From Candidatus Latescibacterota bacterium (GTDB taxonomy: Bacteria > Latescibacterota > UBA2968 > UBA8231), in assembly GCA_965203355.1 (NCBI GenBank), contig OZ241889.1, positions 3,200,001-3,264,000 on the forward strand: a stretch of 64,000 nucleotides of DNA, in the 5' to 3' direction. The position numbers were made by a program, and so were the translations under genes. Numbering within the stretch: the stretch's first letter is position 1; each line of letters starts with the position of its first letter. The notes under the pieces are model-generated. The model worked only from the letters and a program-made list of their open reading frames with translations. It was not told where the DNA came from and did not search any database. Positions 1 through 64,000 of the stretch are shown here, piece after piece.

Positions 1-2
1 AA

Positions 3-623
3 ACCATCCCCCGCGCCATCGTCGCTTCCCTAGCCATCGCCATGATGTTCTACATCGGCGTCGCGGCCGTCGCCCTAGCCGCCGTAGGGTCGGAGGCGTT
101 CTACGCGGCCACCATGGACAAAGCCGCTCCCCTAAAGGTCATCGCCCAGCACTTTGACGCGCCCGGCGTCTCTTGGATGCTGGCCCTAGGCGCAATCACC
201 GCTATGGCCGGGGTGCTGCTCAACCTGATCCTGGGTCTGTCGCGGGTCCTGCTAGCTATGGGCCGCCGAGGGGATATGCCCCACGCCCTCGCCCGTCTCA
301 ACCGAGATCAGAACACACCCGCTATGGCCGTGGTGGTGATCGGGCTGGCCATTGCCGGGCTGGCCCTCGCAGGCAACATCAAGACCACTTGGTCCTTTAG
401 CGCCTTCACTATTCTGGTCTACTACGCCATCACCAACTTCTGCGCTCTGCGCTTGCCAGCCGACCAGCGGCTCTACCCTCGGTGGATAGCCACAGTAGGC
501 TTAGGCGCCTGTCTGGGGCTGGCGTTTTTTGTCGAGCGCACGATCTGGCTCAGCGGCTTGGGATTGCTCTTATTCGGCTGGTGTTGGCACCGCGTGGCGC
601 AGTACTACAGGGGGAGGGCCTAG
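3..623 (+). CDS. APC family amino acid permease (5'-partial, runs off the window)
   Basis: The frame is open from base 3 (TIPRAIVASL...). It has multiple TM helices and the SRVLLAMGRRGDMP and TP motifs typical of APC transporters. Confidence 0.85.
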   Translation, partial: TIPRAIVASLAIAMMFYIGVAAVALAAVGSEAFYAATMDKAAPLKVIAQHFDAPGVSWMLALGAITAMAGVLLNLILGLSRVLLAMGRRGDMPHALARLNRDQNTPAMAVVVIGLAIAGLALAGNIKTTWSFSAFTILVYYAITNFCALRLPADQRLYPRWIATVGLGACLGLAFFVERTIWLSGLGLLLFGWCWHRVAQYYRGRA

Positions 624-629
624 GGTCGC

Positions 630-2189
630 TCAGTGTATTTTTGCCGGCGCGGCTCTATCCTTCACCAGCAGCGTCGGCCGCTGCCAGCGGGCATCGTCGC
701 GCTCGGGATGATCGCAGTTGTAGTGAACGCCGCGGCTTTCCAAGCGCTGCTGGGCCGAGCGGGCAATGAGCGTGGCTACGGTCGCCAAGTTGCTTAGCTG
801 TACAAGCTCGGCATCGAGCCGCTGCCCGCGGTACAATGCTTCGATTTCTCGCGCCAGCCGCTCGGTCTCCGCACAAGCCCGCAGCAAGCCGCAATCGCTG
901 CGTACGATGCCCACCTCGTCCCACATCAAACGCCGCAGTAGCTCCCGCCGCTCCTCCAGCGCAGCAGGCGCAACAACAGCGCCCTTGTGCTCCACTGCAA
1001 ACCGCCCCACAGCCACGGGCGCGACCGTGCTGGCGTGCGCGACCGCGCGCCGCGCAAAAACCAAACCTTCCAACAGCGAATTACTCGCCAGCCGATTGGC
1101 CCCCTGAAATCCGCTCATCGCCACCTCGCCAGCCGCGTATAAACCCGCGATATCCGTCTGGCCATGCGCGTCCGTCCACACCCCGCCGCCGCTATAATGG
1201 GCGGCGGGCACTACCGGAATTGGCGTCTCGGTCATATCCACACCCATCCCCAGACAATGCTGATAGATGTTGGGAAAGCGGCCGCGGGTCAGGTCGGCAT
1301 CTTGGCCCGTAACATCCAAATAGACACACTCAGCACCGCTTTGCTGCATCTGCGCGACAATCGCCCGCGACACCACATCGCGCGTCTGCAACGGGTCCGT
1401 GAACGCCGCGCCGCGCTCGTCAATAAGCACAGCACCAAAGCCGCGCAAAGCCTCGGTAATCAGGAACGAGGGCCGCCCCGGATCGTAGAGCATGGTCGGG
1501 TGGAACTGCATAAACTCCATGTTGCCCACCCTCGCGCCCGCCCGCCACGCCATGGCAACCCCATCGCCAGAGGCCACGCGCGGGTTGGTGGTGTGCAAAA
1601 AAACCTGCCCGCAGCCGCCCGTGGCCAGCAGCGTAACCGGCGCCAAGGCGGCGACAGGATCGGCTTGCTGCGAGTCCAACACCCAAGCCCCGTGGCAACG
1701 CCGTTGCTCATCTACGATTAAATCTATAGCCAAATGGTGATCGTACCAGGTCACTTGCGGCAGGGCTTGCACAGCCGCGACCAAGGCGCGCGTCACCTCG
1801 CGGCCAGTCGTATCGTCCGCATGTACCACCCGCGCATGGGTGTGCCCGCCCTCGCGCCCCAACGCCAACACCCCGGGCCGCGCTTCATTGAACTGGGCAC
1901 CAATCGCCAGCAGCTCGGCCACCACTTCCGGCCCTTCGGCCACCACCCCTTCGACGACCGCACGGTCGCACAGGCCAGCACCTGCCGCAAGCGTATCCTG
2001 CACATGACTCGCTACTGAATCAGCCGCATCCACGACCGCGGCAATACCGCCTTGTGCGTATTGCGTGTTGGACTCGCGCCGCTCGCGTTTGGTCACGACG
2101 GCTACAGACCCGTGCTGAGCCGCCTTGAGGGCAAAGAACAAACCGGCAATACCGCTGCCGAGCACTAGATAATCCGCCTCGATTTTCAT
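630..2189 (-). CDS. nadB: L-aspartate oxidase
   Basis: GSGIAG FAD loop, NTQYAQGGIA, EGGHT, MEFMQFHPT, PAAHY, GANRLASNSLLE and ESRGVHY motifs. Confidence 0.95.
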   Translation of the reverse strand: MKIEADYLVLGSGIAGLFFALKAAQHGSVAVVTKRERRESNTQYAQGGIAAVVDAADSVASHVQDTLAAGAGLCDRAVVEGVVAEGPEVVAELLAIGAQFNEARPGVLALGREGGHTHARVVHADDTTGREVTRALVAAVQALPQVTWYDHHLAIDLIVDEQRRCHGAWVLDSQQADPVAALAPVTLLATGGCGQVFLHTTNPRVASGDGVAMAWRAGARVGNMEFMQFHPTMLYDPGRPSFLITEALRGFGAVLIDERGAAFTDPLQTRDVVSRAIVAQMQQSGAECVYLDVTGQDADLTRGRFPNIYQHCLGMGVDMTETPIPVVPAAHYSGGGVWTDAHGQTDIAGLYAAGEVAMSGFQGANRLASNSLLEGLVFARRAVAHASTVAPVAVGRFAVEHKGAVVAPAALEERRELLRRLMWDEVGIVRSDCGLLRACAETERLAREIEALYRGQRLDAELVQLSNLATVATLIARSAQQRLESRGVHYNCDHPERDDARWQRPTLLVKDRAAPAKIH

Positions 2190-4855
2190 TTGATAAAAAT
2201 CATCTTATTAGCGCGGGCGATCGGCCCGATGCGCAATACACAATAATACATGCCGCTGGCCACGCGCTCGCCCCGCTCGTCGCGGCCATCCCAAAAAGTG
2301 CTGTACAACCCCGGGGCCGCCAGTTCCTTCACCAAATGCCGCACCAAACCGCCGGTCAAGGTGCAGACTTTCAACTCGACCAAGGTCTGGCCAGAGACGA
2401 TGGGGTCGTTGATCCCGATCTGATAGTCAATCTGCGTCCCCTCGTTGAACGGGTTGGGGTAATTCTGCCCCAAGGCAAAATCCAAGGGCGTGCGAGGATC
2501 GAAGTTGAGGAAGGGCTGCCAGTTGACATCGCCGTTGATCCGGGCCGCGATCCAACGCTCGTCCTCGTTCCCCCACCAATTGTTAATCGCCTGCAAGGGT
2601 TGATCCGTTTGATTATCGAGCAGTTGCTCACCTTCTTGGACGCCATTCAAGACCAGCCGCGTCGGCACCACGCTCCCCTCCACCCGCATGGCCAACGCAT
2701 TGCGGAAGAATTGATTGCGCACAATGCGCGGGCGCGCACTGCGCGTCCAAAGGCCCACTTCGTGATTGTACAGCTCGTTGTCCTCGATCTCGACTTCTCT
2801 CGTCTCCACGCAGTAAATCCCAATCCCGCCGGTAAACGAATTGCCCGTTATCTTGCCGCTGGTCCCCCGCCCCAAGACCAAGTTGGCCTCTTCGGGCACC
2901 CCCGAGCCGTTGGCGTTGAAACGAGTATTGAGCAACGACAAAAACCCACCCTCGCGCCAAATGCCAGCGCGGCCATTGCCGTGCAGCTCGGCGCGGTTTA
3001 TCCGCGTCAAGCCAGGGCCAGCGATCCAAATGCCCACGCCACCTGCTTCCTCGACGCGCACGCCGTCTAAGCGAATCTCCTCTTCGACCTTTGCTAAGCG
3101 AATGCCGTCCGCCCGGACGCGGCGGATGGTCACATCTTCCAAGGTAATGGCGTGGTCCATTTTCTCGGACAACAGGCCATAGTCGGCATGGTCGATGCGG
3201 ACGCGGCGCAAATAGGCCGTGGCCGTTTGGTGCAGCACGATGCCGCGCCAATCGCCGGGCTGCGGGTCGGCCGCGGCCGAGTGGAAGGCGGTTTGCCCCT
3301 GCCCGGAAACGCCGATGGCGAGATCGCCGTACACTATCAGTTCCACGCGCGTCGTATCCGCGCCCGTAGCCAGCGCGTCCGGCCCCACCTGCACCTGCGC
3401 ACCAGCGCGGATATCGAGGTGCCCTCCGGGCAGAACGGTCACGTCGCCGACCATCTCAATGCGGTCGCGCCAGATTTCCACGTCGCCAATCGGACCGGCA
3501 CGCCGGTGGTCTTGCAGCTTGAGATCGGCCACCATCTGATCCCCGGATCGGCGGATATTCGTCACGCTAATCCCGGTTGTAGAAGCCGGGTTGGACGCGG
3601 CCCAGAAGTCGGTAAATTGCTCGCCGTCAAACACGTCCGTGGCGTCTCCGAGGTTGCCGCCAAAATCCGTGCGATAGCGCTCATCATGCGCCCAAAAGTC
3701 GAGATTGTCGCGACCGCTAAACCGGGCTATCTGGCGGCCCAAGGGGAAACCTGCATCGCCAAAAAGCCCATCAGCGCATACTAAATCCACCTGTTTGATG
3801 GCTTCCATATTATTGCCGCTGCGCGTGGGATCTACGCGCCAGATCAACAAGCCCTCGCCGGGCAAATTGCGCTCGTAATAGCTGTGCTGGCGGCTGCGGA
3901 ACTCCACGAGAAAAAGGTGCTCAGCGGGCGCCGCCGCGGGCAGCAAATACACCGCGCCACCCGCGTTGACATCGGCAAAAACCACGTCGTCTTGGTCCGC
4001 GCGCAGCACGTTGAGCTGTTGGTTGTTCACCCCCAGCCAACCAAGCTGCCCCAAGCTCCACGCGCAAAAGGGATTGGGTCCATCTACCTCGCCCCAGCCG
4101 CGATTGCCGTGCCCCATCAAGCCCCAATAGCCAATGCCCCCCGAGTCGTCGTCCGGCTCGGCTCCAGGATCGCGGTCGTACAGGTCGGGCAGGCCCAGAA
4201 AGTGTCCAAACTCGTGGGCCATGCTGCCCACGGCCTCGGCAGAAGACCGCCCGCGCTGCACGGCCCCACTTTTCGAGCGCACCCGAATGAAACCGCCGCG
4301 CCGGGCGCGGTCTTCGCTCACAAAATCGCTACCCAATCCGAGCCGAGCAACGCCCGTGGCCTCTTCGACGATAAAGCCCTTGGGGGCCGAGGCCGAGATG
4401 ATAAAAATAAAATCCACGTAGCCATCGTCGTCGCCAGAGTTGGGCACCCCGTCCGGGCCGTCGTTGTCGTAGCGGCTAAAGTCCACATCGGCATCAACGG
4501 CTTGGATGATCTCGCGCGCAAAGCGACCATACCCGCCCTCCGCGCCTGCGTACGCGGCCGCCTGGCTGCGGGACGCGTACCAACGGGGCAGCACCTCGCC
4601 GGTAAGTTCGAACTGCCCGCGCGACATCTCGCTATAGAAGTGAGTTAGGCTGCCCGGCTGCTCGGAGAAAATCTCCGCCGCAAAAGACGGGACCGCGCCG
4701 CCCAAGCCGCCCTCATCGGCAAAGTGCGCGAAGATGGTCAGCGCGTGGATGTGGCCGGTTCGGGGGGCGACGTCTTGCAGGGGAGCCGCGCCGGCTCCTG
4801 CGGACGCAAACCAAGCGGCGACGAGCGCGTTTTTGGCAGCAAGTTTAAGCATCAA
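2186..4855 (-). CDS. Secreted M6 (immune inhibitor A-like) metalloprotease with beta-helix repeats and C-terminal FlgD-Ig domain
   Basis: Signal peptide, DNDGPDG..DDGYVD Ca-binding loop, HEFGHFLGLPDLYD zinc motif, GLM Met-turn, parallel beta-helix region, and C-terminal QNYPNPFN...WDGRD...VASGMY. Confidence 0.85.
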   Translation of the reverse strand: MMLKLAAKNALVAAWFASAGAGAAPLQDVAPRTGHIHALTIFAHFADEGGLGGAVPSFAAEIFSEQPGSLTHFYSEMSRGQFELTGEVLPRWYASRSQAAAYAGAEGGYGRFAREIIQAVDADVDFSRYDNDGPDGVPNSGDDDGYVDFIFIISASAPKGFIVEEATGVARLGLGSDFVSEDRARRGGFIRVRSKSGAVQRGRSSAEAVGSMAHEFGHFLGLPDLYDRDPGAEPDDDSGGIGYWGLMGHGNRGWGEVDGPNPFCAWSLGQLGWLGVNNQQLNVLRADQDDVVFADVNAGGAVYLLPAAAPAEHLFLVEFRSRQHSYYERNLPGEGLLIWRVDPTRSGNNMEAIKQVDLVCADGLFGDAGFPLGRQIARFSGRDNLDFWAHDERYRTDFGGNLGDATDVFDGEQFTDFWAASNPASTTGISVTNIRRSGDQMVADLKLQDHRRAGPIGDVEIWRDRIEMVGDVTVLPGGHLDIRAGAQVQVGPDALATGADTTRVELIVYGDLAIGVSGQGQTAFHSAAADPQPGDWRGIVLHQTATAYLRRVRIDHADYGLLSEKMDHAITLEDVTIRRVRADGIRLAKVEEEIRLDGVRVEEAGGVGIWIAGPGLTRINRAELHGNGRAGIWREGGFLSLLNTRFNANGSGVPEEANLVLGRGTSGKITGNSFTGGIGIYCVETREVEIEDNELYNHEVGLWTRSARPRIVRNQFFRNALAMRVEGSVVPTRLVLNGVQEGEQLLDNQTDQPLQAINNWWGNEDERWIAARINGDVNWQPFLNFDPRTPLDFALGQNYPNPFNEGTQIDYQIGINDPIVSGQTLVELKVCTLTGGLVRHLVKELAAPGLYSTFWDGRDERGERVASGMYYCVLRIGPIARANKMIFIK

Positions 4856-5994
4856 GAAGCGGCGCGCTTTTCGAGCAAAAACAAGAATTCGCGATTGGCT
4901 TCACCCGCATCGCGCGTCCATTTATGCGTCCACTTCATACCGGCCATGACGTTCTTTTTGTATTCGATCTCGACCACCTCTAACAGCCGGCCGTGCCTGC
5001 TCAGGACATCGTCCAATGCTCGGGCTGTTGCCCGACCGCCTGAGCTATAGGACAAGATCGTCCAGCGGGCGGGCGTGGCCGCGATGAGTTGCTCAATGGC
5101 CTCGACGGCTTTGAAGCGGCCTCGATCACTCCGGCGAAACTCCTCAAAGGCCGATGCAGCGATGGAGTCGGCGGTGTCGCAGCGTCGATTGGCCTTACCG
5201 AAAAGGCTGGGGTTGTCAAAGAGCACAACGCTCGTCCACACGTGGTAATAAGCGGCATAACGCACGCGCGATGGCGGCATTTTCTCGTTGTTCGACCCAT
5301 ACGGCGGATCAAAATACGCCAGATCAACCGCGACCTGGGGCACTAAGTCCAAGATGTCGCGTTGGCATACTTGGTGCGGCAAGGACGATGGAACGATGCC
5401 GGGGATGTCGAGTACGAGGTCTCCATAGGAGCGAGGCGACCAGTCTTTGAGATACGAGACAAAGTGCCCTAGGCTGCTATCGACGCGATCGAGGGCTAGC
5501 ATCAGACTCGTCAGCGCCACGGACTTAGAGACCGGATCGAGCGCCAGATCTTCGATCTCCTGCCGGATGGCATCGAGCTTGCGGGTATTGTGTATTTGCC
5601 AAGGCTTCTTGCGGCCATCGCGCTGGATGGAACAGCCGCCGTTGGGCTGTCCTCCGTAGTGCTCGGTGAACCACCCATCCACTGGCGGCACGGCATTGAG
5701 GTGATCGATAAGCGATTGGTAGTACTCGCGTTTCTTCTTGTTGAGCAGATAGCACGTACCAAACACCTTGGACCACGCGGCAATGTCGTTGCAGACAACC
5801 GTATAACCACGACGGGCGAGGGCCTGCGATACGCGCGTTGTGCCGGCGAACCCGTCCAAAACGGTCTTGGGGCCCACTTTTTCGACTAGCTGCAAGATGT
5901 GCGGGAGCAGCTTCAACTTGGATCCGGCGTATTTGATACCCTCGGTGCGAGGAACATCTACGATGCTATCGCCGAAAAGCGGCAGTTCCGTCAC
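4852..5994 (-). CDS. N6-adenine DNA methyltransferase (D12 class) of a type II R-M pair
   Basis: KYAGSKLKL, LDGFAGT (motif I), YFDPPY (motif IV), ILSYS and a C-terminal EFLF. Confidence 0.9.
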   Translation of the reverse strand: MTELPLFGDSIVDVPRTEGIKYAGSKLKLLPHILQLVEKVGPKTVLDGFAGTTRVSQALARRGYTVVCNDIAAWSKVFGTCYLLNKKKREYYQSLIDHLNAVPPVDGWFTEHYGGQPNGGCSIQRDGRKKPWQIHNTRKLDAIRQEIEDLALDPVSKSVALTSLMLALDRVDSSLGHFVSYLKDWSPRSYGDLVLDIPGIVPSSLPHQVCQRDILDLVPQVAVDLAYFDPPYGSNNEKMPPSRVRYAAYYHVWTSVVLFDNPSLFGKANRRCDTADSIAASAFEEFRRSDRGRFKAVEAIEQLIAATPARWTILSYSSGGRATARALDDVLSRHGRLLEVVEIEYKKNVMAGMKWTHKWTRDAGEANREFLFLLEKRAAS

Positions 5995-6848
5995 GTTGCC
6001 ATCCCCGATCCGCGCTGCAATCGCGCAATGTCTTCTTTAATCTCTGCCAAAGCCGCTCTGTGTCCGGTTGACGATGATACTAGCGCATGAGAAAACAACT
6101 TGACGAGTAACGGGTTGTGTGAATAGTCAATCCACCCTCCAGTGATGCTCTCAAAATAGCTCAGTCCATTCTTGGTGTGAGTCCACAGGCCGCGTTGCAG
6201 GGCGTTTGCCGTGGCATCGCCATAGCGCACCTCGCAAATATAGTCCCCAGCTATATTGTAAAAGCGATATACAGGATGCTTTCTGCCTTTTCCTCCTACT
6301 TCTTTCGCGATATGAGCGGCTTCACGCATTGCCCGGTTGTAGTCGAACACGAGTATGTTACACCGTTGGTGCTCTTCGTCGTAGATAAGCGGCAAAACGT
6401 TGATATTGCCAAACTCAACAAATGCAGGGTCTTGCAAAACCTTTTGCACCGCCATTCGTCCCCTTATTTCGGACCGCTCTTTTTCCAATCGTGGAAACAT
6501 GCGAAAGTTCTTGTCGGTGGAAAGCTGAAGCGGACCATCCCCATACGCTTTAAGGCTGACCGGAAACTCAGCTTTGGTGATTTCATTGATAATTTTGATA
6601 TCTTCCTCTTTTGACTTTGCTCGATAAAGATCTTTGCCGACGTGAACGGAGCGAAAGTCGTACATGTATTGATAGATGAATTCGGAGATCGCTATCTCCG
6701 CCAAGTCGCCGTGTGTCTTGTTTCCAATAAGACGCATGGTAAAGACGTTGCTGAGCGTGATCGCGATCAGATCTGGGTGTTTGCTGATTGACAGCTTCAG
6801 GCGATCCGTGAAGTCTTTGTAGGGATTGGGACCGTTCATCCAGCTCAT
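5991..6848 (-). CDS. Putative type II restriction endonuclease
   Basis: Lower-GC 285-aa ORF overlapping the MTase start (GTGA), with a GDLAE helix and a D...SLK PD-(D/E)XK-like motif. The call is mainly from context. Confidence 0.65.
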   Translation of the reverse strand: MSWMNGPNPYKDFTDRLKLSISKHPDLIAITLSNVFTMRLIGNKTHGDLAEIAISEFIYQYMYDFRSVHVGKDLYRAKSKEEDIKIINEITKAEFPVSLKAYGDGPLQLSTDKNFRMFPRLEKERSEIRGRMAVQKVLQDPAFVEFGNINVLPLIYDEEHQRCNILVFDYNRAMREAAHIAKEVGGKGRKHPVYRFYNIAGDYICEVRYGDATANALQRGLWTHTKNGLSYFESITGGWIDYSHNPLLVKLFSHALVSSSTGHRAALAEIKEDIARLQRGSGMAT

Positions 6849-6914
6849 TTAACTGCTGAAAATTAAGGATATAAGACTTCTATCAAGGAAGCATGGTTCA
6901 AGTTATCTGCGCCC

Positions 6915-8468
6915 CTATCGCTTGTCAATATGACCTCGGGTCCAGTCGATCTGGACGCCGCTGTAATGCCTCAACCGCTGGTCGCGCTGGATGCGGTAGC
7001 GGCTGCTCAGCCGCCAGTCGCCATAGGCAATCCCCAGCAGCGCGTACCCGCGCCAGCCCGTACCGTGGAGCGAGCGAATGCTCACGGCCCCGGGCAGATC
7101 CGCCTCGTATTCGTAAATCCGCGTCCAATACGAGTCCGTGCGGAAGCGGCTCACGTGCAAGGTCAGCCAGCGCGTCTTAAACCGCACACTGCCCAACAGA
7201 CCCCACTCGGCGCGGCGCGCGCGGTGCCAGCGCACCCATTCGCCGCGCCAGCGCCAAGCCCCCCGCTCCAAGTCCAAGCGCCATTTGTGGCTGCGCTCTT
7301 GGGCCAACCGCTCGTCCGCCCAGTGCGGCCGCAGGCGTCTCTGCCACTGCCCGCGCATAGCCCAGTGGCGACCCAACGGCCGCCGCAACTCGCCTCCCCA
7401 AGTAGCATACGTAGCGGGCACGGGTATGAAGTAGGAGCGTGCGGGCCGCTGGTACACGTCCACGTAGCCGCGCCAGCCACGCCCGCGGACCTCGGCGACG
7501 ACGCCCTGCTCGTTCTGCATGGCCGAAGTCCCGGGCGCCGCGCCAAAAAAGCTGTGGAATCCCGGCGCGTAGTAGCGGCCCAGCGTCCGCATTCGCAGCC
7601 CTCCATACCGCCCTCGCAATCCCCCGACCACCCCCCAGTGCCCCATCCCATCGCCAGCCACCTCCAATGCCGCTCGGCCCCGATCCCATTCCACGCGCAG
7701 GTCCACAGCCCCTATGCGCTGCCGGTCGCCAACAAAGCCCCAAGGCGTCCGCCCATCCCGCCGCAAGTCAATCGGGTGAGAAAAATCCAAGGCCAGCAGG
7801 GTCGTGCCCCACTGCCAATGCTCGCCGCGCCAGTGTAGCCGCCCGCCGCCCGCGCGGATGCCCAGCAGGTCGCGGCCAGCCACCTCGGTCGCCGTCACGT
7901 GATAGCCGCTTTCGGGCAGGGACCGCACCTGCCCCTGTTCGTCCAAGCGTCCATCCCGACGCGTCCAACCCCCGAACACCATCCCACTCCACGCCCGGCC
8001 ATCGCCACGCCACGCCGCACCGCGCAGGGCCTGATTCTCCCCGCTAGAGCGATACCCCAAGCGCTGACTGTCGCCCGCCGGCATCCTCGGCGCAACACTC
8101 CCGCGCCGACTGCGCCCAAACACCAAGCCCGCTCCCGTGCCAGGCCGCAGGTCGCCGACGACCCATTCGGACCGCCGCCGCTGCACTGCGTAATAAAACG
8201 TCCTAAAATCGCTCCACCCGGCCTCGCCTGGATCGCGCTCGGCCAAGCCAAAAAACGCTTGTCCGCGAACCGGCGCGACCTCCACCCGCTGATACAACTG
8301 CCATCGCGCCCGAGCCAATTCAGCCCCGCGCACCCGCCACCGCATGGCCGCCGCGTCTAGCCTGCCCAAGTCGTCCAACCGCTGCTCCAAATAACCCGCG
8401 TCCTCTTCGCCCAAATCCTCTTGCGCCCACGCCGGGCCTACTAAAACCAACACCCATAGTCGCCACAT
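6915..8468 (-). CDS. Outer-membrane beta-barrel-like protein resembling the C-terminal barrel of FCB ComEA-type helix-hairpin-helix proteins
   Basis: Signal peptide; AERDPGE, VVGDLRPGTGAGLVF, SGYH.T.TE, NEQG and FRTDSYWTRIYEYEADL motifs; amphipathic beta strands. Confidence 0.6.
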   Translation of the reverse strand: MWRLWVLVLVGPAWAQEDLGEEDAGYLEQRLDDLGRLDAAAMRWRVRGAELARARWQLYQRVEVAPVRGQAFFGLAERDPGEAGWSDFRTFYYAVQRRRSEWVVGDLRPGTGAGLVFGRSRRGSVAPRMPAGDSQRLGYRSSGENQALRGAAWRGDGRAWSGMVFGGWTRRDGRLDEQGQVRSLPESGYHVTATEVAGRDLLGIRAGGGRLHWRGEHWQWGTTLLALDFSHPIDLRRDGRTPWGFVGDRQRIGAVDLRVEWDRGRAALEVAGDGMGHWGVVGGLRGRYGGLRMRTLGRYYAPGFHSFFGAAPGTSAMQNEQGVVAEVRGRGWRGYVDVYQRPARSYFIPVPATYATWGGELRRPLGRHWAMRGQWQRRLRPHWADERLAQERSHKWRLDLERGAWRWRGEWVRWHRARRAEWGLLGSVRFKTRWLTLHVSRFRTDSYWTRIYEYEADLPGAVSIRSLHGTGWRGYALLGIAYGDWRLSSRYRIQRDQRLRHYSGVQIDWTRGHIDKR

Positions 8469-8610
8469 AATCTTTCCTCCTTTATCTGGACTCTTGCAAA
8501 GATTGTGCCATGCGGCGCAGGCAGTGGCTAGTATATCTTTTATTCCTTATCCTGTTTCGCTTAGGTTACAGTCCTATGCGGATAGTTTCCATCTCCCAAC
8601 GAGATCATAC

Positions 8611-9399
8611 ATGAGAATCTTCAAATACACTGTTTTGCTCGCCAGTTCCCTGCTCATCGCCTACGGCGACGACCATCCCGTCGAAAGACAGCCCGCCGCG
8701 CAAGAATACAACAGCGGGAATGCAGAAAGCCATTGGCGGGGAATCGAGATTCGTCCCGAAAGCAGATGTTCCCCTTACGATCGCAGCGACTATCGCTACC
8801 CGCAGTCCCTCGAGCTTGTCATTATCAAAGAGCTCGGCCGCATCTACAGCCCGTACACTGGGCGTTGTTTTTCTGGCCGGGGGGAGACGGACATTGAGCA
8901 CATCGTCGCGCTTTCCGAGGCGCACGACAGTGGGCTATGCGCGCCGGTCCCCAATGTCGCCAAGCTACGTCGAGCCTTTGCGGCCGATCCGCTCAATCTG
9001 ACGCTTGCCAGCCCTGAATTAAACCGCGGCCGCAAGCGGCACTACGACGCTGCCGAATGGCTGCCACCGTACAACCAATGCTGGTTTGCCGCCCGCATCG
9101 TCGAGGTGCGCCGCAAGTACGGCCTCACCATTGACCGCCGCGAGGCCGCCGCCTTAGACCGCGTGTTGGCGACTTGCTCTTCCACAGCGATGATCGGGCC
9201 GGCCGACGATTGCACCGGCGGGACCCTGCCCGCCCAAGCGCCGCCAGCAGGCACCCCGCTTAGCCTCTGGGACGACAACGGCAACGGGCGCATCACTTGC
9301 GAAGAGGCCCGTCGCCACGGCATCGCGCCCGTGTCGCGCAGCCATCCGGCGTATCCATTTATGCGCGACGGCGATGGCGACGGCGTGGTCTGCGAATAA
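8611..9399 (+). CDS. Exported HNH-type nuclease (DUF1524-like) with C-terminal Excalibur Ca-binding motif
   Basis: DIEHIVALSEA, FAADPLNL...N..K..DAAEWLP, and terminal RDGDGDGVVCE. ATG 8611 precedes a signal-like hydrophobic stretch. Confidence 0.8.
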   Translation: MRIFKYTVLLASSLLIAYGDDHPVERQPAAQEYNSGNAESHWRGIEIRPESRCSPYDRSDYRYPQSLELVIIKELGRIYSPYTGRCFSGRGETDIEHIVALSEAHDSGLCAPVPNVAKLRRAFAADPLNLTLASPELNRGRKRHYDAAEWLPPYNQCWFAARIVEVRRKYGLTIDRREAAALDRVLATCSSTAMIGPADDCTGGTLPAQAPPAGTPLSLWDDNGNGRITCEEARRHGIAPVSRSHPAYPFMRDGDGDGVVCE

Positions 9400-9427
9400 C
9401 GGCTAGTGCCGCTCAAAGGAGCCAAAC

Positions 9428-10255
9428 ATGAAACTCACCACCTGTAACGAATATTTCACCGACTGGCCCATCGAAGCGGTCTTCAACTACGCCGCCGACC
9501 TCGGATACGCCGCCGTCGAAATCGCCCCCTTCACCCTCGCCAACAGCGTCGAAGACGTTTCCGCGTCGCGCCGCACCCAAATCCGCGCCGCCGCCGCCCG
9601 CGCTGGCGTGGAAATCGCTGGCCTACACTGGCTCTTGGCCAGCCCCGACGGCTTGCACATCACCCATCCCGACCCAGCCATCTACCAGCGCACCTGCGCG
9701 TACTTCAGGGAGCTAGTCCGGTTCTGCGGCGACCTCGGCGGCCAAGTGATGATCATCGGCTCGCCCATGCAGCGCAACGTGCAAGCGGGATGGGATCACC
9801 AAGAATGCTGGAACCGCATGCGTGCGGCGTTTGAAGGCAGCTTGGAATTAGCCCAACAGCACGGCGTCTATCTCTGCATCGAGTCCCTGAGTAAAGACCA
9901 GACGAACATCATCTCCACCTGCGCCCAAGCGCGCAAAATGGTCGCCGAGATCGACCACCCGCACTTCCAGACCATGGTCGATGTGTGCTCCGGCTCCACC
10001 GAAGAAATTCCCGTTGCCCAGCTTTTGCGCGACGCCGGCCAGCACCTCTACCACGTCCACGTCAACGACGCCAACAAACGCGGCCCGGGCTTTGGCAACA
10101 CCGATTTCGCCAGCGTCATGCAGACGCTCAAGGACCTCGATTATCAGCGTTACGTCTCGGTAGAAGTGTTCGATTTTAATCCGGATCCGCGCACCATTGC
10201 CGCTGGCAGCCTGCACTACCTCAAGGGCCTTGCCGCCGCCTTGGACCTCTCTTGA
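9428..10255 (+). CDS. Sugar phosphate isomerase/epimerase (xylose-isomerase-like TIM barrel)
   Basis: GYAAVE, LCIE, HVHVND, GPGFG and YVSVEVF motifs; AAAGGAG RBS. Confidence 0.88.
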   Translation: MKLTTCNEYFTDWPIEAVFNYAADLGYAAVEIAPFTLANSVEDVSASRRTQIRAAAARAGVEIAGLHWLLASPDGLHITHPDPAIYQRTCAYFRELVRFCGDLGGQVMIIGSPMQRNVQAGWDHQECWNRMRAAFEGSLELAQQHGVYLCIESLSKDQTNIISTCAQARKMVAEIDHPHFQTMVDVCSGSTEEIPVAQLLRDAGQHLYHVHVNDANKRGPGFGNTDFASVMQTLKDLDYQRYVSVEVFDFNPDPRTIAAGSLHYLKGLAAALDLS

Positions 10256-10307
10256 CAGTAGCACCCTTTTTGCGAACCTTCGGGCTTCCACCAAGAAAGG
10301 ATTTCCC

Positions 10308-10682
10308 ATGCCCAACTACACTTTCAACCACGTCCATCACGAAGCCGTTGACGTCCACGCCGCGGTTGACTGGTACAAAAAGCTCTTCGGTGCCACCAGC
10401 GACCCGCCCTTTGAGCGCGGCGGCGCGACTTGGGTGCCAGTCCACATCGGGGCCGTGCAAATCACCGTCACCGATCGCGAGTTTGCCCCCATGGAATTGG
10501 GGCGCTACCAAGGCTACGACCACATCGCCCTCGTCTCCGATGACTTCGATCAAACCCTCGCCGACATCGCCGCGCACCGCGTCGAAATCTGGCTGGGGCC
10601 GGTCGCACTCGACGACGGCAACCGCATCGTCTTCATCAACGGCCCAGACCACGTCAAAATCGAACTGATGGAGCAGCGCTGA
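10308..10682 (+). CDS. VOC (glyoxalase/bleomycin resistance) family protein
   Basis: FNHVH...AVDWY...FGA, DHIAL and GPDHVKIELME motifs; AGAAAGGA RBS before ATG 10308. Confidence 0.85.
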   Translation: MPNYTFNHVHHEAVDVHAAVDWYKKLFGATSDPPFERGGATWVPVHIGAVQITVTDREFAPMELGRYQGYDHIALVSDDFDQTLADIAAHRVEIWLGPVALDDGNRIVFINGPDHVKIELMEQR

Positions 10683-12563
10683 GTGGAAGTCCGTCCCTTT
10701 GGCTTGTGGCCGAGCGCACTCTCGCCCGACGACCTCGCCGCCGCCATCCGGTTGTCTGACCTCGCTTGGGATGCCGACGGCCGCACCCTCGTCTGGCTCG
10801 AAGGGCGGGGGCCGCAAGGCGTCTTAGTCTGCCAAGCACCTAATGCGGCACCGCGCGACCTCAACGCCGCACTTTCAGTGCGGGCCCGCGTCGGCTACGG
10901 GGGCGGCGATTTCGCCGTCCATCGCGGCCAGGCGTATTTTGCCGAGCAGTCCTCCGGCCGCCTCTATCGGCAGGCACTCTCCAGCGGGCCGGCTCAGCCC
11001 ATTACCCCGGACTTTGGCTATGCCGCGGCTCCCACGCCTTCTCCTTCGGGCCGCCATCTGGTCTATGTCCATCACTACGAGGGCCGCGACTGCCTCGCCT
11101 TAGTGGATGCGGCGGGAAGTTGTTGGCCGCAACGCCTCGTCGAGGGAGCCGATTTTTACATGCAGCCAACTTGGCATCCCAGCGGCGACCGCCTCGCCTG
11201 GATCGAATGGGACCATCCGCAAATGCCCTGGGACGGGACGCGCCTAATGCTGGGTCAAGTAACGCGCAGCCGCCGCGGCCTGCCCCAGTTGCGCACCTCC
11301 GAGCTAATTGCCGGCGACTTCGACACGGCCGTGGCCCAGCCCAGCTTTTCGCCCGATGGCCGCGCCCTCCTGTACACGTCTGACCAACGCGGGTACTCTC
11401 AGCTTTGGTGCCTCGATTTGGCGAGCCGGGCGACGCGCTGCCTCAGCGAGGACGCGTACGACGTAGCTGGCCCGGCTTGGGTCCAAGGCCGACGGGCGTT
11501 TTCGCTGGCGGCCGATAGCCGCACCCTGTATTTCGTCCGCAGCGAAAACGGCCAGCGCACCGCGTACCGCCTCGACCTCCACAGCGGTGCGCTGGCCAAG
11601 GTCCCGGCCTTGGCAAGCTATACCCACGTCGAACAAATCATCGCCGCGCCGCGCGGCCAGGGCCTCGCTTGTATGGCCTCGGCGAGCGCGGTCCCAGCCC
11701 GCATTGTCGCTGGCACCGCCGAGCAAATGCAGGTAAAGGCGCGCACGGCCACCGAGTTGCTAACCGCGGACGACCTCTCCGCACCGCAGCCGGTTTCCTG
11801 GCAAGCCGAAGACGCCACCCGCATCTTCGGCCTCTATTACCCCCCGGCCAGCCGCCGCTTTTGCGGGCGGGGTCGGCCCCCGCTGATCGCGACCATCCAC
11901 GGCGGCCCCACCGGCCAAGTCGAGACCAGCTTTGAGGGCCGCCACCAATACTTTGCCACGCGCGGCTGGGCTGTCCTCGACGTGGATTACCGCGGCAGCA
12001 CGGGCCACGGGCGCACCTACATGACCGCTCTGCGTACCCAGTGGGGCCTCCTCGACGTGGCAGACGCCATCGGCGGTGCCCAACACCTCGTTGACAACGG
12101 GCTAGCCGACCCAGAACGCCTCGTCATCATGGGCGGCAGCGCCGGTGGCTACACCGTCTTGCGGGCACTCACCACGCGGCCCGGCTTTTTCCGCGCCGGC
12201 ATTTGCCTCTACGGCGTGGCCAACCTCTTCACGCTCGCCGCGGACACCCACAAGTTTGAGTCCTGCTACCTCGACTCCATGATCGGCCCCCTGCCCGAAG
12301 CGGCTGCGGCCTATCGCGATCGCTCGCCGGTTTATGCTGCCGACCAACTCCGCGACCCGCTCGCCCTCTTTCAGGGGACCGACGATCAAGTCGTGCCCCC
12401 GGACCAAGCCGAGGCCATTGCGGCCTCGCTGAGCCGCCGCAACGTACCACACGTCTATCACCGGTACGAAGGCGAAGGCCACGGCTGGCGCAAACCCGAG
12501 ACCGTGCGGGCCTTCTACCAAGCCTGTGAAGCCTTCCTCCGCCAGCACGTTCTCTTTGCCTGA
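10683..12563 (+). CDS. S9 family peptidase (prolyl oligopeptidase/acylaminoacyl peptidase)
   Basis: HGGPT, YRGSTG, GGSAGG nucleophile, QG.DD.VV and EGHG, with an N-terminal beta-propeller. Confidence 0.92.
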   Translation: MEVRPFGLWPSALSPDDLAAAIRLSDLAWDADGRTLVWLEGRGPQGVLVCQAPNAAPRDLNAALSVRARVGYGGGDFAVHRGQAYFAEQSSGRLYRQALSSGPAQPITPDFGYAAAPTPSPSGRHLVYVHHYEGRDCLALVDAAGSCWPQRLVEGADFYMQPTWHPSGDRLAWIEWDHPQMPWDGTRLMLGQVTRSRRGLPQLRTSELIAGDFDTAVAQPSFSPDGRALLYTSDQRGYSQLWCLDLASRATRCLSEDAYDVAGPAWVQGRRAFSLAADSRTLYFVRSENGQRTAYRLDLHSGALAKVPALASYTHVEQIIAAPRGQGLACMASASAVPARIVAGTAEQMQVKARTATELLTADDLSAPQPVSWQAEDATRIFGLYYPPASRRFCGRGRPPLIATIHGGPTGQVETSFEGRHQYFATRGWAVLDVDYRGSTGHGRTYMTALRTQWGLLDVADAIGGAQHLVDNGLADPERLVIMGGSAGGYTVLRALTTRPGFFRAGICLYGVANLFTLAADTHKFESCYLDSMIGPLPEAAAAYRDRSPVYAADQLRDPLALFQGTDDQVVPPDQAEAIAASLSRRNVPHVYHRYEGEGHGWRKPETVRAFYQACEAFLRQHVLFA

Positions 12564-12601
12564 TGAGGAATAGTCCTTTGTCTTAAAGCTGCGTACTAAT
12601 T

Positions 12602-15121
12602 ATGCCCCAGCGAGTAAGCGAAATACAGGATACTTCCCTGCTTTTGTTTGGCGATCTCAAAAAACATGCAGCAGGGCTTGTTGTGCAATGTCGAGAACGA
12701 GACACTGCTGCAGTCGATCTCGTATCCCGCCTGATATTCGTACAGTTTTTGCAAGAAAATGGACACTTCGGAACAAAAAGGATAAACTACCTGCAAAATG
12801 CTGCACGAATAACGATAGCAAAGGGACAGGATCTATATGAAGACTTCGTCAAGATATTGTTTGATCAAATTCTCTCCGTTCCGCAAAAGAAAAGAATGCC
12901 TTCGCTTGACGAGCATCCACTTTTCCATGGGCTTCCCTATCTAGATAAAGCAGTCTTTACGTTACCCTTTGACGTAGCGACAACCGTTAATAACGAGCCG
13001 TTATATCGGCTCATCTGTAGCGTTTTTCCCAAGTACAATTGGAGTCTTGCCACAAAGGATAAAACACCTGCTGCAAACCACTTACCCAATATCGAACCAT
13101 GGATATTGGGTTATCTATACGAACGCGGGATCAACCGCAAGGAGACAGGAACGTATTTCACGCCTGATGATCTTTGTTATAATATCGCCCGCCATGCCAT
13201 TGAGAACTGGTTGTTGAACAAATATACGAGAGAATTTAAGACTGCCGACGTGCTCTTGCGGGCTTTCTCATGCACCGATAGAACATCTCGCCGGAATTAT
13301 GCGAATCGCCATCCCGATGTTCTCGTCTGGATCGAGCACTCGCTGAAAACAGTACGTATAATCGATCTAGCGGTAGGAGCTGGGGCCTTTCTGGTGGCAG
13401 CCGCGAACGTTCTCATGGACTTTTTTCAGTTTACCTCCCTATTGCAGACAAATAGTAGTTCCAAGATACCTACCATAAGAAGTATATTCGAGCAAAACAT
13501 CTATGGGATAGATATTGCTCCTCAAGCCCTCGACCTAGCCAAATTGCGACTATGGCTACTGGATCGAGCACTGTTATCTCCATCGCCGTCTAAGCACTTC
13601 TTAACCCCTATGAACAACCTAACAGCAGGCAATGCCCTTGTCCCTCTTTCGCTCTACAGTCCTAGCTATCAACTCTCCATATTTGACGACGCATCTACTA
13701 CTTTGCAGCGATCAGACGTGCGATCTTTTTTGAATCAAGGATTTGATATTTCTCTGGGAAATCCGCCTTTTGTCCCGCTAAGCCAGCAAAATAGCATTCG
13801 CGGCAAACGCGAATTCATCGAGTATTGGAATACCGCGCATCCTACCTACCCGCTTAAACCCACGTCGGATCTGAGCATGTTCTTTATTTTACGCGGTATT
13901 GAAATTCTCAACCGAGAGGGGATCCTATCCTATATCACTTCTCGCAACTTCTTCGATACCCAGTACGGAAAATCCATACGGCAGCACTTGACCAATGAAA
14001 TCAGTTTGCTCCACGTATTCACACTGCATACCCACCCCTTTACCCAATCGGGTATGAAGGCAAAAGCAAATACTGTCATCTTGACTTTGAGCCGCAGCAA
14101 ACCCGCTAGTGACAGTCTTCTATTTAGTCATCTTTCCGATTGGCAGAAACCTCTGCTCATAACTGAAGGCCGTCCCATAAAACGGCGCGATCTCGCTTTT
14201 TCTGATAACTGGACCGAGACGCTTTTTTTTCAAACGCAGATTCGCCAAGAGCTGATTTCCCTTTGTCCTACTACACTATCTCGATATACTCGATCTAAAA
14301 TGGGAGTAAAAACAGGTTGGAATGCTTTCTTTCTTTTGAGAGAAGATCGCGAGCCATTTCTGAACTTTTTCGCAAATGTTTCCGCTAATCACTTAGTACC
14401 CGCAGTAAAAAATTCGCGGAGCCTGCGTGGCTTTGTTATCCCTCAGCGAACTCCTTTTAGATTGCTGAACTTATATAGGCGAGTGAGCGAAAGTGAACCC
14501 GTTTTCAAGTACATTCAAGAATGCGGCACTAGCACCGAAAATTTAGCCAAGCGAATGTCCATCAAAGGCCATTATCCAGAGTGGTACACCCTCTCTCTAT
14601 CCAATCCTCCAGCTATTGCTATTCAATGTATCGTCGATACTACCATTGGCGTCTTCTGGAACAAGTTTAGAATTTATGCAACAGATCAATTTCAAGTTAT
14701 CGAACCCTCTGGAGATCGCGAGCTTGACATACTCCTCTTTCTGTTTCTCTCTAGTAGAATTTCCCATATATTGCTAGAAGGCCGCGGACTTCACCGGGCG
14801 CGGTTTGATGGTAGTTTTATGCTAAAAATTCAAGTTGGTCACCTCAACAATTTGCCGTGTCCGGATTTTGCTTCATTTCCCTCAAATATAAGAGAAGGAT
14901 TATTGAAGACCATGGACCCTATTTTGGACATTCAAGACCGCAAAGACGAGAAAGCCCATCTCCTCATCGATCAACTCGATGAGCTATTTTTAAGAGGACT
15001 TGGGTACAGAGGTGCTAACATGTATAGTCTCCAAAAAGAGCTCAAGAGTGCCCTCAATGAGGCGATAAAGTTTCGGTGGACTAAAGCCCGTTCGGAGTTG
15101 TCTCGAAATGGTCCACGGTAA
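12602..15121 (+). CDS. Large Eco57I/type IIG-like N6-adenine DNA methyltransferase with C-terminal target-recognition region
   Basis: RLIFVQFLQ, GYLYE, TGTYFTP, IDLAVGAGAFL (motif I), NIYGIDI and GNPPF (motif IV); markedly low GC. Confidence 0.85.
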   Translation: MPQRVSEIQDTSLLLFGDLKKHAAGLVVQCRERDTAAVDLVSRLIFVQFLQENGHFGTKRINYLQNAARITIAKGQDLYEDFVKILFDQILSVPQKKRMPSLDEHPLFHGLPYLDKAVFTLPFDVATTVNNEPLYRLICSVFPKYNWSLATKDKTPAANHLPNIEPWILGYLYERGINRKETGTYFTPDDLCYNIARHAIENWLLNKYTREFKTADVLLRAFSCTDRTSRRNYANRHPDVLVWIEHSLKTVRIIDLAVGAGAFLVAAANVLMDFFQFTSLLQTNSSSKIPTIRSIFEQNIYGIDIAPQALDLAKLRLWLLDRALLSPSPSKHFLTPMNNLTAGNALVPLSLYSPSYQLSIFDDASTTLQRSDVRSFLNQGFDISLGNPPFVPLSQQNSIRGKREFIEYWNTAHPTYPLKPTSDLSMFFILRGIEILNREGILSYITSRNFFDTQYGKSIRQHLTNEISLLHVFTLHTHPFTQSGMKAKANTVILTLSRSKPASDSLLFSHLSDWQKPLLITEGRPIKRRDLAFSDNWTETLFFQTQIRQELISLCPTTLSRYTRSKMGVKTGWNAFFLLREDREPFLNFFANVSANHLVPAVKNSRSLRGFVIPQRTPFRLLNLYRRVSESEPVFKYIQECGTSTENLAKRMSIKGHYPEWYTLSLSNPPAIAIQCIVDTTIGVFWNKFRIYATDQFQVIEPSGDRELDILLFLFLSSRISHILLEGRGLHRARFDGSFMLKIQVGHLNNLPCPDFASFPSNIREGLLKTMDPILDIQDRKDEKAHLLIDQLDELFLRGLGYRGANMYSLQKELKSALNEAIKFRWTKARSELSRNGPR

Positions 15122-15182
15122 TTGGTGGGAGCGATCATGGTGATTTCATGCAAAAAAACTGGGCAAAACAATTCTCAAATAC

Positions 15183-15677
15183 TTGCGTCCCAAGCTTACG
15201 GAAAGCCCATTGGAAGAATTAGAAAACCTAATTCTCGAATACTTACTTGCAAAGCGCTCTATCCAGATAGAGGATCCCCAAGAGCGACAGGGAAATAGTA
15301 AGCTCTGGGAAAAAGACTTGGCAGAATTCTTCATCGAACGGGACCTTGAGTTCACTCGCAACGATTCCCAAAGCCCCGACTTTGAACGTCCCTTGAACTT
15401 TGATCTAAAGACGGTGCGCAGCGACCGCTCGACTCTGACCTTTACGGTTGCTCCATTGACTGAAAGACAAGCAAAGACGGGGAAATTGCCCTATCGGATA
15501 GTTGTCTTGATTTGGGAGTATAACTCCACTGATCGCTACGGAAAAGCGGTGAATGCTGTTGTAATTCCCAAAAAGGCACGTACGGTTCTAACTAATTGGA
15601 GTTACAAAGGCATTCAAGTAAAGTCGGGAGTTTCCAACGAACTGATTCAAGAAAAAGGCTTGTTATCACGGTCGTAA
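15183..15677 (+). CDS. Small putative PD-(D/E)XK endonuclease partner of the MTase
   Basis: E...PDF....FDLKT motif; same low-GC island, directly downstream of the MTase. The start is uncertain. Confidence 0.5.
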   Translation: MRPKLTESPLEELENLILEYLLAKRSIQIEDPQERQGNSKLWEKDLAEFFIERDLEFTRNDSQSPDFERPLNFDLKTVRSDRSTLTFTVAPLTERQAKTGKLPYRIVVLIWEYNSTDRYGKAVNAVVIPKKARTVLTNWSYKGIQVKSGVSNELIQEKGLLSRS

Positions 15678-15737
15678 CAATTGACAATACAGCTCTATCG
15701 ACGCGCACCAACCTACTAAAGCCCAAAGGAGTATCCC

Positions 15738-17168
15738 TTGCGCTACGAAACCGTCATCGGCATGGAAGTCCACGTCGAGTTGCAAACCGCCTCCAAGATG
15801 TTTTGCGCCTGCGCGGCCGATCACTTTCAGGTGGCGGCCAACGCCCACATCTGTCCGGTGTGTACCGGCCAGCCCGGCGCCCTACCCGCAATCAACGGGC
15901 GCGCTGTCGAGCTGACGGTTATGACCGGCATGGCCCTCCATTGCCAAATCAAGCCTAGCAGCGTTTTTGCGCGCAAAAACTACGTCTATCCCGACCTGCC
16001 CAAAGGCTACCAGATCTCGCAATACGAGCAGCCCCTGTGCGAGAGCGGCTGGATCGAGATCGACGGCGAGAGCGGGCCCAAGCAAGTCGGCGTCGTCCGC
16101 GTCCACCTCGAAGAAGACACCGGCAAACTCCAGCACACCGGCCACGCCAGCCTGATAGACTACAACCGCGCCGGCGTACCGCTGATGGAAATCGTCACCG
16201 ATTCCTCGCTCCGCTCAGCCGACGAGAGCCATGCGTATTTGACCCAAATCCGCCAAATCGTCCGCTACCTTGGCGCGTCCTCCGGCGACATGGAAAAAGG
16301 GGCCATGCGCTGCGAGGCCAACATTTCGATTCGGCCCGCGGGTCGCCGCGCATTGGGCACCAAGGTCGAGGTCAAAAACCTCAACTCCTTCCGCGCTGTG
16401 CGCAGCGCCATCGCCTACGAAGCCGAGCGCCAGCAGCGCATCGTCGAAGCCGGCGGCCACGTCCAACAAGAGACCATGGGCTGGGACGAACGCGCCCACG
16501 TCACCCGTCCGCAGCGCAGCAAAGAGACCTCGGACGACTACCGCTACTTCCCGGAGCCCGACCTGCTCGTCGCCGAGTTAGACCCCGAGTGGATCGCCCG
16601 AGTCCGCGCCCGCTTGCCCGAGTTGCCGGCGGCCAAAGCCACGCGCTTCGCCGATTCGTACGGACTCAACCCCCCAGCGATCGCCGCCTTGGTCGAAGAC
16701 CATGCCGTGGCCGAGTACTTTGAGCAAGCCGCCCAGCTACCAGGCGCCGATCCCAAGCAAGTGAGCAACTGGATCACCGGGGAAGTCTTTCGCCGCCTCA
16801 ACGCCGAGGGCCGGTCCATTGAGGACGTCAAGGTCCAGCCAGCCGCGCTCGTCGAGCTGCTCTCCTTAGTCGACAAGGGCACGATCAACCAAAACGCGGC
16901 CCGCAAAATCTTTAGCCAACTGTGGGAACAGGGCGGCTCGCCCACCGCAATCGTCGCCGCACGCGGTCTCGGGCAAATCTCCGACAGCGGCGCACTAGAC
17001 CAAGCGGTGGCCGACGTGATTGCGGCGCATCCCGCCGCGGTCGAAAAAATCAAGGGCGGCAACCACAACACCGTGCAATTTCTGATGGGGCAAGTAATGC
17101 GGGCGACGCGGGGAAAAGCCAATCCGCAACTCGTGCGAGAATTGTTGCACAAGCAGTTGGAAATATAA
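15738..17168 (+). CDS. gatB: Asp-tRNA(Asn)/Glu-tRNA(Gln) amidotransferase subunit B
   Basis: [59 protein letters not shown] and [12 protein letters not shown] motifs. Confidence 0.97.
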
Positions 17169-17190
17169 AGCCGTCTCCACCTCGCGGGGA

Positions 17191-18348
17191 CTACAACGCG
17201 AGATCGCCAATTTTCTTCAACGGCAGCGCCGTTATATCCTCGGCGAGCGGATACGCCAAATCGCCGGGATAGACCACCCAAAGATGCTCAAGCCCTAAAT
17301 CCGCGAGGACGACGCGCATGGATTTTGTCGTGCGCGGGGCATCGGTGCATTGGAACTCGAAACCGTAGCGTTTGCTCCGTCGCAGCAACAGCAGATCCAG
17401 CTCGGCACCGCGTTGCGTGGCGTAGAAATAGGCTTGGTCCTGACCGTGCGCAAGCAGCGTCTGTTCGAGCGCGAACCCCTCCCAGCTAGCGCCGTAGCGT
17501 GGGTGCATGGCCAGTTCCGCCATGTCTTCAACCCCCAGCAGGAAGTGCAAAATACCGCTGTCGCGCAGGTACACCTTGGGGGATTTCACCATCCGCTTGC
17601 CCAAGTTCTCAAACCACGGCGGCAGCACCCGAATCACAAAGGTACCAGCGAGTAGATCGCGGTAGTGGTTCACCGCCGTGGCACTCACATCCATGGAACG
17701 GCCCAGTTCCGCCGCGTTCCAAGTTTGTCCGTGGTAATGCGCCAACATGCGCCAGAAGCGGCCCAATGCTTCCGGCGACACTTTGGAGCCCAACCCGCGG
17801 ATGTCCCGCTCGAGAAACGTGCGCGAGAACGACTGCATCCACCGCTTCCATGCCGCTGTTGATCGCGCCAGCCAAGCACGCGGAAAGCCGCCGCATATCC
17901 AAAGCCTATCCTGGTGCTCCGGCCCCACCTCCGCCAACGAGAAGCCACCCACATCCACAAACAGAATCCGCCCGGCCAGCGTCTCTGAGATGCCTTGAAT
18001 CAGGTCCCAAGAGGCACTGCCAAGCAGCAGAAAGACGGCCTTCCGGTTCGGGTCGTCGCACACCGGGCGCAGCACTTGGAACAGGGCCGGTAGGCGTTGC
18101 ACCTCGTCGATGACGATCAAGCCCTCGCTGTTGCGCAACAAAGTTTCCGGGGTTTGCGACAAGGCTTCGCGGACCGCCGGGACTTCTAAGTCGAATGCCG
18201 TCAATTGCCCCGGCCACGCCGCTGCAACCTGTCGCGCCAACGTCGTCTTGCCGACCTGTCGGGCACCGAGCAAGGCCACGGTCGGCACTTCTTCGAGGCC
18301 GCTAACGACCTCGGAAAGCAGGGCCGAGCGCGGTATAAATTGTTGCAT
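17191..18348 (-). CDS. AAA_14 ATPase with DUF4143 domain
   Basis: GARQVGKT Walker A, IDEVQ Walker B, LGSAS, ETLAGR, GGFP, KSPKVY.RDSG and WEGF motifs. Confidence 0.9.
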   Translation of the reverse strand: MQQFIPRSALLSEVVSGLEEVPTVALLGARQVGKTTLARQVAAAWPGQLTAFDLEVPAVREALSQTPETLLRNSEGLIVIDEVQRLPALFQVLRPVCDDPNRKAVFLLLGSASWDLIQGISETLAGRILFVDVGGFSLAEVGPEHQDRLWICGGFPRAWLARSTAAWKRWMQSFSRTFLERDIRGLGSKVSPEALGRFWRMLAHYHGQTWNAAELGRSMDVSATAVNHYRDLLAGTFVIRVLPPWFENLGKRMVKSPKVYLRDSGILHFLLGVEDMAELAMHPRYGASWEGFALEQTLLAHGQDQAYFYATQRGAELDLLLLRRSKRYGFEFQCTDAPRTTKSMRVVLADLGLEHLWVVYPGDLAYPLAEDITALPLKKIGDLAL

Positions 18349-18679
18349 ATCGTTTATCTACCATTGGATTTTCAACAAAAATCCCCGGCCCTCGCCCGAT
18401 CACCAGAGCCGGGGAACGCCGTAGCCATCAAAAAGCGGTTCAATGGAAACGAGCACCAAATGGTCGGACCTGTCAACGGGATCGCGGTGCGGCCCCGGCA
18501 AGAACCCAGCACACACGGCGTACTCTACGGCGACCGACAGTTCCCTGAAATTCTGACCCGCTATCGAGAGCCAGTGCGGCGGCCGGGAATTGCCAACTCC
18601 GCGAGAATAAAATTAGCTGAGGATGTCGCTAACCGGAAAACCCAGCAAGCACTGGAAAGCCTTGCCAACTCGGCCCCGC

Positions 18680-21600
18680 TCAGCGCACCAACGCCAAACG
18701 CCCCACCGCAACGAATGAATCCGCTGTCAAGCGATAGAAGTAAACCCCCGAAGCCACCGCCCTCCCCTCTTGGTCGCGCCCATCCCAGACGAATCTATAG
18801 CGGCCAGCCGCTAACGGCCCCTCCACGAGGTGGCGGGCAGGCCGCCCCAGCCCATCGTAGAGCACCAGTGCAACCACCGCCGCCTTCGGCAAATCAAACG
18901 ACAGCGCGACCGCGGCGTTGAAGGGGTTGGGATAGGCCGGGTGCAGCGCAAAGTCAGCGGGCAGCACCACCGCCTTGGAGGCATCTTTCTCCGTCCACGC
19001 CACCGCCCCTTCGATCTGCGCGGCAATGGCTGCGCTGTCAGCCCCGCTCCAGTCATTGTCTTGGGCGTTCAACTCCTCGGCAGCCAAATTCTCAATGGCC
19101 ACAGTATTGTTGGCAAAGGTGTTGCCGCCAATCGCCTTCGGCACCCGGGGGCCTTCGACCCGAATAGCCACCGTATTATCCGCAAAGCGATTGCCGAAAA
19201 TGTGCGGCGCAGAATTCGCGGATTGAATGGCTGGGGTCCCGCGGACAAACTCGCTGGCGCGAATCTCCAACGACTCCACGCCCGTCAACGCCAAACTCCG
19301 CCCCCCGACAAACGAGCCCCGCTCAATCGCCCCTCGCGTCCCCGGCCCTAAGCGCAGGCCGGCCGCAACATGCGCCCTAAACGTCGAGTTCCATATCTCG
19401 ACCAGCGACCCAGCGATTTCGGCACCGGCGCGCAAGTTGCGCTCCACCAGCACCTGCGCCAAGGCCAAGCGCGTTGCCCCTCCAGCGCGCAAGCCATCAC
19501 CTTGGTTGGCGACGAAGCGGCTGTTGTGCAATTCCACCGCGCCCTGCCACGCTGTCAAATCCATGCCGTGCCCGGTGTTTTGCTCAATCTGCGACTCCCA
19601 CATCTCAATGCGCTGGCCGCGCCCCCCAATGGCTCGCACCCCAACCCGTGGGTCGTCCGGGTCGAGGCGACCATTGTCAATCACAGCGACGCGGATGGCT
19701 TCCAAGGATGCGTTGTTGAGCAGGATCCCCTCCTGGCCGTTGCCTTCAATCGCGACGTTGCGCAACGCGAGTTGCCCGCTACCGGCCATGAGCAAGGCCG
19801 GGCCAGCAATGGTGGTAAATTCGCTCCGATCTACCTGGGCTCGGCCATTGAGCATCAGCCGCAGGCCGTTGCCGCCGCTTTCGCGCACGGCCGAGTCGGC
19901 AATGCGCAGGCTCGTCGCCTCGTCAATCTCGCCGCTAAAGGCAAAACCCGTGCGCGAAAGCTCGGCGTGCCGCACCTCGACTTGCGCCCCCGGCCGCACG
20001 CGAATGCCATACCACAGGCCGTCGTTCTCTGGGCCGGGATCGGTGGTTAGCTGCGCCCGCTGGCCGGCCATTCCCTCAATCGTCAAGGCACCTTCCACGA
20101 TCAACTCGGCAAAGGCCGGGGACGCGCCGCGGCGGCTCAGATCAGAGCGGCCAAAAGACACGCGGCTCGGGCCGATGTGCAGTTCGGACCCGACCGGCAC
20201 CACCAAATCCGCGTACACAGCCTGCTCGTCCAGCCACTGCGTCCGCCCCGGCGGCAAGCGGAAGCCAACGACCCCGCGCTGGGCGTGTTCAATGGCGATG
20301 GCCGCTGGATCAACCGCTTGACCGTCAAGCAGGTAAATGCCCGACCAATCCAAGGGGCCGGGGCGCACCGCACTCGACGCAAACGATGCACCCTCGCCGA
20401 TTTTGAGCGCACCATAGACAATCAACTCGCTGCGATCTGGATCAAATCCCGTGCCCAGTGCGTCGCCGCGGGCAAAGCGCACCTCTGTACCAGCGTCAAT
20501 GGTCAGCGTGGCGCCCGGCAGCACGATCACGTCCCGGTCCAAATCCACCGGACCCGTCCACATCGCATCGCCGACAATGTGGCCCGGGCGTTGTTGCCGC
20601 ACCACATCGACGACCATCGCGGCACCTTGTGGGCGGATGTTGTCTATGGCCATGCTCAGCGGCACGTTCCGCGCAAAGCCCGCGTGGCCACTGAAGGCCG
20701 GATTCGTGTCCCAAGCGAAGCGACGGAATCGCACGCCGTCAAAAGGATCGGTCGCATCGCCTTTGTTGCCATTGTGGGCCGAAGCATACGCTGCGTCCCG
20801 CGCCCAAAAGTCGAGATTGTCCCGTCCTGCCACCGCATCGGGATTGCCATTGGGAAAGCCCCGGTCGGCAAAAAGCCCATCCGCGCAGACTAAATCGACC
20901 TGTTTGTGCCGCTCTTCGTCGTTGTCGGCTTGCTCGTCTATGTGCCAGATGAGCAAGCCATCTTGCGGGATATTGCGGTTGTAGTATGAGCCATCGGCGC
21001 GCCGGTATTCCAGCAGGAAGTACTCGTCTTGGGTCAGGGGGATTTTGTACGCTTGGCGATCGCGGAAGATCTCCCCGATCGCCAGTCCGGCCACGCTCCC
21101 TTCCACTTCCACCACCTCGATCCAACCGAGCGTGGCTAGCGACCACGCCGAAAAGGCATTGGGGCCATCTTCGACGCCCCAACCGAGCGTCCCCCAGCCC
21201 ATGATCCCCCAATTGCCAATGCCCGCAGAATCCTCCTCCGGGGCCAACTCGGCCCCGGTCAATGCCGTCTGATCGAAGAGATCGGGCAATCCCAACACGT
21301 GCGCGAACTCGTGGCACATCGTCGAGGCCGTAATGCTGAAGGTGTGCCCGCGCTGTGTGGTGCCGCCGAAACCCGTGAAGCGGCTCCGCACCCGCACAAA
21401 GCCACCGCCGACGGCCGGATCGCCGCTAATGTAATCGGCGTCCAGCCCCAGACTGGCGATGCCAGTGGCCGCGCCGATGAAGAAATCGCGGGGAGCCGTA
21501 TGCAAGTTGATAAAGACGATATCGACATACCCGTCGTCGTCTCCTGAGTTGGGCACTCCGTCGGGGCCGTCGTTGTCAAAGAGCCCAAAATCGGCGTCCG

Positions 21601-21985
21601 CGTCGGCGGCAGTGAGTATCTCCAAGTTGAAGCGCCCGAATTGACCGCGGCTTCCCGGGACCTCGGCTAGATAGGTCTGGACGCTGTCACGCGAGCGATA
21701 GCGCCGCGGCAGAACCTCGCCATTGACGTGCATCCGCCCCCCGGACATCGCGCGGTAGAAGTGGGCAAAACTGCCGGGCAACGCCGCGTCGAAAAGGTCA
21801 TAGGCCCACGAGGGCGCAGTGGCCGAGGCTTTCTCATCTGCAAACTGCGCGAAGATGACTAATGCACTCAGATGCTCTGGCGTCGGCACAACCGGCTGCA
21901 CCGACGACTTCAACGCCGCGCAGGCCAACTGGGCCGCTAGGGTTTGGGATGGGAGGAGGAGAAGGAGGAATAATCGCCGCAGCAT
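18680..21985 (-). CDS. Second secreted M6 metalloprotease with beta-helix repeats and FlgD-Ig tail (paralog of 2186-4855)
   Basis: Signal peptide, DNDGPDGVPNSGDDDGYVD, HEFAHVLGLPDLFD, KQVDLVCADGLF, and C-terminal AYPNPFN...WDGRD..G..VASGVY. Confidence 0.85.
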   Translation of the reverse strand: MLRRLFLLLLLPSQTLAAQLACAALKSSVQPVVPTPEHLSALVIFAQFADEKASATAPSWAYDLFDAALPGSFAHFYRAMSGGRMHVNGEVLPRRYRSRDSVQTYLAEVPGSRGQFGRFNLEILTAADADADFGLFDNDGPDGVPNSGDDDGYVDIVFINLHTAPRDFFIGAATGIASLGLDADYISGDPAVGGGFVRVRSRFTGFGGTTQRGHTFSITASTMCHEFAHVLGLPDLFDQTALTGAELAPEEDSAGIGNWGIMGWGTLGWGVEDGPNAFSAWSLATLGWIEVVEVEGSVAGLAIGEIFRDRQAYKIPLTQDEYFLLEYRRADGSYYNRNIPQDGLLIWHIDEQADNDEERHKQVDLVCADGLFADRGFPNGNPDAVAGRDNLDFWARDAAYASAHNGNKGDATDPFDGVRFRRFAWDTNPAFSGHAGFARNVPLSMAIDNIRPQGAAMVVDVVRQQRPGHIVGDAMWTGPVDLDRDVIVLPGATLTIDAGTEVRFARGDALGTGFDPDRSELIVYGALKIGEGASFASSAVRPGPLDWSGIYLLDGQAVDPAAIAIEHAQRGVVGFRLPPGRTQWLDEQAVYADLVVPVGSELHIGPSRVSFGRSDLSRRGASPAFAELIVEGALTIEGMAGQRAQLTTDPGPENDGLWYGIRVRPGAQVEVRHAELSRTGFAFSGEIDEATSLRIADSAVRESGGNGLRLMLNGRAQVDRSEFTTIAGPALLMAGSGQLALRNVAIEGNGQEGILLNNASLEAIRVAVIDNGRLDPDDPRVGVRAIGGRGQRIEMWESQIEQNTGHGMDLTAWQGAVELHNSRFVANQGDGLRAGGATRLALAQVLVERNLRAGAEIAGSLVEIWNSTFRAHVAAGLRLGPGTRGAIERGSFVGGRSLALTGVESLEIRASEFVRGTPAIQSANSAPHIFGNRFADNTVAIRVEGPRVPKAIGGNTFANNTVAIENLAAEELNAQDNDWSGADSAAIAAQIEGAVAWTEKDASKAVVLPADFALHPAYPNPFNAAVALSFDLPKAAVVALVLYDGLGRPARHLVEGPLAAGRYRFVWDGRDQEGRAVASGVYFYRLTADSFVAVGRLALVR

Positions 21986-22163
21986 GAAGTGTTCACATCA
22001 TCAGATCAAACTGTGTGTTGCGTAGTTGATCTGTCGAGCTTTACTGGAATCAAAGATTTTCAAACGCCTAATTTTGTTCAACTTCCCTATTAGTGCCCGC
22101 CAGCTAATTGGATTGCCAGACCAATGAGCTGTTTTAGCTGTTCTCTACTACTGCGTCGAGAAG

Positions 22164-22229
22164 CTACAAACTCTCCCAAACGGATCGACTGGCCTCGGCC
22201 TGCTGTAAAATCTTGTTCAAAACGCCTCT
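22164..22229 (-). pseudogene. hicA: C-terminal remnant of a HicA toxin
   Basis: The minus-strand frame reads RGVLNKILQQAEASRSVWESL*, matching the HicA C-terminal helix pattern (xGLLxxILxQAGxSxxxWExL). It has no start or N-terminus. Confidence 0.6.
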
Positions 22230-22426
22230 GGCAGTGGGTGATCCATTCTCAACCCAAGGATGATCCAGCCTTCAAGCACAGATTGCAATTCTTCACGGCA
22301 CTGTTCTAAGGTATCCGCATTTGCATACACCCCTTGAAAGCCAGCGATTTCCCCATAAAACGTTTGATCGTCGAGAGTCTCGTATGTAGCGTACTTCATC
22401 GCCGATTGAATATAGGCCGTTAGCAT
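22217..22426 (-). CDS. hicB: HicB-like antitoxin (C-terminus probably clipped)
   Basis: MLTAYIQSAMKYATYE..DD..FYGEI..FQGVYA...TLE.CREEL.SVLEGWI..GL...HPLP is the short HicB-family pattern. Confidence 0.8.
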   Translation of the reverse strand: MLTAYIQSAMKYATYETLDDQTFYGEIAGFQGVYANADTLEQCREELQSVLEGWIILGLRMDHPLPEAF

Positions 22427-22508
22427 AGAATGCTCACTTTCAAGGTTCATTCCATAGGGACATGATGTTCTATGGAAAAACGCGCTAGTGTCGCCCCAAC
22501 GCTATCCA

Positions 22509-23936
22509 TCAAAACGTATCGAACGGCGTCTGTCGGCATTCGCGGATGAATTCGGTGGCTTCGCGGTCATAGGTGAGGAAGGGGTCGTCGAGGTTGAGAA
22601 ACTTATCGTCGCCCACGCAAATGGAATCCCAATCAATTTGATAGCGCGTCTTCTGGTCGGTCAGCGCCCTCATCACGCGCGAGCGCACACTGGCGCGAGT
22701 ATCAACCGGGGGGTGCGTGATGGCTTGATTGATCTGCTCGTCGCTGACAACTCGCTTGACCATCCCGCGCTCGTACAGGTCGAAGTAGAGGCTCCGCGCC
22801 GTGTTGAGATTGTGGTATTCCAAATCCAAACTTTGGATCCAAGTATCCTGCCAGTCCAGCCCCTCTTCCCGCATGAAGTACTCCAAGAGCCATTTCTTGG
22901 CCACCCAATCGACGCGATCGACCAAGCACTGCGGATCGTGCTCTAAGGCGTCGATGACAAAGCGCCACTCGTCCAACACCCAGTCGCCCTCTTCGTCCCG
23001 GCCGCGCAAATGGCGGTCGGCCAGGTCGAGATACGCGCGCTGGATCTCGGTCGCCGTAGTGTAGCGACCATCCTCTAGCTGCACTTCCCAGCGATAGGTC
23101 ATGTCGCGCGAAATCTCGCGGATGGCTTGCACCGGGTCGAGGAGCTTGATGTCGTCGCAGACCCCGCGCTCTTGCTCTTCCAAAAGCTGCAACAACAAGG
23201 CCGTGGTCCCCACCTTTAGCGCCGTGGCGTACTCCATCATATTCGAGTCGCCCACCAGCAGGTGCAAGCGGCGGTACAACCCCCAATCGGCCAGTGGCTC
23301 GTCGCGCGTGTTGATAATTGCGCGGCTAAACTGAATCCACTGGTAGATCTCCGTGACGATATGGTCGGCCCGTTGTGATAGCTGGAATCCAACGCTTTCG
23401 TCTTCGGCATTGCCGTACTCGAAAATATCCGTGTGGCAACCCACGCGGCCAGCACCGGCGAATATCTGGCGGGTGACAAAAAAAGGCAGCATGGTCGGCA
23501 GCAGCACTTGCGAAAACGGCACCTCTCGCCGCACGAGATAGTTTTCGTGGCAGCCAAACGTAGCCCCGGTGTAGTGGTCGATATTGTTCTTGAAAAAGGC
23601 CGCGCTATCAGCCAAGCCAAGCTGATCTAGCGCGCGCTGCACCAACCGATCACCGGCCCGATCCGTAGCCACCAAATCAAAAAGCCCGGTGCATTCTGGA
23701 GTGGCGTATTCGAGATGGCCCATGTCGATGTACATGCGCCCGCCATTAAAAAGAAAGCCGCCGTTGCCGGGCGGCTCATCTCGGCCTCGATAGTGCATAT
23801 CAATAAGGCCCAAGTCCTCGCGGTAGAACACCCAGTCCTTGACCTTTATCGACACAAAATCGGGACTCAAAAAGGGATCTGAAGCCGGCGGCAGACAACC
23901 GTACTCGGTTTCCAGCCCGTAGATGCGCCCTTCCAT
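22509..23936 (-). CDS. pafA: Pup/UBact-protein ligase PafA
   Basis: RIYGLETEYG, FNGGRMYID.GH.EYATPEC, KNNID, GCHENY, IINTRDEP.AD, RRLHLLVGDSN and LDLEYH motifs; last gene of the proteasome operon. Confidence 0.88.
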   Translation of the reverse strand: MEGRIYGLETEYGCLPPASDPFLSPDFVSIKVKDWVFYREDLGLIDMHYRGRDEPPGNGGFLFNGGRMYIDMGHLEYATPECTGLFDLVATDRAGDRLVQRALDQLGLADSAAFFKNNIDHYTGATFGCHENYLVRREVPFSQVLLPTMLPFFVTRQIFAGAGRVGCHTDIFEYGNAEDESVGFQLSQRADHIVTEIYQWIQFSRAIINTRDEPLADWGLYRRLHLLVGDSNMMEYATALKVGTTALLLQLLEEQERGVCDDIKLLDPVQAIREISRDMTYRWEVQLEDGRYTTATEIQRAYLDLADRHLRGRDEEGDWVLDEWRFVIDALEHDPQCLVDRVDWVAKKWLLEYFMREEGLDWQDTWIQSLDLEYHNLNTARSLYFDLYERGMVKRVVSDEQINQAITHPPVDTRASVRSRVMRALTDQKTRYQIDWDSICVGDDKFLNLDDPFLTYDREATEFIRECRQTPFDTF

Positions 23937-23937
23937 A

Positions 23938-24699
23938 CTAGACCTCGAAGTAGGAAGCGAGTGACGGGGCTAGTTGTTCCGCGGTGAGCAGGCCGAACTT
24001 CGACTTGGCGGCGCGGTCGCGGTCGAGCACGGCGGCCTCGACTGTCAGCCCTCGCAAACCGCCTTTTAGAAAATCGCGCACAGCCTCTACGCTGGGCACC
24101 TCTCCATCGCGGGCGTCGAGCGTCAACCGACCCAATCCCCACACCTCCAACGCCGCGCTCAAGGCTTGGTCGAGGGGCAGATCTGGGCTGATCTCTTGCA
24201 GTTGTGCCGTCATCGCCTGGGCACTCGCAGCGTTGCCGCTGATGGCCGCCGTGCGACCGCTCTGGGCAAAGGACCCATCGGCGTCAATGGTAAAAAAGGC
24301 GTCGCCGCGGCCGTCCGGGTCGAGCTCGGCCATCAGCACGCGGGCGACAAACGGCGAGCGAAACAACTCGTCGAAAGACGCCTTCATCAGCGGGCCAATG
24401 CCAAAGCTGACCAATCGCTGCAAGGTCACGTCGTTGGCCGACAAGTTGAATCCATCGAGATGGGCGATGTCGATAACGGCTTTGCGCAGCTTTTCGATGT
24501 CGGCCGGGTGCCCCACGGCCGCAAAGGCAATCTCGTCGTACACCTCAAAGAGCTTGCGCGGGCCCGGGGTAGCCGTCAGCAGCAACACCCCGTCGGCATA
24601 CGTCGTGCCCACCACCGGACTGCCGCCCGCAAGCTGATCTTCCACGTACTCGCGGCGGTTGTTGATGGCTTCAACCCAGCGATAAGGTTCTTCTAACAT
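23938..24699 (-). CDS. prcA: 20S proteasome alpha subunit
   Basis: EEPYRW...RREYV...GSPVVG, RKLFEVYD.IAFAAVG and EAAVLDR motifs; position between prcB and pafA. Confidence 0.85.
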   Translation of the reverse strand: MLEEPYRWVEAINNRREYVEDQLAGGSPVVGTTYADGVLLLTATPGPRKLFEVYDEIAFAAVGHPADIEKLRKAVIDIAHLDGFNLSANDVTLQRLVSFGIGPLMKASFDELFRSPFVARVLMAELDPDGRGDAFFTIDADGSFAQSGRTAAISGNAASAQAMTAQLQEISPDLPLDQALSAALEVWGLGRLTLDARDGEVPSVEAVRDFLKGGLRGLTVEAAVLDRDRAAKSKFGLLTAEQLAPSLASYFEV

Positions 24700-24703
24700 G
24701 CCT

Positions 24704-25462
24704 TCAAGCCCTTTGGTAGAGCGCGGCCAAATCCGCCTCGGGTACCGTGTGCAAGCCCGCGGCCGTCACCTGCACGACCTGGGGGAAAACGTGCGCAGCC
24801 TCGCGGAAGCCGCCCGTAGCCGTGTCGTATTCAGCGGCGGTCTCCAGCATCTTGAGCACCAGCTCGACCGCCTGTTCTCCAGCCATTTCTCGCAGCGGCT
24901 GCGGCCCCCAGCGGTTTTGGTAGTACAGCGCGCCGCGCACGATGTGGGCACCCGACCCAGTGGCGCAGAAATCCACGCACTCGAATTCGGCCCCCAAAAG
25001 GTCGTAAAAGAAAATTTTGCCCTCGGCGGCTGCGGGGTCAAAGGCCGCAAAAATCGGCACCACAGCGCCAATCCCCTGCATGGCCAGCGGCAAGTTCTGG
25101 CGCAATAGCCGCGACAACGTCCGCACCTTGCCGTCCAAGCTCAGCCCTTGGAGCTGGCTACGGCGGTAGTACTGCACCGACATTTCCAGCATCCGCGCAA
25201 TGTCCCACGCCACGGCCGGCGAGCCGGCAATGGCCATGACGGCTTCGTCGTCGATGATCAACACTTTGTCGGCGCGGTCGTACACCACCGAGTTGCCCAT
25301 GGTGGCGCGGCGATCGCCAGCCACCACCACCCCGTCGGCGCAGCGCACCGCTACAATCGTGGTGCCCTCGACCAGCGGCAAGGACGCTTCTGGAGTGGCA
25401 ACGGGGGCGACGGGCAAAGCCCCACGCTCCTTGAGCAAGTTGAGGAAGTCGCAGCTTTCCAT
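24704..25462 (-). CDS. prcB: 20S proteasome beta subunit (33-aa propeptide, Thr1 nucleophile)
   Basis: G|TTIVA processing site, GDRRAT (Asp17), Lys33, ATGSG and D.ATGG motifs. Confidence 0.92.
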   Translation of the reverse strand: MESCDFLNLLKERGALPVAPVATPEASLPLVEGTTIVAVRCADGVVVAGDRRATMGNSVVYDRADKVLIIDDEAVMAIAGSPAVAWDIARMLEMSVQYYRRSQLQGLSLDGKVRTLSRLLRQNLPLAMQGIGAVVPIFAAFDPAAAEGKIFFYDLLGAEFECVDFCATGSGAHIVRGALYYQNRWGPQPLREMAGEQAVELVLKMLETAAEYDTATGGFREAAHVFPQVVQVTAAGLHTVPEADLAALYQRA

Positions 25463-25468
25463 CGGCCG

Positions 25469-25660
25469 CTATTGGCCGGTGCGCTGGCGGTAGCGACGCG
25501 CCTGATTGGGATCTACGCGGCGCATCCGCTTGAGGATGTCGTCCGTGCTGGGGCGCTCGACCCGCGGCCGGCGCGGGCCGGTATCCGGGCCGTCGTCGTT
25601 GCCGTCGAGCGGCTTGGTCGGCCGGGGCGCACGCTCCCGGTAGTACATAAAATCGCTCAT
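25469..25660 (-). CDS. ubact: UBact prokaryotic ubiquitin-like modifier (Gln-terminated)
   Basis: 63-aa disordered protein ending ILKRMRRVDPNQARRYRQRTGQ, which fits the UBact R[T/S]G[E/Q] signature. It lies between dop and prcB and has a GGAGG RBS. Confidence 0.9.
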   Translation of the reverse strand: MSDFMYYRERAPRPTKPLDGNDDGPDTGPRRPRVERPSTDDILKRMRRVDPNQARRYRQRTGQ

Positions 25661-27201
25661 GGTGACACCTCCGGTTTTGGTTTTTTACCTAGTCTGGCGA
25701 GCAAATCCTCGACGCTCGCCGCCTCGTCTAAAGCCTCGTTATAATAAGTCGCGGTCTCTCGACTGACACAAGCCTTGAGGTCGATGACCTCGGTGCGGCC
25801 GTCGAGTTCCAGCTCAATGCTGTCCCAGTTGAGCGAGCGCACCGCAGCGGCAAATTTCTGCAACATCTTGCCGCGAAAGTAAGCGCGCGTGTCTTTAGGC
25901 GGATTGACCAACGCCCAGCCCACCTCCGCTTCAGAGACGACGCGCTCCACTTGGCCGGCGGCTTCAAGCACCGGGTACAGCCCTTCAGCCGGATCGATGT
26001 TGTGGTATTCGAGGTCTTGGCTTTGCAGCCACGCGAGGTCGGCCGGCCGTTCCCAATCGAGGCGCTCGGACTCGGCAAATGCATCTAACAGCCACTTTTT
26101 GGTCACCCAATCGACGCGGCCAATCAACGCTTGCGGATCGCGCGCGAGGGCATCCAACACGTCGCGCCAAGCCGCAAGAACCCAATCGGTCTCCTCGTCG
26201 CGGCCCTGAAAAACACCCGTCGCCGCAGCCATAATGGCCGTCTGTATCTCCAGCGCCGAACTCATCCTACCCTCGGCCAAAGCCACCGGCCACTGCCGGG
26301 ACTCGTCGCGGGAAATGGCCTTGAGCGCCCCAATGGGATCGGCCAAAGTACATGCGGGCAATGCACCAGCCTCTAGCAGATCCAGCACCAAGGAAGCCGT
26401 GCCAACTTTGAGCGCCGTAGCGTATTCGCACATGTTGGCGTCGCCGATGATCAGATGCAGGCGGCGGTGTTGCGCCGGATTGGCGTGCGGCTCATCGCGC
26501 GTGTTGACCAGCGGACGGCGGTGCATGGTATCAACGCTGGCGATGACCTCGAAAAAGTCCGCACGCTGGGTTAGCTGATACGTGGCGGCGCGCGCCCGGG
26601 CGTCCTGTTCGACGCCGACTTTGCCGGCCCCAGCAAAAATTTGCCGCGTCACCACAAAGGGCAGCAGCCCGTTGATCACCTGCTGGAAGGGCATATCGCG
26701 GCTGAGCAGGAAGTTCTCGTGGCAACCGTAGCTATGCCCCTCAAAGTCCGTGTTGTTTTTGTACAGACGCACCACGCCGCGACCGCGATCTTCGGTGCGT
26801 TGACGCGCACATTGGCGGAGAATCCGCTCCCCAGCGCGATCAACGGCGACCAAGTCGCGGAGGCTATAGCATTCTGGGGTGGAAAATTCTGGGTGGGTGT
26901 GATCGTTGTACAGGCGGGCCCCGTTGTGGACGATCAAGTCGCTTTTGAGGTCCGCTAGCTCAATCGGGCGCTGGCGATCCTGCTGCAAGTGGACGGTCTC
27001 GTCCTTGTCGTTGAGGAGTTCGGCGACCTCAAAGCCGCGCATGTCGAGCCGCGGGTTTTCGAGCGCGTAATTCCAGCGGGCAACAAAATCTTGGCGCACA
27101 TAGCAGCGAATCAACTCCATGGACTCTACCACCACGTCCATGGACTCGTCTTCGTCAACTTGGATGCCGTACTCGGTTTCTAAGCCGCAGAGCCGCTGCA
27201 T
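25657..27201 (-). CDS. dop: Deamidase/depupylase Dop
   Basis: GLETEYGI, W.Y..E.P..D.RGF Dop loop, NGARLYNDH.HPE.STPEC, SYGCHEN, TM..RPLVNTRDEPHA and RRLHLIIGDAN motifs. Confidence 0.9.
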   Translation of the reverse strand: MQRLCGLETEYGIQVDEDESMDVVVESMELIRCYVRQDFVARWNYALENPRLDMRGFEVAELLNDKDETVHLQQDRQRPIELADLKSDLIVHNGARLYNDHTHPEFSTPECYSLRDLVAVDRAGERILRQCARQRTEDRGRGVVRLYKNNTDFEGHSYGCHENFLLSRDMPFQQVINGLLPFVVTRQIFAGAGKVGVEQDARARAATYQLTQRADFFEVIASVDTMHRRPLVNTRDEPHANPAQHRRLHLIIGDANMCEYATALKVGTASLVLDLLEAGALPACTLADPIGALKAISRDESRQWPVALAEGRMSSALEIQTAIMAAATGVFQGRDEETDWVLAAWRDVLDALARDPQALIGRVDWVTKKWLLDAFAESERLDWERPADLAWLQSQDLEYHNIDPAEGLYPVLEAAGQVERVVSEAEVGWALVNPPKDTRAYFRGKMLQKFAAAVRSLNWDSIELELDGRTEVIDLKACVSRETATYYNEALDEAASVEDLLARLGKKPKPEVSP

Positions 27202-27209
27202 GAGCTAAG

Positions 27210-28904
27210 TCAGATCACCTGACCAACGCGCTTTTCCGGTGACTTTTCCGGCTGGGGCCTAACCGGGGTCACCCGCACGACGTTTTCCGGCTCGTAGTCG
27301 AGTAGTTTGAGCCAGTCCTCGACGCTATCCGAAGGGGGGAACACCTCGTTTTCGCGGTATTCAGCCCGCGTCGCCTGCCGCAAGTCCTCGGCGCAGATTC
27401 CGCCTGCGGGATTTTCTTCGGCAATGGCGCGCTTGATCGCCATTTCCTTGGCCCGCGATACGACCGAGGCGATGATGGCCCCGGAAATCAAATCGCCGCG
27501 ATAGAGCACTTCTTGGCGACCGCTGCGCAGCGACACCTCCAAGAAGCGCGCTTCTTCGCCTTTGGCGAACAACTCGTTCAAGCCCGCCTGTATCAGGGCC
27601 TCACGCGCAGCCGCCTCGCCCCCGTGTTGCTCCACCTCGGCGCGATCAATCGGCAACTCGGGCTTGAGGTAAATGCCCAAAATGTCGGCGGCCGCCTCGT
27701 AGTTGGGGCGCGCGACCTTGATCTTGCGGTCGATGCGGCCGGGCCGGAGCACCGCTGGATCGATCAAATCGTGGCGGTTGGAAGCCAAAATCAGCACCAC
27801 ATCGTGCAGCGACTCAATGCCATCCATCTCAGTGCAAAACATCGGCACGACCGTATTGGAGATGTTGTGGCTGCGCATCGAGCGCCGCGTGCCCAAGATC
27901 GACTCGGCTTCGTCGATAAAGACAAAAGGCAAATAACCTTCCTTGCGCTTTTGGCGCGCCTGAGCAAAGACTTCGCGCACCATGCGTTCGGTCTCGCCGA
28001 GCCACATGTTGAGAATCTCCGGCCCCTTGATGTGCATGAAATACTCTTCCAGTTCCAGTCCTTCGACCTCGCGCATGTGCTGCACCAAGTTGTACGCGGT
28101 GGCTTTGCCGATGAGGGTCTTGCCACAGCCCGGCGGGCCGTAGAGTAGAAAGCCTTTGGGCGTCGAATACTCGAAGCGCTCAAAGAGCTGGGGGTGCAAC
28201 GTGGGTAGTTCAATGGTGTCGCGGATGGCCTCAATCGCCTCTTGCTGACCGCCGATGCTCTCCCAAGGAGTGGGCGGCACGTCCTCGATGAAGTACTCCT
28301 TGCTCTCGGCGGACTGCAAAACTTCCAACGCAACCTTGTAGGCCGGGTCCATCCGCACCTCGTCGCCGATTTGCAAATTCGCGTCAGCCAATTCCGCGGC
28401 GCGTTCCACGACCACCTCTTGGGCGCCGTGCGCTTGGGCGATGCGCAAGCGGCCCTCGGGCAGCAGGTCGCCGATCTTGGCCACCGGCCCCGAGGGGCTG
28501 TGCCCCAAGTTGCCGACGACCGCATACGCTTCGTTCACCAGCACTCGGCAGCCAACCTGGAGCTGCGCCCCATCGACGCGCGGGTCAATGTTGGCATAGT
28601 ACTCGGCGCTGCCGACAAATACCGTGGCAACCCCCTCGCTCGGCATCCCGAGGAAAATGCCGACGCGGTTGGCTGGGGCCGTTACTTTTTCTAGCGCGGC
28701 TTCCATCTCCACGAGGGCACGCCGCGCCTCCTGAAAGGAAATCTCTCGCTCCATAAGCTGGCGCCGGAGGCGGTACAGCAGCGGGCGAGCCGGGTCGCGG
28801 TCTGGGGCGAGCGCAAGGAGCTTATCGACCAAGCGCAACGGCTCGGCTACCCGCTCCTCTGGCTCTTGGACCTTGTCGTATTCGTGCGATTCCCTGCGGT
28901 TCAT
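27210..28904 (-). CDS. arc: Proteasomal AAA+ ATPase ARC/Mpa
   Basis: N-terminal coiled coil, two OB domains, GPPGCGKT, IKGPEILN, FIDEAES, ASNR.DLIDPAVLRPGRIDRKI and SGAII motifs. Confidence 0.93.
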   Translation of the reverse strand: MNRRESHEYDKVQEPEERVAEPLRLVDKLLALAPDRDPARPLLYRLRRQLMEREISFQEARRALVEMEAALEKVTAPANRVGIFLGMPSEGVATVFVGSAEYYANIDPRVDGAQLQVGCRVLVNEAYAVVGNLGHSPSGPVAKIGDLLPEGRLRIAQAHGAQEVVVERAAELADANLQIGDEVRMDPAYKVALEVLQSAESKEYFIEDVPPTPWESIGGQQEAIEAIRDTIELPTLHPQLFERFEYSTPKGFLLYGPPGCGKTLIGKATAYNLVQHMREVEGLELEEYFMHIKGPEILNMWLGETERMVREVFAQARQKRKEGYLPFVFIDEAESILGTRRSMRSHNISNTVVPMFCTEMDGIESLHDVVLILASNRHDLIDPAVLRPGRIDRKIKVARPNYEAAADILGIYLKPELPIDRAEVEQHGGEAAAREALIQAGLNELFAKGEEARFLEVSLRSGRQEVLYRGDLISGAIIASVVSRAKEMAIKRAIAEENPAGGICAEDLRQATRAEYRENEVFPPSDSVEDWLKLLDYEPENVVRVTPVRPQPEKSPEKRVGQVI

Positions 28905-28916
28905 GGCATCCTCCCA

Positions 28917-29621
28917 CTAGTGGATCACGTCGCCGAGACGCCCGTAGCGCACTCGGCTGGGCAGGCGCCAGACAAAGCTGGCGACCACGGCCGGCAGCGA
29001 CGTCAAGCCCTGGTAGTAAGGCCCGCGCGTGTCGGGCTTCCACGACCAATAGATACTCATGGCCTTGCCCTTGATCAACCGCTTGGGCACCGCACGAAAG
29101 TAGCGGCTGTCCGAGCTATTGTCGCGGTTGTCGCCCATCATAAAGAAATGGCCCTCGGGCACAATGTACGGACCAAAATTGTCGCGTGGATTGCGCTCCG
29201 CTGGATAGTACCGGCGGTCGGCGTACTTGGCCAACGGCGGGTCTTGCACCGGCTCGCCATTGACGTGGAGCACTTTGTCGATGATGTGGACTTCCTGCCC
29301 TCCGACGGCGACACAGCGCTTAATCAAGTCGCGCTTCTCGTCCTGCGGAGAACGGAAAATCACGATGTCGCCCGGCTGTGGTTCCTTGAGCGCGGGCAGA
29401 CGGAAGAGGGAAATGCTCGTCAGGGGTACATCTACTGGAACGCCGTAGACAAACTTGTTGGCCAGCAGATAATCGCCCACCAAGAGCGTGTCTTCCATCG
29501 AGCTAGAAGGGATGTAAAAGGCCTGCACCACCCCGGTGCGAATGACCAAAAACAAACCCACGACAGTCAGTATTGAATACAGGTATTGGCCAAATTCGGA
29601 CTTTTGCTTGGCCTGCTTCAT
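28917..29621 (-). CDS. lepB: Signal peptidase I
   Basis: TM anchor, IPSSSMEDTL (Ser), IKR (Lys) and MMGDNRDNSSDSR. Confidence 0.95.
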   Translation of the reverse strand: MKQAKQKSEFGQYLYSILTVVGLFLVIRTGVVQAFYIPSSSMEDTLLVGDYLLANKFVYGVPVDVPLTSISLFRLPALKEPQPGDIVIFRSPQDEKRDLIKRCVAVGGQEVHIIDKVLHVNGEPVQDPPLAKYADRRYYPAERNPRDNFGPYIVPEGHFFMMGDNRDNSSDSRYFRAVPKRLIKGKAMSIYWSWKPDTRGPYYQGLTSLPAVVASFVWRLPSRVRYGRLGDVIH

Positions 29622-29634
29622 GTGCGGAATCTCC

Positions 29635-29717
29635 TCAGACCTGAATAATAAACGAAACGGCTTTGCCAGCCGCCATCTTCAGACCTGAGTATAATAAACG
29701 GCTTTCCTAACCGCCAT
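29635..29717. repeat. Imperfect tandem duplication (about 40 bp x2) upstream of lepB
   Basis: TCAGACCTGA-ATAATAAACG..GCTTT.C.A.CCGCCAT occurs at 29635-29676 and 29679-29717. Confidence 0.75.
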
Positions 29718-29776
29718 TTGCACTTAGCTTGGGCTACCTGCTTTCCCAATTTAGGAATAGGGCTATAAGCACCGTA

Positions 29777-32281
29777 TTAGCGCAACAATCGGGCCATCTT
29801 TTGCCTCTTGTGCTTCTCGGCATAGTCTAACGGCGTCCGACCTTTATCGTCCTTGGAATTGGGATTGGTCCCCTTGTCTAACAGCACTTTAGCGGTCTCG
29901 AGAGCGTTGTGTTGGGCAGCGTAGTGCAGCGGCGTCCGACCCTTCTCATCCTTGCTATTAAGATAGCCCTGGCCTCCCATGTCTATCAGCACTTTAGCGG
30001 TCTCGAGAGCGTTGTGTTGGGCCGCATAGTGCAGCGGCGTCATACCCTTCGCGTCCCTCGGACTGAGAGCGGCGCCCTTGCCTCTAAGCACTTTAGCGGT
30101 CTCTGAAGCGTTGTGTTGGGCCGCATAGTGTAGCGGCGTCCGCCCCTTCGCGTCCCTGGGATTGCTGCCTATCAGCACTTTGGCGATCTCGAAAGCGTTG
30201 TGTTCCGCCGCATAGTGCAGCAAGCCTTTGCCGTCTTCGTCGCTGGAAAGAGCCGACAAAGTCTCGAAAGCCTTGGCTATCGCAGGTTGTTCTTCATACA
30301 GCCGGCCGCGATCTTTGGCATCCTTGGCATGGTCCGGGTCCTCTTGTTTCAACACATGCTCTAAGGTGCTAAGTAACGAACCGCTCTGTGAAAGCTTCCC
30401 CCGCAGATCCTTGTGCGACTTGGCGATGTCTAACGGCGCCCTACCATTCTTGTCCGCGATGCCGATATAGCCCCCCTTGTCTATCAGCATTTTAGCGACC
30501 CTGAAAGCGCTGCACCATATCGCATAGTGTAGCGGCGTCTGACCGTCATTGTCCTTGACGTTGACAAAGGCCTCCCTGCCGATCAGCACGTTAGCGGTCT
30601 CACAAGCGTTGTGTTGGGCCGCATAGTGTAGCGGCGTCCGCCCCTCCGCGTCCCTGGGATTGCTGCCGCTCAGCACTTTAGCGATCTTGAAAGCGTTGTG
30701 TTCCGCCGCATAGTGCAGCAAACCTTTGCCGTCTTGGTCGTTGGAAAGAGCCGACAAAGTCTCGAAAGCATTGGCTACCGCCGCATTGCCCTCGTCTGTG
30801 GTATTGGGTTCCTCATACGGCCGATCGCTATCTTTGGCATCCTTTAGACCATTTAGTAAATCGGTAATACGTTTGAAGAAGTCCGTGTCCCCTTGCGACC
30901 CTGCCGCCGGCTTCTCGACCGGCTGACGATCCTGACTCGGGGGTTGGATATGCACGATCTGTCCTGCTGACGCCGGCTTCTCGACCGGCTGCCGCCACAT
31001 TTTTTGCAATTCCTCGACACTCTTCTGATCCGGTACCAACGACTCAAGAACCTGAGCAAGCGCGTTGAGCATCTTCTCTTTCACTCGAGCTAGCTCCTCC
31101 TTGATAGGAGCAAAATCTCGATTTTGGGCTTTCATGATCTCGGCGATCTTTTCTCCAAGCACATCCTGCACTTTCTCATCAACAACCCACTTATTCAAGT
31201 CAAGATCGAGCTTGTTCAGTTCCCTCATCAGCACCTGGGCACTCTGCTCGTCTTGGCCTATGGCTTCTTCATACATCGAAAAAATCGCTTCCATCTCCGA
31301 TTTCATCTTAGCCCCCAACGCAGCCGGCTTGAATGCTTGGTTCTGGTCGCGCAAAAATTCCTTTAGAGGCTGCCCTTCACACAGATACTCTTCGCGGTGA
31401 TTGGCACTATACGCGCAGATGCCCACCGGCTCCAGTTCGTCGTCCGCGAGAATATCCTTAACATCCGTCAGGATGGCTTGCCGATCACTAGGGGACTTCG
31501 TGTCCGCCTTGTTCAATACCACATACAACGGCAACCCGTTCAACTCCAAGTTTTGTAAAAAGTCCAAATCGTCACTCGGCATCGTACCCGTCGCGTCTAA
31601 GCCGATCATCCAAATCAAAGCATCCCGATCCTTGAGAGCGACCACCGCTGTATTCCGATCCTCAGTGGTGTCACCTCCAGCCGGATTATAGCCCGGCGTG
31701 TCGATCAGGTAGATGTGCTCAAACAAGCCCTCTTGCAAAGGTATTTCAACGGTGATAAAGGGTAGAATAGCTCGGAGATCAAGGTCGTCTTTAGCATCGT
31801 GATCGTGCGAAAATTCCTTGTAGAGAGTCGGCGCAATATCTGCGGTGGCTCCTGAGCGGGAAAAGCCCTTTATCGAGATCGACCGGCTAGACAGCACATA
31901 CGACGGGATCTTCGTGGTCGGTGTAAGGCCAACAGATAGCTGAAGATCCGACGACCGAACAAAGCTATTGACAAACGACGACTTACCGCTGCTAAAGCCG
32001 CCGCCAATGGCAACCGAGTGCTTGGTAAAGGTGTGCGGAAAGGCCACGATCTTTTCCAACCGTTTTAAAAAATCCTGCAAGCGTGTAACGGCCAACGCCT
32101 CGTTTGCCAACGACGACTCCTTGCCGGCAAACTCCATAAAGTCCTCCTCGAAAGTCCGCTTAAAATGCTCAAAAGCCTCATTCTCACTCGGCTTCTTGCT
32201 GAGCAGATTGGTAATCAAGGCGTACTTTTGCTGCAAAACCTCCAAGTCTGCTTTGGTGCGCTCGTACTCTGTGCGGCTCAT
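29777..32281 (-). CDS. Dynamin-like GTPase fused to C-terminal ankyrin repeats
   Basis: G1 GGFSSGKS, G2 PTT, G3 DTPG and G4 NKAD, then a helical stalk, then about 9 G.TPLHYAA..N-type ankyrin units in two duplicated blocks. Confidence 0.88.
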   Translation of the reverse strand: MSRTEYERTKADLEVLQQKYALITNLLSKKPSENEAFEHFKRTFEEDFMEFAGKESSLANEALAVTRLQDFLKRLEKIVAFPHTFTKHSVAIGGGFSSGKSSFVNSFVRSSDLQLSVGLTPTTKIPSYVLSSRSISIKGFSRSGATADIAPTLYKEFSHDHDAKDDLDLRAILPFITVEIPLQEGLFEHIYLIDTPGYNPAGGDTTEDRNTAVVALKDRDALIWMIGLDATGTMPSDDLDFLQNLELNGLPLYVVLNKADTKSPSDRQAILTDVKDILADDELEPVGICAYSANHREEYLCEGQPLKEFLRDQNQAFKPAALGAKMKSEMEAIFSMYEEAIGQDEQSAQVLMRELNKLDLDLNKWVVDEKVQDVLGEKIAEIMKAQNRDFAPIKEELARVKEKMLNALAQVLESLVPDQKSVEELQKMWRQPVEKPASAGQIVHIQPPSQDRQPVEKPAAGSQGDTDFFKRITDLLNGLKDAKDSDRPYEEPNTTDEGNAAVANAFETLSALSNDQDGKGLLHYAAEHNAFKIAKVLSGSNPRDAEGRTPLHYAAQHNACETANVLIGREAFVNVKDNDGQTPLHYAIWCSAFRVAKMLIDKGGYIGIADKNGRAPLDIAKSHKDLRGKLSQSGSLLSTLEHVLKQEDPDHAKDAKDRGRLYEEQPAIAKAFETLSALSSDEDGKGLLHYAAEHNAFEIAKVLIGSNPRDAKGRTPLHYAAQHNASETAKVLRGKGAALSPRDAKGMTPLHYAAQHNALETAKVLIDMGGQGYLNSKDEKGRTPLHYAAQHNALETAKVLLDKGTNPNSKDDKGRTPLDYAEKHKRQKMARLLR

Positions 32282-34524
32282 GGGTTCACCTCCATATTAT
32301 CCAGTTCGCCTTTAACAGCACTAATTCTCTTTAGCTCCATTTCCTTGTTTTTAACGGAGTTCTCAAGCGAGACCAGCTCTCTTTGGTATCGCTCTAGTAG
32401 CTGCTCTGCCAAGGAATATTTGCTCATTTCTTCTTCTAGAGATTTGACGTATTTATTTATCTCACCCCTCAATTCATCTACGAATTCACCGATATAGACA
32501 TTCGCCTCATTAATAAATTTTTCCGCGGCTTTTTCTTTCAACAAGCCTTGGGACCGTAGAGATTTCGGCAGCTCTTTTGAGTAACTAAACTCTGAGATAG
32601 TTATGGCGTTGACAGTGCGCCTGGCCACTCTCCTTATCATCGCGGCATCCAACTGATCTTCGTCAAAACTCTCTCGCAACTCTTTGGTAGCGGATTTGAG
32701 GACATCGCTACGCCACTCTTCCTTTTTTTGTTCTGCCAATTCACCGAGAGAATCCGTCAAGTTTTGGTGGAATTCCGACAGCCCACTTAAAAAGGTACCT
32801 GTGCGGATGGTTTTATATTCCACCTGTTTGTATTCAGGGCTTCCCCAGAACTTCCACCAAGGCTTCTCTATTTCCACCCGTCCTTTACCTATACCTGTCG
32901 CCTTATCAAGAGCCTCCTCCAAAGCTTCTTTGCTGAGTTTACGCAAGGCTTCCTTTTTCAACTCGCTTATAACCTTCTGAATAGACTCTTGATATCCCAA
33001 GCTGACGTCCTCAGAAGCATTGCTGAGATTAGTTTTCAAAGCCTCTCTCTTCTTCTTAATGGTCTGAACATCTTCGCGTTCAATGTTATTTTGCATCTCC
33101 TCGACATGGTCGGACAAACCAGTGCGTAGAGCGCGAAGAGAACGGTGTTTGCCCTGGACGTAATTGCCAATCCGATTCTTGAGAATCTCCTCTTTCTTCG
33201 CCCGCACCTGTTCGACGATCGCCTGAATCGTCGACATATTGGCCAGCTTGTCCAAATTGCTCTTCGCCGATTGCTCATTCGAGAAATAATCTGGATACTC
33301 CCTCTGCAAACTGCTCCACACATGAACCATCCCTTCGTCCCAGCCCTCCTGCTGTCCAAAGCGTTGCTTCATACTTTCGCAAAGCCCCGCCGAGTGGATA
33401 ACCCTGCTCTGACCTTCAATCAACTGGTCATAGGCATCTTTCACCTCGGGATTACTTTCTTTGAGATCCTCGATAACCTTTTTCAAGTGGTGCCCAAGTT
33501 CTTGGGTGATAGCGTTCAACACGCGATCTAGCTGTCCGTCGTTTTCTACCTTCATATTGCTAAACATTTGGGTATCTACTTGGGCCGCCACGACATATAG
33601 CTCTCGGACGCCCTCCTTGCTGGTAATTCGGTCCATCAGTTCCATATCTTCGTGAGAAATAAACTGACCCGCCGGACTGACGACTAGCACCACGTCGCAT
33701 TTGCTTAAATACTCGCGGGTGCGCGCCTCACGCGACTGAATCGGATCGTTGATCCCGGGGGTATCTACGATCTGTATGTCCTTTAGGTTGTCTTGCGGCA
33801 GCAGGATGTTGACGCTCTTGGTAAAAGGCATGTATGGACCATCGGCACCCACGTACTCCGCCAGTTGGCTTTGCAAATCCGCCAGACCGCCCGACAAATT
33901 CAGCACCTTACTTTTGCCCAAACTCCCAATGGACGTATTGCTGTTGTCGATTTTCTCGCATTGCTCGTAAGACGACGCGAGAACGGGATTTTTATCGCGT
34001 ATCTCCCTTGTTGCTCGACGCTGCGCCTTTTCCTTGTCCTCAGTTGTGTGGCCTGCTACTTTTCTCACCGCCTTCCCAAGTCTGCTCTCTCCTTTCTCCA
34101 AAAGCTCATCTAAAAGATCACGCACGCGCTCCTGCACTTGCTTTTCGTAATCCCGAGCCTGAGCCTTCATATCCTCAATATCCGCAGGAGTAAAAAACTC
34201 CACTTCCGCCTGTACCGAATCCCCGTGCGAAAGGGTCGTCAAAGCAGCCGTCATTGGGGTCGCCGCCTTGGGCAAAATGCTCTGTCCCTCGAAGACCAAG
34301 GCGTTCAAAAGCGAGGACTTCCCCGACTTGACCCGCCCGACAATACCAATCCTCAGCAACCGTTCATCATCTTCAATCTCGGCCAATTCGGCTTGCAGTT
34401 TCTTGGCTGAGGGGATGCTGTGCGTTTGGTCCAAACTTGTTGCTTCATCGCCGAGAAGATCGCTGTACTTATCAACGACCTGATCCAGCTTTTCGCGGTA
34501 TGCTACAATGCCAATATGTTCCAT
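32278..34524 (-). CDS. Dynamin-like GTPase (LeoBC/DLP-like, unsplit)
   Basis: GRVKSGKS, PMTA, DTPGINDP..SRE..T and a long coiled-coil stalk with a KPWWKFWG aromatic paddle; AAGGAG RBS. Confidence 0.85.
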   Translation of the reverse strand: MEHIGIVAYREKLDQVVDKYSDLLGDEATSLDQTHSIPSAKKLQAELAEIEDDERLLRIGIVGRVKSGKSSLLNALVFEGQSILPKAATPMTAALTTLSHGDSVQAEVEFFTPADIEDMKAQARDYEKQVQERVRDLLDELLEKGESRLGKAVRKVAGHTTEDKEKAQRRATREIRDKNPVLASSYEQCEKIDNSNTSIGSLGKSKVLNLSGGLADLQSQLAEYVGADGPYMPFTKSVNILLPQDNLKDIQIVDTPGINDPIQSREARTREYLSKCDVVLVVSPAGQFISHEDMELMDRITSKEGVRELYVVAAQVDTQMFSNMKVENDGQLDRVLNAITQELGHHLKKVIEDLKESNPEVKDAYDQLIEGQSRVIHSAGLCESMKQRFGQQEGWDEGMVHVWSSLQREYPDYFSNEQSAKSNLDKLANMSTIQAIVEQVRAKKEEILKNRIGNYVQGKHRSLRALRTGLSDHVEEMQNNIEREDVQTIKKKREALKTNLSNASEDVSLGYQESIQKVISELKKEALRKLSKEALEEALDKATGIGKGRVEIEKPWWKFWGSPEYKQVEYKTIRTGTFLSGLSEFHQNLTDSLGELAEQKKEEWRSDVLKSATKELRESFDEDQLDAAMIRRVARRTVNAITISEFSYSKELPKSLRSQGLLKEKAAEKFINEANVYIGEFVDELRGEINKYVKSLEEEMSKYSLAEQLLERYQRELVSLENSVKNKEMELKRISAVKGELDNMEVNP

Positions 34525-34598
34525 TTTACTTCTCCTTTTAGATAACGTCTGGTACTCTCTTGAGTGGGAGATGCTTCGCTGCGTTCAGCATCGCTGGT

Positions 34599-36296
34599 TT
34601 AGGTGAAAATCGCTTGCTGGGCCTGTGAGCGAATGGTATCGCGAATGGTGGTAAGCTCGGCGATGGTCTGCTCCGTATTGCTCTTTTCGTCTTGCTTGGC
34701 TTGCTCGGCCGCGGCGATTTGGCTCCGCCTCTCTTGGATATGCGAATCCAATGCCTTGGCCTGCTCGTCGATCAAAAGGCTCACCTGCTCCTCGAAATGC
34801 TTGGGCAGTTCGCTGCGAATTTTGCTCTTGACATCCGGGATTACCGTTCCAATCAACTGGTCTCGGATTTGCTGCTCTTGCTTCCTCTTCTGAAAGCGGC
34901 CAATAATTTCGGGCAAGAAGAACAAAGCGAGCCCCAAGATGGGTTGTAAGAGGGTAATGGTCAGCGTGGTGACCACAGCGCGGTACATCCACTTTGTTTG
35001 TGAACTGGTGCCTCTCCCGAGGATTTTGTCCACCTCAGGCAACCCTCCAACTTTCGCCGCCAACTCTTCAGAGTTTGCGCCCGAGTACTGGCCCAAAACC
35101 GAGTCCATATTGAGACGGCCGACCAAATCCTCCTCAATTTGCCGGTGTAGCCGATCCATCGCCTCCTCCGTATGTCTCACAAGCGATGTGCGGACGATTT
35201 CCGACACTTCACGGTTTAGCGCACTTTGGGCGTTTTCTCCGCTGGACATAGCCAGCTTCGTTAGGTCTTCTACGGCCGCTTCCAAATCCGCGCCGACCCC
35301 TTCCACAATGGTGTTGACCCGGCTGGTGGAATACCGCGTGCGAATGTCTCGAATCATCTCTTCCTTTTGGCTCTGCAATTTCTGTAGATCGGCGGCAAGT
35401 TCGTCGATGGCCTCTTGGTTTTCCCGTGAGTCCCGTTGCAGTGCGCTGATACACGTGTTCAGGCTGCCATCGAGTTCCAAAGAGTGCGACTCCAAGCGGG
35501 AACCCCACCGCTCGGCGAACAGCTTTTCTGGATCGATGGCCTTGAGCATCTTGGCCAAGGTCTCCCCGCCATCCATGCCCAAAGTCTCAACAGGCGCGGA
35601 AAGCTCAAAGTCATCCTTTAGCCGATCCTGGATCTTGGTGGCAATCTCTTGGACCTCGGTGGGCGCACGCAGATTCGCCTTGCTTAGGAACACGGAGAAC
35701 TCCTTGCCGACCTGGTGGATTTCGGATAGCTGCCGCTCGATGGAGCGCGTGAGAGTCCCCTCCTCCACGCTGGTCAAGCCCACGTAGTAGCTTCCTTTAT
35801 TGAGGTAGGTCAAAATGGCGCGGTGATGTAAATCCCACGGCGCGTCAAAACCCGGCATATCTACCAGCACCAAGGGGAGAATCCTGTGCAGGGACTCGCT
35901 ATTGAGAAAGACCCGCACATATTGGTATTGGCGGGCGCGCGCTTCGTCGTTGTGAATCGCATCCAGCTCCTCAAGGGCGAAGCGGTCCGCCTCCCCATCC
36001 TCCTTGACCGCCTCGATATACTCGCTTGCCGAATGCCGCAGCTCGGTCGCCAACGCAGTCTTCGGGTTAATGCCCACTGGCAGGCACTCAGAGCCTAAAA
36101 AGGAATTGATCAAGGTACTCTTGCCCGCACTAAAAGCCCCGACCACCGGCACGATCAGCTCGGCCTCGGCCAAGTTTTGCTTTAATGGCTCTATCGACTG
36201 GATGTTCTTTTCTATCGCCTCCATAGAGCGGGCTTTGCTCAATTCGGCTTTGACTCCATCGAGATAAGCGAGAAACTGTTGTTGCGTCTGTAGCAT
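34599..36296 (-). CDS. Dynamin-like GTPase (LeoA-like)
   Basis: VVGAFSAGKS, P.TA.ATEL, LVDMPGFD and LSK motifs, with a hydrophobic hairpin ..LGLALFFLPEII near the C-terminus; GGGAGG RBS. Confidence 0.88.
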   Translation of the reverse strand: MLQTQQQFLAYLDGVKAELSKARSMEAIEKNIQSIEPLKQNLAEAELIVPVVGAFSAGKSTLINSFLGSECLPVGINPKTALATELRHSASEYIEAVKEDGEADRFALEELDAIHNDEARARQYQYVRVFLNSESLHRILPLVLVDMPGFDAPWDLHHRAILTYLNKGSYYVGLTSVEEGTLTRSIERQLSEIHQVGKEFSVFLSKANLRAPTEVQEIATKIQDRLKDDFELSAPVETLGMDGGETLAKMLKAIDPEKLFAERWGSRLESHSLELDGSLNTCISALQRDSRENQEAIDELAADLQKLQSQKEEMIRDIRTRYSTSRVNTIVEGVGADLEAAVEDLTKLAMSSGENAQSALNREVSEIVRTSLVRHTEEAMDRLHRQIEEDLVGRLNMDSVLGQYSGANSEELAAKVGGLPEVDKILGRGTSSQTKWMYRAVVTTLTITLLQPILGLALFFLPEIIGRFQKRKQEQQIRDQLIGTVIPDVKSKIRSELPKHFEEQVSLLIDEQAKALDSHIQERRSQIAAAEQAKQDEKSNTEQTIAELTTIRDTIRSQAQQAIFT

Positions 36297-36628
36297 GTTG
36301 ATACCTCCCTAGGTGGTGATGTGCAGACCCGGACATGGCGCACAAAGCAACCAAACGACGACTTTGCCGGATGGAGCACACGGGTACGCTACGGTGCCGC
36401 GAAAAATTCGGTTTTCTTGGGGTTAAGTTTTGCAGCGATCCCGCATCTTCTCTTAAACGAGGTTGACGTTGCAGCCCCCTCGGGGGCCGGGCAGTGTCTA
36501 ACTCACGCAAGTTTTGATGCGGGAAGTTCCTACTTATTCGCAGAGCGGTTAGGAGCTACCTAGCCACTTTGCATAGGCTATTGTATTCAGCAGGCCACCC
36601 GACATGGGGGGCTTGCATGAGTTAGACG
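36297..36628 (-). ncRNA. Candidate structured 5' leader or ncRNA of the dynamin operon
   Basis: A 16-bp inverted repeat (36496-36511/36612-36627) has one mismatch, which becomes G-U on the minus strand. A perfect 9-bp inverted repeat (36439-36447/36516-36524) crosses it, and there are at least 4 internal hairpins. Confidence 0.5.
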
Positions 36629-36634
36629 GGCTTA

Positions 36635-36663
36635 AAGATATATAAGCCATTGCAGGAATACAA
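36635..36663 (-). promoter_or_regulatory. Predicted sigma70-type promoter for the dynamin operon
   Basis: Minus strand TTGTAT (36663-36658), a 17-nt spacer, then TATCTT (36640-36635). The +1 would fall at about 36628-36627. Confidence 0.5.
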
Positions 36664-36784
36664 TAGGAAGACAAGAAGATTTTAGTTCGGAGAGGCACTT
36701 CGCAAGAGCTTCAAAACGCACCGCTAGCTAAATCATTATAGATGATATATGGCGGGCTGGGACTGTGGCCCAAGTCTAAAGCCA

Positions 36785-37780
36785 CTAAGCCTTGGGCACC
36801 TTCACCACCTGCCCGGTTTCCCAGCTTTCGATGAGTGCTTCAATCACGAGCTGCACCCGCAAGGCGTCCGCCCCTTTGGCATCCACCTGCTCAGGTGGAA
36901 CTTGGTTTAGCAAATCGTCGATCCACGCGTTGATCCGCGCCGGAAAGGTATCCGCAAAACCGCCCATGCCCCCGAGGTGATCGTAGCTTTCCACCTCGCG
37001 TGAAAAGCGCGGGTAAAACGTCAGCTTCTCGCAGGCTTCGTTGATGATGATCCGCCCCTCCGAGCCGACCAATTCCAAGGTCTCCAAGCCGTAGCTTCCG
37101 CCGGCGTCGTACGACCCCGTTAAATGCCCGATGACGCCATCCTCGTACAGCAGATTCGCCTGCACATTGGACCAAATTTGCCGACCTTTGCCTTTCTTAA
37201 AAAAGGCGTGTACCCGATCCACCCCGCCAGCGAAATAGCTCATCACGTCCAGTGAATGGGGATGCAGGGCGCGGATGTGGAACCACGGACTTGATTCGTT
37301 GGGATTGTTGATCCACATGGTCATGTTGACCATCTGCAACGCGCCGAGCCGCCCGTTAGTCAGCCATTCCTTGGCTTTGACGGCCGCCGGCGTAAAGCGG
37401 TGGTTCAGGTTGATTCCGTAGGGCAACTCTTTTTCGGCGGCCAAGGCCACCATCTGGCGCGCCTTGGGAATTTCATTGGAAATCGGCTTCTCGCCCAACA
37501 CCGGAATGCCGGCCTGCAAAAGCGCCATCGTCGGCTCGTAGTGATCGCCCCCGTTCTCCACCCCCGCCGTGGTCACCGAGCAGGCGTCGAGCCGCAGGCC
37601 GCTGGCGACCATTTCCTCGACCGAGTAAAAGGCCCGCGCCCCATAGGACGCAGCCGCTTGGTCCGCTTGTTCTTTAATCATATCGCACACGGCGACGACC
37701 TTTGCGTTTTCGTGTGCCGTGTAGCAACGGGCGTGATTATTGCCAATTCCACCCATGCCGACAATCCCAATGTGCAGCAT
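36785..37780 (-). CDS. Gfo/Idh/MocA family oxidoreductase
   Basis: MLHIGIVGMGGIG, EKPIS, NHRF and H.LD motifs; AAGGAG RBS before ATG 37780. Confidence 0.9.
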   Translation of the reverse strand: MLHIGIVGMGGIGNNHARCYTAHENAKVVAVCDMIKEQADQAAASYGARAFYSVEEMVASGLRLDACSVTTAGVENGGDHYEPTMALLQAGIPVLGEKPISNEIPKARQMVALAAEKELPYGINLNHRFTPAAVKAKEWLTNGRLGALQMVNMTMWINNPNESSPWFHIRALHPHSLDVMSYFAGGVDRVHAFFKKGKGRQIWSNVQANLLYEDGVIGHLTGSYDAGGSYGLETLELVGSEGRIIINEACEKLTFYPRFSREVESYDHLGGMGGFADTFPARINAWIDDLLNQVPPEQVDAKGADALRVQLVIEALIESWETGQVVKVPKA

Positions 37781-37815
37781 TGCAAACTCCTTGTTGATTT
37801 TGAATTGCGAAACTT

Positions 37816-38880
37816 CTAGCCGGCCACCGGCCTGGGCAGTTCCACGCCCAGCTCGGCCGCCAAGGCCCGGATCTCGGCCCAAGCCGTCTCATCCACGTAC
37901 AGACCATCGCGCCGCCGCGCCTGCAACCGCTGGTGCGCCCGCTCGCCCGGCAGCCAGACCTCGGCCACGCCGGGCGCGGGCGGACACGACTTGACCCATT
38001 CGACAAAGGCCGCGACCTCGGCGTAAAATTCGTCCAACGGCAAAAAAGCCGCAACATTGAGCACGGCGATAAACAGCGCGTTCCCGGTGCGCTCGGGCGC
38101 TTCTTGCGTCATCCCAGCCCCGGAAAGCGACCCGGCCAAAACATCGACTAGCGCGGCAAGCCCGTAGCCCTTATGCCCGCTCTGCGGGAAACCGAGCGGC
38201 AAAATGGCACCAGCGGGCGGGCCGTAGTACGCATCCACACTCGTCGTCGGGCGGCCTGCTGAGTCGATCAGCATTCCGGGCGGGGCATCCTCGCCCCGGT
38301 TGTGCCAAAGCCGCATATCGCCGCCGGAAATCATGCTCGTCGTCATGTCGAGAATTACCGGCCACGGGCCGCTGGTGGGAATGCCGCAGCAGATCGGATT
38401 CGTCGGCAGGCGACGGCTGCGGCCACCAAAGGGCGCCACCGCCCCATCGCCACCGTGCCCGTTAGCCGCGATGAGCGCAATGCAGCCGACGCGCGTAGCG
38501 ATTTCGGCGAAACGCCCCAGCCGCGCTACGTGATTGCAGTCGCGCACCCCGACGACCGCCACCGCACCGTCGCCGAGCTTGTCCAGCGCCCAGCGCACGG
38601 CCTCGGTGGCGGTCACCGGACCGTAGTTCCACTGGCCGCTCAGCCGCCCGCCGCACTGGCTCTCGTCCAGCACGACCAACTCGGCTCCAGGCTCGACTTG
38701 GCCCTCGCGCACCATGTTCGCGTATTGGGGCAACCGCAACACGCTGTGGGTATCGTGCCCCATCAGCCCAGCTTCGACCAAGTGCTCGGCTACCAACGCC
38801 GCATCGTCCGCCGGGACGCCGACCCGCCGCAAGCAAGCGTGCGCCAGCGCATCGAGGTCTTCAGCCCGCAACGTGGGCAC
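37816..38880 (-). CDS. Ldh2 family (malate/lactate/ureidoglycolate) dehydrogenase
   Basis: GHDTHS, NHVARLG, VAPFGG..RRLPTNP, LDM.TS, GHKGYGL and LPGE motifs. Confidence 0.9.
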   Translation of the reverse strand: MPTLRAEDLDALAHACLRRVGVPADDAALVAEHLVEAGLMGHDTHSVLRLPQYANMVREGQVEPGAELVVLDESQCGGRLSGQWNYGPVTATEAVRWALDKLGDGAVAVVGVRDCNHVARLGRFAEIATRVGCIALIAANGHGGDGAVAPFGGRSRRLPTNPICCGIPTSGPWPVILDMTTSMISGGDMRLWHNRGEDAPPGMLIDSAGRPTTSVDAYYGPPAGAILPLGFPQSGHKGYGLAALVDVLAGSLSGAGMTQEAPERTGNALFIAVLNVAAFLPLDEFYAEVAAFVEWVKSCPPAPGVAEVWLPGERAHQRLQARRRDGLYVDETAWAEIRALAAELGVELPRPVAG

Positions 38881-40067
38881 TAGGGCAACTCCTCGTTCCA
38901 GACATCCGCCACGATCAACAGCGCGTTGACCACGGGCCGTTCGCCCGTGGGATCAGAGGGCTTGTTGACCACCTGCTCGCTGACGACCATCGTCGTCGAG
39001 CCGCCGCCGTCGAGGTTCAGGCCCTGATAGGCATTGACCTTGGCCGGGGAAAATTCGGCCAAGCGCGTCCGCATAAACTCGGCTAGCTCGGGCAAACTCA
39101 TGCCAACGCTGTACCCTGGCTGCCGCCCATCGACCGCAATCAGAAAAAGCACCTGCTCGTCTTGAGAATACCCAATGGCCGTGCGCGGGTGCCGCTTGTC
39201 GGCAAAACGGCGGCTGAGCCGCTCTTGTTCCACTTCGATGGAAACTTCGCCATCGCGCAAGATGCGCGGCCCACCGCCAATGGCCTCCATCAGCTTGGCA
39301 TGGGCCGGCGACAGCCGACAAAATAGCTGCACGGTGTCGCCCAAGGCGATCCGCTCGGTCGCCTCGTACTCGGCACCAGCGGCCAACAGCCACTGGTCGC
39401 GCTGGAGGGAAAGCGGCCAAGCCTGCCGCCGGATTTGTTGGACCCAGACGGGAATCGTGTCGTTGGCGATCGAGGTGCGGCCCAATCCTTGCAGCAGGAA
39501 GCCCGTGCCCGCTTGCAGCGAATCCCCCTGCACCGGTGCGCGATCGTTGAACACGGACAGCTCCCCTAGCGCTGGCTTGCGGTTAAAACCCGCGATGGGC
39601 AACTGTTCGCCCTCGGCCGTCAACAGCCCCAATTCCATCTTGAATACTGCGATCAAGGGCTGGCCGGCCTCGGTAATGGCAAAGGCCGCGCGCCGCTGGG
39701 GGAGGCGGATGAGATGGCCGGATTCAATGTACAATCCGGCGGGTTGGCTGGATTCGCCGGGAAACAAAAAATCCCCATTTATGGCCGCTAAGGCACCAGC
39801 GGCCAAACTACTGGTCCTGCGCGCCTCTCCCCGCTTGGTGGTGCGCACTCGAATGCCCGCCGCCCAAGAGCGCGGCAAATCCACTTCCACCACATGGATC
39901 CGCCACGGCCCTTCGGGCACGTGAATCTCGTGATACACCACCCCGGGCGCTATTTCTTCGGTGTTTTCCTCGGCGCAACTCCAACTCAGGGACCACGCGA
40001 GCAGCGCGAGCAAGAGACGGGTAGAAGCCCTAGGCGATAGAGTCAAAAGTAGTGAACCTCGGAACAA
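38880..40067 (-). CDS. Phosphodiester glycosidase (NAGPA/DUF2233) family protein
   Basis: AAINGDF, GGGP.IL..G, RHPRTAIG, VDGRQ, LNLDGGGST and PSD..GERPV.NA motifs. Confidence 0.88.
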   Translation of the reverse strand: MFRGSLLLTLSPRASTRLLLALLAWSLSWSCAEENTEEIAPGVVYHEIHVPEGPWRIHVVEVDLPRSWAAGIRVRTTKRGEARRTSSLAAGALAAINGDFLFPGESSQPAGLYIESGHLIRLPQRRAAFAITEAGQPLIAVFKMELGLLTAEGEQLPIAGFNRKPALGELSVFNDRAPVQGDSLQAGTGFLLQGLGRTSIANDTIPVWVQQIRRQAWPLSLQRDQWLLAAGAEYEATERIALGDTVQLFCRLSPAHAKLMEAIGGGPRILRDGEVSIEVEQERLSRRFADKRHPRTAIGYSQDEQVLFLIAVDGRQPGYSVGMSLPELAEFMRTRLAEFSPAKVNAYQGLNLDGGGSTTMVVSEQVVNKPSDPTGERPVVNALLIVADVWNEELP

Positions 40068-40189
40068 GGAGACTGGTATCTCTCGCTAAAGAAGTACTCC
40101 TGCGCTCAAACCGTGTCAATCTTCTCTGGCGACTGGCAAGGCCGCCGATCAAGTCCTTTATTTAGAGAAAATAAAGAGGAAGGACGCCC

Positions 40190-41197
40190 ATGAAAGCCAT
40201 ACTCGTAGGGTTGGGCGGCAGAGGCCGCTATTGGCTTAGTCAGTGCCAACAGCAGGCCGGTGTCGAGGTAGCCGCTTGCGTCGAGCCTTTCGCGCCCAAC
40301 CGCCAGCGCGCGACCGCCGAACACGGCTTTGCTGCCGACCAGATATACGACGACCTCGGCCAAGCGCTCGACGCCGTGCAAGCCGACTTCGTGCTCGACG
40401 TAACTCCGCCCGCTATGCACGAAGCGATCGCCGTGCAAACCTTTGCCGCCGGCCTGCCCCTGCTTGGCGAAAAGCCCCTCAGCGACGATTTCCAAGCGGC
40501 CCGGCGCGTAGTGGAGGCTGGCACTCAAGCCAATGTAGCGCACATGATCACCCAGAATTACCGCTTCAACCCCCTGCCGCGCACGACGCGCCGCCTGCTG
40601 GCCGAGGACCGCATCGGCCCGGTTGGCCAGCTCGATGTCTCGCTCTATGTCAACTGGGCAGACTCGCCCGGCTCGCATTATGTCACCGAGCCGTATATGT
40701 TCCTCACCGACATGGGCATTCACCACTTTGACATGATGCGCTACACCCTCGGCCAAGACCCGGTGAGTGCCCACGCCCTCACTTGGAACCTCCCTTGGGG
40801 ATGGCACCAAGGCGACGCCGCCCAGCTAATCCTCTTCCGCTTTGCCAACGGCACAATCGCCACCCATCGCGGCCTGGGCTGCACGGTCGGCCACGTGCCA
40901 GCCGGGCACAACGGCGAGTGGCGCTACGAAGGCCCGCACGGCACCCTGACGTGGGAGGGCTTTGACTTGTACCACACCCACTCGCACCGCGCCGATCCCA
41001 AAATCAGGCGGCAACTCCCGCTTGACGACGACCGCAGCCCAGGCCAAAATCCCGTGCTGCGGGAATTCGTCGCCGCCCTGGAGGAAGGCCGGGTGCCCGA
41101 GTGCAACGCGGCCGACAACCTCAAGTCCATGGCCATGGTTTTCGCCGCCGTCCAAAGCGCGATGGAAGGACGCGAAGTAGCCCTTGCCGAGTTATAG
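40190..41197 (+). CDS. Gfo/Idh/MocA family oxidoreductase
   Basis: VGLGGRG, EKPLS, QNYRF and DMGIHHFD motifs. Confidence 0.9.
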   Translation: MKAILVGLGGRGRYWLSQCQQQAGVEVAACVEPFAPNRQRATAEHGFAADQIYDDLGQALDAVQADFVLDVTPPAMHEAIAVQTFAAGLPLLGEKPLSDDFQAARRVVEAGTQANVAHMITQNYRFNPLPRTTRRLLAEDRIGPVGQLDVSLYVNWADSPGSHYVTEPYMFLTDMGIHHFDMMRYTLGQDPVSAHALTWNLPWGWHQGDAAQLILFRFANGTIATHRGLGCTVGHVPAGHNGEWRYEGPHGTLTWEGFDLYHTHSHRADPKIRRQLPLDDDRSPGQNPVLREFVAALEEGRVPECNAADNLKSMAMVFAAVQSAMEGREVALAEL

Positions 41198-41240
41198 TTT
41201 GGTTCTTGCTCCATCCTGCTAACCCTTCTTTAATGGCCTT

Positions 41241-42620
41241 ATGACCCTGCATCTTTTTGACACCCATGCCCGCCAAGAGCGCCCTTTTGCGCCGCTCGCG
41301 CCGCCCCAAGTCCGCCTGTACGCCTGCGGCCCGACTGTGTATAACTACCAGCACATCGGCAACTTGCGCACCTATATCTTCGAGGACATCCTGCGGCGCA
41401 CCCTCGAATACAGCGGCTATGCGGTCCATCACGTCGTCAACATCACCGACGTGGGGCACCTGACCTCGGACGCGGACACCGGCGAGGACAAGATGGAAGC
41501 CGGCGCACAGCGCACCGGCCTGACGGCTTGGGAAATCGCCGAGCGTTACACCGCGGACTTCCAAGAAAAGCTCGACTGGCTCAACATCCGTGCGCCCCAT
41601 GTCTGGTGCCGGGCCACCGACCACATCGCCGAGCAGATTGCGGCCATCGCCGCCATCGAGGAAAAAGGCTATGCGTACCGCACGGACGACGGCCTGTACT
41701 TCGACACCTCGCGTCTGAGCGACTACGGCCACCTCGCCCGCCTCGACATCGCCGGCTTGCAAGGCGGCCAGCGCGTCGATCTGGGGCAGAAGCGCCGCGT
41801 CACAGACTTTGCACTGTGGAAGTTCAGCCCAGCCCAGCCAAAGCGGCAGATGGAGTGGGATAGCCCCTGGGGGCGCGGCTTTCCCGGCTGGCACATCGAA
41901 TGCACGGCGATGGCAGCCAAGTACTTGGGGCCGTACTTCGATATCCACTGCGGCGGCGAGGATCACATTCCGGTCCACCACACCAACGAGATCGCCCAAG
42001 CCCAAGCCTGTTACGACACGCGGCTGGCCGAATTCTGGCTGCACGGCGCGTTTTTACAGCTCGATGGCGAAAAGATGTCCAAATCGAGCGGCGATTTCCT
42101 GCGTCTTGAATCCCTCGTCGCCGCCGGCTACGACCCGCTCGCCTATCGCTTTTTTTGCCTCGGAGCGCGCTACCGCGCCAAGCTCTCCTTTAGCTGGGAG
42201 AGCCTGGCCAGCGCGGCCACGGCCTTCAACCGGCTGCGCGCCGCCGCCCACGCTTGGGGCGCACCGGCTGAACCCGACGACCGCTACGTGGCTGCGTTCA
42301 AGGAGCGCGTCGAGGACGACCTCAACATGCCGCGCGTCCTCGCCCTGTGCTGGGCGCTCGTGGCCGACGATCTCCCGGACGCCGCCAAAAAGGCCACGCT
42401 TTTGCACTTCGACCAAGTCATGGGCTTGGGGCTGGCCGATTGGACGCCACAAGAGGCGACCATACCCGACGCGATTGTTGCCCTCGCCGCCCAGCGGCAA
42501 CACGCCCGCGACGCCAAAGACTGGGCTACAGCCGATGCCCTGCGCGGCGAAATCACCGCGGCCGGCTACGAAATCGAAGACACCCCCCAAGGCCCCAACA
42601 TTCGCCCGCTCACAACCTAA
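41241..42620 (+). CDS. cysS: Cysteinyl-tRNA synthetase
   Basis: YACGPTVY, HIGN, NITDVGH, GFPGWHIEC, H.NE.AQ, KMSKS and ADALR motifs. Confidence 0.97.
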   Translation: MTLHLFDTHARQERPFAPLAPPQVRLYACGPTVYNYQHIGNLRTYIFEDILRRTLEYSGYAVHHVVNITDVGHLTSDADTGEDKMEAGAQRTGLTAWEIAERYTADFQEKLDWLNIRAPHVWCRATDHIAEQIAAIAAIEEKGYAYRTDDGLYFDTSRLSDYGHLARLDIAGLQGGQRVDLGQKRRVTDFALWKFSPAQPKRQMEWDSPWGRGFPGWHIECTAMAAKYLGPYFDIHCGGEDHIPVHHTNEIAQAQACYDTRLAEFWLHGAFLQLDGEKMSKSSGDFLRLESLVAAGYDPLAYRFFCLGARYRAKLSFSWESLASAATAFNRLRAAAHAWGAPAEPDDRYVAAFKERVEDDLNMPRVLALCWALVADDLPDAAKKATLLHFDQVMGLGLADWTPQEATIPDAIVALAAQRQHARDAKDWATADALRGEITAAGYEIEDTPQGPNIRPLTT

Positions 42621-42634
42621 CCGGACGGACGCGC

Positions 42635-44122
42635 ATGTCCCGCATTATCGTCGCCGAGTGCAAGCAAGAAATCTCCTCTTTCAACCCGGTCGTCGGCACG
42701 TACGACAACTTCTCCGTTCACCGCGGCCCGGACCTGCTCGCCTATCACCAAGGCCGCGAGACCGAGCTGTGCGGTGCTTTGCAGGTTTTCGCCGACAGCC
42801 ACTTTGACGTCGTACCGACCTATGGGGCTGTCGCCCCCTCGGCCGGGCCTTTAGACCAACCGGACTTTGACCGCCTGGCCGCCGAGTTGCTCGACGCGGT
42901 CACACCACACCTAGCCGACGCCGACGGCATGTACCTCTGTCTCCACGGCGCTATGGGCTGCACCCAAGAGTTGGACCCGGAGGGCTACTTGCTGCAAGCG
43001 ATTCGCCACCGCGCCGGCCCCAACTTCCCCATCGCGATCTCGCAAGACCTGCACGGCATCCTCACCCGCCGCATGTTGGAGCATTCAAACGGCCTCGCCA
43101 TGTACCACACCTATCCGCACGTTGATCTGGCCGACACCGGTCGCCGCGCCGCGTATTTGCTCCTCCAAGTCCTCGCTGGCGCGCAGCCCGTGGTGGCCCG
43201 CGTGCGGGTGCCCGCGCTCGTGCGCGGCAACGAGCTTATCACCGCCTCCGGCGTGTACGGCGAATCCATTCGCTATTGTCAAGCCTTAGAAGAGCAGCCC
43301 GACATTCTCGCGGCCGGTGTGATGATCGGCAATCCGTTCACCGACGTGCCCGAGTTGTGCTCCCAAGCCATCGTCGTCGCCGATGCCGACCCGGACCTCG
43401 CCCGCAGCGAGGCCCTGCACCTCGCCGCTGAATTCTGGGAGCACCGCGCCCGCATGCAGCCCGAGCTCGCGTCGGTCGAAGACGCCGTAGCCCAAGCCGC
43501 CCAATACAGCGGCCCGGTGCTTTTCACCGACGCGGCCGACGCCCCTTCTTCGGGTGCGACCGGCGACAGCAACGTGCTGCTCCAAGCCTTGCACACCAGT
43601 GGCTATGCCGGCCAAGTGCTCGCGCCGCTGGTGGATGCACCCGCCGCGTACATGGCCCACGACGCTGGACTCGGCGCGCACATTCGCGTGGTCTTGGGTG
43701 GCTCGCTCGACTCGCGCTTTGCTCCGCTCGAACTCGCGGTCGAAGTCTCCCAGCTCGGCGACGGCGAATATCTCGACGAATCTTGGAACACGCCCCAACG
43801 CGCCGGGCCTACGGCCGTGCTAAAAAGCGACAACCTCACCATCGTCTGCGTCAGCCGCTCCGTGCCTTTTATCGACCGCTCGGTCTTTATCGCCCACGAC
43901 ATAAACCCCAAGGACTACGACCTCATCGTCATCAAGTCGCCGCACTGCCAGTCGCACTTTTTTGACGAATGGGCCGAGAAAAACTTCAACGTCGATGCCC
44001 TTGGCTCAACCAGCGCGAACTTACCCACCCTCGGGCACCGCGTCTGCCAGCGGCCCATGTACCCCCTCGAACTCGACACCCCTTTTACCCCAGTCGCCGA
44101 AATGTTCGGCACGGGAGCCTAA
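42635..44122 (+). CDS. M81 family metallopeptidase (MlrC-like)
   Basis: QE..SFNP, LHGAM, DPEG, DLHG, Y.TYPHVD, D..D.P..G..GD and IVIKS motifs. Confidence 0.88.
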   Translation: MSRIIVAECKQEISSFNPVVGTYDNFSVHRGPDLLAYHQGRETELCGALQVFADSHFDVVPTYGAVAPSAGPLDQPDFDRLAAELLDAVTPHLADADGMYLCLHGAMGCTQELDPEGYLLQAIRHRAGPNFPIAISQDLHGILTRRMLEHSNGLAMYHTYPHVDLADTGRRAAYLLLQVLAGAQPVVARVRVPALVRGNELITASGVYGESIRYCQALEEQPDILAAGVMIGNPFTDVPELCSQAIVVADADPDLARSEALHLAAEFWEHRARMQPELASVEDAVAQAAQYSGPVLFTDAADAPSSGATGDSNVLLQALHTSGYAGQVLAPLVDAPAAYMAHDAGLGAHIRVVLGGSLDSRFAPLELAVEVSQLGDGEYLDESWNTPQRAGPTAVLKSDNLTIVCVSRSVPFIDRSVFIAHDINPKDYDLIVIKSPHCQSHFFDEWAEKNFNVDALGSTSANLPTLGHRVCQRPMYPLELDTPFTPVAEMFGTGA

Positions 44123-44127
44123 GCTTT

Positions 44128-44409
44128 ATGCCTGCCATCAAACAATCCGTCTGCTTCAATCCCTTCACCGGCAGCGGCCTCAGCCCGCGGGAACTCGTCG
44201 CGGCGGCCGCCCGCATCGGCTATCAATCCGTCGAGATGGCGGCCCGAGACCACTGGCCGCTGATCCAAGATCACGGCCTCGCCATCGCCATTGTCGCCGG
44301 CCACGCTTTGCGGACCGAGCTTTTGCAGGAGAAGGAGCGCGGCTTTTCGGGGGACGTTGGAATCGCCGCGGCACCCCTATCATCTATACGGCGGAATCGC
44401 TGTCGTTAG
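44128..44409 (+). pseudogene. Truncated hydroxypyruvate-isomerase-like gene (about 60 genuine codons)
   Basis: MPAIKQSVCF...AAARIGYQSVEM....WPLIQDHGL is a Hyi-type TIM-barrel N-terminus. It then runs out of frame into RES-domain DNA. Confidence 0.6.
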
Positions 44410-44747
44410 CCATGCTCGAAATCCTCGTCAACCTCGACTCTCCTGCAACCCTTGATCGATATATGAGCATTCCAGTCGAATTTGACGACAGCCTGTGCAA
44501 GGTGCTGTCTTTGGAAGCCTTGCCCGACAATTGGTCGCCCGATCCGGTGCCATCGAACGTTCAAGAGATAGGCTCTAGCTGGGCCTCTGCTCGTCAATCA
44601 GCCGTGCTCGTCGTTCCTAGTGCCGTCGTTCCACAGGAACACAATTTCCTCTTAAATCCACAGCATCCCGATTTCGCACAAATACGCATCGGCCCCTCCA
44701 CCGAATTCGATTTTGATCCGAGGCTAATTAAGGTACATTGCGGCTAA
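44304..44747 (+). pseudogene. RES-domain toxin (NAD+ phosphorylase family) lacking its N-terminus and antitoxin
   Basis: AF.GEGA...GGRWN..G...IYTAESLSLA.LE, VPSAVVP.E.N.LLNP.HPDF and FDPRL motifs. There is no start codon or RBS, and the first beta strand is missing. Confidence 0.75.
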
Positions 44748-44912
44748 TGCGGTCGAGTTTGCGGATTTCAAACTCTGGTCTGCCCGGAGATCGGAAAACA
44801 CGCTGTGCGCCGACTAACAACAGCCGCGTCCTACGGCGCAAAGGCGTATTAATTACTGCGAGGATCGGACCACCGCGCATCGCCCCTGCCCTCCCAACCG
44901 AAAGGACCTGCC

Positions 44913-47519
44913 ATGCGTAGCCTCTTCGTGCTGATCGGCATCTCGTTGATGATCGCTTGTGGAGAGCGCCAGCCACCCCCGCTCGCTCCAGCCGATTCAC
45001 ACCCAATTCAACGGGGCCAGATTGTAACAGCCGAGGGCGCGGCCGTGTCGGGCGCTCAGGTGGTTATCATAGACCCGGAGCGTCTCAAGGTCTTGGCGCG
45101 GGCGGCGGGGAATGCAAACGGGCACTTTGTCGTTTCCGTGCCCTATCGACCCAGCTACTATGTGGGCGTTACCGCGCCTTACATGCCAACGCACCTTGAC
45201 ACGGCGTTTGCTTTTACGGGCGACGTCATCACCGTCGATGGGTCGCTCGGTCGTATCGCGGGCAAGGCCGCACAAGCGGCGCGCCGGCTGGGCGACGTCA
45301 ACAACGATGCTAAAGTCGATATAGCGGATGCCCTGTTCGTGCTGCTCTATACCTTAGACCGCGCGTCTTTCGTCGCTCCCAATCAAGGCGACATTACTTT
45401 GGGGGATGTCAACCAGGATGGCGCGATAGACCAAGTAGATGTCCTGCTTATTATGACCTATATAATGAACCCGCTGGACCCGGCGTTGCCGGATGGAATC
45501 GGTTCAGTCCTTGAGACATCTGTTGAATCCGATCGAGAAGTGTTGCTCGCTTTCTATGAGGCAACGGGCGGCGACTGGGCGAATCGCACCCACTGGCGCA
45601 GCGACGTCCCGCTGAGCCAATGGCAGGGCGTTAGAACCGATGACCAAGGGCATGTCACTCGCTTGTACCTCAGCCATCGCGGGTTGACCGGAACAATTCC
45701 CGCTGCCTTGGGAAAACTCGAAAACCTGCAAACCCTAGACCTCGCCCACAACCAATTGACCGGCGAGATTCCCGAACAACTGGGACAACTCAAAAACCTG
45801 CGAGAGCTATACCTCGACGGCAACCAATTGACCGGAGAAATTCCCATCACTTTGGGACTACTCGAAAACCTGCAAATCCTATACCTACAAGAAAACAAAT
45901 TGACCGGAGAAATTCCTACCACTTTGGGACAACTCGAAAACCTGTTATACCTATACCTACAAGAAAACGAACTGACCGGAGAAATTCCTACCACTTTGGG
46001 ACAACTCGAAAACTTGCAAATCCTAGACTTACAAGAAAACAAGTTGACCGGAGAAATCCCCGTCGCCCTGGGACAACTCAAAAACCTGTTATACCTATAT
46101 CTACGAGAAAACGAACTGACCGGAGAAATCCCCGTCGCCCTGGGACAACTCGAAAACCTGCGAGAGCTGTACCTCGGCGGCAACGAACTGACCGGAGAAA
46201 TTCCCGTCGCCCTGGAACGACTCAAAAACCTGCAAACCCTAGACCTACGAGAAAACAAATTGACCGGAAAAATTCCCGTCGCCTTGGGACAACTCGAAAA
46301 CCTGCGAGAGCTATACCTCGCCGACAATCAATTGACCGGAGAAATTCCCGAACATTGGGGACACCTACAACACCTATACCTCGCTGGCAACCAATTGACC
46401 GGGTGTATCCCCTTCGCTTTGCGAGGGGTAGCGTACAATGACTTTGGCTCCTTAGGGCTGGACTCCTGTCCCCATCCCTCGTTTGAATCCTATTGGACGG
46501 CGTTGATCGCTTTCTATGAGGCGACCGGAGGCGACGGCTGGTGGAATCGCACCCACTGGCGCAGTGACGCCCCGCTAGGTGAATGGTACGGCGTGACCAT
46601 GGATAAACGAGAGGACATCACTGGCTTGGAACTATCCGACAACGGGTTGACCGGAGAAATTCCCAAAGAATTAGGGCAACTCGAAAACCTGCAAGTCCTA
46701 AGTCTCAGCCAAAACAAATTGACCGGCCAGATCTCCAAAGAATTGGGACAACTCGAAAGATTGGGAGCGCTATACCTGCAAGAAAACGAATTAACCGGGG
46801 AAATTCCAGAACAACTAGGACAACTCGAAAGATTGGGAGCACTATACCTGCAAGAAAACGAATTAACCGGAGAAATTCCAAAACAACTAGGATAACTCAA
46901 AAACCTACAACACTTACACTTACAAAAAAACAAATTGACCGGAGAAATTCCAGAACAACTAGGACAACTCGAAAATCTGCTATACCTATACTTACAAGAA
47001 AACGAATTAACCGGAGAAATTCCAAAAGAATTGGGACGACTCGAAAACCTGCAAGTCCTAAGCCTCAGCCAAAACGAACTAACCGGGGAAATTCCAAAAG
47101 AATTAGGTCAACTCGAAAACCTGCAAGTCCTAAGCCTCAGCCAAAACGAACTAACCGGAGAAATTCCAAAAGAAATGGGACAACTCGAAAACCTGCCATA
47201 CCTATACCTGCAAGAAAACGAACTGATCGGCCAGATCCCAAAAGAATTAGGACAACTCGAAAACCTGCTATACCTATACCTGCAAGAAAACAAATTGGCG
47301 GGCCAGATCCCAAAAGAATTAGGTCAACTCGAAAACCTGCAACTCCTAAACCTCAGCCAAAACAAATTGACCGGGGAAATTCCCAAACAACTGGAACGAC
47401 TCGAAAACCTGCGAGCACTATACCTCGCCGGCAACGAATTGACCGGGTGTATCCCCGCCGCTTTGCAAGCGATACCGAACAATGACTTAGACAAACTAGG
47501 GTTGGCCTTCTGCCAGTGA
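44913..47519 (+). pseudogene. Lipoprotein with dockerin-like domain and two plant-type LRR solenoids, interrupted by an in-frame TAA at 46893
   Basis: Lipobox LMIAC, duplicated GDVN.D..I...D dockerin motifs, LRRNT caps (L.AFYEATGG..W..RTHW.SD.PL..W.GV), and 11+12 repeats of 24 aa. ORFs 44913-46895 and 46935-47519 share a frame. Confidence 0.85.
45650..47455 (+). repeat. 72-bp coding tandem repeats (LRR units) in two blocks
   Basis: The recurring unit is TTGACCGGAGAAATTCC...GGACAACTCGAAAACCTG...AAC with 72-nt periodicity. Confidence 0.9.
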
Positions 47520-47563
47520 ACGTCGTTTGCGCTCCTTAGCCGACCTTATTTAGTATAAGAACC

Positions 47564-48538
47564 ATGTTCAAAGCACTCGTCTTACATGAGCACACTACGG
47601 CTGTCGAAAATCTCGACGAAAGCCGCCTGCCCGCCGGCGACATAGAAATAGCCGTGGCGTACTCCTCGCTCAACTACAAAGACGGAATGATCCTCAACGG
47701 CTTGGGCGGCTTGGTCAAAACCTATCCCCACGTCCCCGGCCTCGACCTCGCTGGCACCGTCGTTCACAGCCAGAGCGACTCGTTCCAGCCCGGCGACCAA
47801 GTTGTATGCACTGGCTGGCGCGTCGGCGAAATCCACTGGGGTGGCTACGCGCAAAAGGCGCGACTCAAAGCCGATTGGCTCGTCCCCCTACCCGCCGGCC
47901 TCACGTTGCGCACCGCCATGGGCTTGGGGGCGGCGGGCCTGACCACAGCTATCTCCCTCGAAGCCCTCGAAGCCCACGGGCTCGCGCCCGACAAAGGCGA
48001 AGTCCTGGTCACTGGCGCGGCCGGCGGCGTTGGTTCGCTCTCGGTTTTGCTGCTCTCCGCGTTGGGCTACCAAGTCGCCGCATCCACTGGCCGCCCCGAA
48101 CTCGCACCCTATCTAAAAGATCTCGGTGCTCAAACCATCATCCCGCGCCGCGAGCTCGCCGAGCCATCCAACAAACCCTTGGAAAGTGCGCGCTGGGCCG
48201 CCTGCATCGACTCGGTCGGCGGCACCGCGCTAGCCCGCGTCTTGGCCCAGATGAACTACGGAGCCTCGGTCGCCGCGGTGGGCTTAGCCGGCGGCGCCCA
48301 ACTCACAACCACCGTCATCCCCTTTTTGCTGCGCGGCGTCAACCTCCTCGGCATCGACTCGGTATTCTACCCAGCCGAGCGCCGCGTTGCCGTTTGGACG
48401 CGCTTGGCCACGGAACTGCCCTTAGAAAAATTAGAGCGGATCTGCACGGAGGTCGGTTTAGCCGACATCCCCGGCCTCGGCAAGGACATCTTAGCCGGCA
48501 AAGTGCAAGGCCGCGTCATCGTCAACCCCAATCAGTGA
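47564..48538 (+). CDS. acuI: MDR family oxidoreductase, AcuI/YhdH (acryloyl-CoA reductase-like)
   Basis: YSSLNYKD, PG.DLAG, GGYAQ.AR, VLVTGAAGGVGS, TTV.PF.LRGVNLLGIDSV and G.VQGR motifs. Confidence 0.8.
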   Translation: MFKALVLHEHTTAVENLDESRLPAGDIEIAVAYSSLNYKDGMILNGLGGLVKTYPHVPGLDLAGTVVHSQSDSFQPGDQVVCTGWRVGEIHWGGYAQKARLKADWLVPLPAGLTLRTAMGLGAAGLTTAISLEALEAHGLAPDKGEVLVTGAAGGVGSLSVLLLSALGYQVAASTGRPELAPYLKDLGAQTIIPRRELAEPSNKPLESARWAACIDSVGGTALARVLAQMNYGASVAAVGLAGGAQLTTTVIPFLLRGVNLLGIDSVFYPAERRVAVWTRLATELPLEKLERICTEVGLADIPGLGKDILAGKVQGRVIVNPNQ

Positions 48539-48611
48539 AAGAAGTGGAACGAGGAGTGGTCAGTGGTCAGTGGTCATCGTCAACCTCAATCAGTGAAAGA
48601 AGTGGAACGAG
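48515..48611 (+). repeat. 39-bp direct repeat of the acuI 3' end flanking (AGTGGTC)x3
   Basis: 48515-48553 and 48573-48611 are identical at 38/39 nt. A heptamer triplet lies at 48555-48575. Confidence 0.9.
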
Positions 48612-48626
48612 AAGCGCGCTGAATAT

Positions 48627-48662
48627 GAAAAACCGCCGCTAACTTACGGCGTTAGCGGCGGT
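48627..48662. terminator. Intrinsic terminator-like hairpin (12-bp perfect stem)
   Basis: ACCGCCGCTAAC (48632-48643) pairs with GTTAGCGGCGGT (48651-48662) around a 7-nt loop. The U-tract is on the minus strand only. Confidence 0.65.
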
Positions 48663-48715
48663 CGATCTGCTGCCCTCGGTCCACATCCCCCTCCTGGCAG
48701 TTTCGTCGTCGTCTT

Positions 48716-49654
48716 ATGTGCTTCTTTACACACCTTATGCCGCCTTCCGCGCCCCTTTTCCCTCGGTTCGCTGAGCACCGCATCGCCCTCGCCGACCAAG
48801 TTGAGATGGCCTATATCGACAATGGTCGCAGCGGCAACCGCCCCCCTTTAGTACTCCTGCACGGCATCTTTGACAACAAGGCCACTTGGTTCCGCTTGAC
48901 CGCTCGCCTGCCCGACCATCGCATCATCGCCCCGGACTTGATCGGCCACGGCCACAGCAGCAAGCCGACCTTGGCCACCCGCCCCACGCACGAGTGCTAC
49001 TCGCCAGACATGCAGGTTAGCTACCTCGCGGCCTTTATCGCCGCGCTGGACTTAGACGACGCGATTCTCTTGGGCAACTCGCTCGGTGGCGGCTTGGCTC
49101 TGCGCTTGTACCTCGACTTTCCCGCGCTCGCAGCTAAGGTGCGCGGGCTAGTGCTCATCGACGCAGCCGGCTATCCACACAAACTTCCCGTACCCATGCG
49201 GACCCTCGGCGGCCGGCTAGGCAAGCTGCTGACCCATGCCCCGCTCCACGCCCTAGCGCGCACCTGCGGTCTGTTGCGCTTGGCCGCTTGGCGCACCTTC
49301 CGGCACTGCTTCCACGACCGCCGCAAAATCCCCCCCGAACTCGCAGCCACCGCCCGCGCCGCGCTCAAAACCCCGAACGCCGCGTACGCCTATCACTACT
49401 CAGCGCGCAACCTCGTCCCCCCCGACATAGCAACGTTCCACCAGCGCTTTGGCGACATCGCCTGCCCGGCCTTGGTTTTGTGGGGGCAGCAGGACCGCGT
49501 CTTACCCGTGCAATCGGCCCGGCGCTTCGCCGCCGACCTGCCCGGCGCCGATCTACACATCTTCCCTAATTGCGGACACGCGCCCCACCTCGAATACCCG
49601 GACGAGACAGCCGACTGCATCAAACGATGGATAAAAAAGCGCGATATTAAATGA
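48716..49654 (+). CDS. Alpha/beta fold hydrolase
   Basis: LLHG, DLIGHGHS, GNSLGG nucleophile, WG.QD and GHAP..E.P motifs. Confidence 0.88.
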   Translation: MCFFTHLMPPSAPLFPRFAEHRIALADQVEMAYIDNGRSGNRPPLVLLHGIFDNKATWFRLTARLPDHRIIAPDLIGHGHSSKPTLATRPTHECYSPDMQVSYLAAFIAALDLDDAILLGNSLGGGLALRLYLDFPALAAKVRGLVLIDAAGYPHKLPVPMRTLGGRLGKLLTHAPLHALARTCGLLRLAAWRTFRHCFHDRRKIPPELAATARAALKTPNAAYAYHYSARNLVPPDIATFHQRFGDIACPALVLWGQQDRVLPVQSARRFAADLPGADLHIFPNCGHAPHLEYPDETADCIKRWIKKRDIK

Positions 49655-49754
49655 TTTTTGGATAAAATTTTGCCCTCCCCGTGCATAGGTCGGCAACTAT
49701 TGCCCAGGACCGGCGTCTAAACTGCATAGAACTTAATTATTTAGGAGGGACAAT

Positions 49755-49982
49755 ATGCCACTCTATCGCCACCTAGAAGCCTCGGGAGATTCAGACGATA
49801 TCCTCGTAATCGAGGATCGGGGCATGCTCGAGCAGGACCAGCCCGGTTTTGAGTTTATCGACTCGCACACCATCAAAGCCCATCCCCTCATCATCGAAGC
49901 CTTAATCGCTGACTCTGAGCGTTTGTGGACTCTTGAAGAGATACTCGCCGATGTAGAGCAGGGACCGGTGGCACCTCCCTGA
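49755..49982 (+). CDS. Small acidic hypothetical protein (75 aa)
   Basis: Strong AGGAGG RBS upstream of the ATG, with AT-rich promoter-like DNA upstream. No family was recognised. Confidence 0.6.
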   Translation: MPLYRHLEASGDSDDILVIEDRGMLEQDQPGFEFIDSHTIKAHPLIIEALIADSERLWTLEEILADVEQGPVAPP

Positions 49983-50166
49983 GCCGCTTCGCAGGCCAGA
50001 TAGCATGGTCCACCCGGCTACAGTGCGTCCTTTACCACTTTAGGTCCTGTGCATAGGCTGCGAAAGCCCCGGTGACCAAATCTCCCACTGGATGCTAGGA
50101 CGCCGGGTGGGCCAGCCACCTGAACTCCTCTTCTCCTCCGGTCTCTTCACGCGACAGCGGCAGCGA

Positions 50167-51558
50167 TCAGTTGTAATCCGGCCCGCCGACCGGCCCCAGT
50201 AATGCGCGATTTTCCGCGGGCGTCTCCACCGCATTGAGAAAGTCCGCCAAGGCTTGCTGCATCCGCCGGGCTTCCGCTCGATACTCGCCGATCACATTCG
50301 TCTGCTGCCCCGGATCGGCCTGCATGTCGTACAACTCGGGTGCGCCGCCGTGTTCGCCATGCGCCAAGTAGGTCCAGTGCGCGTCGGTCACGGTCGGCCC
50401 GCCGTTGCGGATAAAAGTCGAACTGAAGGCGTATTGCCGCGGCCACGCAACCGAGCCGCTTAGCAGCGGCATCAGCGAGTGTCCGTGCATGGCTAGGTCG
50501 CTCTTTTCCACGCCAGTCAAAGCCATTAACGTCGGCAGCAAATCCACCGATTGCGTCAATGCGCTCACCCGCTGTCCGCCCGCAATCTCGGGGGCGGCGA
50601 TCAGCAGCGGGATGTGGCTGATCTCTTCGTATAGCGGCCAGACGCGCTCGTCCTCGGGGTGGATGTTGGACTTGCCCGTGCGGTTGTGCTCGCCGACGAA
50701 CATGCCGTGATCCGAGGTAAATACCACCACGCTGTTGTCGAACAGCCCAAGCTCTTCAATTTTGTCCAACACGTAGCCGATCCACTTGTTGACCAAGTAA
50801 ATTTCGGCCGCGTAATGGGCCTGGAGGTTGGTCAATTCCTCTTGGGTATAGGCGGTCGCCGGGCCGTAGTTCGGGTGGATCATCGGCGGGCCATCGTAGC
50901 CAGAGCTATCATAGCGGCCCACCAGATGTTCCGGCGGGTCCCACGGCTCGTGCGCGTCAAAGAAATCCACCCATAGTAAAAACGGCTCGCAGCCGCGATT
51001 TTCCTCCAGCCAGCGGCTCGCGGTCTGCGCCGTGCGCACACAGAAGCGGTCTTCTTCCCACGCCCAGTCGCGGTTGGTCCACGAGTGCAGAGTCGCCAAA
51101 TTGCCAAAGCGCGTGTTCGCTATATGCCGATCGACGCGCGTCTTCGCTCCGTCCACCTTTAGGCGCGGCCGCAGGTTGCCTTTCAACAGCGGTTTGTCGC
51201 CCTCTTGCCCGCGAATCCAGTACGCCCCGTCAAACCCCCGGTCAAAATGGTGGATGCCTTTCATCAGATGCGGCGTGTCGCAGATAAGCTGACTCTGGTA
51301 GCCAGCCGCCGCAAAAATCGCGCTCAGCACCGGGATGCCAGCGTCCAGTGGTTTCCAGCCGTGGAAAGGAAAGCTGTAGCGGCCAGTAAAGAGATCGGTG
51401 CGGTTGGGGATGGTCGGAAAACTCGACAAATAGTGTCGGTCAAAGCACACCGCCCGCTCGGCAAAGCGATCGAGCGCCGCCGTGCCGATCCACGCATTGC
51501 CGTTGCACCCCAGATAGTCGTAGCGAAAGGTGTCGCTGACCAAGACGATGATGTTCAT
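50167..51558 (-). CDS. Sulfatase-like hydrolase with Thr at the nucleophile position
   Basis: VSDTFR.D, TIPNR..LFTGR (normally C/SxPxR), D.HEPWDPP, FTSDHG, LYEE..HIPL and ELYD...DP motifs. Confidence 0.88.
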   Translation of the reverse strand: MNIIVLVSDTFRYDYLGCNGNAWIGTAALDRFAERAVCFDRHYLSSFPTIPNRTDLFTGRYSFPFHGWKPLDAGIPVLSAIFAAAGYQSQLICDTPHLMKGIHHFDRGFDGAYWIRGQEGDKPLLKGNLRPRLKVDGAKTRVDRHIANTRFGNLATLHSWTNRDWAWEEDRFCVRTAQTASRWLEENRGCEPFLLWVDFFDAHEPWDPPEHLVGRYDSSGYDGPPMIHPNYGPATAYTQEELTNLQAHYAAEIYLVNKWIGYVLDKIEELGLFDNSVVVFTSDHGMFVGEHNRTGKSNIHPEDERVWPLYEEISHIPLLIAAPEIAGGQRVSALTQSVDLLPTLMALTGVEKSDLAMHGHSLMPLLSGSVAWPRQYAFSSTFIRNGGPTVTDAHWTYLAHGEHGGAPELYDMQADPGQQTNVIGEYRAEARRMQQALADFLNAVETPAENRALLGPVGGPDYN

Positions 51559-51567
51559 AAGACGCTC

Positions 51568-52596
51568 CTACTCTCGCCGAATTTCATACTCGGCCTTTTC
51601 TGAAGCGATTGAAACGGACTTTTCGCCCCAGGACAGATTGAGACTCAAAGGGATTCTATTGTCAACTGCTCCTATGGCATCTATCGGTGGGCGTATGTAC
51701 TTCTTCACATAAACCGATAGAATTTGTCCTGCGTTAGACGCTACGTGTTCCCACGCTTCTTCTCCGGCCATAGCAAGGCCACCGGAACTTGTAAACTCTT
51801 CGGTTAGTTCTGTAAGGCGCGATGATGAAGTTGGATCTAATACAAGAAGAATAGGAGTAAATCCCGCTGCTCTACATTCTCTTGGAAAAGACAACTCCGC
51901 GGAAAAGCGACCTTGACCGCTTGCCGCAGTTGTAACTCTGAGTTTGAACTCATAGGCTAGGTTTCCGGCGGCTACAAAACAGTCGATTTGGCGACCGTTT
52001 GGGGTCGGCTTTCCATTTTCATCTAGGCGTTTTACCGGCGAATTTCGCGCACCGATAGGTTCGCCACCCAAGCAACTCGCCAGAATGGGTTCAAATAAAT
52101 ACCCTGTTTCTTGTGCAGATCGATTATCAATATCGTATATCCACTTACGCCAAGTCATCCAGCTAAACAAAAGTTCAAGATCGCATGAGCCGAATTCAAG
52201 GAGACTGCGGGGGCCAATTTGATCTGCTTGTGCAAGGGGTTGTGTCTCTAAGATTCGCCCGTACTTCACTCGTCGTCTGTGTAAAGCGCATAGATTTTGA
52301 ACATAGAGCGCAAAGTCGGGATGTTTTCTGACTGCATTGTCAAGTACCTGCAAAAGCAAACCTGAGTTTGCATGAGACACTTCGCTCGTAGCAAACCACT
52401 TCACGGGAATCTGATAGTAGTCTTTACCGGGCACTTCTATGTCAGATAACCCCAACTCAGTAGAGTTCCATTTGAGGTCCCACATGCTGATCAACAAAAG
52501 AACATATAACTCAGAATCGGAGAGAATAACCTGTGCATCCCCTGTGCCGTGAACCTTGCACTTACTCAGCAAATGTCGGATTGAAGCATTAGGCAC
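51568..52596 (-). CDS. Putative type II restriction endonuclease
   Basis: GYLFE helix and RQID...AYEFK PD-(D/E)XK motif; low GC; immediately downstream of the C5 MTase. Confidence 0.72.
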   Translation of the reverse strand: MPNASIRHLLSKCKVHGTGDAQVILSDSELYVLLLISMWDLKWNSTELGLSDIEVPGKDYYQIPVKWFATSEVSHANSGLLLQVLDNAVRKHPDFALYVQNLCALHRRRVKYGRILETQPLAQADQIGPRSLLEFGSCDLELLFSWMTWRKWIYDIDNRSAQETGYLFEPILASCLGGEPIGARNSPVKRLDENGKPTPNGRQIDCFVAAGNLAYEFKLRVTTAASGQGRFSAELSFPRECRAAGFTPILLVLDPTSSSRLTELTEEFTSSGGLAMAGEEAWEHVASNAGQILSVYVKKYIRPPIDAIGAVDNRIPLSLNLSWGEKSVSIASEKAEYEIRRE

Positions 52597-52603
52597 AGAA
52601 ATT

Positions 52604-53908
52604 CTATCCGAATAAGGTTAGTTGTGGTTTATCGTTTTTTTTAAGACGCTCTAGTAACAGTGCTGTCTTTCTGAGCACAGGACTCATTGCAGACGCTTTT
52701 GTCAAGGTGAATCCTATCAATGTTCCATTTTCTATTATTTTATTTGGTAAAAATCCGTAACTCTTGATGTGTTCGGCAAAAATTAATGCGAGCTTTGGCG
52801 GAATTGCATTACCGATATGACGTACCTTCTCAGACGTATTTCCCAAAAAGACAAACGAGTCTGGGAACGTTTGGATCCTAGCGCATTCTCTAATCGTCAA
52901 GGGCCTGTCTTCAACAGGGTGGATAAACTCTCGACACGCAGCCCCGGTAATCGTTAGACAAGGCTCATCAAAGCGCAGCCTTTTTAGACCAGAAGGCGCT
53001 CCACCTCTTCTATCTGAGGGCGTTCCGTCCATTACCCGTCTGTAGGCTCTTCGCCTAAAGGAGCCGTGCTGTAACTCTGCGGGAAGATCCTTCATGGTTT
53101 GCCCAGGTTTTAATACGCGAATTCGCTCTGTCTGTATATCGTGGAGCAATGGCCTAAAGTGATCCTTTATTTCTTTAGTACCATCTCTTACTTCATCTTT
53201 CCAAGTACCACTATATCTTACTGTTTGGTCCTTATTGCTAGATGGTTCCGGCAAATCACCTATTGCATGTCTAAGAGTCGAACTGGATTTTCTAAAAATA
53301 GCTCCATGGATATGCAGCACGGGCTGGGGCAAATCAAAGTCGTGCCCCAAGCGGTTGCCGATTACCAAAACGCGCTTCCTTCTCTGCGGAACTCCATACT
53401 CGTGTGCGTAGATTTTATCGACGCGTACTCTATAGCCCAAGTCTATAAATGCTTTAGTCGCTTCGTATATGTATTCTCCATTCTTCGCTGTTAAAAGCCC
53501 TTCTACATTTTCCATGATAAACCACTTTGGCAGTATTATCTCTAGGGATTTAATATAGCTTTTTAACAGGCTATTTCTCGGATCATCCCAAAATTTAGTG
53601 CCAGCGGTACTAAAACCCTGACAGGGCGGCCCGCCGATCAAAATATCCAACTCACCTGCTTTGATTTTTAAGTCGTTGAGCAACATACCAAAATCAAACT
53701 CTCGCACATCGCCCTGGACGCAGTTAGTACCTGAAAAGTTGGCTCTATAGGTTTCAACGGCCTTGGGATCGCTGTCCAGGGCATACAGGATTTGATAACC
53801 AGCTTTCTTGAATCCCAATGAGCAGCCACCTACTCCAGCGAAAAGACTAACTGCACTCGGCACCGATGCTGCCATTTTGCATGTTGGGTCCATGAGGCCG
53901 CTAAACAT
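52604..53908 (-). CDS. DNA (cytosine-5) methyltransferase
   Basis: LFAGVGG, GGPPCQGFS, MENV, VPQ.RKR, R.LT.RE.ARIQ.FPD and IGNA.PP motifs. Confidence 0.95.
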   Translation of the reverse strand: MFSGLMDPTCKMAASVPSAVSLFAGVGGCSLGFKKAGYQILYALDSDPKAVETYRANFSGTNCVQGDVREFDFGMLLNDLKIKAGELDILIGGPPCQGFSTAGTKFWDDPRNSLLKSYIKSLEIILPKWFIMENVEGLLTAKNGEYIYEATKAFIDLGYRVRVDKIYAHEYGVPQRRKRVLVIGNRLGHDFDLPQPVLHIHGAIFRKSSSTLRHAIGDLPEPSSNKDQTVRYSGTWKDEVRDGTKEIKDHFRPLLHDIQTERIRVLKPGQTMKDLPAELQHGSFRRRAYRRVMDGTPSDRRGGAPSGLKRLRFDEPCLTITGAACREFIHPVEDRPLTIRECARIQTFPDSFVFLGNTSEKVRHIGNAIPPKLALIFAEHIKSYGFLPNKIIENGTLIGFTLTKASAMSPVLRKTALLLERLKKNDKPQLTLFG

Positions 53909-53911
53909 CCT

Positions 53912-54805
53912 TCACCGCGCTAAGATGCGCCGCAACGCACCCTCCAATTCGGGACACGCAAACTCGAAACCCGCTTCCAACAGCCGCTTTGGCAGCACCC
54001 GCTGGCTGGCCAGCAACCCCTCCTCAGCCAATTCGCCCAAGACCAATTTGGCCGCCAACGCCGGCAGCGGCAGCAGCGTCGGTCGCCGCAACACGCGCCC
54101 CAACGTCTGCGTCAACTCGGCATTGGTCACCGGCTGCGGCGCGGTCAGGTTCACCGGCCCGCGCAAGGCGTCGTTTTCCACCGCATAGATCAACGCTGAC
54201 ACCGCGTCCTCCAAGCTAATCCAGCTAACGTACTGCCGCCCGTCGCCGATTTTGCCACCCATCCCCAAGCGGAAGGGCAACAGCATCTTGGCCAGTGCCC
54301 CCCCCCGACGACTGAGGACGATCCCCAAGCGGGCCTGCACGACGCGGATACCAGCCTCGGCCGCTACGGCACTCGCCCCTTCCCACGCTCGGCCCAACTC
54401 AGCCAAAAACCCCTCGCCCGTGTCGCTTTCTTCGTCCAACGCCTCGGCACGCCGATGGCCGTAAATGCCGACAGCCGACGCGCAGACCAACACCCTCGGC
54501 CGCACGGCCAATCCGGCCAAGCACTCAGCGAGTAACCGCGTCGTCTGCACCCGGCTCTGGCGCAGTTGCGCCTTGACGGTGGCAGTCCAACGCCCGGCCG
54601 TGATGTTCCGCCCCCCCAAATGCACGGCCCCATCTATCCCTTCCAGCACCGCTTGTTCCAGCTCGCCAGCTTCCGGATCCCAGCGCAACTCCCCGTGTGC
54701 CGGCGGTCGCCGCACCAAGCGCACCACCGCGTGCCCTTCGCGCTCCAGCCGGTTACAGAGTGCCGTGCCGATCAAGCCGCTGCTGCCCGCTACCAATATC
54801 TTCAC
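53912..54805 (-). CDS. TIGR01777 family NAD-dependent epimerase-like protein
   Basis: GSSGLIG, SRV.TT, ASAVG.YG, WE, R.GIVL, G.G.Q..SWI and SQRV.P..L...GF.F motifs. Confidence 0.9.
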   Translation of the reverse strand: MKILVAGSSGLIGTALCNRLEREGHAVVRLVRRPPAHGELRWDPEAGELEQAVLEGIDGAVHLGGRNITAGRWTATVKAQLRQSRVQTTRLLAECLAGLAVRPRVLVCASAVGIYGHRRAEALDEESDTGEGFLAELGRAWEGASAVAAEAGIRVVQARLGIVLSRRGGALAKMLLPFRLGMGGKIGDGRQYVSWISLEDAVSALIYAVENDALRGPVNLTAPQPVTNAELTQTLGRVLRRPTLLPLPALAAKLVLGELAEEGLLASQRVLPKRLLEAGFEFACPELEGALRRILAR

Positions 54806-54956
54806 TAGCGACTCCTATTGAGAATCCTCTGCTACTAAAACGCATCCCCGCACTCGACACAAGGGCGCTTGACCCGGTTTTTTCCTCTTGTTTTTCTCTT
54901 AAAAAGCGAATCCCAGCCGGCGTAGCATCGGCCCCGCGACCCAGAAAGTACGCATC

Positions 54957-56405
54957 ATGCCCGATGATTACAGCATCGCCACCACTCCGAGCAGCTTCAA
55001 TGGACATGTCTGTGATAAACAAACCAATGCCTTTAACGCAGCAGATTGGATCGGTCGGCTAGCCGCAGCGCTTGAAGACGTGGCGGCACAGGCGCGACCC
55101 GCTTTAGAAATCCCACACTACGGCCCGCTAGACGAATACTGGCCGAGTATCCACCGGCAATACCGAGCACTCGCCGCCCGCGCCAATCGCGATCCCGCGG
55201 CCGCGCAGCGCTTCGCAGAATCCCCCCTCTGGCTCAAATCCGATCCGGTCGCAGCAAGGGCGATCCTGCGGGAGCATCCCTTGCTGCGACCGGGGCTGAT
55301 CGGTTGGGGCCAGCGCGAAGGGATCGGCTTCATGCTAGCCGAGCGCGACTGGTTCCACGTCGAGCTAAAGTCCCTCATATCCCACCTAGCCAAACGCTCG
55401 CTGAAAGATAGCGGCGGGCAGGCGGCGCAACTGCTGCACCGCTATCTAACGGCCGGGGCGGAGGCCAATCTTCCGGCCTGCGAGATCACGCTCTTGCACG
55501 GCTTAACACTCGACCGGCGCTTCGACCTTGGCCGCGACGCCTACTTGGCTCCCTACGCGGAAGTCAAGGCAACCTACGGCCTGCCCGGCCAACCCGACAG
55601 CGCGAGTCCGCAGCCAAGTCCCGAGCGCACGACCGCACTCGTGCGCAGCCTGCGGTGGGGGCCAGGCGTCGCACCGCCCCCGGACAGCGGCGGCTTTGCC
55701 CATAAGTCCGGTCGCGCTTGCGTCCCGAAAGTAAAGTACCGCTTCCCCGGCGACTACGAGATCGACCTTGCCGACCGATTGCCAGACGACAACAAAGTCC
55801 TCGTTGATCTGCTGTCGATTACAACAAGGACGCCGCTGATCTCCTACGCGAGCTTGGTCCGCGTCGCCCGGTGGATCGAGGAAATCGATCCCAACTTCGC
55901 TTGCAATTTTCGCCTCGCCGCGGCCTACTTGCCCGAAGCAACGCCCAAAGAACACCCATTCAGCCAGCAGGACGCGGCGGCTTTCGCGGCTCTGGCGAGC
56001 CGCTGGTGTACCTATCGCGGCCAGCGCGATGTCATGAACCTGGCGATCCGCCGCCTCGCCGCCTCTTTCGCGCGCGGCGGCAGCCCCTTTAGCGCCGAGG
56101 ATTGCATCCTCGATGTCTCCATCGCCTTGGAGATCATGTACGGTCCGACTAAACACAAGCTAGGCCACCAACTGGCGGCCCGAGCAGAACGGCTGCTTGG
56201 CCAAGGCGCGGATAAACGCGGCTGGATAGCCAACCGAGTGAAGTCCTTTTATAGAGTTCGCTCGGCCATCGTGCATGGGCAAAAGAAGATCAAAGGCGGG
56301 CGCGAGACGATCGACAAAGCACTGGCGGACGGACGCGATCTAGCCTGCCGCTCGCTCGCGGAATTCCTGTCCCGGGGGCCGATACGGAATTGGGAACACC
56401 CATGA
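54957..56405 (+). CDS. HEPN-domain protein (ApeA-like C-terminal HEPN)
   Basis: C-terminal D..IALE..Y, L..RA..LL and Y.VRSAIVHG (Rx4H) motifs. Confidence 0.72.
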   Translation: MPDDYSIATTPSSFNGHVCDKQTNAFNAADWIGRLAAALEDVAAQARPALEIPHYGPLDEYWPSIHRQYRALAARANRDPAAAQRFAESPLWLKSDPVAARAILREHPLLRPGLIGWGQREGIGFMLAERDWFHVELKSLISHLAKRSLKDSGGQAAQLLHRYLTAGAEANLPACEITLLHGLTLDRRFDLGRDAYLAPYAEVKATYGLPGQPDSASPQPSPERTTALVRSLRWGPGVAPPPDSGGFAHKSGRACVPKVKYRFPGDYEIDLADRLPDDNKVLVDLLSITTRTPLISYASLVRVARWIEEIDPNFACNFRLAAAYLPEATPKEHPFSQQDAAAFAALASRWCTYRGQRDVMNLAIRRLAASFARGGSPFSAEDCILDVSIALEIMYGPTKHKLGHQLAARAERLLGQGADKRGWIANRVKSFYRVRSAIVHGQKKIKGGRETIDKALADGRDLACRSLAEFLSRGPIRNWEHP

Positions 56406-56474
56406 CTCGGCGCGATTTTCCTGTTGTCGTCGTTTTCGCGCGCTTTGGTCTGGTCGGCGACGGGCGTATCGCGA

Positions 56475-57578
56475 TCATCGATCCTCGTCTAATTGCGGCA
56501 ACACCGCGCGCAACACCTTGGCCAAGGCTTGCCGCTCGGCGGCCGGTCCTACCGTCAGCCGAACACAGCGGTCGAGCGGAGCCACGCCCGGCATCCGCAC
56601 AAAAACCCCATGCTGCAAAAGCACCTGTAGCAGACGCCGGGCGCGGTCGCCACTACCCACATCAAGCGCCACGAAATTCGTCGCCGAGGGCACCGTTTTC
56701 AGCCCAAGTTCCGCCGCTAACTGCGCGTATTCCCGCCGGCCTTGCTCCACTTGCCGCACCACCGAACGCACGAACTCATCGTCGCCCAGCGAAGCGAGTG
56801 CCCCAGCTTGGGCGATGCGGTTGACGCCAAAGTGATTGCGCACCTTGTCGAGCGCGGCCACCACATCGCGGTGCGCCAGCGCATAGCCGACCCTGGCGCC
56901 CGCCATGCCGTGCGCCTTGGAAAACGTCCGTAGCCGCACCATCTGTTGCCGTTCCACGGCTAGCGGCAACAAGGCATCCGCTGGCGCGAAGTCGATGTAC
57001 GCCTCGTCGAGCAGCAACACGCAATCCAGCGGCAATTCCGCCATAAAATCCCGCAACTCGTCAGCCCGCTGATACGTGCCCATTGGATTGTCGGGATTGG
57101 CCACGTAAATCAGCTTGGGGCGCACTTGCCGCGCCTTGGCCAACAGGGCGGTCAAATCCTCCCGGTCCGCGCGATAGGGCACCTTGTGCAACACCGCCCC
57201 ATGCCCCTCAACGTGGTAGTTAAACGTGGGATAAGCCCCCAGCGACGTCACCACCGCATCGCCCGGTTCGGCAAAAAGGCGCACCAAAAGCCCCAAAATT
57301 TCATCTATGCCCGCCCCCAAGGCGACCTCTTCCCGCGCCACCCGGTGCTGCACGGCCAACGCCGAGCGCAACTCGTATCCCTCCGGGTCGTTGTACCAAT
57401 GCACCTGATCCACCGCTTTCACCATGGCCTGCCGCGCCCGCGGCGAGATGCCAAAATTGCTCTCATTGGCCCCAACCCGCAGGGCGAGCGGCTGTCCCTG
57501 CTCTCGCTCCAAGGCTTCGGGCGGCACAAAGGGAATCGTCGCGGGTAGAGCGCGGACGATGCGCGCAAACGGCAGCAC
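56475..57578 (-). CDS. Class I/II PLP aminotransferase (histidinol-phosphate transaminase-like)
   Basis: GANES.FG, ANPDNPMG, LDEAY, RTFSKAHGMAGARVGY and R.TVG motifs. Confidence 0.9.
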   Translation of the reverse strand: MLPFARIVRALPATIPFVPPEALEREQGQPLALRVGANESNFGISPRARQAMVKAVDQVHWYNDPEGYELRSALAVQHRVAREEVALGAGIDEILGLLVRLFAEPGDAVVTSLGAYPTFNYHVEGHGAVLHKVPYRADREDLTALLAKARQVRPKLIYVANPDNPMGTYQRADELRDFMAELPLDCVLLLDEAYIDFAPADALLPLAVERQQMVRLRTFSKAHGMAGARVGYALAHRDVVAALDKVRNHFGVNRIAQAGALASLGDDEFVRSVVRQVEQGRREYAQLAAELGLKTVPSATNFVALDVGSGDRARRLLQVLLQHGVFVRMPGVAPLDRCVRLTVGPAAERQALAKVLRAVLPQLDEDR

Positions 57579-57581
57579 GGC

Positions 57582-58409
57582 CTAAGACCACACGTAGATT
57601 TCGTCGTCGCCTTCGGCATAGCCAATGAAGACGGCGAGCACCACTCGTGGATCGTCCCCCTGCACGGCCGGGACCTCGTGGATGCAGCGCGTATTGAAGA
57701 AATACAAATCGCCCGGCGCGAGCGCGACCTCGCAGTGCTCCACGCCCTGAGCAGCCGCATACTCGTGAAAACGGCCCGCGGCGATATGCGGCTGTATCGC
57801 TTCGGTCCACAAGCAGCGATGCAACACCGCCTGCACGCCAGGGCCCGCGGAATTCGCGTTCTGCACGCACAGCACTCCGGCAAATTGATGGGTAAAACGC
57901 GCCACCTCGTAGTTGAACCGCTTTTCGCGCAGCACTACGTGGTCAATGTGCGGACGATAGGCGTGCGTGTCGTAGTGGATGCGAAAGATGGCGGGGCCGT
58001 ACAAGCGCCCATCGCGCTCGCGCGCCGTCTTGACCGCCTTGTCGGGTGCCAACGCCTGCAAGTGCCGATAGAGCAACTGCACCGGGTCGATCAAACCGGC
58101 AAAAAGACCGGCAAAAAGCGCGTGCGTCTCCTCCGCATGCGCCAAGAATGCCTCTTGGTCGCTGCCTAGGTTGCCAAGACTAGTACCAATATCGATGCGC
58201 GTGCGCTCGTCGCCCGCCGCACGCAGCAACCCGCGCTCGGCAAAGCGTTCCATCAGCCGCTGGCAATCGGTCGGCGTACAGACTTGGGGCAGCAAGATCG
58301 CTGGTATCGCCGCCCGAGCCAAGGCGCGGAGCGGGTCGGCGCATTCGTCCGGCCCCACGGGTCGCCACAAGGCCCGCGTGGCCTTTTCTTCGTGCGTTGT
58401 TTTTTGCAA
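57582..58409 (-). CDS. Putative 2OG-Fe(II) dioxygenase-like protein
   Basis: R....HID...GDLYFFN...IHEV......R pattern, giving an HxD...H facial triad. Confidence 0.6.
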   Translation of the reverse strand: MQKTTHEEKATRALWRPVGPDECADPLRALARAAIPAILLPQVCTPTDCQRLMERFAERGLLRAAGDERTRIDIGTSLGNLGSDQEAFLAHAEETHALFAGLFAGLIDPVQLLYRHLQALAPDKAVKTARERDGRLYGPAIFRIHYDTHAYRPHIDHVVLREKRFNYEVARFTHQFAGVLCVQNANSAGPGVQAVLHRCLWTEAIQPHIAAGRFHEYAAAQGVEHCEVALAPGDLYFFNTRCIHEVPAVQGDDPRVVLAVFIGYAEGDDEIYVWS

Positions 58410-58727
58410 AGCTAAAACTCCTGTACGTTACTGACGGCTAAAGCCCGTCCGCTTTTTGCCGGAGCACACTTGACAAAGGCGGCGTCTACGTTCTGCTCCG
58501 CAGGCCCGCATCGGGCCTTGTTTACGAGATCGCGTTACGCAAAACGCTATAATCCCCACGCCTGATCGACATCGCGCTGGTACGCGTCGATCCGGCCCGC
58601 CAGCACATCGGCGACCTGTACCACCTGCCAGAGATAGCCCCGCTGACCGCCTTCCTCCGCGTCGGTTTCCACTGGCCGTCCTTTGCTCATGGGACGACCG
58701 CGCCCTTCTTACGTCAAATCCCCTCCA

Positions 58728-59567
58728 TCACCACCCTAGCACCTCGGTCAAGAACGCCTCTACCCCCGCTTCGTACGCGGCCGCGTCCTCGCTAAAGGCC
58801 GTGCTGTGGCCACCCCGCAACTCGATAAACGCCTTGGGCTGGGCTGCGGCCTCGTACAGCCGTTGGCCGTGTGCGAATGCAATCAACTCGTCGTCGCGGC
58901 TGTGGCTCACCAGCACCGGGCAGCGGATCTGCTTTAGGTACTCCAGCGTGGGATATTCGTAGCGGGCCAGCAGACCGATCGGAAAAATCGGATACAGCTC
59001 TTGGCCCAGTGCGGGCATAGCGGTAAAGGTCGCTTCCAAAAAAAGAGCGGCCGGCGTCTTGTCCTGTACTAGCTGCGCGGCGATCGGCCCGCCCAGCGAG
59101 CGCCCCACGACGACGATGCGCTCCGGGGATACGCCCGCCTCAGCGACCAGATAGTCCCACGCGGCCGCCACGTCCCCATAGGTTCCTTCCTCAGAGGGCG
59201 TCCCCTCGCTCTGACCATAGCCGCGATAGTCAAACAACAAAATCCCCAAGCCCAACCGGTGCGCATCCTCGGCTACGCCAAGCAAATTTGATATGTTGCC
59301 CGCATTCCCATGGCAAAAAAGCACTGTGCCGCACGCATCGGCCAACGGCAGGTACCACCCGGTCAGCCGCACTCCATCGCCGGCGACGAGCGCGACTTCT
59401 TCATAGTCCATCCCCACCGAGGCTGGCGTACCTTCAATGCGAGCACTCGGCGCATAGATGAACTTTTCCTGAAAAAAATAAAGATAGGCCGCGGCCAAAA
59501 CGTAGCCCACCACAGCGAGCACCGCGATTCCCAGCACCAAGCGTCCTATGAGCGGCATTAAGGGCAT
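58728..59567 (-). CDS. Membrane-anchored alpha/beta hydrolase
   Basis: N-terminal TM helix; HGNAGN, DYRGYG.SEG.PSE.G, GRSLGG, HS.DDE and GGH motifs. Confidence 0.9.
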   Translation of the reverse strand: MPLMPLIGRLVLGIAVLAVVGYVLAAAYLYFFQEKFIYAPSARIEGTPASVGMDYEEVALVAGDGVRLTGWYLPLADACGTVLFCHGNAGNISNLLGVAEDAHRLGLGILLFDYRGYGQSEGTPSEEGTYGDVAAAWDYLVAEAGVSPERIVVVGRSLGGPIAAQLVQDKTPAALFLEATFTAMPALGQELYPIFPIGLLARYEYPTLEYLKQIRCPVLVSHSRDDELIAFAHGQRLYEAAAQPKAFIELRGGHSTAFSEDAAAYEAGVEAFLTEVLGW

Positions 59568-59786
59568 CCGCGCAAGGTCCTCCGTCTAAGTGAAAGTTAG
59601 AATTATTGACACGTCTAACACAAAAAATGCTAATTGTAGAGCCAAATCCATACCAACCCAAAAGATCGCCCATGCCCGTTGTTCTCTCATTCGGCGCCCG
59701 CGGTCCGCGCCTCGTCGTCGATCGCCGCAACGCCAAAATGTATCCAAGCGCACGAGTTGTTCCCATTGCGCTGGGCCCCTAGCCTC

Positions 59787-62111
59787 ATGTCCACCATCCT
59801 CTTGTTGCTCTGCTTGGTCGCCGCCGCTGACGCCGACCAACTGCGCTTCAGTTCGGAGCGCGATTGGCGCGATTGGCAACGGCCCTTCGGCGCAGTCAAG
59901 GTGGCACCCAATGGCTCGATTCAGCCGATGCGCGTTACAAAAAACACCGATGCCGTGCGCGATGCCCTCCAGTTCGGCGGTGGTATCCGCCGGGCCGGCT
60001 CCAATCCCGGGGACGCCGTTGCGCTGCTCGACGGCAATCCAGCGACCGGTTGGGCACCGCGCCCAAGCGACGATCCGGCCGACTGGTTCGTGGAAATCGA
60101 CCTGGGCCGCAGCGTCTCGGCGCACAGCATCGCCTTGGTTTTCGCGGCCGACGCCCCTCCCTTTGAGCTGTTCGACCTCTTGCTCTCCTCAGGCGAGCCC
60201 CAGCTCGACCAAGTAGCCAATCCGATTGCCGGCTCCCTGCTCTACCGCATTAAGGAACGCTTCAAAGAAAACACGCGCCACCGCGTCACATTCGCTCCGG
60301 GCGACGCGCTCTATCTAACGCCGATCCGCTACCTGCAAATCCGCAACCTCAAACACGTTCCCGATGCCCGGCTCGTCGCAGTCCAAGTCGAGAGCATCGG
60401 CGACAATCTCACCCTCAACCTGCTCGAGCGCGGCGGCGTCATAGACGTAGTCATCGATGCCTTTTTCCGCGCCGAAGAAGTCGCTTTGGGCAACGCGCTC
60501 AACCTAGTCGATGGCTCGATCTTCGATCGCTGGCGCAACGGGCGCGAGCCGCGCAACACCTACAATACTTGGAGCCACATCACCATCGACTTGGGGGCCG
60601 TCTATCCGGTGGACTTCGTACGCCTGATTACCGGCGTGGCCATCCGCGGCGGCTTTGGCGAACACCTGCTGCGCACCCGGGCCGGAGCCAGCGGGTCGCG
60701 CTCCTTCAGCTACAAGACCTACGAAGTCCTCACCTCGGACGGCACCATAGCCCCGGACGGCACCCGCATCTGGACGCGGCACTTTACCGGGTCCGCGGGC
60801 AGCGAAAACCACAGCGCCGGGTTGGCCGACCACCAGTTTCCCACCCTGCCAGCCCGCTACGTCCGCATCGCTTGGCTGATCTGGGACGCCACCTGCGCCG
60901 CGACCCTGCCCGACGCTTCCTCGCGCTGGGCCTGCTACGCCAACGGCTCAGCCGAGGAGATCCAAGTGTACGGCGAAGGCTATCCCCTTTCGGTCGATCT
61001 CCGCTCGCCGCTGATCGACCTAGGCACCGGCAAGAATCTCAATTCGCTTGAGTGGCAAGCCCAGACTCCCTTGGGCACCCATATCGAAGTCCGCTCTCGC
61101 ACCGGCAACGAGGTCGTCGAGCAATACACTTTTCACGACAAAAATGGCAAGGAAGTGACCGAGAAGCGCTACGACAAACTGATCCCCAGTTTTAAGGGCA
61201 AGATCGACACCACGCGCATCCCCGGAGCAGACTGGAGCCCCTGGAGCAATATGTACAGCGCGTCGGGTGCGGCCTTCCAATCGCCTTCTCCGCGCCGCTT
61301 TATGGAACTCGATGTGCGCTTGGCGTCCGACAGCCCGACGCAAGCACCCCACTTTAACGGGCTGGCCGTCCACTTCAGCGATCCCCTCGCGTCCGGGGTC
61401 GTCGGCGAAGTGTTCCCTCTCCAAGCCGCTCCCGGCCAAGCGACCCAGTTTTCCTACTTCTTGCGGCCCGCGACAACCCGCGATGGTTTCGACCAGATCG
61501 CCATTGAAGCCACCCCCATCCCTCGCTTTGACGCCGCCTGGGTCGATGGCGATCCGGTCGCGGTGGCCACCGACCCCCTCGCGCAGGGCTTTCGCGCCAC
61601 GTTCCCGCGCCGCATTCGCAGTCGCCAACTCGTCGAACTGCGCTTTACCGCCCCCATTTATCTACAGGCGACCCGCTTCAACGCCTTTCTCGAAGACAGT
61701 CAAAAGGCGCAAACGCGGCAACTCGTGGACCCAGGCGACGCGGCCCCTCAAGTCGAGAGCAGTTCCAACATCGTGCGCTTGCCCGTGGCCACCCCACTCT
61801 TTGCCGGCCTCTCGTTTAGCCCCGCGCTCATTACGCCCAATGGCGACGGGATCAACGATCAACTCCTCATCTCCTTCGATCTCATCAACGTGCTCTCGGC
61901 CCGCCCCTTACACCTGCGGCTCTACGACTTGTCCGGTCGGCTGCTTTTTACCCAAGAGCGGGCCGCCCAAGCCGGCCACATCGCCTGGCACTGGGACGGG
62001 CGCGACCTAAACGGCCAGCGCACACCGCCCGGCCTCTACCTAGCCGAACTACACGTCGCGGGCGATGCGGGGAATCGCAGTGTGCGACGGATCGTAGCCG
62101 TGGCCTACTAG
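59787..62111 (+). CDS. Secreted protein with discoidin/F5-8-like domains and C-terminal FlgD-Ig domain
   Basis: Signal peptide MSTILLLLCLVAAADA, LDG.P.TGW...IDLG repeats, TPNGDGIND and WDGRD..G...PPGLY motifs. Confidence 0.7.
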   Translation: MSTILLLLCLVAAADADQLRFSSERDWRDWQRPFGAVKVAPNGSIQPMRVTKNTDAVRDALQFGGGIRRAGSNPGDAVALLDGNPATGWAPRPSDDPADWFVEIDLGRSVSAHSIALVFAADAPPFELFDLLLSSGEPQLDQVANPIAGSLLYRIKERFKENTRHRVTFAPGDALYLTPIRYLQIRNLKHVPDARLVAVQVESIGDNLTLNLLERGGVIDVVIDAFFRAEEVALGNALNLVDGSIFDRWRNGREPRNTYNTWSHITIDLGAVYPVDFVRLITGVAIRGGFGEHLLRTRAGASGSRSFSYKTYEVLTSDGTIAPDGTRIWTRHFTGSAGSENHSAGLADHQFPTLPARYVRIAWLIWDATCAATLPDASSRWACYANGSAEEIQVYGEGYPLSVDLRSPLIDLGTGKNLNSLEWQAQTPLGTHIEVRSRTGNEVVEQYTFHDKNGKEVTEKRYDKLIPSFKGKIDTTRIPGADWSPWSNMYSASGAAFQSPSPRRFMELDVRLASDSPTQAPHFNGLAVHFSDPLASGVVGEVFPLQAAPGQATQFSYFLRPATTRDGFDQIAIEATPIPRFDAAWVDGDPVAVATDPLAQGFRATFPRRIRSRQLVELRFTAPIYLQATRFNAFLEDSQKAQTRQLVDPGDAAPQVESSSNIVRLPVATPLFAGLSFSPALITPNGDGINDQLLISFDLINVLSARPLHLRLYDLSGRLLFTQERAAQAGHIAWHWDGRDLNGQRTPPGLYLAELHVAGDAGNRSVRRIVAVAY

Positions 62112-62146
62112 GATTGCACAGAGGACGATGGAGAAGCTAATCACGC

Positions 62147-62175
62147 TTGATTCAGCTTCTATGTATGGCTACTTT
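62147..62175 (+). promoter_or_regulatory. Predicted sigma70 promoter giving a leaderless vapB mRNA
   Basis: TTGATT (62147-52), a 17-nt spacer, TACTTT (62170-75), then 6 nt to ATG 62182. No SD sequence. Confidence 0.5.
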
Positions 62176-62181
62176 GGAAGT

Positions 62182-62385
62182 ATGAAAACTACGGTTGATA
62201 TTCCTGAAGATGAGCTTGAGGATGCCATCAGGTTCACGAAAGCGAAGACCAAACGCGAGGCCATTGTCGGAGCCATCGCAGACTTCAACCGCCGCAGGCG
62301 CATGGCGGAACTCGTCCAATATGCTGGCACTTGCCCGGATCTGATCACGCCGCAGGAGCTACAGGCCGGGCGGCGGCAAGGCTGA
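62182..62385 (+). CDS. vapB: VapB-type (RHH) antitoxin
   Basis: MKTTVDIP...L..A.....KTKREA...A....RR...EL....G pattern; followed by a PIN gene start. Confidence 0.8.
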   Translation: MKTTVDIPEDELEDAIRFTKAKTKREAIVGAIADFNRRRRMAELVQYAGTCPDLITPQELQAGRRQG

Positions 62386-62389
62386 GCCG

Positions 62390-62472
62390 ATGATCCTCGT
62401 CGATACCTCCTCTTGGATACACATGCTCCGGCCGAGCGGCGATCCCACGGTCCGCGCTCGCGTCGAAGCGGC
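62390..62472 (+). pseudogene. vapC: Truncated VapC (PIN) toxin, first ~28 codons only
   Basis: MILVDTSSWI.MLR..GD..V..RV, after which PIN similarity is lost. The frame runs into the antisense 3' end of the convergent gene. Confidence 0.75.
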
Positions 62473-62509
62473 ACCCGCCCACCGCGCTGCGGATGCGGAT
62501 TTCGAGCCC

Positions 62510-63103
62510 TCACCCCCACAAAAAAAACGCACCCAACAGCGCAACCCACACCACTTCGAGGAAATGCCAATACGCGGCGCAGGCCCGCACTGAGAGCAAA
62601 TGCTCGCTGTCGAGCCGGTTCAAGCGCGCCTTCCACGCCAGCATTGACAACGGCACCATGCCACCTACCACGTGCAGCGCATGAATCGCGATCAGCGCGA
62701 ACGCAATGCCATAGCCCCGCCCCTCCAAGGCCCGGTGGCGGTCGAGCAGCTGTATCAGCGCCGGTATCTGTACCGCGATAAACAACGCGCTCGTCACCCA
62801 AGCCCGGGCCAACCACCGTCGCAAAAGCGGGAAGTGCCCGCGCTTGGCGTTCTGCGTGGCCTGGTACACTGCCAACCCAGCCCCCAACAGCACCGCCGTG
62901 GAAACGATAAGCACCAGCGGCAGCTCAATGCGCTCGCTCCCCGGCAGCCCCGGGCTGGTCAGCCGCAGGTAGGCAAAAGCCGCGATGCTGGCCCCAAACA
63001 GCATCGCGAGCGAGATCAAAAACAGGGCCAGCCCCAACTGGCGACGACCGCGTAGATCGGGCGAGTTCCAGTTCATCCGCAGCGGCACTCCGGCAAAGGC
63101 CAT
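62510..63103 (-). CDS. Heme-copper oxidase subunit III-like membrane protein
   Basis: LG..LFL.S..MLF, ST.VLL, HALHV..G and YWHFL..VW motifs. Confidence 0.8.
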   Translation of the reverse strand: MAFAGVPLRMNWNSPDLRGRRQLGLALFLISLAMLFGASIAAFAYLRLTSPGLPGSERIELPLVLIVSTAVLLGAGLAVYQATQNAKRGHFPLLRRWLARAWVTSALFIAVQIPALIQLLDRHRALEGRGYGIAFALIAIHALHVVGGMVPLSMLAWKARLNRLDSEHLLSVRACAAYWHFLEVVWVALLGAFFLWG

Positions 63104-63110
63104 CCCCGTC

Positions 63111-64000
63111 TCACGGCGTCGGCGCAGCCTCTGGCAGCAACCCTTCGGCCTTCAACTCCGCCCACAGAGCCGCCGGAATCTCCACCTGCATCACGCGCGC
63201 ATTGTCCTCCAGCTCGGCCACCGACGCCGCGCCGGGCACCGCTGAAATCACGGCCTCGTGCCCAAAGGGAAATTGCAAGGCCGCGGCCCGCAGTTCAACG
63301 CCGTGTCGGTCGCAGACGGCCTTGAGTGCCTTGGCCTGTTGCACCAGCGGCTCAGACGCGGGTTGGTAATCAAAAGAGACCGCCTGGTTCAAATCGCGGG
63401 CGAGGATGCCGCTGTTGTACGGCCCACCCATGGTCAGCTTTACTCCGCGCGCTAGGCACAGCGGCAAAAACTCGGGCAAGGCCGACTGGTCCAGCAGCGT
63501 GTAACGCCCGGCTAGCAGGATAAAATCCAAATCAAAGCGCTCAACCATCCGCCCAGTGCGCTCCCACTCGTTCATGCCCAGGCCAATGGCCTTGACCGCG
63601 CCGGTTGCCCGCAACTCGACCGCGGCCGCCAGTGCCTCGATAAAGTCCTCGTCCGCGTGCTGCCCCTTGAAGTCGCTGTCGTGGACAAAAAAAATATCCA
63701 CCGCCGCCAAGCCCAGCCGTTCCAAGCTCGCAGCGAGCGAGGCTTTCAGGCCCGCCGCACTGAAGTCAAAATCGCAGATGTAGCGCGGGATCCCGTCCTC
63801 GCTGTAAGGAGCCAAGTCGTCCGGGTTTTCAGGCCGCAACACCCGCGATCCCTTGGTCGAGATGGCAAATGACGCACGCGGGAACTCACCGAGCACCCGC
63901 CCATAGCGCACCTCGCTGCGGCCATTGCCGTACAGGGGCGCGGTGTCAAAATAGCGCACGCCCATTTCGTAGGCCCGGCCGATGATGGCCAACGCTTCGT
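63111..64000 (-). CDS. Aldo/keto reductase (5'-partial)
   Basis: G.RYFDTAPLYG.G.SE, STK, SLERLG, VHD, AGRYTLL and GG.YNSG.LA motifs. Confidence 0.92.
   Translation of the reverse strand, partial: EALAIIGRAYEMGVRYFDTAPLYGNGRSEVRYGRVLGEFPRASFAISTKGSRVLRPENPDDLAPYSEDGIPRYICDFDFSAAGLKASLAASLERLGLAAVDIFFVHDSDFKGQHADEDFIEALAAAVELRATGAVKAIGLGMNEWERTGRMVERFDLDFILLAGRYTLLDQSALPEFLPLCLARGVKLTMGGPYNSGILARDLNQAVSFDYQPASEPLVQQAKALKAVCDRHGVELRAAALQFPFGHEAVISAVPGAASVAELEDNARVMQVEIPAALWAELKAEGLLPEAAPTP

Follow-up and report, generated by a model that had tools for sequence, protein, structure and literature searches.

Organization of the operon and its surroundings

The window, by which we mean the whole 64-kb stretch of DNA analyzed, carries six genes on the minus strand between positions 22509 and 28904. 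From their open reading frames, they encode an ARC/Mpa-type proteasomal AAA+ ATPase, a Dop-type deamidase/depupylase homolog, a UBact tag, the PrcB and PrcA subunits of a 20S proteasome, and a PafA-type enzyme. The gene order is arc-dop-ubact-prcB-prcA-pafA, with the tag gene between dop and prcB, and the successive gaps are 8, -4, 6, 4, and 1 nt, the negative value being a 4-nt overlap of the ubact start with the dop stop codon. The initial annotation had described a tightly packed six-gene operon, and the positions of the open reading frames bear it out.

Six nucleotides past the pafA stop codon, a terminator-like hairpin followed by a T-run (22482-22502, minus strand) likely marks the 3' end of the operon. 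This remains a weak sequence-based assignment, and terminator-like sites were not enriched in the region (11 versus 8.7 expected from shuffles), nor were promoter-like sites (4 versus 2.4 expected). For a UPF0150 gene downstream of the operon we sought a HicA partner and found no convincing open reading frame. At the other end, 12 nt upstream of arc and on the same strand, lies the signal peptidase I gene lepB (28917-29621, minus strand; Peptidase_S26, E 8.5e-47), and the gap that separates lepB from arc contains a ribosome-binding site, GGGAGGA. Since lepB is directly upstream of arc in 44 of 79 related loci, it is a conserved neighbor; we do not claim it as a member of the system. A CHU_C type IX secretion sorting domain is also encoded within the window, which fits a host that appears diderm and agrees with what had been proposed for this organism.

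Distribution and conservation

The closest genomes are metagenome-assembled genomes of Candidatus Latescibacterota, in which the operon genes are 93-97% identical to those of the window. Of 79 related loci, 66 have the same gene order, and contig ends truncate the remaining 13. Across the phylum, UBact is present in 127 of 167 genomes, and homologs already bear the NCBI name 'ubiquitin-like protein UBact [Candidatus Latescibacterota bacterium]'. We assessed residue conservation over 68-75 orthologs per enzyme or subunit, down to approximately 59% identity, and every catalytic residue checked was conserved: the GhExE motifs, Dop D100-H101, PafA D71, and PrcB T34, D50, and K66.

Contigs from four RNA-library runs of three studies account for a large part of the operon and run across the PafA/PrcA, Dop/ARC, and ARC/lepB junctions. 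The runs contain only a small share of the stretch (0.05-0.06), and the parts left uncovered are uninformative. Because these contigs are only 90-95% alike to the window, they come from relatives. They give a weak hint that the operon is expressed, given that RNA-library contigs could contain DNA and cannot demonstrate a single transcript.

The tag is a UBact protein with one of the two usual termini

The 63-aa tag (25469-25660, minus strand) matched the Pfam UBact model PF20513 with an E-value of 2.1e-20 and 72.7 bits (cut-off, 27.8) and the NCBIfam UBact model NF033388 with 74.4 bits (cut-off, 35). Since UBact was its sole Pfam match at E-values up to 10, the Pup model does not match the tag. 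Thus, when UBact and Pup were compared by HMM, both curated UBact models were passed and the Pup model went unmatched, as the original assignment of the tag to UBact had anticipated.

We found 162 homologs of the tag at E ≤ 0.001, and the tag is 94% identical to database tags. The C-terminal half of UBact is nearly invariant. Among the 120 homologs listed, the last residue is Glu in 67 and Gln in 52, with one sequence truncated, and the endings are RTGE (63), RTGQ (52), and RSGE (4) apart from that truncated sequence. The window tag, ending RQRTGQ, has the R-[TS]-G-[EQ] terminus of the family. Within 76 related loci the tag ends in Gln in 43 and in Glu in 33; a Gln end occurs in 42 of the 45 loci whose Dop shares 65% or more identity with the window Dop, and a Glu end in 30 of the 31 whose Dop is more distant (<65% identical). 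Judged from these sequences, the choice between Gln and Glu follows clades. The initial annotation had singled out the Gln-ending modifier. The RQRTGQ end itself is real, but we discarded the idea that its Gln is unusual, since Gln and Glu are both common in the family and Gln is simply one of its two usual states.

The Dop homolog, the ATPase, and the proteasome core

The Dop-type protein (25657-27201, minus strand; 514 aa) matched Pfam Pup_ligase with an E-value of 9.8e-158 and scored higher against the Dop model TIGR03688 (448 bits) than against the PafA model TIGR03686 (362 bits). Its residues 1-504 align to the solved Dop structure 4b0r (E 4.8e-118), with the Dop-loop region covered. It has the Dop loop, the His after the catalytic Asp, and the S-T-P motif (S107-T108-P109), and its alpha-loop resembles that of Dop only in part. 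The G-L-E-T-E motif and D100-H101 occur without exception in all 75 sequences.

The ARC-type ATPase (27210-28904, minus strand; 564 aa) matched the Pfam models AAA (E 1.7e-30), Prot_ATP_ID_OB_N (3.1e-15), and OB_C (4.3e-12), and scored 454 bits against TIGR03689, under the cut-off of 504.75. Among solved structures it is closest to Mpa (5kwa, E 5.3e-99), with residues 56-546 aligning to Mpa residues 76-585. An N-terminal region predicted from sequence to form a coiled coil is joined by two OB domains and an AAA domain, and the C-terminal region can be aligned with that of Mpa. Across 75 aligned sequences, the Walker A and Walker B motifs and the M-W-L-G pore loop show little or no variation.

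Both core subunits matched the Pfam Proteasome model, PrcB (24704-25462, minus strand; 252 aa) with an E-value of 5.3e-30 and PrcA (23938-24699, minus strand; 253 aa) with one of 1.5e-08, and both scored under the NCBIfam cut-offs (PrcB, 169.5 bits versus 191.9 for TIGR03690; PrcA, 76.8 bits versus 139 for TIGR03691). PrcB residue 34 aligns with the first residue of the mature beta chain from Rhodococcus (1q5q_H), so that the propeptide has 33 residues and Thr34 is the equivalent of the catalytic Thr1. All 73 sequences have T34 and D50, and 72 of them have K66. The best solved relative of PrcA is the Rhodococcus alpha subunit (1q5q_A, E 9.6e-13), and its K49 is invariant (71 of 71 sequences).

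Is the second Pup-ligase-family enzyme a ligase?

The operon encodes two Pup-ligase-family paralogs, one with the Dop loop and one without it. The latter, the 475-aa PafA-type enzyme (22509-23936, minus strand), is our presumed UBact ligase. Its match to Pfam Pup_ligase is strong (E 1.7e-143), but its sequence is ambiguous as to subfamily. The NCBIfam scores tie, at 371.3 bits for PafA (TIGR03686, residues 4-464) and 370.7 bits for Dop (TIGR03688, residues 61-443 only), and Dop structures top its solved relatives (9cku, E 1.8e-86, versus E 2.5e-74 for PafA 4b0t). This raises the potential that the enzyme is inactive, or that it is a hydrolase like Dop and the second of its kind here, in which case the locus would lack conjugation in the manner of Pup.

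We compared PafA and Dop diagnostic residues at the positions given by Hecht et al. 2020 (Table 1). The enzyme has the Dop state at position 15 (Pro80), and at alpha-loop positions 26-32 it has neither PafA nor Dop residues; only two of the nine alpha-loop signature positions are PafA-like and seven are not. It is PafA-like at positions 7 (Phe61), 11 (Gly73), 13 (Ala78), 25 (His192), 33 (Ser204), and 46 (Asp435). It also lacks the Dop loop of approximately 37 residues, and the residue after its catalytic Asp is Met rather than the Dop-specific His. Its alignment to PafA 4b0t spans residues 58-464 and includes the C-terminal part, and of the models and structures compared, only those of PafA cover its C-terminal 25 residues. 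The gene occupies the pafA position, downstream of prcA. Moreover, the alpha-loop, like D71-M-G-H, does not vary in any of the 68 sequences, and this speaks for an active enzyme under constraint. Finally, the complete genome of a close relative (genes 93-97% identical), which served as a stand-in for that of the window, contains two Pup-ligase-family, two proteasome-family, and one UBact genes; with exactly two paralogs and no third family member to serve as ligase, one of the two must be the ligase. Given these observations, we consider a hydrolase or inactive paralog highly improbable and retain the 475-aa enzyme as the presumed UBact ligase.

A fold model of PafA with UBact, run with our own alignments, is consistent with this assignment. 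It gave ipSAE values of 0.83, 0.84, and 0.83 in three runs versus 0.01 for the best of three controls, a score that may owe something to the model having learned the solved complex of Pup with PafA (4BJR). The ipSAE mark was attained by 2 of 215 mismatched pairs and, among solved complexes, by 116 of 157. At least 55% of contacts recur between runs, with a partner pLDDT of 56 or higher. The modeled contacts run from UBact residues 38-63 to PafA residues 11-15, 71-74, 120-130, and 350-390, such that the C-terminal half of UBact is predicted to fit the PafA active-site groove, with the tag C terminus at the catalytic loop.

The ATPase tail and its bearing on degradation

Proteasome activators of archaea and eukaryotes use the HbYX code, and actinobacteria use GQYL. 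The window ARC has neither a GQYL gate-opening motif nor a penultimate Tyr, ending instead in GQVI. A penultimate Tyr is found in 0 of 76 related ARC proteins; the last two residues are Val or Ile at both positions in 75 of the 76, and the remaining protein ends in AI. These last two residues are held to Val/Ile while the preceding 10 or so vary. We also surveyed tails among 150 ATPase family representatives, using 42 that were picked by hand and whose match reaches the C-terminal region. Eight of these end in [V/A/I]-I, 10 in x-Y-L, and 24 in neither, and the eight include the representatives most similar to the window ARC.

If the ATPase has no Tyr-containing tail for docking and gate opening, the 20S core could be largely independent of ARC, and UBact tagging could be mainly regulatory or otherwise nondegradative. 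The complete lack of the penultimate Tyr among related ARC proteins would fit such a role, as would the dependence of Mpa on its GQYL C-terminal motif to open the 20S gate (PMC8142254). Pupylation without proteasomes also occurs in some actinobacteria, according to a review (PMC3511204). However, the six genes are packed together, no related locus of sufficient length departs from their order, and the alpha-subunit K49 is invariant. In addition, a Val/Ile constraint at the last two positions, next to variable residues, is as expected for a docking tail. We thus regard nondegradative tagging as very unlikely and favor degradation through ARC and the 20S core. How the gate would be opened is a more tentative matter. 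One possibility, which we rate at slightly under an even chance, is that UBact-type ATPases dock onto the 20S core and open it via a Tyr-less, purely aliphatic tail ([Val/Ile]-[Val/Ile]-COOH), as a third code beside HbYX and GQYL, and that in parallel the ligase achieves PafA-type chemistry through its own invariant alpha-loop.

Proposed function and significance

Taken together, we think it very probable that the locus is an intact Latescibacterota UBact-proteasome operon, most likely working like actinobacterial pupylation. For the pupylation chemistry and the order of the locus we drew on the review PMC3511204, and by analogy we infer deamidation, ligation, recognition by ARC, and degradation of UBact-tagged proteins. 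UBact, at 63 aa and largely disordered, would be made with a C-terminal Gln, which the Dop homolog would deamidate to Glu. The PafA-type enzyme would then use ATP to activate the Glu gamma-carboxylate and join it to lysine side chains of targets. An ARC hexamer would recognize the tag, unfold the substrate, and feed it into the PrcA/PrcB 20S core, in which removal of the propeptide would expose PrcB Thr34 as the N-terminal nucleophile. Dop may also be able to strip the tag from substrates.

The gene identities, gene order, and UBact assignment put forward by the initial annotation, as well as the logic of Dop followed by PafA that it inferred, are supported by the HMM searches, by alignment with the known structures of Dop, PafA, Mpa, and the 20S core, by the conserved catalytic residues, and by the PafA-UBact model. 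Its high estimate of the interest of the locus was overrated, given how widespread UBact is in the phylum, that homologs are already named by NCBI, and that a Gln end is common. The operon is a catalogued system that is normal for Latescibacterota and already annotated in public records. Searches of the open literature, which did not extend to the founding UBact paper of 2017, gave no biochemical study of UBact. As a find, then, the operon adds little, and its value is practical, as a compact, intact, single-copy gene set. Because the tag is Gln-ended, a single reconstitution could address the ligase and the two activities of Dop.

Comparison with known systems

The window copy resembles the known UBact-proteasome system in its tag, which passes PF20513 and NF033388 and has the R-T-G-[EQ] end, in its arc-dop-ubact-prcB-prcA-pafA order, and in a host phylum that carries NCBI 'UBact' annotations. 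We found no difference of substance between them.

With the actinobacterial Pup-proteasome, the window system shares the same six roles, gene order, enzyme folds, and catalytic residues, as well as a tag terminus of Gln or Glu, which implies a shared deamidation and ligation chemistry. The two differ in that the window tag matches UBact rather than Pup and ends in TGQ rather than GGQ (Pup, GG[EQ]), its beta propeptide has 33 residues, and its host appears diderm. The window proteins also score below the cut-offs of the NCBIfam actinobacterial equivalogs (Mpa, 454 versus 505 bits; Dop, 448 versus 492; PafA, 371 versus 551; PrcB, 170 versus 192; PrcA, 77 versus 139). Two further differences, both modest, concern the ATPase tail, which is [VI][VI] in the window ARC type and GQYL in actinobacteria, and the ligase alpha-loop, which in the window PafA has another, lineage-invariant sequence. 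The Tyr-less tail and the distinct alpha-loop are concrete, testable departures from the well-studied Pup system.

A UBact operon and the termini of its tag

The initial annotation described an arc-dop-ubact-prcB-prcA-pafA operon, and we found six consecutive minus-strand ORFs that fill exactly the claimed span, 22509-28904. They encode ARC (27210-28904, 564 aa), Dop (25657-27201, 514 aa), the UBact tag (25469-25660, 63 aa, C-terminus RQRTGQ), PrcB (24704-25462, 252 aa), PrcA (23938-24699, 253 aa), and a PafA-type enzyme (22509-23936, 475 aa). All six start with ATG, and the intergenic gaps, running from arc to pafA, are 8, -4, 6, 4, and 1 nt. In Pfam searches, ARC showed an AAA domain and both proteasomal-ATPase OB domains, Dop and the PafA-type enzyme matched Pup_ligase (E 9.8e-158 and 1.7e-143, respectively), and PrcB and PrcA matched the Proteasome family (E 5.3e-30 and 1.5e-08). 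The tag matched the UBact family (E 2.1e-20) and did not match the Pup model; since UBact was its sole Pfam family even at E up to 10, the HMM comparison of UBact with Pup, which the annotation had called for, comes out as UBact. The tag also clears the NCBIfam UBact equivalog NF033388 (74.4 bits versus a cut-off of 35), and the best matches of the ATPase, Dop, PafA, PrcB, and PrcA are actinobacterial NCBIfam equivalogs, each under its cut-off.

We read conservation from alignments of 68 to 75 orthologues per protein. The GhExE motifs of both Pup-ligase-family enzymes, the Dop motif N-D-H-T-H-P-E, the PafA-type motif I-D-M-G-H, and the Walker A, Walker B, and M-W-L-G pore loop of ARC, whose residues 56-546 align with Mpa, were invariant or nearly so. 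PrcB retains Thr34 and Asp50 (73/73 each) and Lys66 (72/73), and PrcA retains Lys49 (71/71). Because Thr34 aligns with the first residue of the mature beta chain from Rhodococcus, PrcB is predicted to carry a 33-residue propeptide, cut after Gly33.

A large protein collection contained 162 UBact homologues at E<=0.001; among the 120 listed, every one had PF20513, and the tags ended in RTGE (63), RTGQ (52), or RSGE (4), with 1 incomplete. Across 76 related genomic loci, 43 tags ended in Gln and 33 in Glu, and this split tracks clades: Gln-ended tags occur in 42 of the 45 loci with a Dop at least 65% identical to that of the window, and Glu-ended tags in 30 of the 31 with a more distant Dop (<65%). 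Given that both ends are common and divided by clade, the Gln end is a normal state of the UBact family. The idea that it is a special trait was dropped, since both forms are frequent in the family. Pup also exists in Gln and Glu forms, with Dop retained alongside either (PMC3511204, in excerpt), and UBact is like Pup in that its family has tags of both kinds.

Distribution of the operon

With the window Dop as query, we found 372 related stretches in species-representative genomes and kept 79 loci for synteny comparison. Their titles are mostly Candidatus Latescibacterota, with some Gemmatimonadota/-etes or uncultured Gemmatimonadaceae, one Handelsmanbacteria, one Nitrospirota, and a few titled just "bacterium"; the highest Dop identity to the window was 93%. 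The order and strand of all six genes are conserved in 66 of the 79 loci, 2 start within the cluster, and 11 are interrupted by contig ends, where the PafA query only cross-matches dop (42-50%).

One of these loci lies in the complete genome of a close relative, and its operon genes are 93-97% identical to those of the window. That genome has two Pup-ligase-family matches, two proteasome-family matches, one UBact match, and no others, all within the operon; only two PF00227 matches occur in it, both in the operon, and this proteasome-family search detected no HslV-type gene there. UBact is present in 127 of 167 genomes of the same phylum, absence being uninformative where a genome is incomplete. 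Three genomes of the phylum (G039, G067, and G110) have two UBact matches each, and those of G039, separated by about 150 nt on a single contig (G039:C69:7179-7576), could stem from a tandem tag duplication. The claim of a diderm host is consistent with a CHU_C domain, a type IX secretion sorting domain, in one protein encoded in the window.

Assignment of the putative ligase

The 514-aa enzyme aligns end to end (residues 1-504) with Acidothermus Dop 4b0r (E 4.8e-118), the Dop-loop region included, and it scores 448 bits as Dop versus 362 bits as PafA in NCBIfam. It also carries D100-H101 and S-T-P; Table 1 of Hecht et al. 2020 (PMC7947786, in excerpt) gives Asp-His and S-T-P as Dop states.

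By sequence, the 475-aa enzyme is harder to place. That it is not the ligase seems very improbable to us, even though its closest solved structures are Dop (9cku, E 1.8e-86, versus 2.5e-74 for PafA 4b0t) and its NCBIfam scores for PafA (371.3 bits) and Dop (370.7 bits) are tied. Against this possibility, the enzyme has no Dop loop, its sequence up to residue 464 is covered by the PafA model and the PafA structure alone, and Met follows its catalytic Asp71 where Dop has its specific His. It is also PafA-like at Hecht positions 7 (Phe61), 11 (Gly73), 13 (Ala78), 25 (His192), 33 (Ser204), and 46 (Asp435), and Dop-like at position 15 (Pro80). Its place in the pafA slot, and the lack of a third family member in the close complete genome, lead us to assign the 475-aa enzyme as the putative ligase. 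A stretch of 17 residues at its alpha-loop does not vary in 68/68 orthologues, yet agrees with the actinobacterial PafA signature at only 2 of 9 positions.

Complex prediction, using our own alignments of 46 PafA-type and 51 UBact sequences, gave this pair scores of 0.83, 0.84, and 0.83 in three runs, where the best of three controls reached 0.01. Among solved complexes 116 of 157 attain the same mark, and among mismatched pairs 2 of 215, a benchmark that holds only roughly because the alignments were self-made. The runs have at least 55% of contacts in common, with a partner pLDDT of at least 56, and they place UBact 38-63, its conserved half, against PafA-type residues 11-15 (the ATP motif), 71-74 (the catalytic loop), 120-130, and 350-390. 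The model supports the predicted binding of UBact by the PafA-type enzyme; the pass may partly reflect likeness to the solved Pup-PafA complex 4BJR, though UBact gave no Pup-model match.

Operon boundaries and flanking genes

A GGGAGGA ribosome-binding site lies ahead of arc, and the signal peptidase I gene lepB (28917-29621, minus strand) stops 12 nt ahead of arc on the same strand, lying directly upstream in 44 of the 79 loci, all of closer clades. A hairpin with a T-run lies 6 nt 3' of pafA; the region has no excess of sites of this kind. RNA-library contigs from four runs in three studies cover much of the operon and, being only 90-95% alike, come from relatives. They also span the PafA/PrcA, Dop/ARC, and ARC/lepB junctions, which hints only weakly at expression, as such contigs may include DNA and are no proof of a single transcript.

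Beyond the hairpin, 58 nt past pafA, is a UPF0150/HicB-like gene (22217-22450, minus, low GC of 0.47) found in only 8 of the 79 loci; we saw no HicA-like partner ORF for it. Three consecutive dynamin-family GTPase genes (29777-36296, minus; 834, 748, and 565 aa) occupy a lower-GC stretch, the first fused with a long ankyrin-repeat region. Two large proteins (18680-21985 and 2186-4855, both minus) carry beta-helix repeats together with an M6 (immune inhibitor A-like) peptidase domain, the former with a FlgD_ig-type domain at its end. Two adjacent leucine-rich-repeat proteins (44913-47519, plus), the first with a dockerin domain, share with the ankyrin repeats a eukaryote-like character. The window also encodes DNA methyltransferases of the D12 class (4852-5994, minus), the Eco57I type (12602-15121, plus), and the C5 cytosine type (52604-53908, minus), the latter two in low-GC islands (0.46-0.51), and a WelO5-like carrier-protein-independent halogenase homologue (57582-58409, minus; E 1.2e-15) adjoining an aminotransferase gene.

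The ATPase tail and comparison with known systems

Mpa requires a C-terminal GQYL for 20S gate opening (PMC8142254, in excerpt). The window ATPase ends in GQVI, and the last two residues across 76 related loci are VI (58), VV (9), IV (6), II (2), or AI (1), with Tyr in none; the approximately 10 residues ahead of this pair vary among orthologues. From the best 150 family representatives at 50% identity, we hand-picked the 42 with a match extending at least to query residue 530. Of these, 8 have the ending [V/A/I]-I, 10 x-Y-L, and 24 neither, and those closest to the window ATPase are among the 8. These tails suggest that UBact-type ATPases may have a conserved docking tail of their own. The best representative, P0121, is 894 aa long, with about 357 residues beyond its ARC-like part; it matches in a second stretch as well and may be a fused form.

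We found no UBact biochemistry in the open literature searched. By analogy, the operon would work like pupylation, and its genes form a sound set for an initial reconstitution. The operon belongs to the UBact branch and is an already known system: all the defining features of a UBact-proteasome system that can be checked from sequence are present at the locus, which departs from the actinobacterial Pup system in three defining features: the tag family, the GQYL tail, and the equivalog cut-offs.

Follow-up and report, generated by a model that had tools for sequence, protein, structure and literature searches.

Adjacent accessory genes encoding dynamin-like GTPases (DLPs) are found in bacterial defence islands in the form of Eleos (LeoA + LeoBC; the 'Dynamins' of Millman et al. 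2022). According to the available parts of the Eleos literature, the system comprises two genes, or three if the first is split, its defence function requires the P-loops of both proteins, and Millman et al. drew a parallel between bacterial dynamins and Mx. Another bacterial DLP, DynA of Bacillus subtilis, is described in the accessible portions of two papers (PMC8844932, PMC12998192) as acting in membrane surveillance and protection and in phage resistance through delayed lysis. Heterotypic DLPs encoded by neighbouring genes are represented by DLP1/DLP2 of Campylobacter jejuni. To our knowledge, a 2:2 tethering complex is known for this pair only. Here we describe a locus found in a 64,000-nt stretch of a Candidatus Latescibacterota genome (hereafter, the window), which bears three full GTPases instead of the two of Eleos, a miniature DLP with a swappable add-on being among them. 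In contrast to DynA, a single two-headed housekeeping protein, the module consists of three separate, sporadic accessory genes.

The genes DLP-A (34599..36296, 565 aa), DLP-B (32278..34524, 748 aa) and DLP-C (29777..32281, 834 aa), hereafter A, B and C, lie in tandem on the minus strand, and all the three are intact. An earlier note on this DNA had recognized them as dynamin-like GTPases, and the Pfam search supports this assignment, as Dynamin_N was found in A, B and C with 68.8, 78.2 and 32.3 bits, respectively, all above the gathering cut-off of 27 bits. The G1 and G3 motifs, also claimed earlier, are readable in each translation (GAFSAGKS and DMPG in A, GRVKSGKS and DTPG in B, GGFSSGKS and DTPG in C, where the G4 motif NKAD is present as well), and the motif residues are invariant within the A, B and C family alignments. 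The P-loops, which are required for defence in Eleos, are all intact here. The B stop and the C start overlap as ATGA (32278..32281, minus strand; ...CCATGAGC...), just as had been noted, with GGAGGTG 8 nt upstream, while the 74-nt A-B spacer (34525..34598, minus strand) contains AAGGAGAAG preceding the B start codon. The B/C overlap is also 4 nt long in a Pseudomonas locus (L012), and the gene coordinates listed for further loci give 4-nt overlaps at both A/B and B/C junctions. The operon indeed forms a lower-GC island (52.3% vs. 60.9% and 63.4% in the flanks). It is preceded by a 488-nt spacer, likewise of lower GC (36297..36784, minus strand), with AGGGAGG before the A start; the corresponding spacer in the related loci L001 and L004 comprises only 36 nt, and homology to the nearest relative picks up again only at 36795. 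Within the 488 nt, we found no Rfam match, no minus-strand sigma-70-like site and no counterpart in the relatives compared.

DLP-A is built of an N-terminal G domain, a helical stalk and a hydrophobic hairpin near the C-terminus, and its best matches among PDB profiles were BDLP (1.5e-16) and then C. jejuni DLP2 (5.9e-15). The helix-Pro-helix hairpin (34896..34991, minus strand, residues ~436-467) is the sole Kyte-Doolittle window above 1.5 across A, B and C. Its hydrophobic stretch is aligned in 25/25 rows of the family alignment, with P452, L461 and P462 (near-)invariant, and Pseudomonas A shows the same hairpin in the Kyte-Doolittle profile, so that by sequence it is a candidate membrane anchor. 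DLP-B comprises a G domain with a helical insert, a very long stalk and a beta-hairpin tip. Its AF2 model (pLDDT 84.2) was matched by Foldseek to SynDLP (PDB 7zw6; near full length, E 1e-14, TMq 0.44), BDLP, Cj-DLP1 and IniA, and among PDB profiles the best match was DLP1 (1.5e-22); in structure prediction, B has the make-up of a full-length DLP with a long stalk. The sequence identity to SynDLP is, however, 14%, and SynDLP stands alone, whereas B belongs to a three-gene module. The C. jejuni DLP1/DLP2 (PDB 5owv, 5oxf), likewise heterotypic DLPs of neighbouring genes, rank among the closest relatives of known structure in sequence terms, and B resembles them by fold too; yet the sequence likeness is confined to the G domain, and the module has a third GTPase. 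At the stalk tip of B, AF2 secondary structure gives a beta-hairpin (32803..32898, minus strand, residues 543-574) with the aromatic loop KPWWKFWGSP, where the pLDDT is low at 557-561. The loop varies in length, and in most of 25 homologues it combines hydrophobic/aromatic residues with Gly; it is a candidate peripheral contact through which B may bind membranes.

The DLP-C core (30992..32281, minus strand, residues 1-430) has three N-terminal helices, a G domain (88-313) and four C-terminal helices, with the helices in one bundle. The AF2 model (pLDDT 90.7, pTM 0.86) was matched by Foldseek to mini-mitofusin (5yew, 5e-12), IniA, BDLP, Cj-DLP, EHD and dynamin GTPase-BSE, and the G domain is nearest to that of A (hhalign 99.5%, E 9e-23). 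In the model, the core consists of a mini-mitofusin-like G domain and a single helical bundle. It shares this layout with mini-mitofusin (the MFN1/2 G domain + HD1), IniA and BDLP, in which helices from both termini come together as one bundle next to the G domain; the E-values range from 5e-12 to 1e-10, and the TM-scores are modest (0.34-0.44), partly owing to the bundle orientation. Unlike these proteins, C naturally has no second bundle (trunk), paddle or transmembrane segment, and bears ankyrin (ANK) or other modules instead. A hydrophobic hairpin only in A, a full-length DLP in B and a miniature C suggest a division of labour. The core of C is followed by a Pro/Gln/Glu-rich linker (30737..30991, minus strand, residues 431-515), predicted to be disordered where modelled (pLDDT below 50 between residue 440 and the model end at 460). 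The earlier count of about nine terminal ankyrin repeats was confirmed (Ank_2 E 4.6e-85): there are nine in two arrays, seven with the motif GxTPL[HD]xA and two with GKGLLHYA in the translation. Array 1 (30392..30736, minus strand, residues 516-630) includes about four repeats, as delimited by Pfam Ank families, motif positions and the DNA repeat families D1/D2, and array 2 (29780..30232, minus strand, residues 684-834) includes five. Array 2 with its leader duplicates array 1 at the DNA level, with 86% identity and 498-nt spacing. The nine repeats are near-uniform in sequence (GRTPLHYAAQHNA.ETAKVL), unlike what is expected of a diversified sensor surface.

Taken together, the comparison of related loci allows us to conclude that A->B->C is a real operon and a conserved module recurring across many bacterial phyla. 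The three genes are collinear on one strand in 40/53 related loci, in agreement with their earlier description as one unit; among the remaining 13, three have B->C only, six C only (mostly short contigs) and four are arranged otherwise. The hosts include Latescibacterota, Pseudomonas, Burkholderia, Thiothrix, Treponema and other spirochaetes, Fusobacteriaceae, Bacteroidales, Leclercia and Moraxella. The dynamin-ankyrin fusion, of which the earlier note knew no described example in such an operon, is not rare, since 61 of the 120 nearest listed C homologues carry ANK, as counted by an HMM of the window's own repeat. The array, which the note regarded as a sensor or target-binding module, occupies the position of a swappable add-on in relatives. 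HHH_3 was found on 20/120 listed C homologues (hand count) and in L005-L007; ANK is combined with FGE-sulfatase in another C (P0010), Pseudomonas C carries a long coiled coil, and further homologues have MORN, beta-solenoid or N-terminal coiled coils. On the C core tree, the ANK label requires at least three changes, and the window C falls into a starred five-row clade with two HHH, two ANK and one other tail. Even identical cores differ in repeat number (11 vs. 15, 11 vs. 13), while the spirochaete loci have separate downstream zinc-ribbon proteins with LRR, Sel1+ANK or TPR instead. Hence, the C add-on is a lineage-variable, swappable module, represented by ANK in the window.

The locus itself is a dispensable, exchangeable accessory hotspot occupied by a horizontally exchanged module. 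Identity to L001/L004 amounts to 83-95% for the proteins encoded in the flanks, but only to 61% for A, 53% for B and 45-47% for C. The nearest relative, with flanks 91-97% identical, lacks the operon at the site, where a degraded C remnant (88-89% DNA identity) and two dockerin-LRR genes are found instead. The window's genome has a second operon (P0080), the core of which is 81-86% identical to those of L002/L003; it is conserved in the ordinary way, so that the hyper-divergence belongs to this site and not to the family. The operon GC is 5-9 points below that of the flanks in seven Latescibacterota loci (L001-L007), and the Thiothrix module has 33% vs. 51% in its flanks. Homologues of B occur in 6/301 Pseudomonas genomes (2%) and in 7/75 genomes of the relatives' order, and the module resides on P. 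aeruginosa megaplasmids, adjoining integrases, and on a Calditerrivibrio plasmid, adjoining IS200/TnpB. The immediate neighbours in the window and in syntenic relatives are housekeeping genes (signal peptidase I, Pup-proteasome cluster, oxidoreductases), and other low-GC patches of the window contain RM and RES-toxin genes. In other phyla, the module sits in defence-type neighbourhoods. A flank survey of 148 proteins from 20 of the 40 collinear loci (chosen by us as about one per genus or operon type, 0/20 from Latescibacterota; raw counts without a background control) gave seven WYL proteins with PADLOC and six matches each to Pfam WYL and WCX. Upstream of A, six loci encode members of a seven-protein cluster, immediately next to A in four of them, and two cluster members were confirmed as WYL+WCX. 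The survey also revealed a complete type III RM system (REase 1.9e-199, MTase 1.6e-194), SspH/SspG, NERD+UvrD helicases and matches to GajB, PDC-S40 and PDC-M13A/B.

The best explanation, in which we place about as much confidence as doubt, is that the module represents an uncatalogued, putative three-GTPase membrane-remodelling system for accessory defence against phages or other invaders. A, B and C would form a complex acting together at the inner membrane. A would be anchored in the membrane through its hydrophobic hairpin, and B, as a long-stalk DLP, would pair with A in the way DLP1 pairs with DLP2. The miniature C, through its flexible linker and two ankyrin arrays, may dock the complex onto whichever protein target or cue the repeats bind. 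GTP-dependent contacts of the G domains might then switch the A/B assembly and the remodelling of the membrane, be it sealing, tethering or exclusion. By analogy, a GTPase/NTPase engine combined with variable repeat modules resembles animal Mx/GBP immune dynamins and STAND/NLR-like sensors, although a sensing role of the repeats, as in STAND/NLR-like systems, is a conjecture.

The presence of three DLPs by motif, with predicted DLP folds in B and C and a candidate membrane hairpin in A, would suit membrane maintenance or repair of the DynA type under envelope stress (pore formers, osmotic damage), with the C tail serving only for localization. The precedent of DynA, the housekeeping neighbours in this genome, signal peptidase I included, and the second operon conserved like an ordinary gene speak for such a role, which we regard as unlikely but by no means negligible. 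It does not predict the operon loss in the nearest relative, the 2% prevalence in Pseudomonas, the plasmid and integrase contexts, the RM, Ssp and WYL neighbours or the swapping of HhH, ANK and MORN. It is improbable that the ankyrin-tailed GTPase acts on or in a eukaryotic host cell. The ANK fusions do group in one clade, the named members of which are MAGs of Latescibacterota or Gemmatimonadota. Eukaryote-like repeat proteins are numerous in these relatives, and ANK, LRR and TPR proteins are reported for sponge-associated Latescibacterota MAGs (PMC12993501, available part). Moreover, the variable site may collect host-interaction (symbiosis) genes, since in the nearest relative it holds exported dockerin-LRR lipoproteins; LRR genes lie in the window as well (44913-47519). 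Yet A, B and C show no N-terminal signal peptide by eye, B and C have no hydrophobic segment, close relatives of the window C bear a DNA-binding-type HhH in place of ANK, an ANK-less version of the same core operon is present on plasmids and in the free-living Pseudomonas, Burkholderia and Thiothrix, and the word 'dynamin' is absent from PMC12993501.

A DNA- or chromosome-linked role would be compatible with the HhH and coiled-coil variants of C as well; here, a CrfC-like DLP system would tether DNA to the membrane, be it replication forks, plasmids or incoming DNA, with the cargo selected by the C add-on. The NCBIfam CrfC model did match A (E 1.2e-7), but weakly, with 30.5 bits vs. the cut-off of 1146 and over residues 17-90 only, and the window C has ANK and not a DNA-binding module; we consider this role to have a low probability, and it merges with defence if the DNA is foreign. 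The reading as a LeoABC/Eleos-type operon, to which the earlier note likened the locus, was not supported. PADLOC 2.0 and NCBIfam recognized no system at the window locus; PADLOC gave only partial 37-42-bit matches for A (LeoA 1.2e-11, LeoBC 3.9e-10), limited to residues 6-81 and 266-543, and none for B and C. The NCBIfam LeoA model scored 23.9 bits vs. the cut-off of 325, and LeoA was missing from the PDB matches of the A and B profiles at E<=0.01. Remote similarity is seen at the family level, where LeoA matched 24/25 A proteins and LeoBC 17/25 A and 16/25 B proteins, with the best E-values about 1e-14 to 1e-15. A canonical, already catalogued Eleos is thus very improbable, given also the three complete GTPases; the module follows an Eleos-like logic without belonging to the Eleos family. 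Finally, short-read contigs fragment within the ANK repeats (~29900-30720), as might be expected of an assembly chimera at the GTPase-ankyrin junction. We give this practically no weight, because about half of the listed C homologues share the fusion, i.e., 60 other protein clusters, with the complete-chromosome MAGs L001-L004 among them. Single contigs from two runs of one study, possibly the very source of the window, cover 30692-36400 without difference (C residues 1 to ~530, comprising the linker and the first ANK repeat), and a run from a second study contains matching pieces.

Returning to the defence explanation, a swappable tail on a miniature third GTPase, encoded within an exchangeable operon, points to an undescribed membrane-acting system, which is probably defensive.

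The operon under study consists of three tandem genes on the minus strand, transcribed in the order A, B, C, each an intact ORF with a Dynamin_N domain: A (34599..36296) encodes 565 aa, B (32278..34524) 748 aa, and C (29777..32281) 834 aa, the last also matching ankyrin families. The Pfam Dynamin_N (PF00350) scores are 68.8 bits for A, 78.2 for B and 32.3 for C against a GA of 27. All three proteins possess a large GTPase domain of the type, with G1–G4 motifs, expected of the dynamin superfamily, and the alignments of the three families show no variation at the P-loop Lys, the G2 Thr or the G3 DxxG. A and B are separated by 74 nt; the B stop overlaps the C start (ATGA), and a GGAGG-like site lies ahead of it. 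The operon has a GC content of 52.3% vs. 61–63% in the flanks. The C tail is built of tandem 33-residue repeats that match the ankyrin profile (Pfam Ank_2, E 4.6e-85, in 7 stretches) as well as ankyrin and DARPin structures in the PDB (down to 1e-72). As judged by motif and by eye, there are nine repeats in arrays of 4 and 5, which arose by an internal duplication (86% DNA identity) and are nearly uniform in sequence. The ORF positions, Pfam matches, gene overlap, repeats and GC content thus confirm in every detail what the earlier note had observed, i.e., three tandem dynamin-like GTPases (DLPs) on a lower-GC island, genes 2 and 3 overlapping and the third ending in about nine ankyrin repeats. 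Upstream of A lies a 488-nt lower-GC spacer (36297–36784) in which neither an Rfam match nor a notable ORF was found; it lacks a counterpart in the relatives, where 36 nt are found at the same place (the syntenic Latescibacterota loci L001 and L004). The whole window gave no Rfam match at gathering thresholds, and a promoter and terminator scan yielded nothing beyond shuffled expectation.

An assembly chimera at the GTPase–ankyrin junction, which the earlier note had named as a risk, was rejected on several grounds. Of the 8000 candidates scored against the C core (residues 1–460), 507 are significant relatives, and an HMM made from the window's own repeats detected ankyrin repeats in 61 of the 120 C homologues listed. 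The same fusion is present in four complete-chromosome MAG loci. Furthermore, single contigs in two public runs, both from the same study and possibly those from which the window itself derives, cover positions 30692–36400 without a difference, thereby including the first repeat along with the GTPase and the linker; matching pieces are also present in a run of a second study. The ankyrin repeats themselves (about 29900–30720) appear in the short-read contigs only in small pieces, which we read as repeat collapse and not as absence.

The three proteins represent three distinct families related through their G domains, C being nearest to A. Only A carries a hydrophobic segment (residues ~436–467), a helix-Pro-helix hairpin that is aligned across all 25 rows of its family. 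The AF2 model of B (pLDDT 84.2) is a full-length DLP with a helical insert in the G domain and a 99-residue stalk helix, whose tip forms a beta-hairpin bearing KPWWKFWGSP; its best Foldseek matches are SynDLP, BDLP, Cj-DLP1 and IniA. In the model of the C core (pLDDT 90.7, pTM 0.86), the G domain and its flanking helices make up one bundle, and the best fold matches are mini-mitofusin constructs, IniA, BDLP, EHD and dynamin GTPase-BSE. In the models of both B and C the bundle or stalk is contributed from both sides of the G domain, and the top Foldseek matches are all DLPs. On this model, C is a natural "mini-DLP" devoid of trunk and paddle. Residues 440–460 of C fall below pLDDT 50 and are probably disordered. 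Candidate membrane elements are a conserved hydrophobic hairpin in A and, in B, no more than an aromatic tip loop; C has none.

The earlier note had likened the operon to LeoABC/Eleos. Eleos is by definition a two-gene system, LeoBC plus LeoA, whose first gene is sometimes split, whereas the window operon has three complete GTPase genes. PADLOC models matched A only in parts (LeoA, 42.4 bits, residues 6–81; LeoBC, 37.5 bits, residues 266–543) and did not match B or C; neither A, B nor C gave a full-length LeoA or LeoBC match, and NCBIfam DLP_LeoA_gen reached 23.9 bits vs. a cut-off of 325. The A and B families match the Leo models only remotely (best E ~1e-14 to 1e-15), and LeoA is absent from the PDB matches of their profiles. 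Canonical Eleos was accordingly rejected, and what stands of the proposed likeness is a remote kinship through the A and B families. The closer structural relatives lie elsewhere: with family profiles, A is best matched by BDLP and C. jejuni DLP2 (DLP2 5.9e-15) and B by DLP1 (1.5e-22), in both cases in the G-domain region. As in C. jejuni, where DLP1 and DLP2 are encoded by two different adjacent genes, a DLP1-related gene (B) here adjoins a DLP2-related one (A). In the ESM Atlas, the matches were confined to generic clusters labelled "dynamin family protein". The trio is a variant within bacterial dynamin-like systems. The earlier note knew of no dynamin-ankyrin fusion, and in the open-access literature searched, supplementary tables aside (Table S5 of the Millman preprint, a list of dynamin systems, could contain three-gene variants), we likewise found neither such a fusion nor a three-dynamin operon described.

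The operon is not confined to the window. A scan of species-representative genomes revealed 53 related loci, and by tblastn, on which the locus counts rest, 40 of them carry A, B and C collinearly on one strand; the other 13 comprise three with B and C only (two cut by contig ends), six with C only (mostly on short contigs) and four otherwise arranged. The closest relatives are in Latescibacterota MAGs; further hosts include Pseudomonas, Burkholderia, Thiothrix, Treponema and other spirochaetes, Fusobacteriaceae, Bacteroidales, Leclercia and Moraxella. At E<=1e-30, the C family numbers 349 clusters in a set of 1.84 billion representatives. Occurrence is sporadic: 6 of the 301 Pseudomonas genomes have a B homologue, as do 7 of the 75 genomes from the order to which the relatives belong; the DNA of the Leclercia B gene had no match in complete E. 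coli genomes. Two P. aeruginosa megaplasmids and one Calditerrivibrio plasmid carry the module, there annotated in all three genes just as "dynamin family protein" and neighboured by integrases or IS200/TnpB. In phage genomes, tblastn with B found no match, and IMG/VR yielded only 2 distant relatives. A phage-borne element was rejected. Most likely, A, B and C form one unit. Gene number varies within it: in L001, B and C are preceded by two tandem copies of A (4061–7640; 575 and 591 aa), and in four loci (L031, L036, L039 and L041) A and B are followed by a tandem pair of C genes (in L036, 479 and 478 aa), which means that the mini-DLP, too, can be duplicated. In the megaplasmid pPAG5 of P. 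aeruginosa (locus L054, 7276–8987), A appears split, being annotated as two ORFs ("dynamin family protein" and "hypothetical protein"), with B and C intact.

The ankyrin tail is one of several add-ons found on C among its relatives, along with HHH_3, ANK plus FGE-sulfatase (the C-type protein P0010), MORN repeats, a beta-solenoid and N-terminal coiled coils. HHH_3 was counted by hand in 20 of the 120 listed homologues and occurs in the Latescibacterota loci L005–L007. On the tree of the C core, the ankyrin label requires at least 3 changes, and the window C is a long branch in a starred five-row clade together with two HhH and two ANK proteins. Moreover, identical cores bear unequal numbers of repeats (11 vs. 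15; 11 vs. 13). Spirochaete loci carry the repeat modules in genes of their own, downstream, which encode double zinc ribbon plus LRR, double zinc ribbon plus Sel1+ANK, or TPR proteins. Taken together, the fused add-ons and the separate spirochaete modules allow us to conclude that the trio is repeatedly accompanied by a repeat-type or DNA-binding module, whether as a fusion or as a product of a nearby gene. In three of the spirochaete loci (L030, 6125–10516; L033, 9597–12359; L036, 12836–14442), C is followed downstream by series of small paralogous genes, each starting with a double zinc ribbon, which in several genes is followed by LRR, Sel1+ANK or no recognisable domain; they look like a diversified family tied to the trio.

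The chromosomal site proved to be variable. In two other Latescibacterota genomes (L001 and L004), the operon occupies the same place, with a Gfo/Idh/MocA oxidoreductase gene on one side and signal peptidase I plus the Pup-proteasome cluster on the other; the flanking proteins are 83–95% identical to those of the window, and the identity is 61% for A, 53% for B and 45–47% for C. In the nearest relative (L058), the flanks are 91–97% identical and the operon is absent; the gap is filled by two dockerin-LRR lipoprotein genes, and a degraded piece of C persists, window positions 29000–29832 and 31245–31330 aligning at 88–89% to adjacent DNA there. The window's own 4.17-Mb contig encodes a second C-type protein, P0080, whose core is 81–86% identical to the C of the operons of the L002/L003 type; judging by this protein and the loci of relatives, the hyper-divergence is thus specific to the window's site.

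Directly downstream of the operon, positions 22509–28904 (minus strand) hold a complete Pup-proteasome-type cluster with two PafA/Dop-like ligases, PrcA, PrcB and an Mpa/ARC AAA ATPase, 84–97% conserved in the nearest Latescibacterota relatives. Other low-GC patches in the window contain restriction-modification (RM), RES toxin and LRR genes. Of the two RM patches, 12602–15121 (plus strand) and 51568–53908 (minus strand), one encodes an 839-aa Eco57I/N6_Mtase-type enzyme and the other a C-5 cytosine methylase with an adjoining unassigned 342-aa ORF, possibly its endonuclease partner. A RES-domain toxin gene (43962–44747, plus strand) precedes two LRR genes (44913–47519, plus strand), of which the first is a dockerin+LRR lipoprotein-like gene (660 aa). 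As judged by eye, the window LRR protein has an N-terminus resembling those of the two LRR proteins encoded in place of the operon in the nearest relative (L058, 8178–11573). At 18680–21985 (minus strand) a 1101-aa secreted protein is encoded, which by eye has a metalloprotease-like HExxH, parallel beta-helix-like repeats and a T9SS-like C-terminal tail.

Outside Latescibacterota, we surveyed 148 flank proteins from 20 loci hand-picked at about one per genus or operon type, a sample read on its own and not against a background; PADLOC found WYL models in 7 of them, along with NERD+UvrD, type III RM, GajB, SspH, PDC-S40 and PDC-M13A/B, and Pfam found WYL in 6 and WCX in 6. A WYL+WCX regulator stands directly upstream of A at four loci; WYL repressors are reported to control diverse defence systems (PMC13622015). 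When checked individually, the type III RM system of the Pseudomonas locus proved complete, and SspH/SspG at the Luteibacter locus and a NERD/UvrD helicase at the Undibacterium locus were likewise confirmed. Proximity to known defence systems, which characterises Eleos (a value of 60% is reported for it), was observed at these and other loci of the hand-picked sample but not around the window copy.

As to function, the trio would be anchored to the membrane through A, B would be the partner of A, and the add-on of C would serve to aim or trigger the machinery. Defence against phages or other mobile elements is favoured by the sporadic distribution and plasmid carriage, by allele replacement and loss at the hotspot, by the company of defence genes in other phyla and by the remote kinship with Eleos. 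Against it count the housekeeping neighbours in this genome, the ordinary conservation of the second operon, the near uniformity of the ankyrin repeats and the LRR proteins found at the site in the nearest relative. Judging from gene content and sequence, we regard defence as the best of the readings, with about even odds.

The alternatives to defence take the trio for something else: a DynA-like membrane repair machine, which we consider less likely, or a host-interaction trait or a DNA-tethering role, both of which appear quite improbable. More specific than defence as such, and put forward only tentatively, is a phylum-spanning, uncatalogued three-GTPase immune system in which the mini-dynamin, by means of interchangeable recognition modules (ankyrin, HhH, MORN, beta-solenoid, coiled coil, or separate zinc-ribbon LRR, ANK or TPR partners), would sense a phage or foreign-DNA cue and trigger the membrane-anchored DLP pair, with alleles swapped and lost at chromosomal hotspots. 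By analogy, such an immune system would correspond, in bacteria, to the sensor-plus-engine logic seen in Mx/GBP and NLR proteins.

To our knowledge, bacterial dynamins have been known as singles or pairs, and Eleos is the one validated defensive dynamin pair, of unknown mechanism. Since the third member of the conserved trio amounts to a minimal GTPase with an exchangeable tail, the trio would offer a handle on how dynamin machines are directed to their targets. This tail can be swapped or deleted, and the natural ANK, HhH and MORN variants predict differing targets. If the trio is defensive, a widespread system would be added, one that goes uncalled here by PADLOC 2.0, and the parallel with the animal dynamin-family immune GTPases would be extended. 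If it is not, it would still be an unstudied three-component membrane machine residing on plasmids and in genomic hotspots.

Follow-up and report, generated by a model that had tools for sequence, protein, structure and literature searches.

Riboswitches that mask the ribosome-binding site (RBS) of a message are known, for example the TPP riboswitch of E. coli thiM, and c-di-GMP-I (GEMM) riboswitches occur in many copies per genome before genes for diverse secreted and surface proteins. The c4 RNA of phage P1 acts on the ant operon, and RNAs of the c4 type control the antirepressor class of genes; c4 repressors are reportedly the subject of a 1990 paper by Citron and Schuster. At the DNA level, integron attC sites follow the core pattern RYYYAAC (R'') and GTTRRRY (R'). 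The sRNA-Xcc1 family (Rfam RF02221), whose 87-nt model covers Xanthomonas, Xylella, prophages of Pasteurellaceae and APSE phages, is reportedly called trans-acting in the title of a 2011 paper by Chen et al. In published work, sRNA-Xcc1 of Xanthomonas is an 88-nt RNA with both ends mapped and a single Northern band of about 100 nt (PMC2996969), and members are found in integron cassettes.

In the window (the whole 64-kb stretch of Latescibacterota DNA that was analysed), the comparisons described below support the presence on the minus strand of a conserved structured RNA that begins at a promoter motif and lies in the 5' untranslated region (UTR) of a dynamin operon. On balance it is probable that this RNA is a genuine cis-acting leader with its own promoter, likely controlling initiation of translation of the dynamin-operon message. 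The family to which it belongs heads many unrelated genes in Latescibacterota and probably controls their translation. In the literature searched (a partial collection), neither an account of the leader element nor a treatment of sRNA-Xcc1 as acting in cis was found.

Fold of the leader RNA at the dynamin operon

The structured RNA of about 160 nt (36629-36470, minus strand) occupies the 5' half of the 331-nt UTR ahead of the operon, whose first start codon lies at 36296-36294 on the same strand (Table 1). All three operon genes carry Pfam Dynamin_N, and the third has Ank repeats as well. The covariance model R1, built from 9 copies of the element, gives 141.7 bits at the window copy, which was itself among the training sequences and is the sole copy within the window. 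Folding of the 351-nt leader yielded a z of -3.50, equalled by 0/100 shuffles, with the 16-bp stem present in the minimum free energy (MFE) structure. An Rfam search of the window returned chance-level matches only (CRISPR-DR10, 14.6 bits; PhotoRC-I, 11.4 bits). A coding explanation was rejected, the overlapping ORFs at 36130-36510 (minus strand) and 36321-36563 (plus strand) being without Pfam match.

Table 1. Positions of the leader features and of the neighbouring operon in the window
Feature	Positions	Strand	Basis	Remark
-35-like hexamer TTGTAT	36658-36663	-	sequence; enriched motif upstream of copies	
-10-like hexamer TATCTT	36635-36640	-	sequence	putative transcription start near 36627-36629
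Whole conserved leader motif	36470-36629	-	model R1 match	P1, P2, P3-P5 arm, long-range helix, start of 3' hairpin
P1, 5' arm, GUCUAACUCAUGCAAG	36612-36627	-	sequence, MFE fold, covariation	16-bp stem of the preliminary description
P1, 3' arm, CUUGCGUGAGUUAGAC	36496-36511	-	sequence, covariation	
Long-range helix, 5' strand GUCGGGUGG	36595-36603	-	covariation	overlaps P2 5' strand (AUG.CGGG, 36605-36598)
Long-range helix, 3' strand CUGCCCGGC	36486-36494	-		3' of P1; A-B-A'-B' topology
Long arm P3-P5	36529-36594	-	RNAalifold, pair counts	
P3, CCUGC with GUAGG	36594-36590 with 36533-36529	-	RNAalifold, pair counts	
Internal loop, UGAAUACAAUA and GAAUAA	36589-36579 and 36539-36534	-		near-invariant
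P4-P5 tip	36578-36540	-		variable
Anti-start segment UCCCGCAUC	36516-36524	-		P2 3' strand and complement of downstream start region
3' hairpin P6, GGCCCCC-GA-GGGGGCU	36474-36488	-		GGC common with long-range helix; no U tail
Anti-start target GAUGCGGGA	36439-36447	-		holds AUG (36446-36444) of 7-codon uORF
Rest of 5' UTR	36297-36438	-	sequence	includes Shine-Dalgarno (SD) GGGAGG (36309-36304) of dyn1
Stretch missing at same site in two relatives (L001, L005)	36309-36772	-	alignment	
Downstream operon	29777-36296	-	Pfam	dyn1 34599-36296, dyn2 32278-34524, dynamin-ankyrin fusion 29777-32281

The long stem, helix P1, was present as given in the preliminary description, with 15 Watson-Crick pairs and a U36617-G36506 wobble that exists on the minus strand only. 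Among 99 distinct copies of the element, 14/14 modelled P1 pairs changed on both sides while 96.8-98.5% of the cells paired, and double changes were again seen at 14/14 pairs in the metagenome set. The three separate hairpins proposed inside the stem were not confirmed, as the family consensus there is a single long arm (P2, P3, internal loop, P4, P5) with no multi-branch loop; P4 of the window copy contains two non-standard pairs.

The A-B-A'-B' topology claimed from the window sequence recurs throughout the family. The covariation identifies a conserved 9-bp long-range helix interleaved with P1, giving a predicted pseudoknot-like topology. This helix is 98.2% paired with 65 double-change cells in the 99 distinct copies, falls to 27-47% when the partner is slid, and is 94.1% paired in the metagenome set; being absent from the modelled structure of R1, its pairing came in unmodelled. 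In cmscan alignments it corresponds to the closing stem of sRNA-Xcc1. The perfectly complementary 9-mers (36524-36516 with 36447-36439), from which the topology had originally been read, do exist and their type of pairing is enriched across the family, but the conserved interleaved helix has other partners.

The long-range helix shares CGGG with the short local helix P2, whose CGGG/CCCG core never showed covariation and is 81% paired in the independent metagenome set. Because P2 is weak in this sense, the supposed switch could be one pseudoknotted fold. Constrained folding with either P2 or the long-range helix forced gave a gap of 15.6 kcal/mol, which was rejected as an artefact, since P1 and the interleaved helix cannot coexist in a fold computed by the program; nearest-neighbour folding cannot score a pseudoknot, and the two states are therefore not rankable by energy.

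On the 3' side, the GCCCC-CGAG-GGGGC hairpin was confirmed at 36487-36474, and a P6-type hairpin (dG at or below -6, starting among the first 6 nt) was found in 85/92 distinct copies with a mean z of -2.7. A terminator-like end was seen in only 3/97 copies. The further hairpins described as leading to the RBS were not borne out: the 191 nt that close the UTR (36470-36280) fold no better than shuffles (z = 0.17). No relatives of 36297-36438 were found, the best weak matches having E of 0.19 or more.

Distribution, promoter motif and gene context of the family

R1 matched in 72/150 related Latescibacterota genomes (1-14 per genome, about 245 in total), in 61/150 genomes of a phylum-wide sample and in metagenome contigs (62 matches), and the leader core matched other places in 5/5 related genomes. 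The copies are dispersed over contigs with only a few pairs close together, some identical ones have an IS1 or IS1595 transposase gene close by, and a search of plasmid and viral contigs gave no match to the element.

Covariation was scored over the whole nested structure. Of 3628 cells in the 99 distinct copies, 94.6% are paired, and 32/37 pairs show double changes; 0/500 shuffles reached such pairing and slid controls gave 34-50%. The independent metagenome set (50 distinct rows) was 89.9% paired with double changes at 29/37 pairs. Alignments A6 and A8 were fitted to the model, a procedure that favours the nested structure. Alignment A6 holds 100 of the about 245 genome matches, with loci L088, L090, L096, L098-L100, L102, L104, L107-L109, L111 and L112 and the multi-copy loci L157 and L195 left out. 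G-U cells far outnumber A-C cells, both in the nested structure (300 vs 68) and in the long-range helix (186 vs 7), which identifies the sense strand as the folded RNA strand.

The promoter proposed for the window, TTGTAT and TATCTT with a 17-nt spacer, is present, P1 beginning 7 nt past the second hexamer. By hand count 7/12 positions match the E. coli consensus, while a strict sigma-70 consensus scan of the window promoter region returned 0 sites. The looser motif TTGNNN-16..18-TANNNT, counted if ending 3-12 nt before P1, was found in 74/98 distinct upstream regions against 1/98 controls and 41/1960 shuffles; in 72/74 of the motif-bearing copies 6-7 nt separate the end of the -10 hexamer from P1. 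The window has the -35 region TTGTATTCCTG in common with another copy (L132). Transcription would begin at about 36627.

In 90/100 copies, the longest open frame among the 900 nt that follow was on the same strand. Together with the recurrent promoter motif and the scarcity of terminator-like ends, this orientation marks the element as a predicted 5' leader rather than an independent gene. The downstream genes are very diverse (repeat proteins, secreted proteins, nucleases, dynamins): when 95 downstream ORFs were reduced to 68 cluster representatives, scanned as a set, and 40 of these were scanned singly, 22 had varied Pfam matches and 18 had none. They are too diverse to indicate one ligand.

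The leader is not a general part of dynamin operons, since a search of 79 other dynamin loci gave no R1 match and no similarity by blastn or nhmmer (best E 0.71). Of the two roles first suggested for it, that of a noncoding RNA component of the dynamin-ankyrin system is therefore abandoned, and that of a cis-regulatory switch is kept. In the closest relatives, L001 and L005, the same operon site has a 36-nt gap without leader, the upstream GFO gene (90% identical) ending 36 nt before the dynamin start. A contig of about 93% similarity, with 25 substitutions over 36100-37000, keeps the entire arrangement; its changes within the motif sit in the variable tip or restore P4, as does U>G at 36542 (minus strand), which brings back the consensus GGC. 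This contig comes from a run labelled sponge metagenome.

As stated in the preliminary description, no Rfam family reaches threshold for the leader. A relative does exist, sRNA-Xcc1, which is the sole one in Rfam and of which the leader appears to be a long form. RF02221 scored 17-35 bits on copies of the element (27.7 and 27.5; 17.1-28.6; 35.1 and 32.1), below its gathering cut-off of 53 bits, whereas true sRNA-Xcc1 members in Pasteurellaceae reached 53-86 bits; the window copy gave no match to RF02221 at E up to 10. In the reciprocal search, two true members scored no more than 9.8 and 6.3 bits with R1. The RF02221 matches in five Latescibacterota genomes nevertheless fell mostly on copies of the element, among them all 5 in genome G003, the one in G004 and the best one in G101.

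Bona fide sRNA-Xcc1 copies resemble the leader in their surroundings, as 31/31 face a same-strand frame and 28/31 have an SD-led ORF 12-73 nt downstream. For their joining segment, pairing with a site further downstream was seen in 20/31 cases against 1/31 controls, and this pairing covaries. Antirepressor genes (P22_AR_N, Bro-N, AntA, KilA-N) follow 5/8 of the bona fide copies scanned.

Start-region pairing, proposed mechanism and alternatives

Between the long arm and the 3' half of P1 lies an internal segment, UUCCCGCAUC, which in many copies complements a downstream site holding the start codon. A contiguous complement of at least 8 nt at +5 to +85 was found in 35/99 copies against 8/99 control stretches (Wilcoxon p = 2e-7), the clear complement being limited to about a third of the copies; the target contains ATG in 23 of these 35, and there is covariation between the partners, as in GCAUUUC/GAAAUGC and CGCAGU/ACUGCG. 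For the window, RNAduplex gave -18.1 kcal/mol between segment and target (z = -3.6). With shuffled anti-start segments as controls, the same program gave a weak signal across the family (mean z -0.75), a test superseded by the comparison of contiguous complements with control stretches. The interleaved topology and the putative start-masking pairing are supported as hallmarks of a cis-regulatory switch.

In the window, the target encloses the start of a uORF encoding MRDRCKT, with its stop at 36425-36423, 126 nt before the dynamin start codon. By eye the region corresponds to the SD, spacer and AUG of a sister copy (L122), the window having GGGAUCG where the sister reads GGGAAUG; both the SD and the start of the ancestor seem to have decayed. 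Consequently, as the masked site holds only this 7-codon uORF, an effect on the dynamin genes would be indirect, through the uORF or polarity, or partly lost.

In the proposed mechanism, the leader would be made from its own promoter and fold into P1, the long P3-P5 arm, the long-range helix and P6, the long-range helix competing with P2. Two alternative partners would be open to the anti-start segment, the 5' strand of P2 and the downstream site. With the GUCGGG strand bound up in the long-range helix, this segment would be free and the start region masked; if P2 formed, the start region would be open. A small molecule, a protein, temperature or the RNA of another copy acting in trans are candidate triggers. 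That the RNA switches at all, in which direction and upon which trigger are parts of the proposal.

Instead of switching in cis, the leader might be cut or terminated to a stable RNA of about 160 nt that pairs in trans, through the same internal segment, with the start regions of many mRNAs, those of the other copies among them, in the manner described for sRNA-Xcc1 and in that of the phage P1 c4 RNA on the ant operon. This small-RNA gene is considered unlikely, and the two modes are not mutually exclusive. In its favour, the Xanthomonas relative was detected as a discrete RNA in the published work cited above, and the title of Chen et al. is said to present it as trans-acting; the anti-start segment is also conserved across copies, which makes cross-pairing between copies possible, and the short-form copies often precede antirepressor genes, a class under c4-type RNAs. 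The rarity of terminator-like ends and the position of copies directly before same-strand genes, without exception in the short form, speak against a free RNA, and with a complementary site in the same transcript cis action is the simpler reading. A structured 5' end without any switch, such as a stabilising cap or a fixed protein site spread with a portable promoter, would agree with P1 beginning at the presumed transcription start, with the near lack of covariation in P2, with a regulon that has no metabolic theme and with a window platform that no longer touches the main start codon. A mere stabiliser, however, needs no near-invariant loop, conserved long-range helix or P6, and the enriched, covarying complement at start regions would be left unexplained, which makes this reading distinctly improbable.

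The preliminary description had taken genome-wide recurrence of the inverted repeat as a possible sign of MITE termini. Such recurrence was indeed observed, up to 14 times in a genome, but the arms covary rather than staying conserved, which speaks against this interpretation. More generally, a mobile or recombination element acting as DNA, either a MITE with terminal inverted repeats or a site similar to integron attC, could account for the stretch present in the window and absent from close relatives, for the window arms GTCTAAC...GTTAGAC that fit the attC core pattern, for the reported occurrence of sRNA-Xcc1 in cassettes and for the identical copies near transposase genes. Against it, the family consensus arms (GTCAAC/GTTGAC) are off that pattern, conservation reaches past the 3' arm into the long-range helix strand and P6, and wobble pairs favour the sense strand. 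Most copies have a promoter before and a gene after them, with the orientation following the gene, and they are dispersed without arrays and without match in plasmid or viral contigs. Alignment with the relatives revealed no target-site duplication at the window borders, and no empty sites differing by exactly the 132-nt repeat-bounded unit were seen. An element of this kind is thus very hard to credit.

Returning to the cis-acting leader, it may tentatively be proposed that the long leader and sRNA-Xcc1 form one widespread but misfiled class of cis-acting, perhaps also trans-acting, translational switch with a conserved, pocket-like loop sensing a signal, up to 14 copies per genome tying host-interaction genes (ankyrin, WD40, LRR, secreted proteases, adhesin-like, dynamin operons) into one RNA-controlled regulon. 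If the leader reading holds, a candidate phylum without cultured model would gain a well-supported, testable regulatory RNA, and the leader would mark where transcription begins for dozens of accessory genes; a good number of them encode eukaryote-like repeat proteins, a kind presumed to act on hosts. It would also offer a handle on expression of the hypervariable dynamin-ankyrin operon. The same-strand frames, the SD-led ORFs and the downstream pairing of the bona fide copies suggest that sRNA-Xcc1, annotated as a trans-acting sRNA across Proteobacteria, would be a 5' leader with a built-in target beside the RBS, and its matches in prophages, integrons and genomic islands would then have to be read differently. 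The conserved loop and pseudoknot-like fold would make the element a candidate orphan riboswitch, worth ligand screening.

Comparison with known systems

With integron attC sites the element has in common an imperfect inverted repeat spanning about 130 nt, AAC...GTT lying close to the two ends, and a cassette-linked relative. Unlike attC sites, which form same-strand arrays near an integrase with a spacing of 0.5-1.5 kb, its copies are dispersed and conserved beyond the repeat, and the strand preference and the promoter also stand against the likeness; the arms of the window fit the attC pattern, those of the family consensus do not. The many copies per genome before diverse secreted and surface genes recall c-di-GMP-I (GEMM) riboswitches as a regulon-style analogy only, without Rfam match and with a different fold. 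As with the c4 RNA of phages P1 and P7, the RNA heads an operon and exposed segments complement a translation start further down the transcript, and the parallel extends to the antirepressor genes behind the short-form relatives. It does not extend to sequence or model likeness, Rfam C4 (RF01695) having no match in the window or in the other copies scanned.

Riboswitches that mask the RBS share with the leader family a promoter-proximal covarying domain and would also have in common with it mutually exclusive helices and a segment able to pair with the SD or start region, and the family has the conserved, covarying structured domain in the 5' UTR that characterises riboswitches. Unlike theirs, its regulon is not coherent and offers no ligand to infer.

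Compared with sRNA-Xcc1, which has about 85-90 nt and a short second hairpin, the leader of about 160 nt is about twice as long, its arm being larger by 30-41 nt and its P1 of 14-16 bp using a 5' extension and replacing the second hairpin of the short form. It belongs to a different phylum with different downstream genes, and for its copies, a few of them near IS genes, the sRNA-Xcc1 setting of integron cassettes and prophages upstream of symE or antirepressor-type genes was not seen. Shared column for column in the cmscan alignments are the 9-bp closing stem (G.C.GG.GG/CC.CC.G.C), P3, the internal loop AAUACAA.A/GAAUAA and P4. The following hairpin of the GGCACCC...GGGUGCC type, the place directly upstream of an SD-led ORF and a joining segment with a pairing partner downstream are likewise held in common. 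Taken together, the alignments identify the leader as a long-form relative of sRNA-Xcc1 with the same predicted design.

Covariation and topology of the leader

In the window copy, P1, the 16-bp stem of the preliminary description, is built of 15 Watson-Crick pairs plus a single U-G wobble; on the other strand this position would read as a C-A mismatch. Folding of the 351-nt leader gave z = -3.5, beating 100/100 shuffles, and P1 is present in the MFE structure, confirming the stem as described. Its interior, on the other hand, is one long arm instead of the three hairpins initially proposed, and the further hairpins placed up to the RBS were not borne out, the 191 nt preceding the start codon of dyn1 (the first dynamin-family gene of the operon) being structured at chance level (z = 0.17).

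Coordinates of the leader features and of the gap that holds them
Feature	Position	Strand	Remarks
Intergenic gap, 488 nt	36297-36784		GFO/IDH/MocA oxidoreductase gene upstream, dynamin operon downstream
Promoter-like TTGTAT-17-TATCTT	36663-36635	minus	P1 starts 7 nt further on
P1, 5' arm GUCUAACUCAUGCAAG	36627-36612	minus	partner CUUGCGUGAGUUAGAC at 36511-36496
Long-range helix, GUCGGGUnn	36603-36595	minus	partner nnRCCCGRC at 36494-36486, just 3' of P1
9-mer UCCCGCAUC	36524-36516	minus	perfect complement at 36447-36439
GCCCC...GGGGC hairpin	36487-36474	minus

When the whole gap was used as query, its central part (~36613-36460) matched other loci in 5/5 relatives' genomes at 72-79% identity, and in nine aligned copies the core is conserved while the outer stem varies in sequence with its pairing retained. 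R1, a covariance model built from nine copies including that of the window, found matches in 72 of 150 relatives' genomes (1-14 per genome, ~245 in total) and in 61/150 genomes of an even phylum sample, with a single copy within the 64-kb window. From metagenome contigs, 64 stretches were collected by a degenerate core pattern, on which R1 gave 62 matches. No match was obtained in viral contigs with the core pattern or in plasmids by blastn with the window copy.

Genome and metagenome alignments were both fitted to R1, which favours the figures for the nested structure: 94.6% of 3628 cells are paired among 100 aligned copies (99 distinct), with both-side changes in 32/37 pairs, and in the metagenome set, which has no sequence in common with the R1 training set, 89.9% are paired over 50 distinct rows with covariation in 14/14 P1 pairs. 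None of 500 shuffles was as good, and slid partners were 34-50% paired. The long-range helix is absent from R1 and is therefore cleaner evidence; it is 98.2% paired in the genome copies and 94.1% in the metagenome set, and its variable end covaries. Since this helix is interleaved with P1, the leader topology is pseudoknot-like. Its CGGG is shared with the short local helix P2 (AUG.CGGG / CCCGCAU), which displays some covariation at the outer pairs and an invariant core whose pairing reaches only 81% in the metagenome set. The GCCCC hairpin of the preliminary description recurs as the 3' hairpin of the family and, in 85/92 copies, begins with the GGC that belongs to the long-range helix. Wobble pairs exceed A-C cells both in the nested structure (300 vs 68) and in the long-range helix (186 vs 7); consequently, the sense strand is the folded strand.

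In a run labelled sponge metagenome, one contig aligns over 36100-37000, differing by 25 substitutions and 60 gap letters, and retains the window arrangement. Its changes within the motif fall in the variable tip; among them, 36542 U>G (minus strand) re-forms the P4 pair of the consensus in the long arm. Further contigs match the conserved core alone, therefore suggesting that further copies of the leader exist.

Position of the leader and the genes behind it

A TTGNNN-16..18-TANNNT motif ending 3-12 nt 5' of P1 was present in 74/98 distinct upstream regions, compared with 1/98 control regions and 41/1960 shuffles, and of the 74 motifs, 72 stand 6-7 nt from P1. This family-wide conservation of motif and spacing supports the putative promoter and +1 proposed earlier, although a strict sigma-70 scan called no promoter at the window leader. 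The longest open frame within the following 900 nt lies on the same strand in 90/100 copies, an ORF of at least 60 aa starts at most 300 nt downstream in 95/100, and the element ends in a hairpin plus U run resembling a terminator in only 3/97. At one locus (L151, G003:C1:1316539-1318983) two same-strand copies stand in tandem, 485 nt apart, both lacking the usual promoter motif and having a terminator-like run upstream of them. Partial matches of 57 nt covering the arm only (model positions 42-97) were observed in L213 (9062-9118), L219 (4832-4888) and L234 (1669-1725), in each case with a complete copy ~3 kb away on that contig.

The 95 downstream ORFs form 55 clusters. Forty representative proteins were scanned against Pfam one by one, giving hits for 22 and none for 18. 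The hits include ankyrin, WD40, LRR and NHL repeat proteins, a subtilase, dockerin/Ig, fn3/Big_1, cadherin-like, PPC, PEGA and collagen-like proteins, a MunI restriction enzyme, an SNase nuclease, DUF1232, DUF7424, an IS1595-type protein and, at L132, another dynamin-family gene; the downstream genes also include one for an outer-membrane beta-barrel protein. The dynamin of L132 shares just 31% identity with dyn1, yet the -35 region of the leader is common to both loci. No metabolic theme was found among the 40 representatives, and the leader-headed genes look like an accessory, surface and host-interaction set. The leader is absent from 79/79 other dynamin loci and unrelated genes follow its copies; the RNA is thus no part of the dynamin system, contrary to the initial suggestion, and the finding is real and more than a single-locus curiosity. 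Leader copies with identical scores occur five times in one genome (L157, G101) and three times in another (L195, G084), with IS1- or IS1595-type transposase genes within ~1.5 kb, and some copies may therefore travel with insertion sequences.

In the window, the gap is followed by two dynamin-family genes and a dynamin-ankyrin fusion, the closest dyn1 relatives being found in Latescibacterota MAGs (49-61% identity). At the same operon site in two of these (L001 and L005), identity to the window is 86-91% for the oxidoreductase and the adjoining Ldh_2 gene and only 61% for dyn1, and the gap preceding dyn1 measures 36 nt; in the alignment, ~460 nt (roughly 36772-36309) are present in the window alone. 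The operon proteins (29777-36296) are 35-68% identical to those of the two relatives, and the genes on either side (22500-29670 and 36785-38880) 82-95%; judged by sequence comparison, the dynamin operon is thus a hypervariable island amid a conserved neighbourhood, with the leader at its upstream edge. A second dyn1-like protein (P0059, 47% identical) probably represents a paralogous dynamin operon in the same genome. Elsewhere in the window, 45639-47477 contains 17 copies of a 72-nt-period repeat in two blocks 459 nt apart, probably encoding a protein with 24-residue repeats, and a direct repeat of 42 nt occupies 48515-48556 and 48573-48614, its two units being 95% identical with starts 58 nt apart.

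Anti-start pairing and proposed control of translation

A segment of consensus UUCCCGCAUCucu links the arm to the P1 3' half. A contiguous complement of at least 8 nt to this segment lies at +5..+85 in 35/99 copies, compared with 8/99 in a control stretch (Wilcoxon p = 2e-7). The target includes an ATG in 23 of these 35 copies, which in several is the start of a long ORF, and the pairs covary (e.g. GCAUUUC/GAAAUGC and CGCAGU/ACUGCG). The 9-mer pairing noticed in the window is real and general, and its most fitting interpretation is an anti-start helix, not the core pseudoknot first suggested. The window target contains the AUG of a 7-codon uORF and, compared by eye with the sister copy L122, aligns with its SD-spacer-AUG (GGGAUCG in the window, GGGAAUG in L122). 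The original start codon seems to have been lost there, that of the dynamin gene being 150 nt further downstream.

Cis-acting control of translation initiation is the best-supported reading of the leader. The anti-start segment would be either held in P2 or masking the start region, with the GUCGGG strand choosing between P2 and the long-range helix. The comparisons establish the fold, its strand and position, and a complementary site that is enriched and covaries; we infer that the leader is transcribed and that it switches between such states, in a given direction and on a given trigger. A static 5' structure remains as a rival, and so does a small RNA of c4-like or trans-acting type, a reading that fits much of the evidence and could hold alongside a cis-leader. 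A mobile or attC-like element acting at the DNA level also remains, against which stand the covarying arms, the wobbles favouring the sense strand, the promoter and orientation, and conservation extending beyond the repeat.

Relation to sRNA-Xcc1

An Rfam scan of the window copy found no family. The full model of RF02221 (sRNA-Xcc1, a short-form relative) gives 27-29 bits on other copies and 35.1 and 32.1 bits on metagenome variants of greater divergence, in every case below the cut-off of 53 bits. Over five whole genomes RF02221 gave 11 matches, 0 above cut-off; when these are compared with the R1 matches listed, the five in G003, the one in G004 and the top-scoring one in G101 coincide with leader copies, an overlap far beyond chance. 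The reciprocal R1 search of true sRNA-Xcc1 loci was weak (9.8 and 6.3 bits), with the top match on the element in each locus. In the alignments, the sRNA-Xcc1 closing stem corresponds to the long-range helix of the leader, and P3, the internal loop and P4 are common to both, whereas the place of the second sRNA-Xcc1 hairpin is taken in the leader by P1 and the anti-start segment.

Published accounts describe sRNA-Xcc1 as an 88-nt RNA with ends mapped in Xanthomonas (PMC2996969) and place it in an integron cassette upstream of symE, in APSE phages upstream of an ORF6N gene and, in seven copies, in Xylella. Members above cut-off were found in 57/121 Pasteurellaceae genomes. At the true loci from this family (L264-L294), a same-strand frame lies ahead in 31/31 and an SD-led ORF 12-73 nt downstream in 28/31, of antirepressor type in five of the eight scanned (P22_AR_N, Bro-N, AntA, KilA-N). 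In 20/31 loci, compared with 1/31 controls, the joining segment (UUUYGAA) finds a pairing partner 12-25 nt past the match, with clear covariation, and this partner site sits just before the SD. The same-strand gene at every locus and the covarying pairing before the SD therefore suggest that members of the sRNA-Xcc1 family are cis-leaders, not solely sRNAs acting in trans; a description as cis-leaders was not found in our literature search.

Taken together, the leader is a long-form variant, in a new phylum, of a known but poorly understood RNA family, and a testable regulatory model now covers both this long form and the sRNA-Xcc1 short form.
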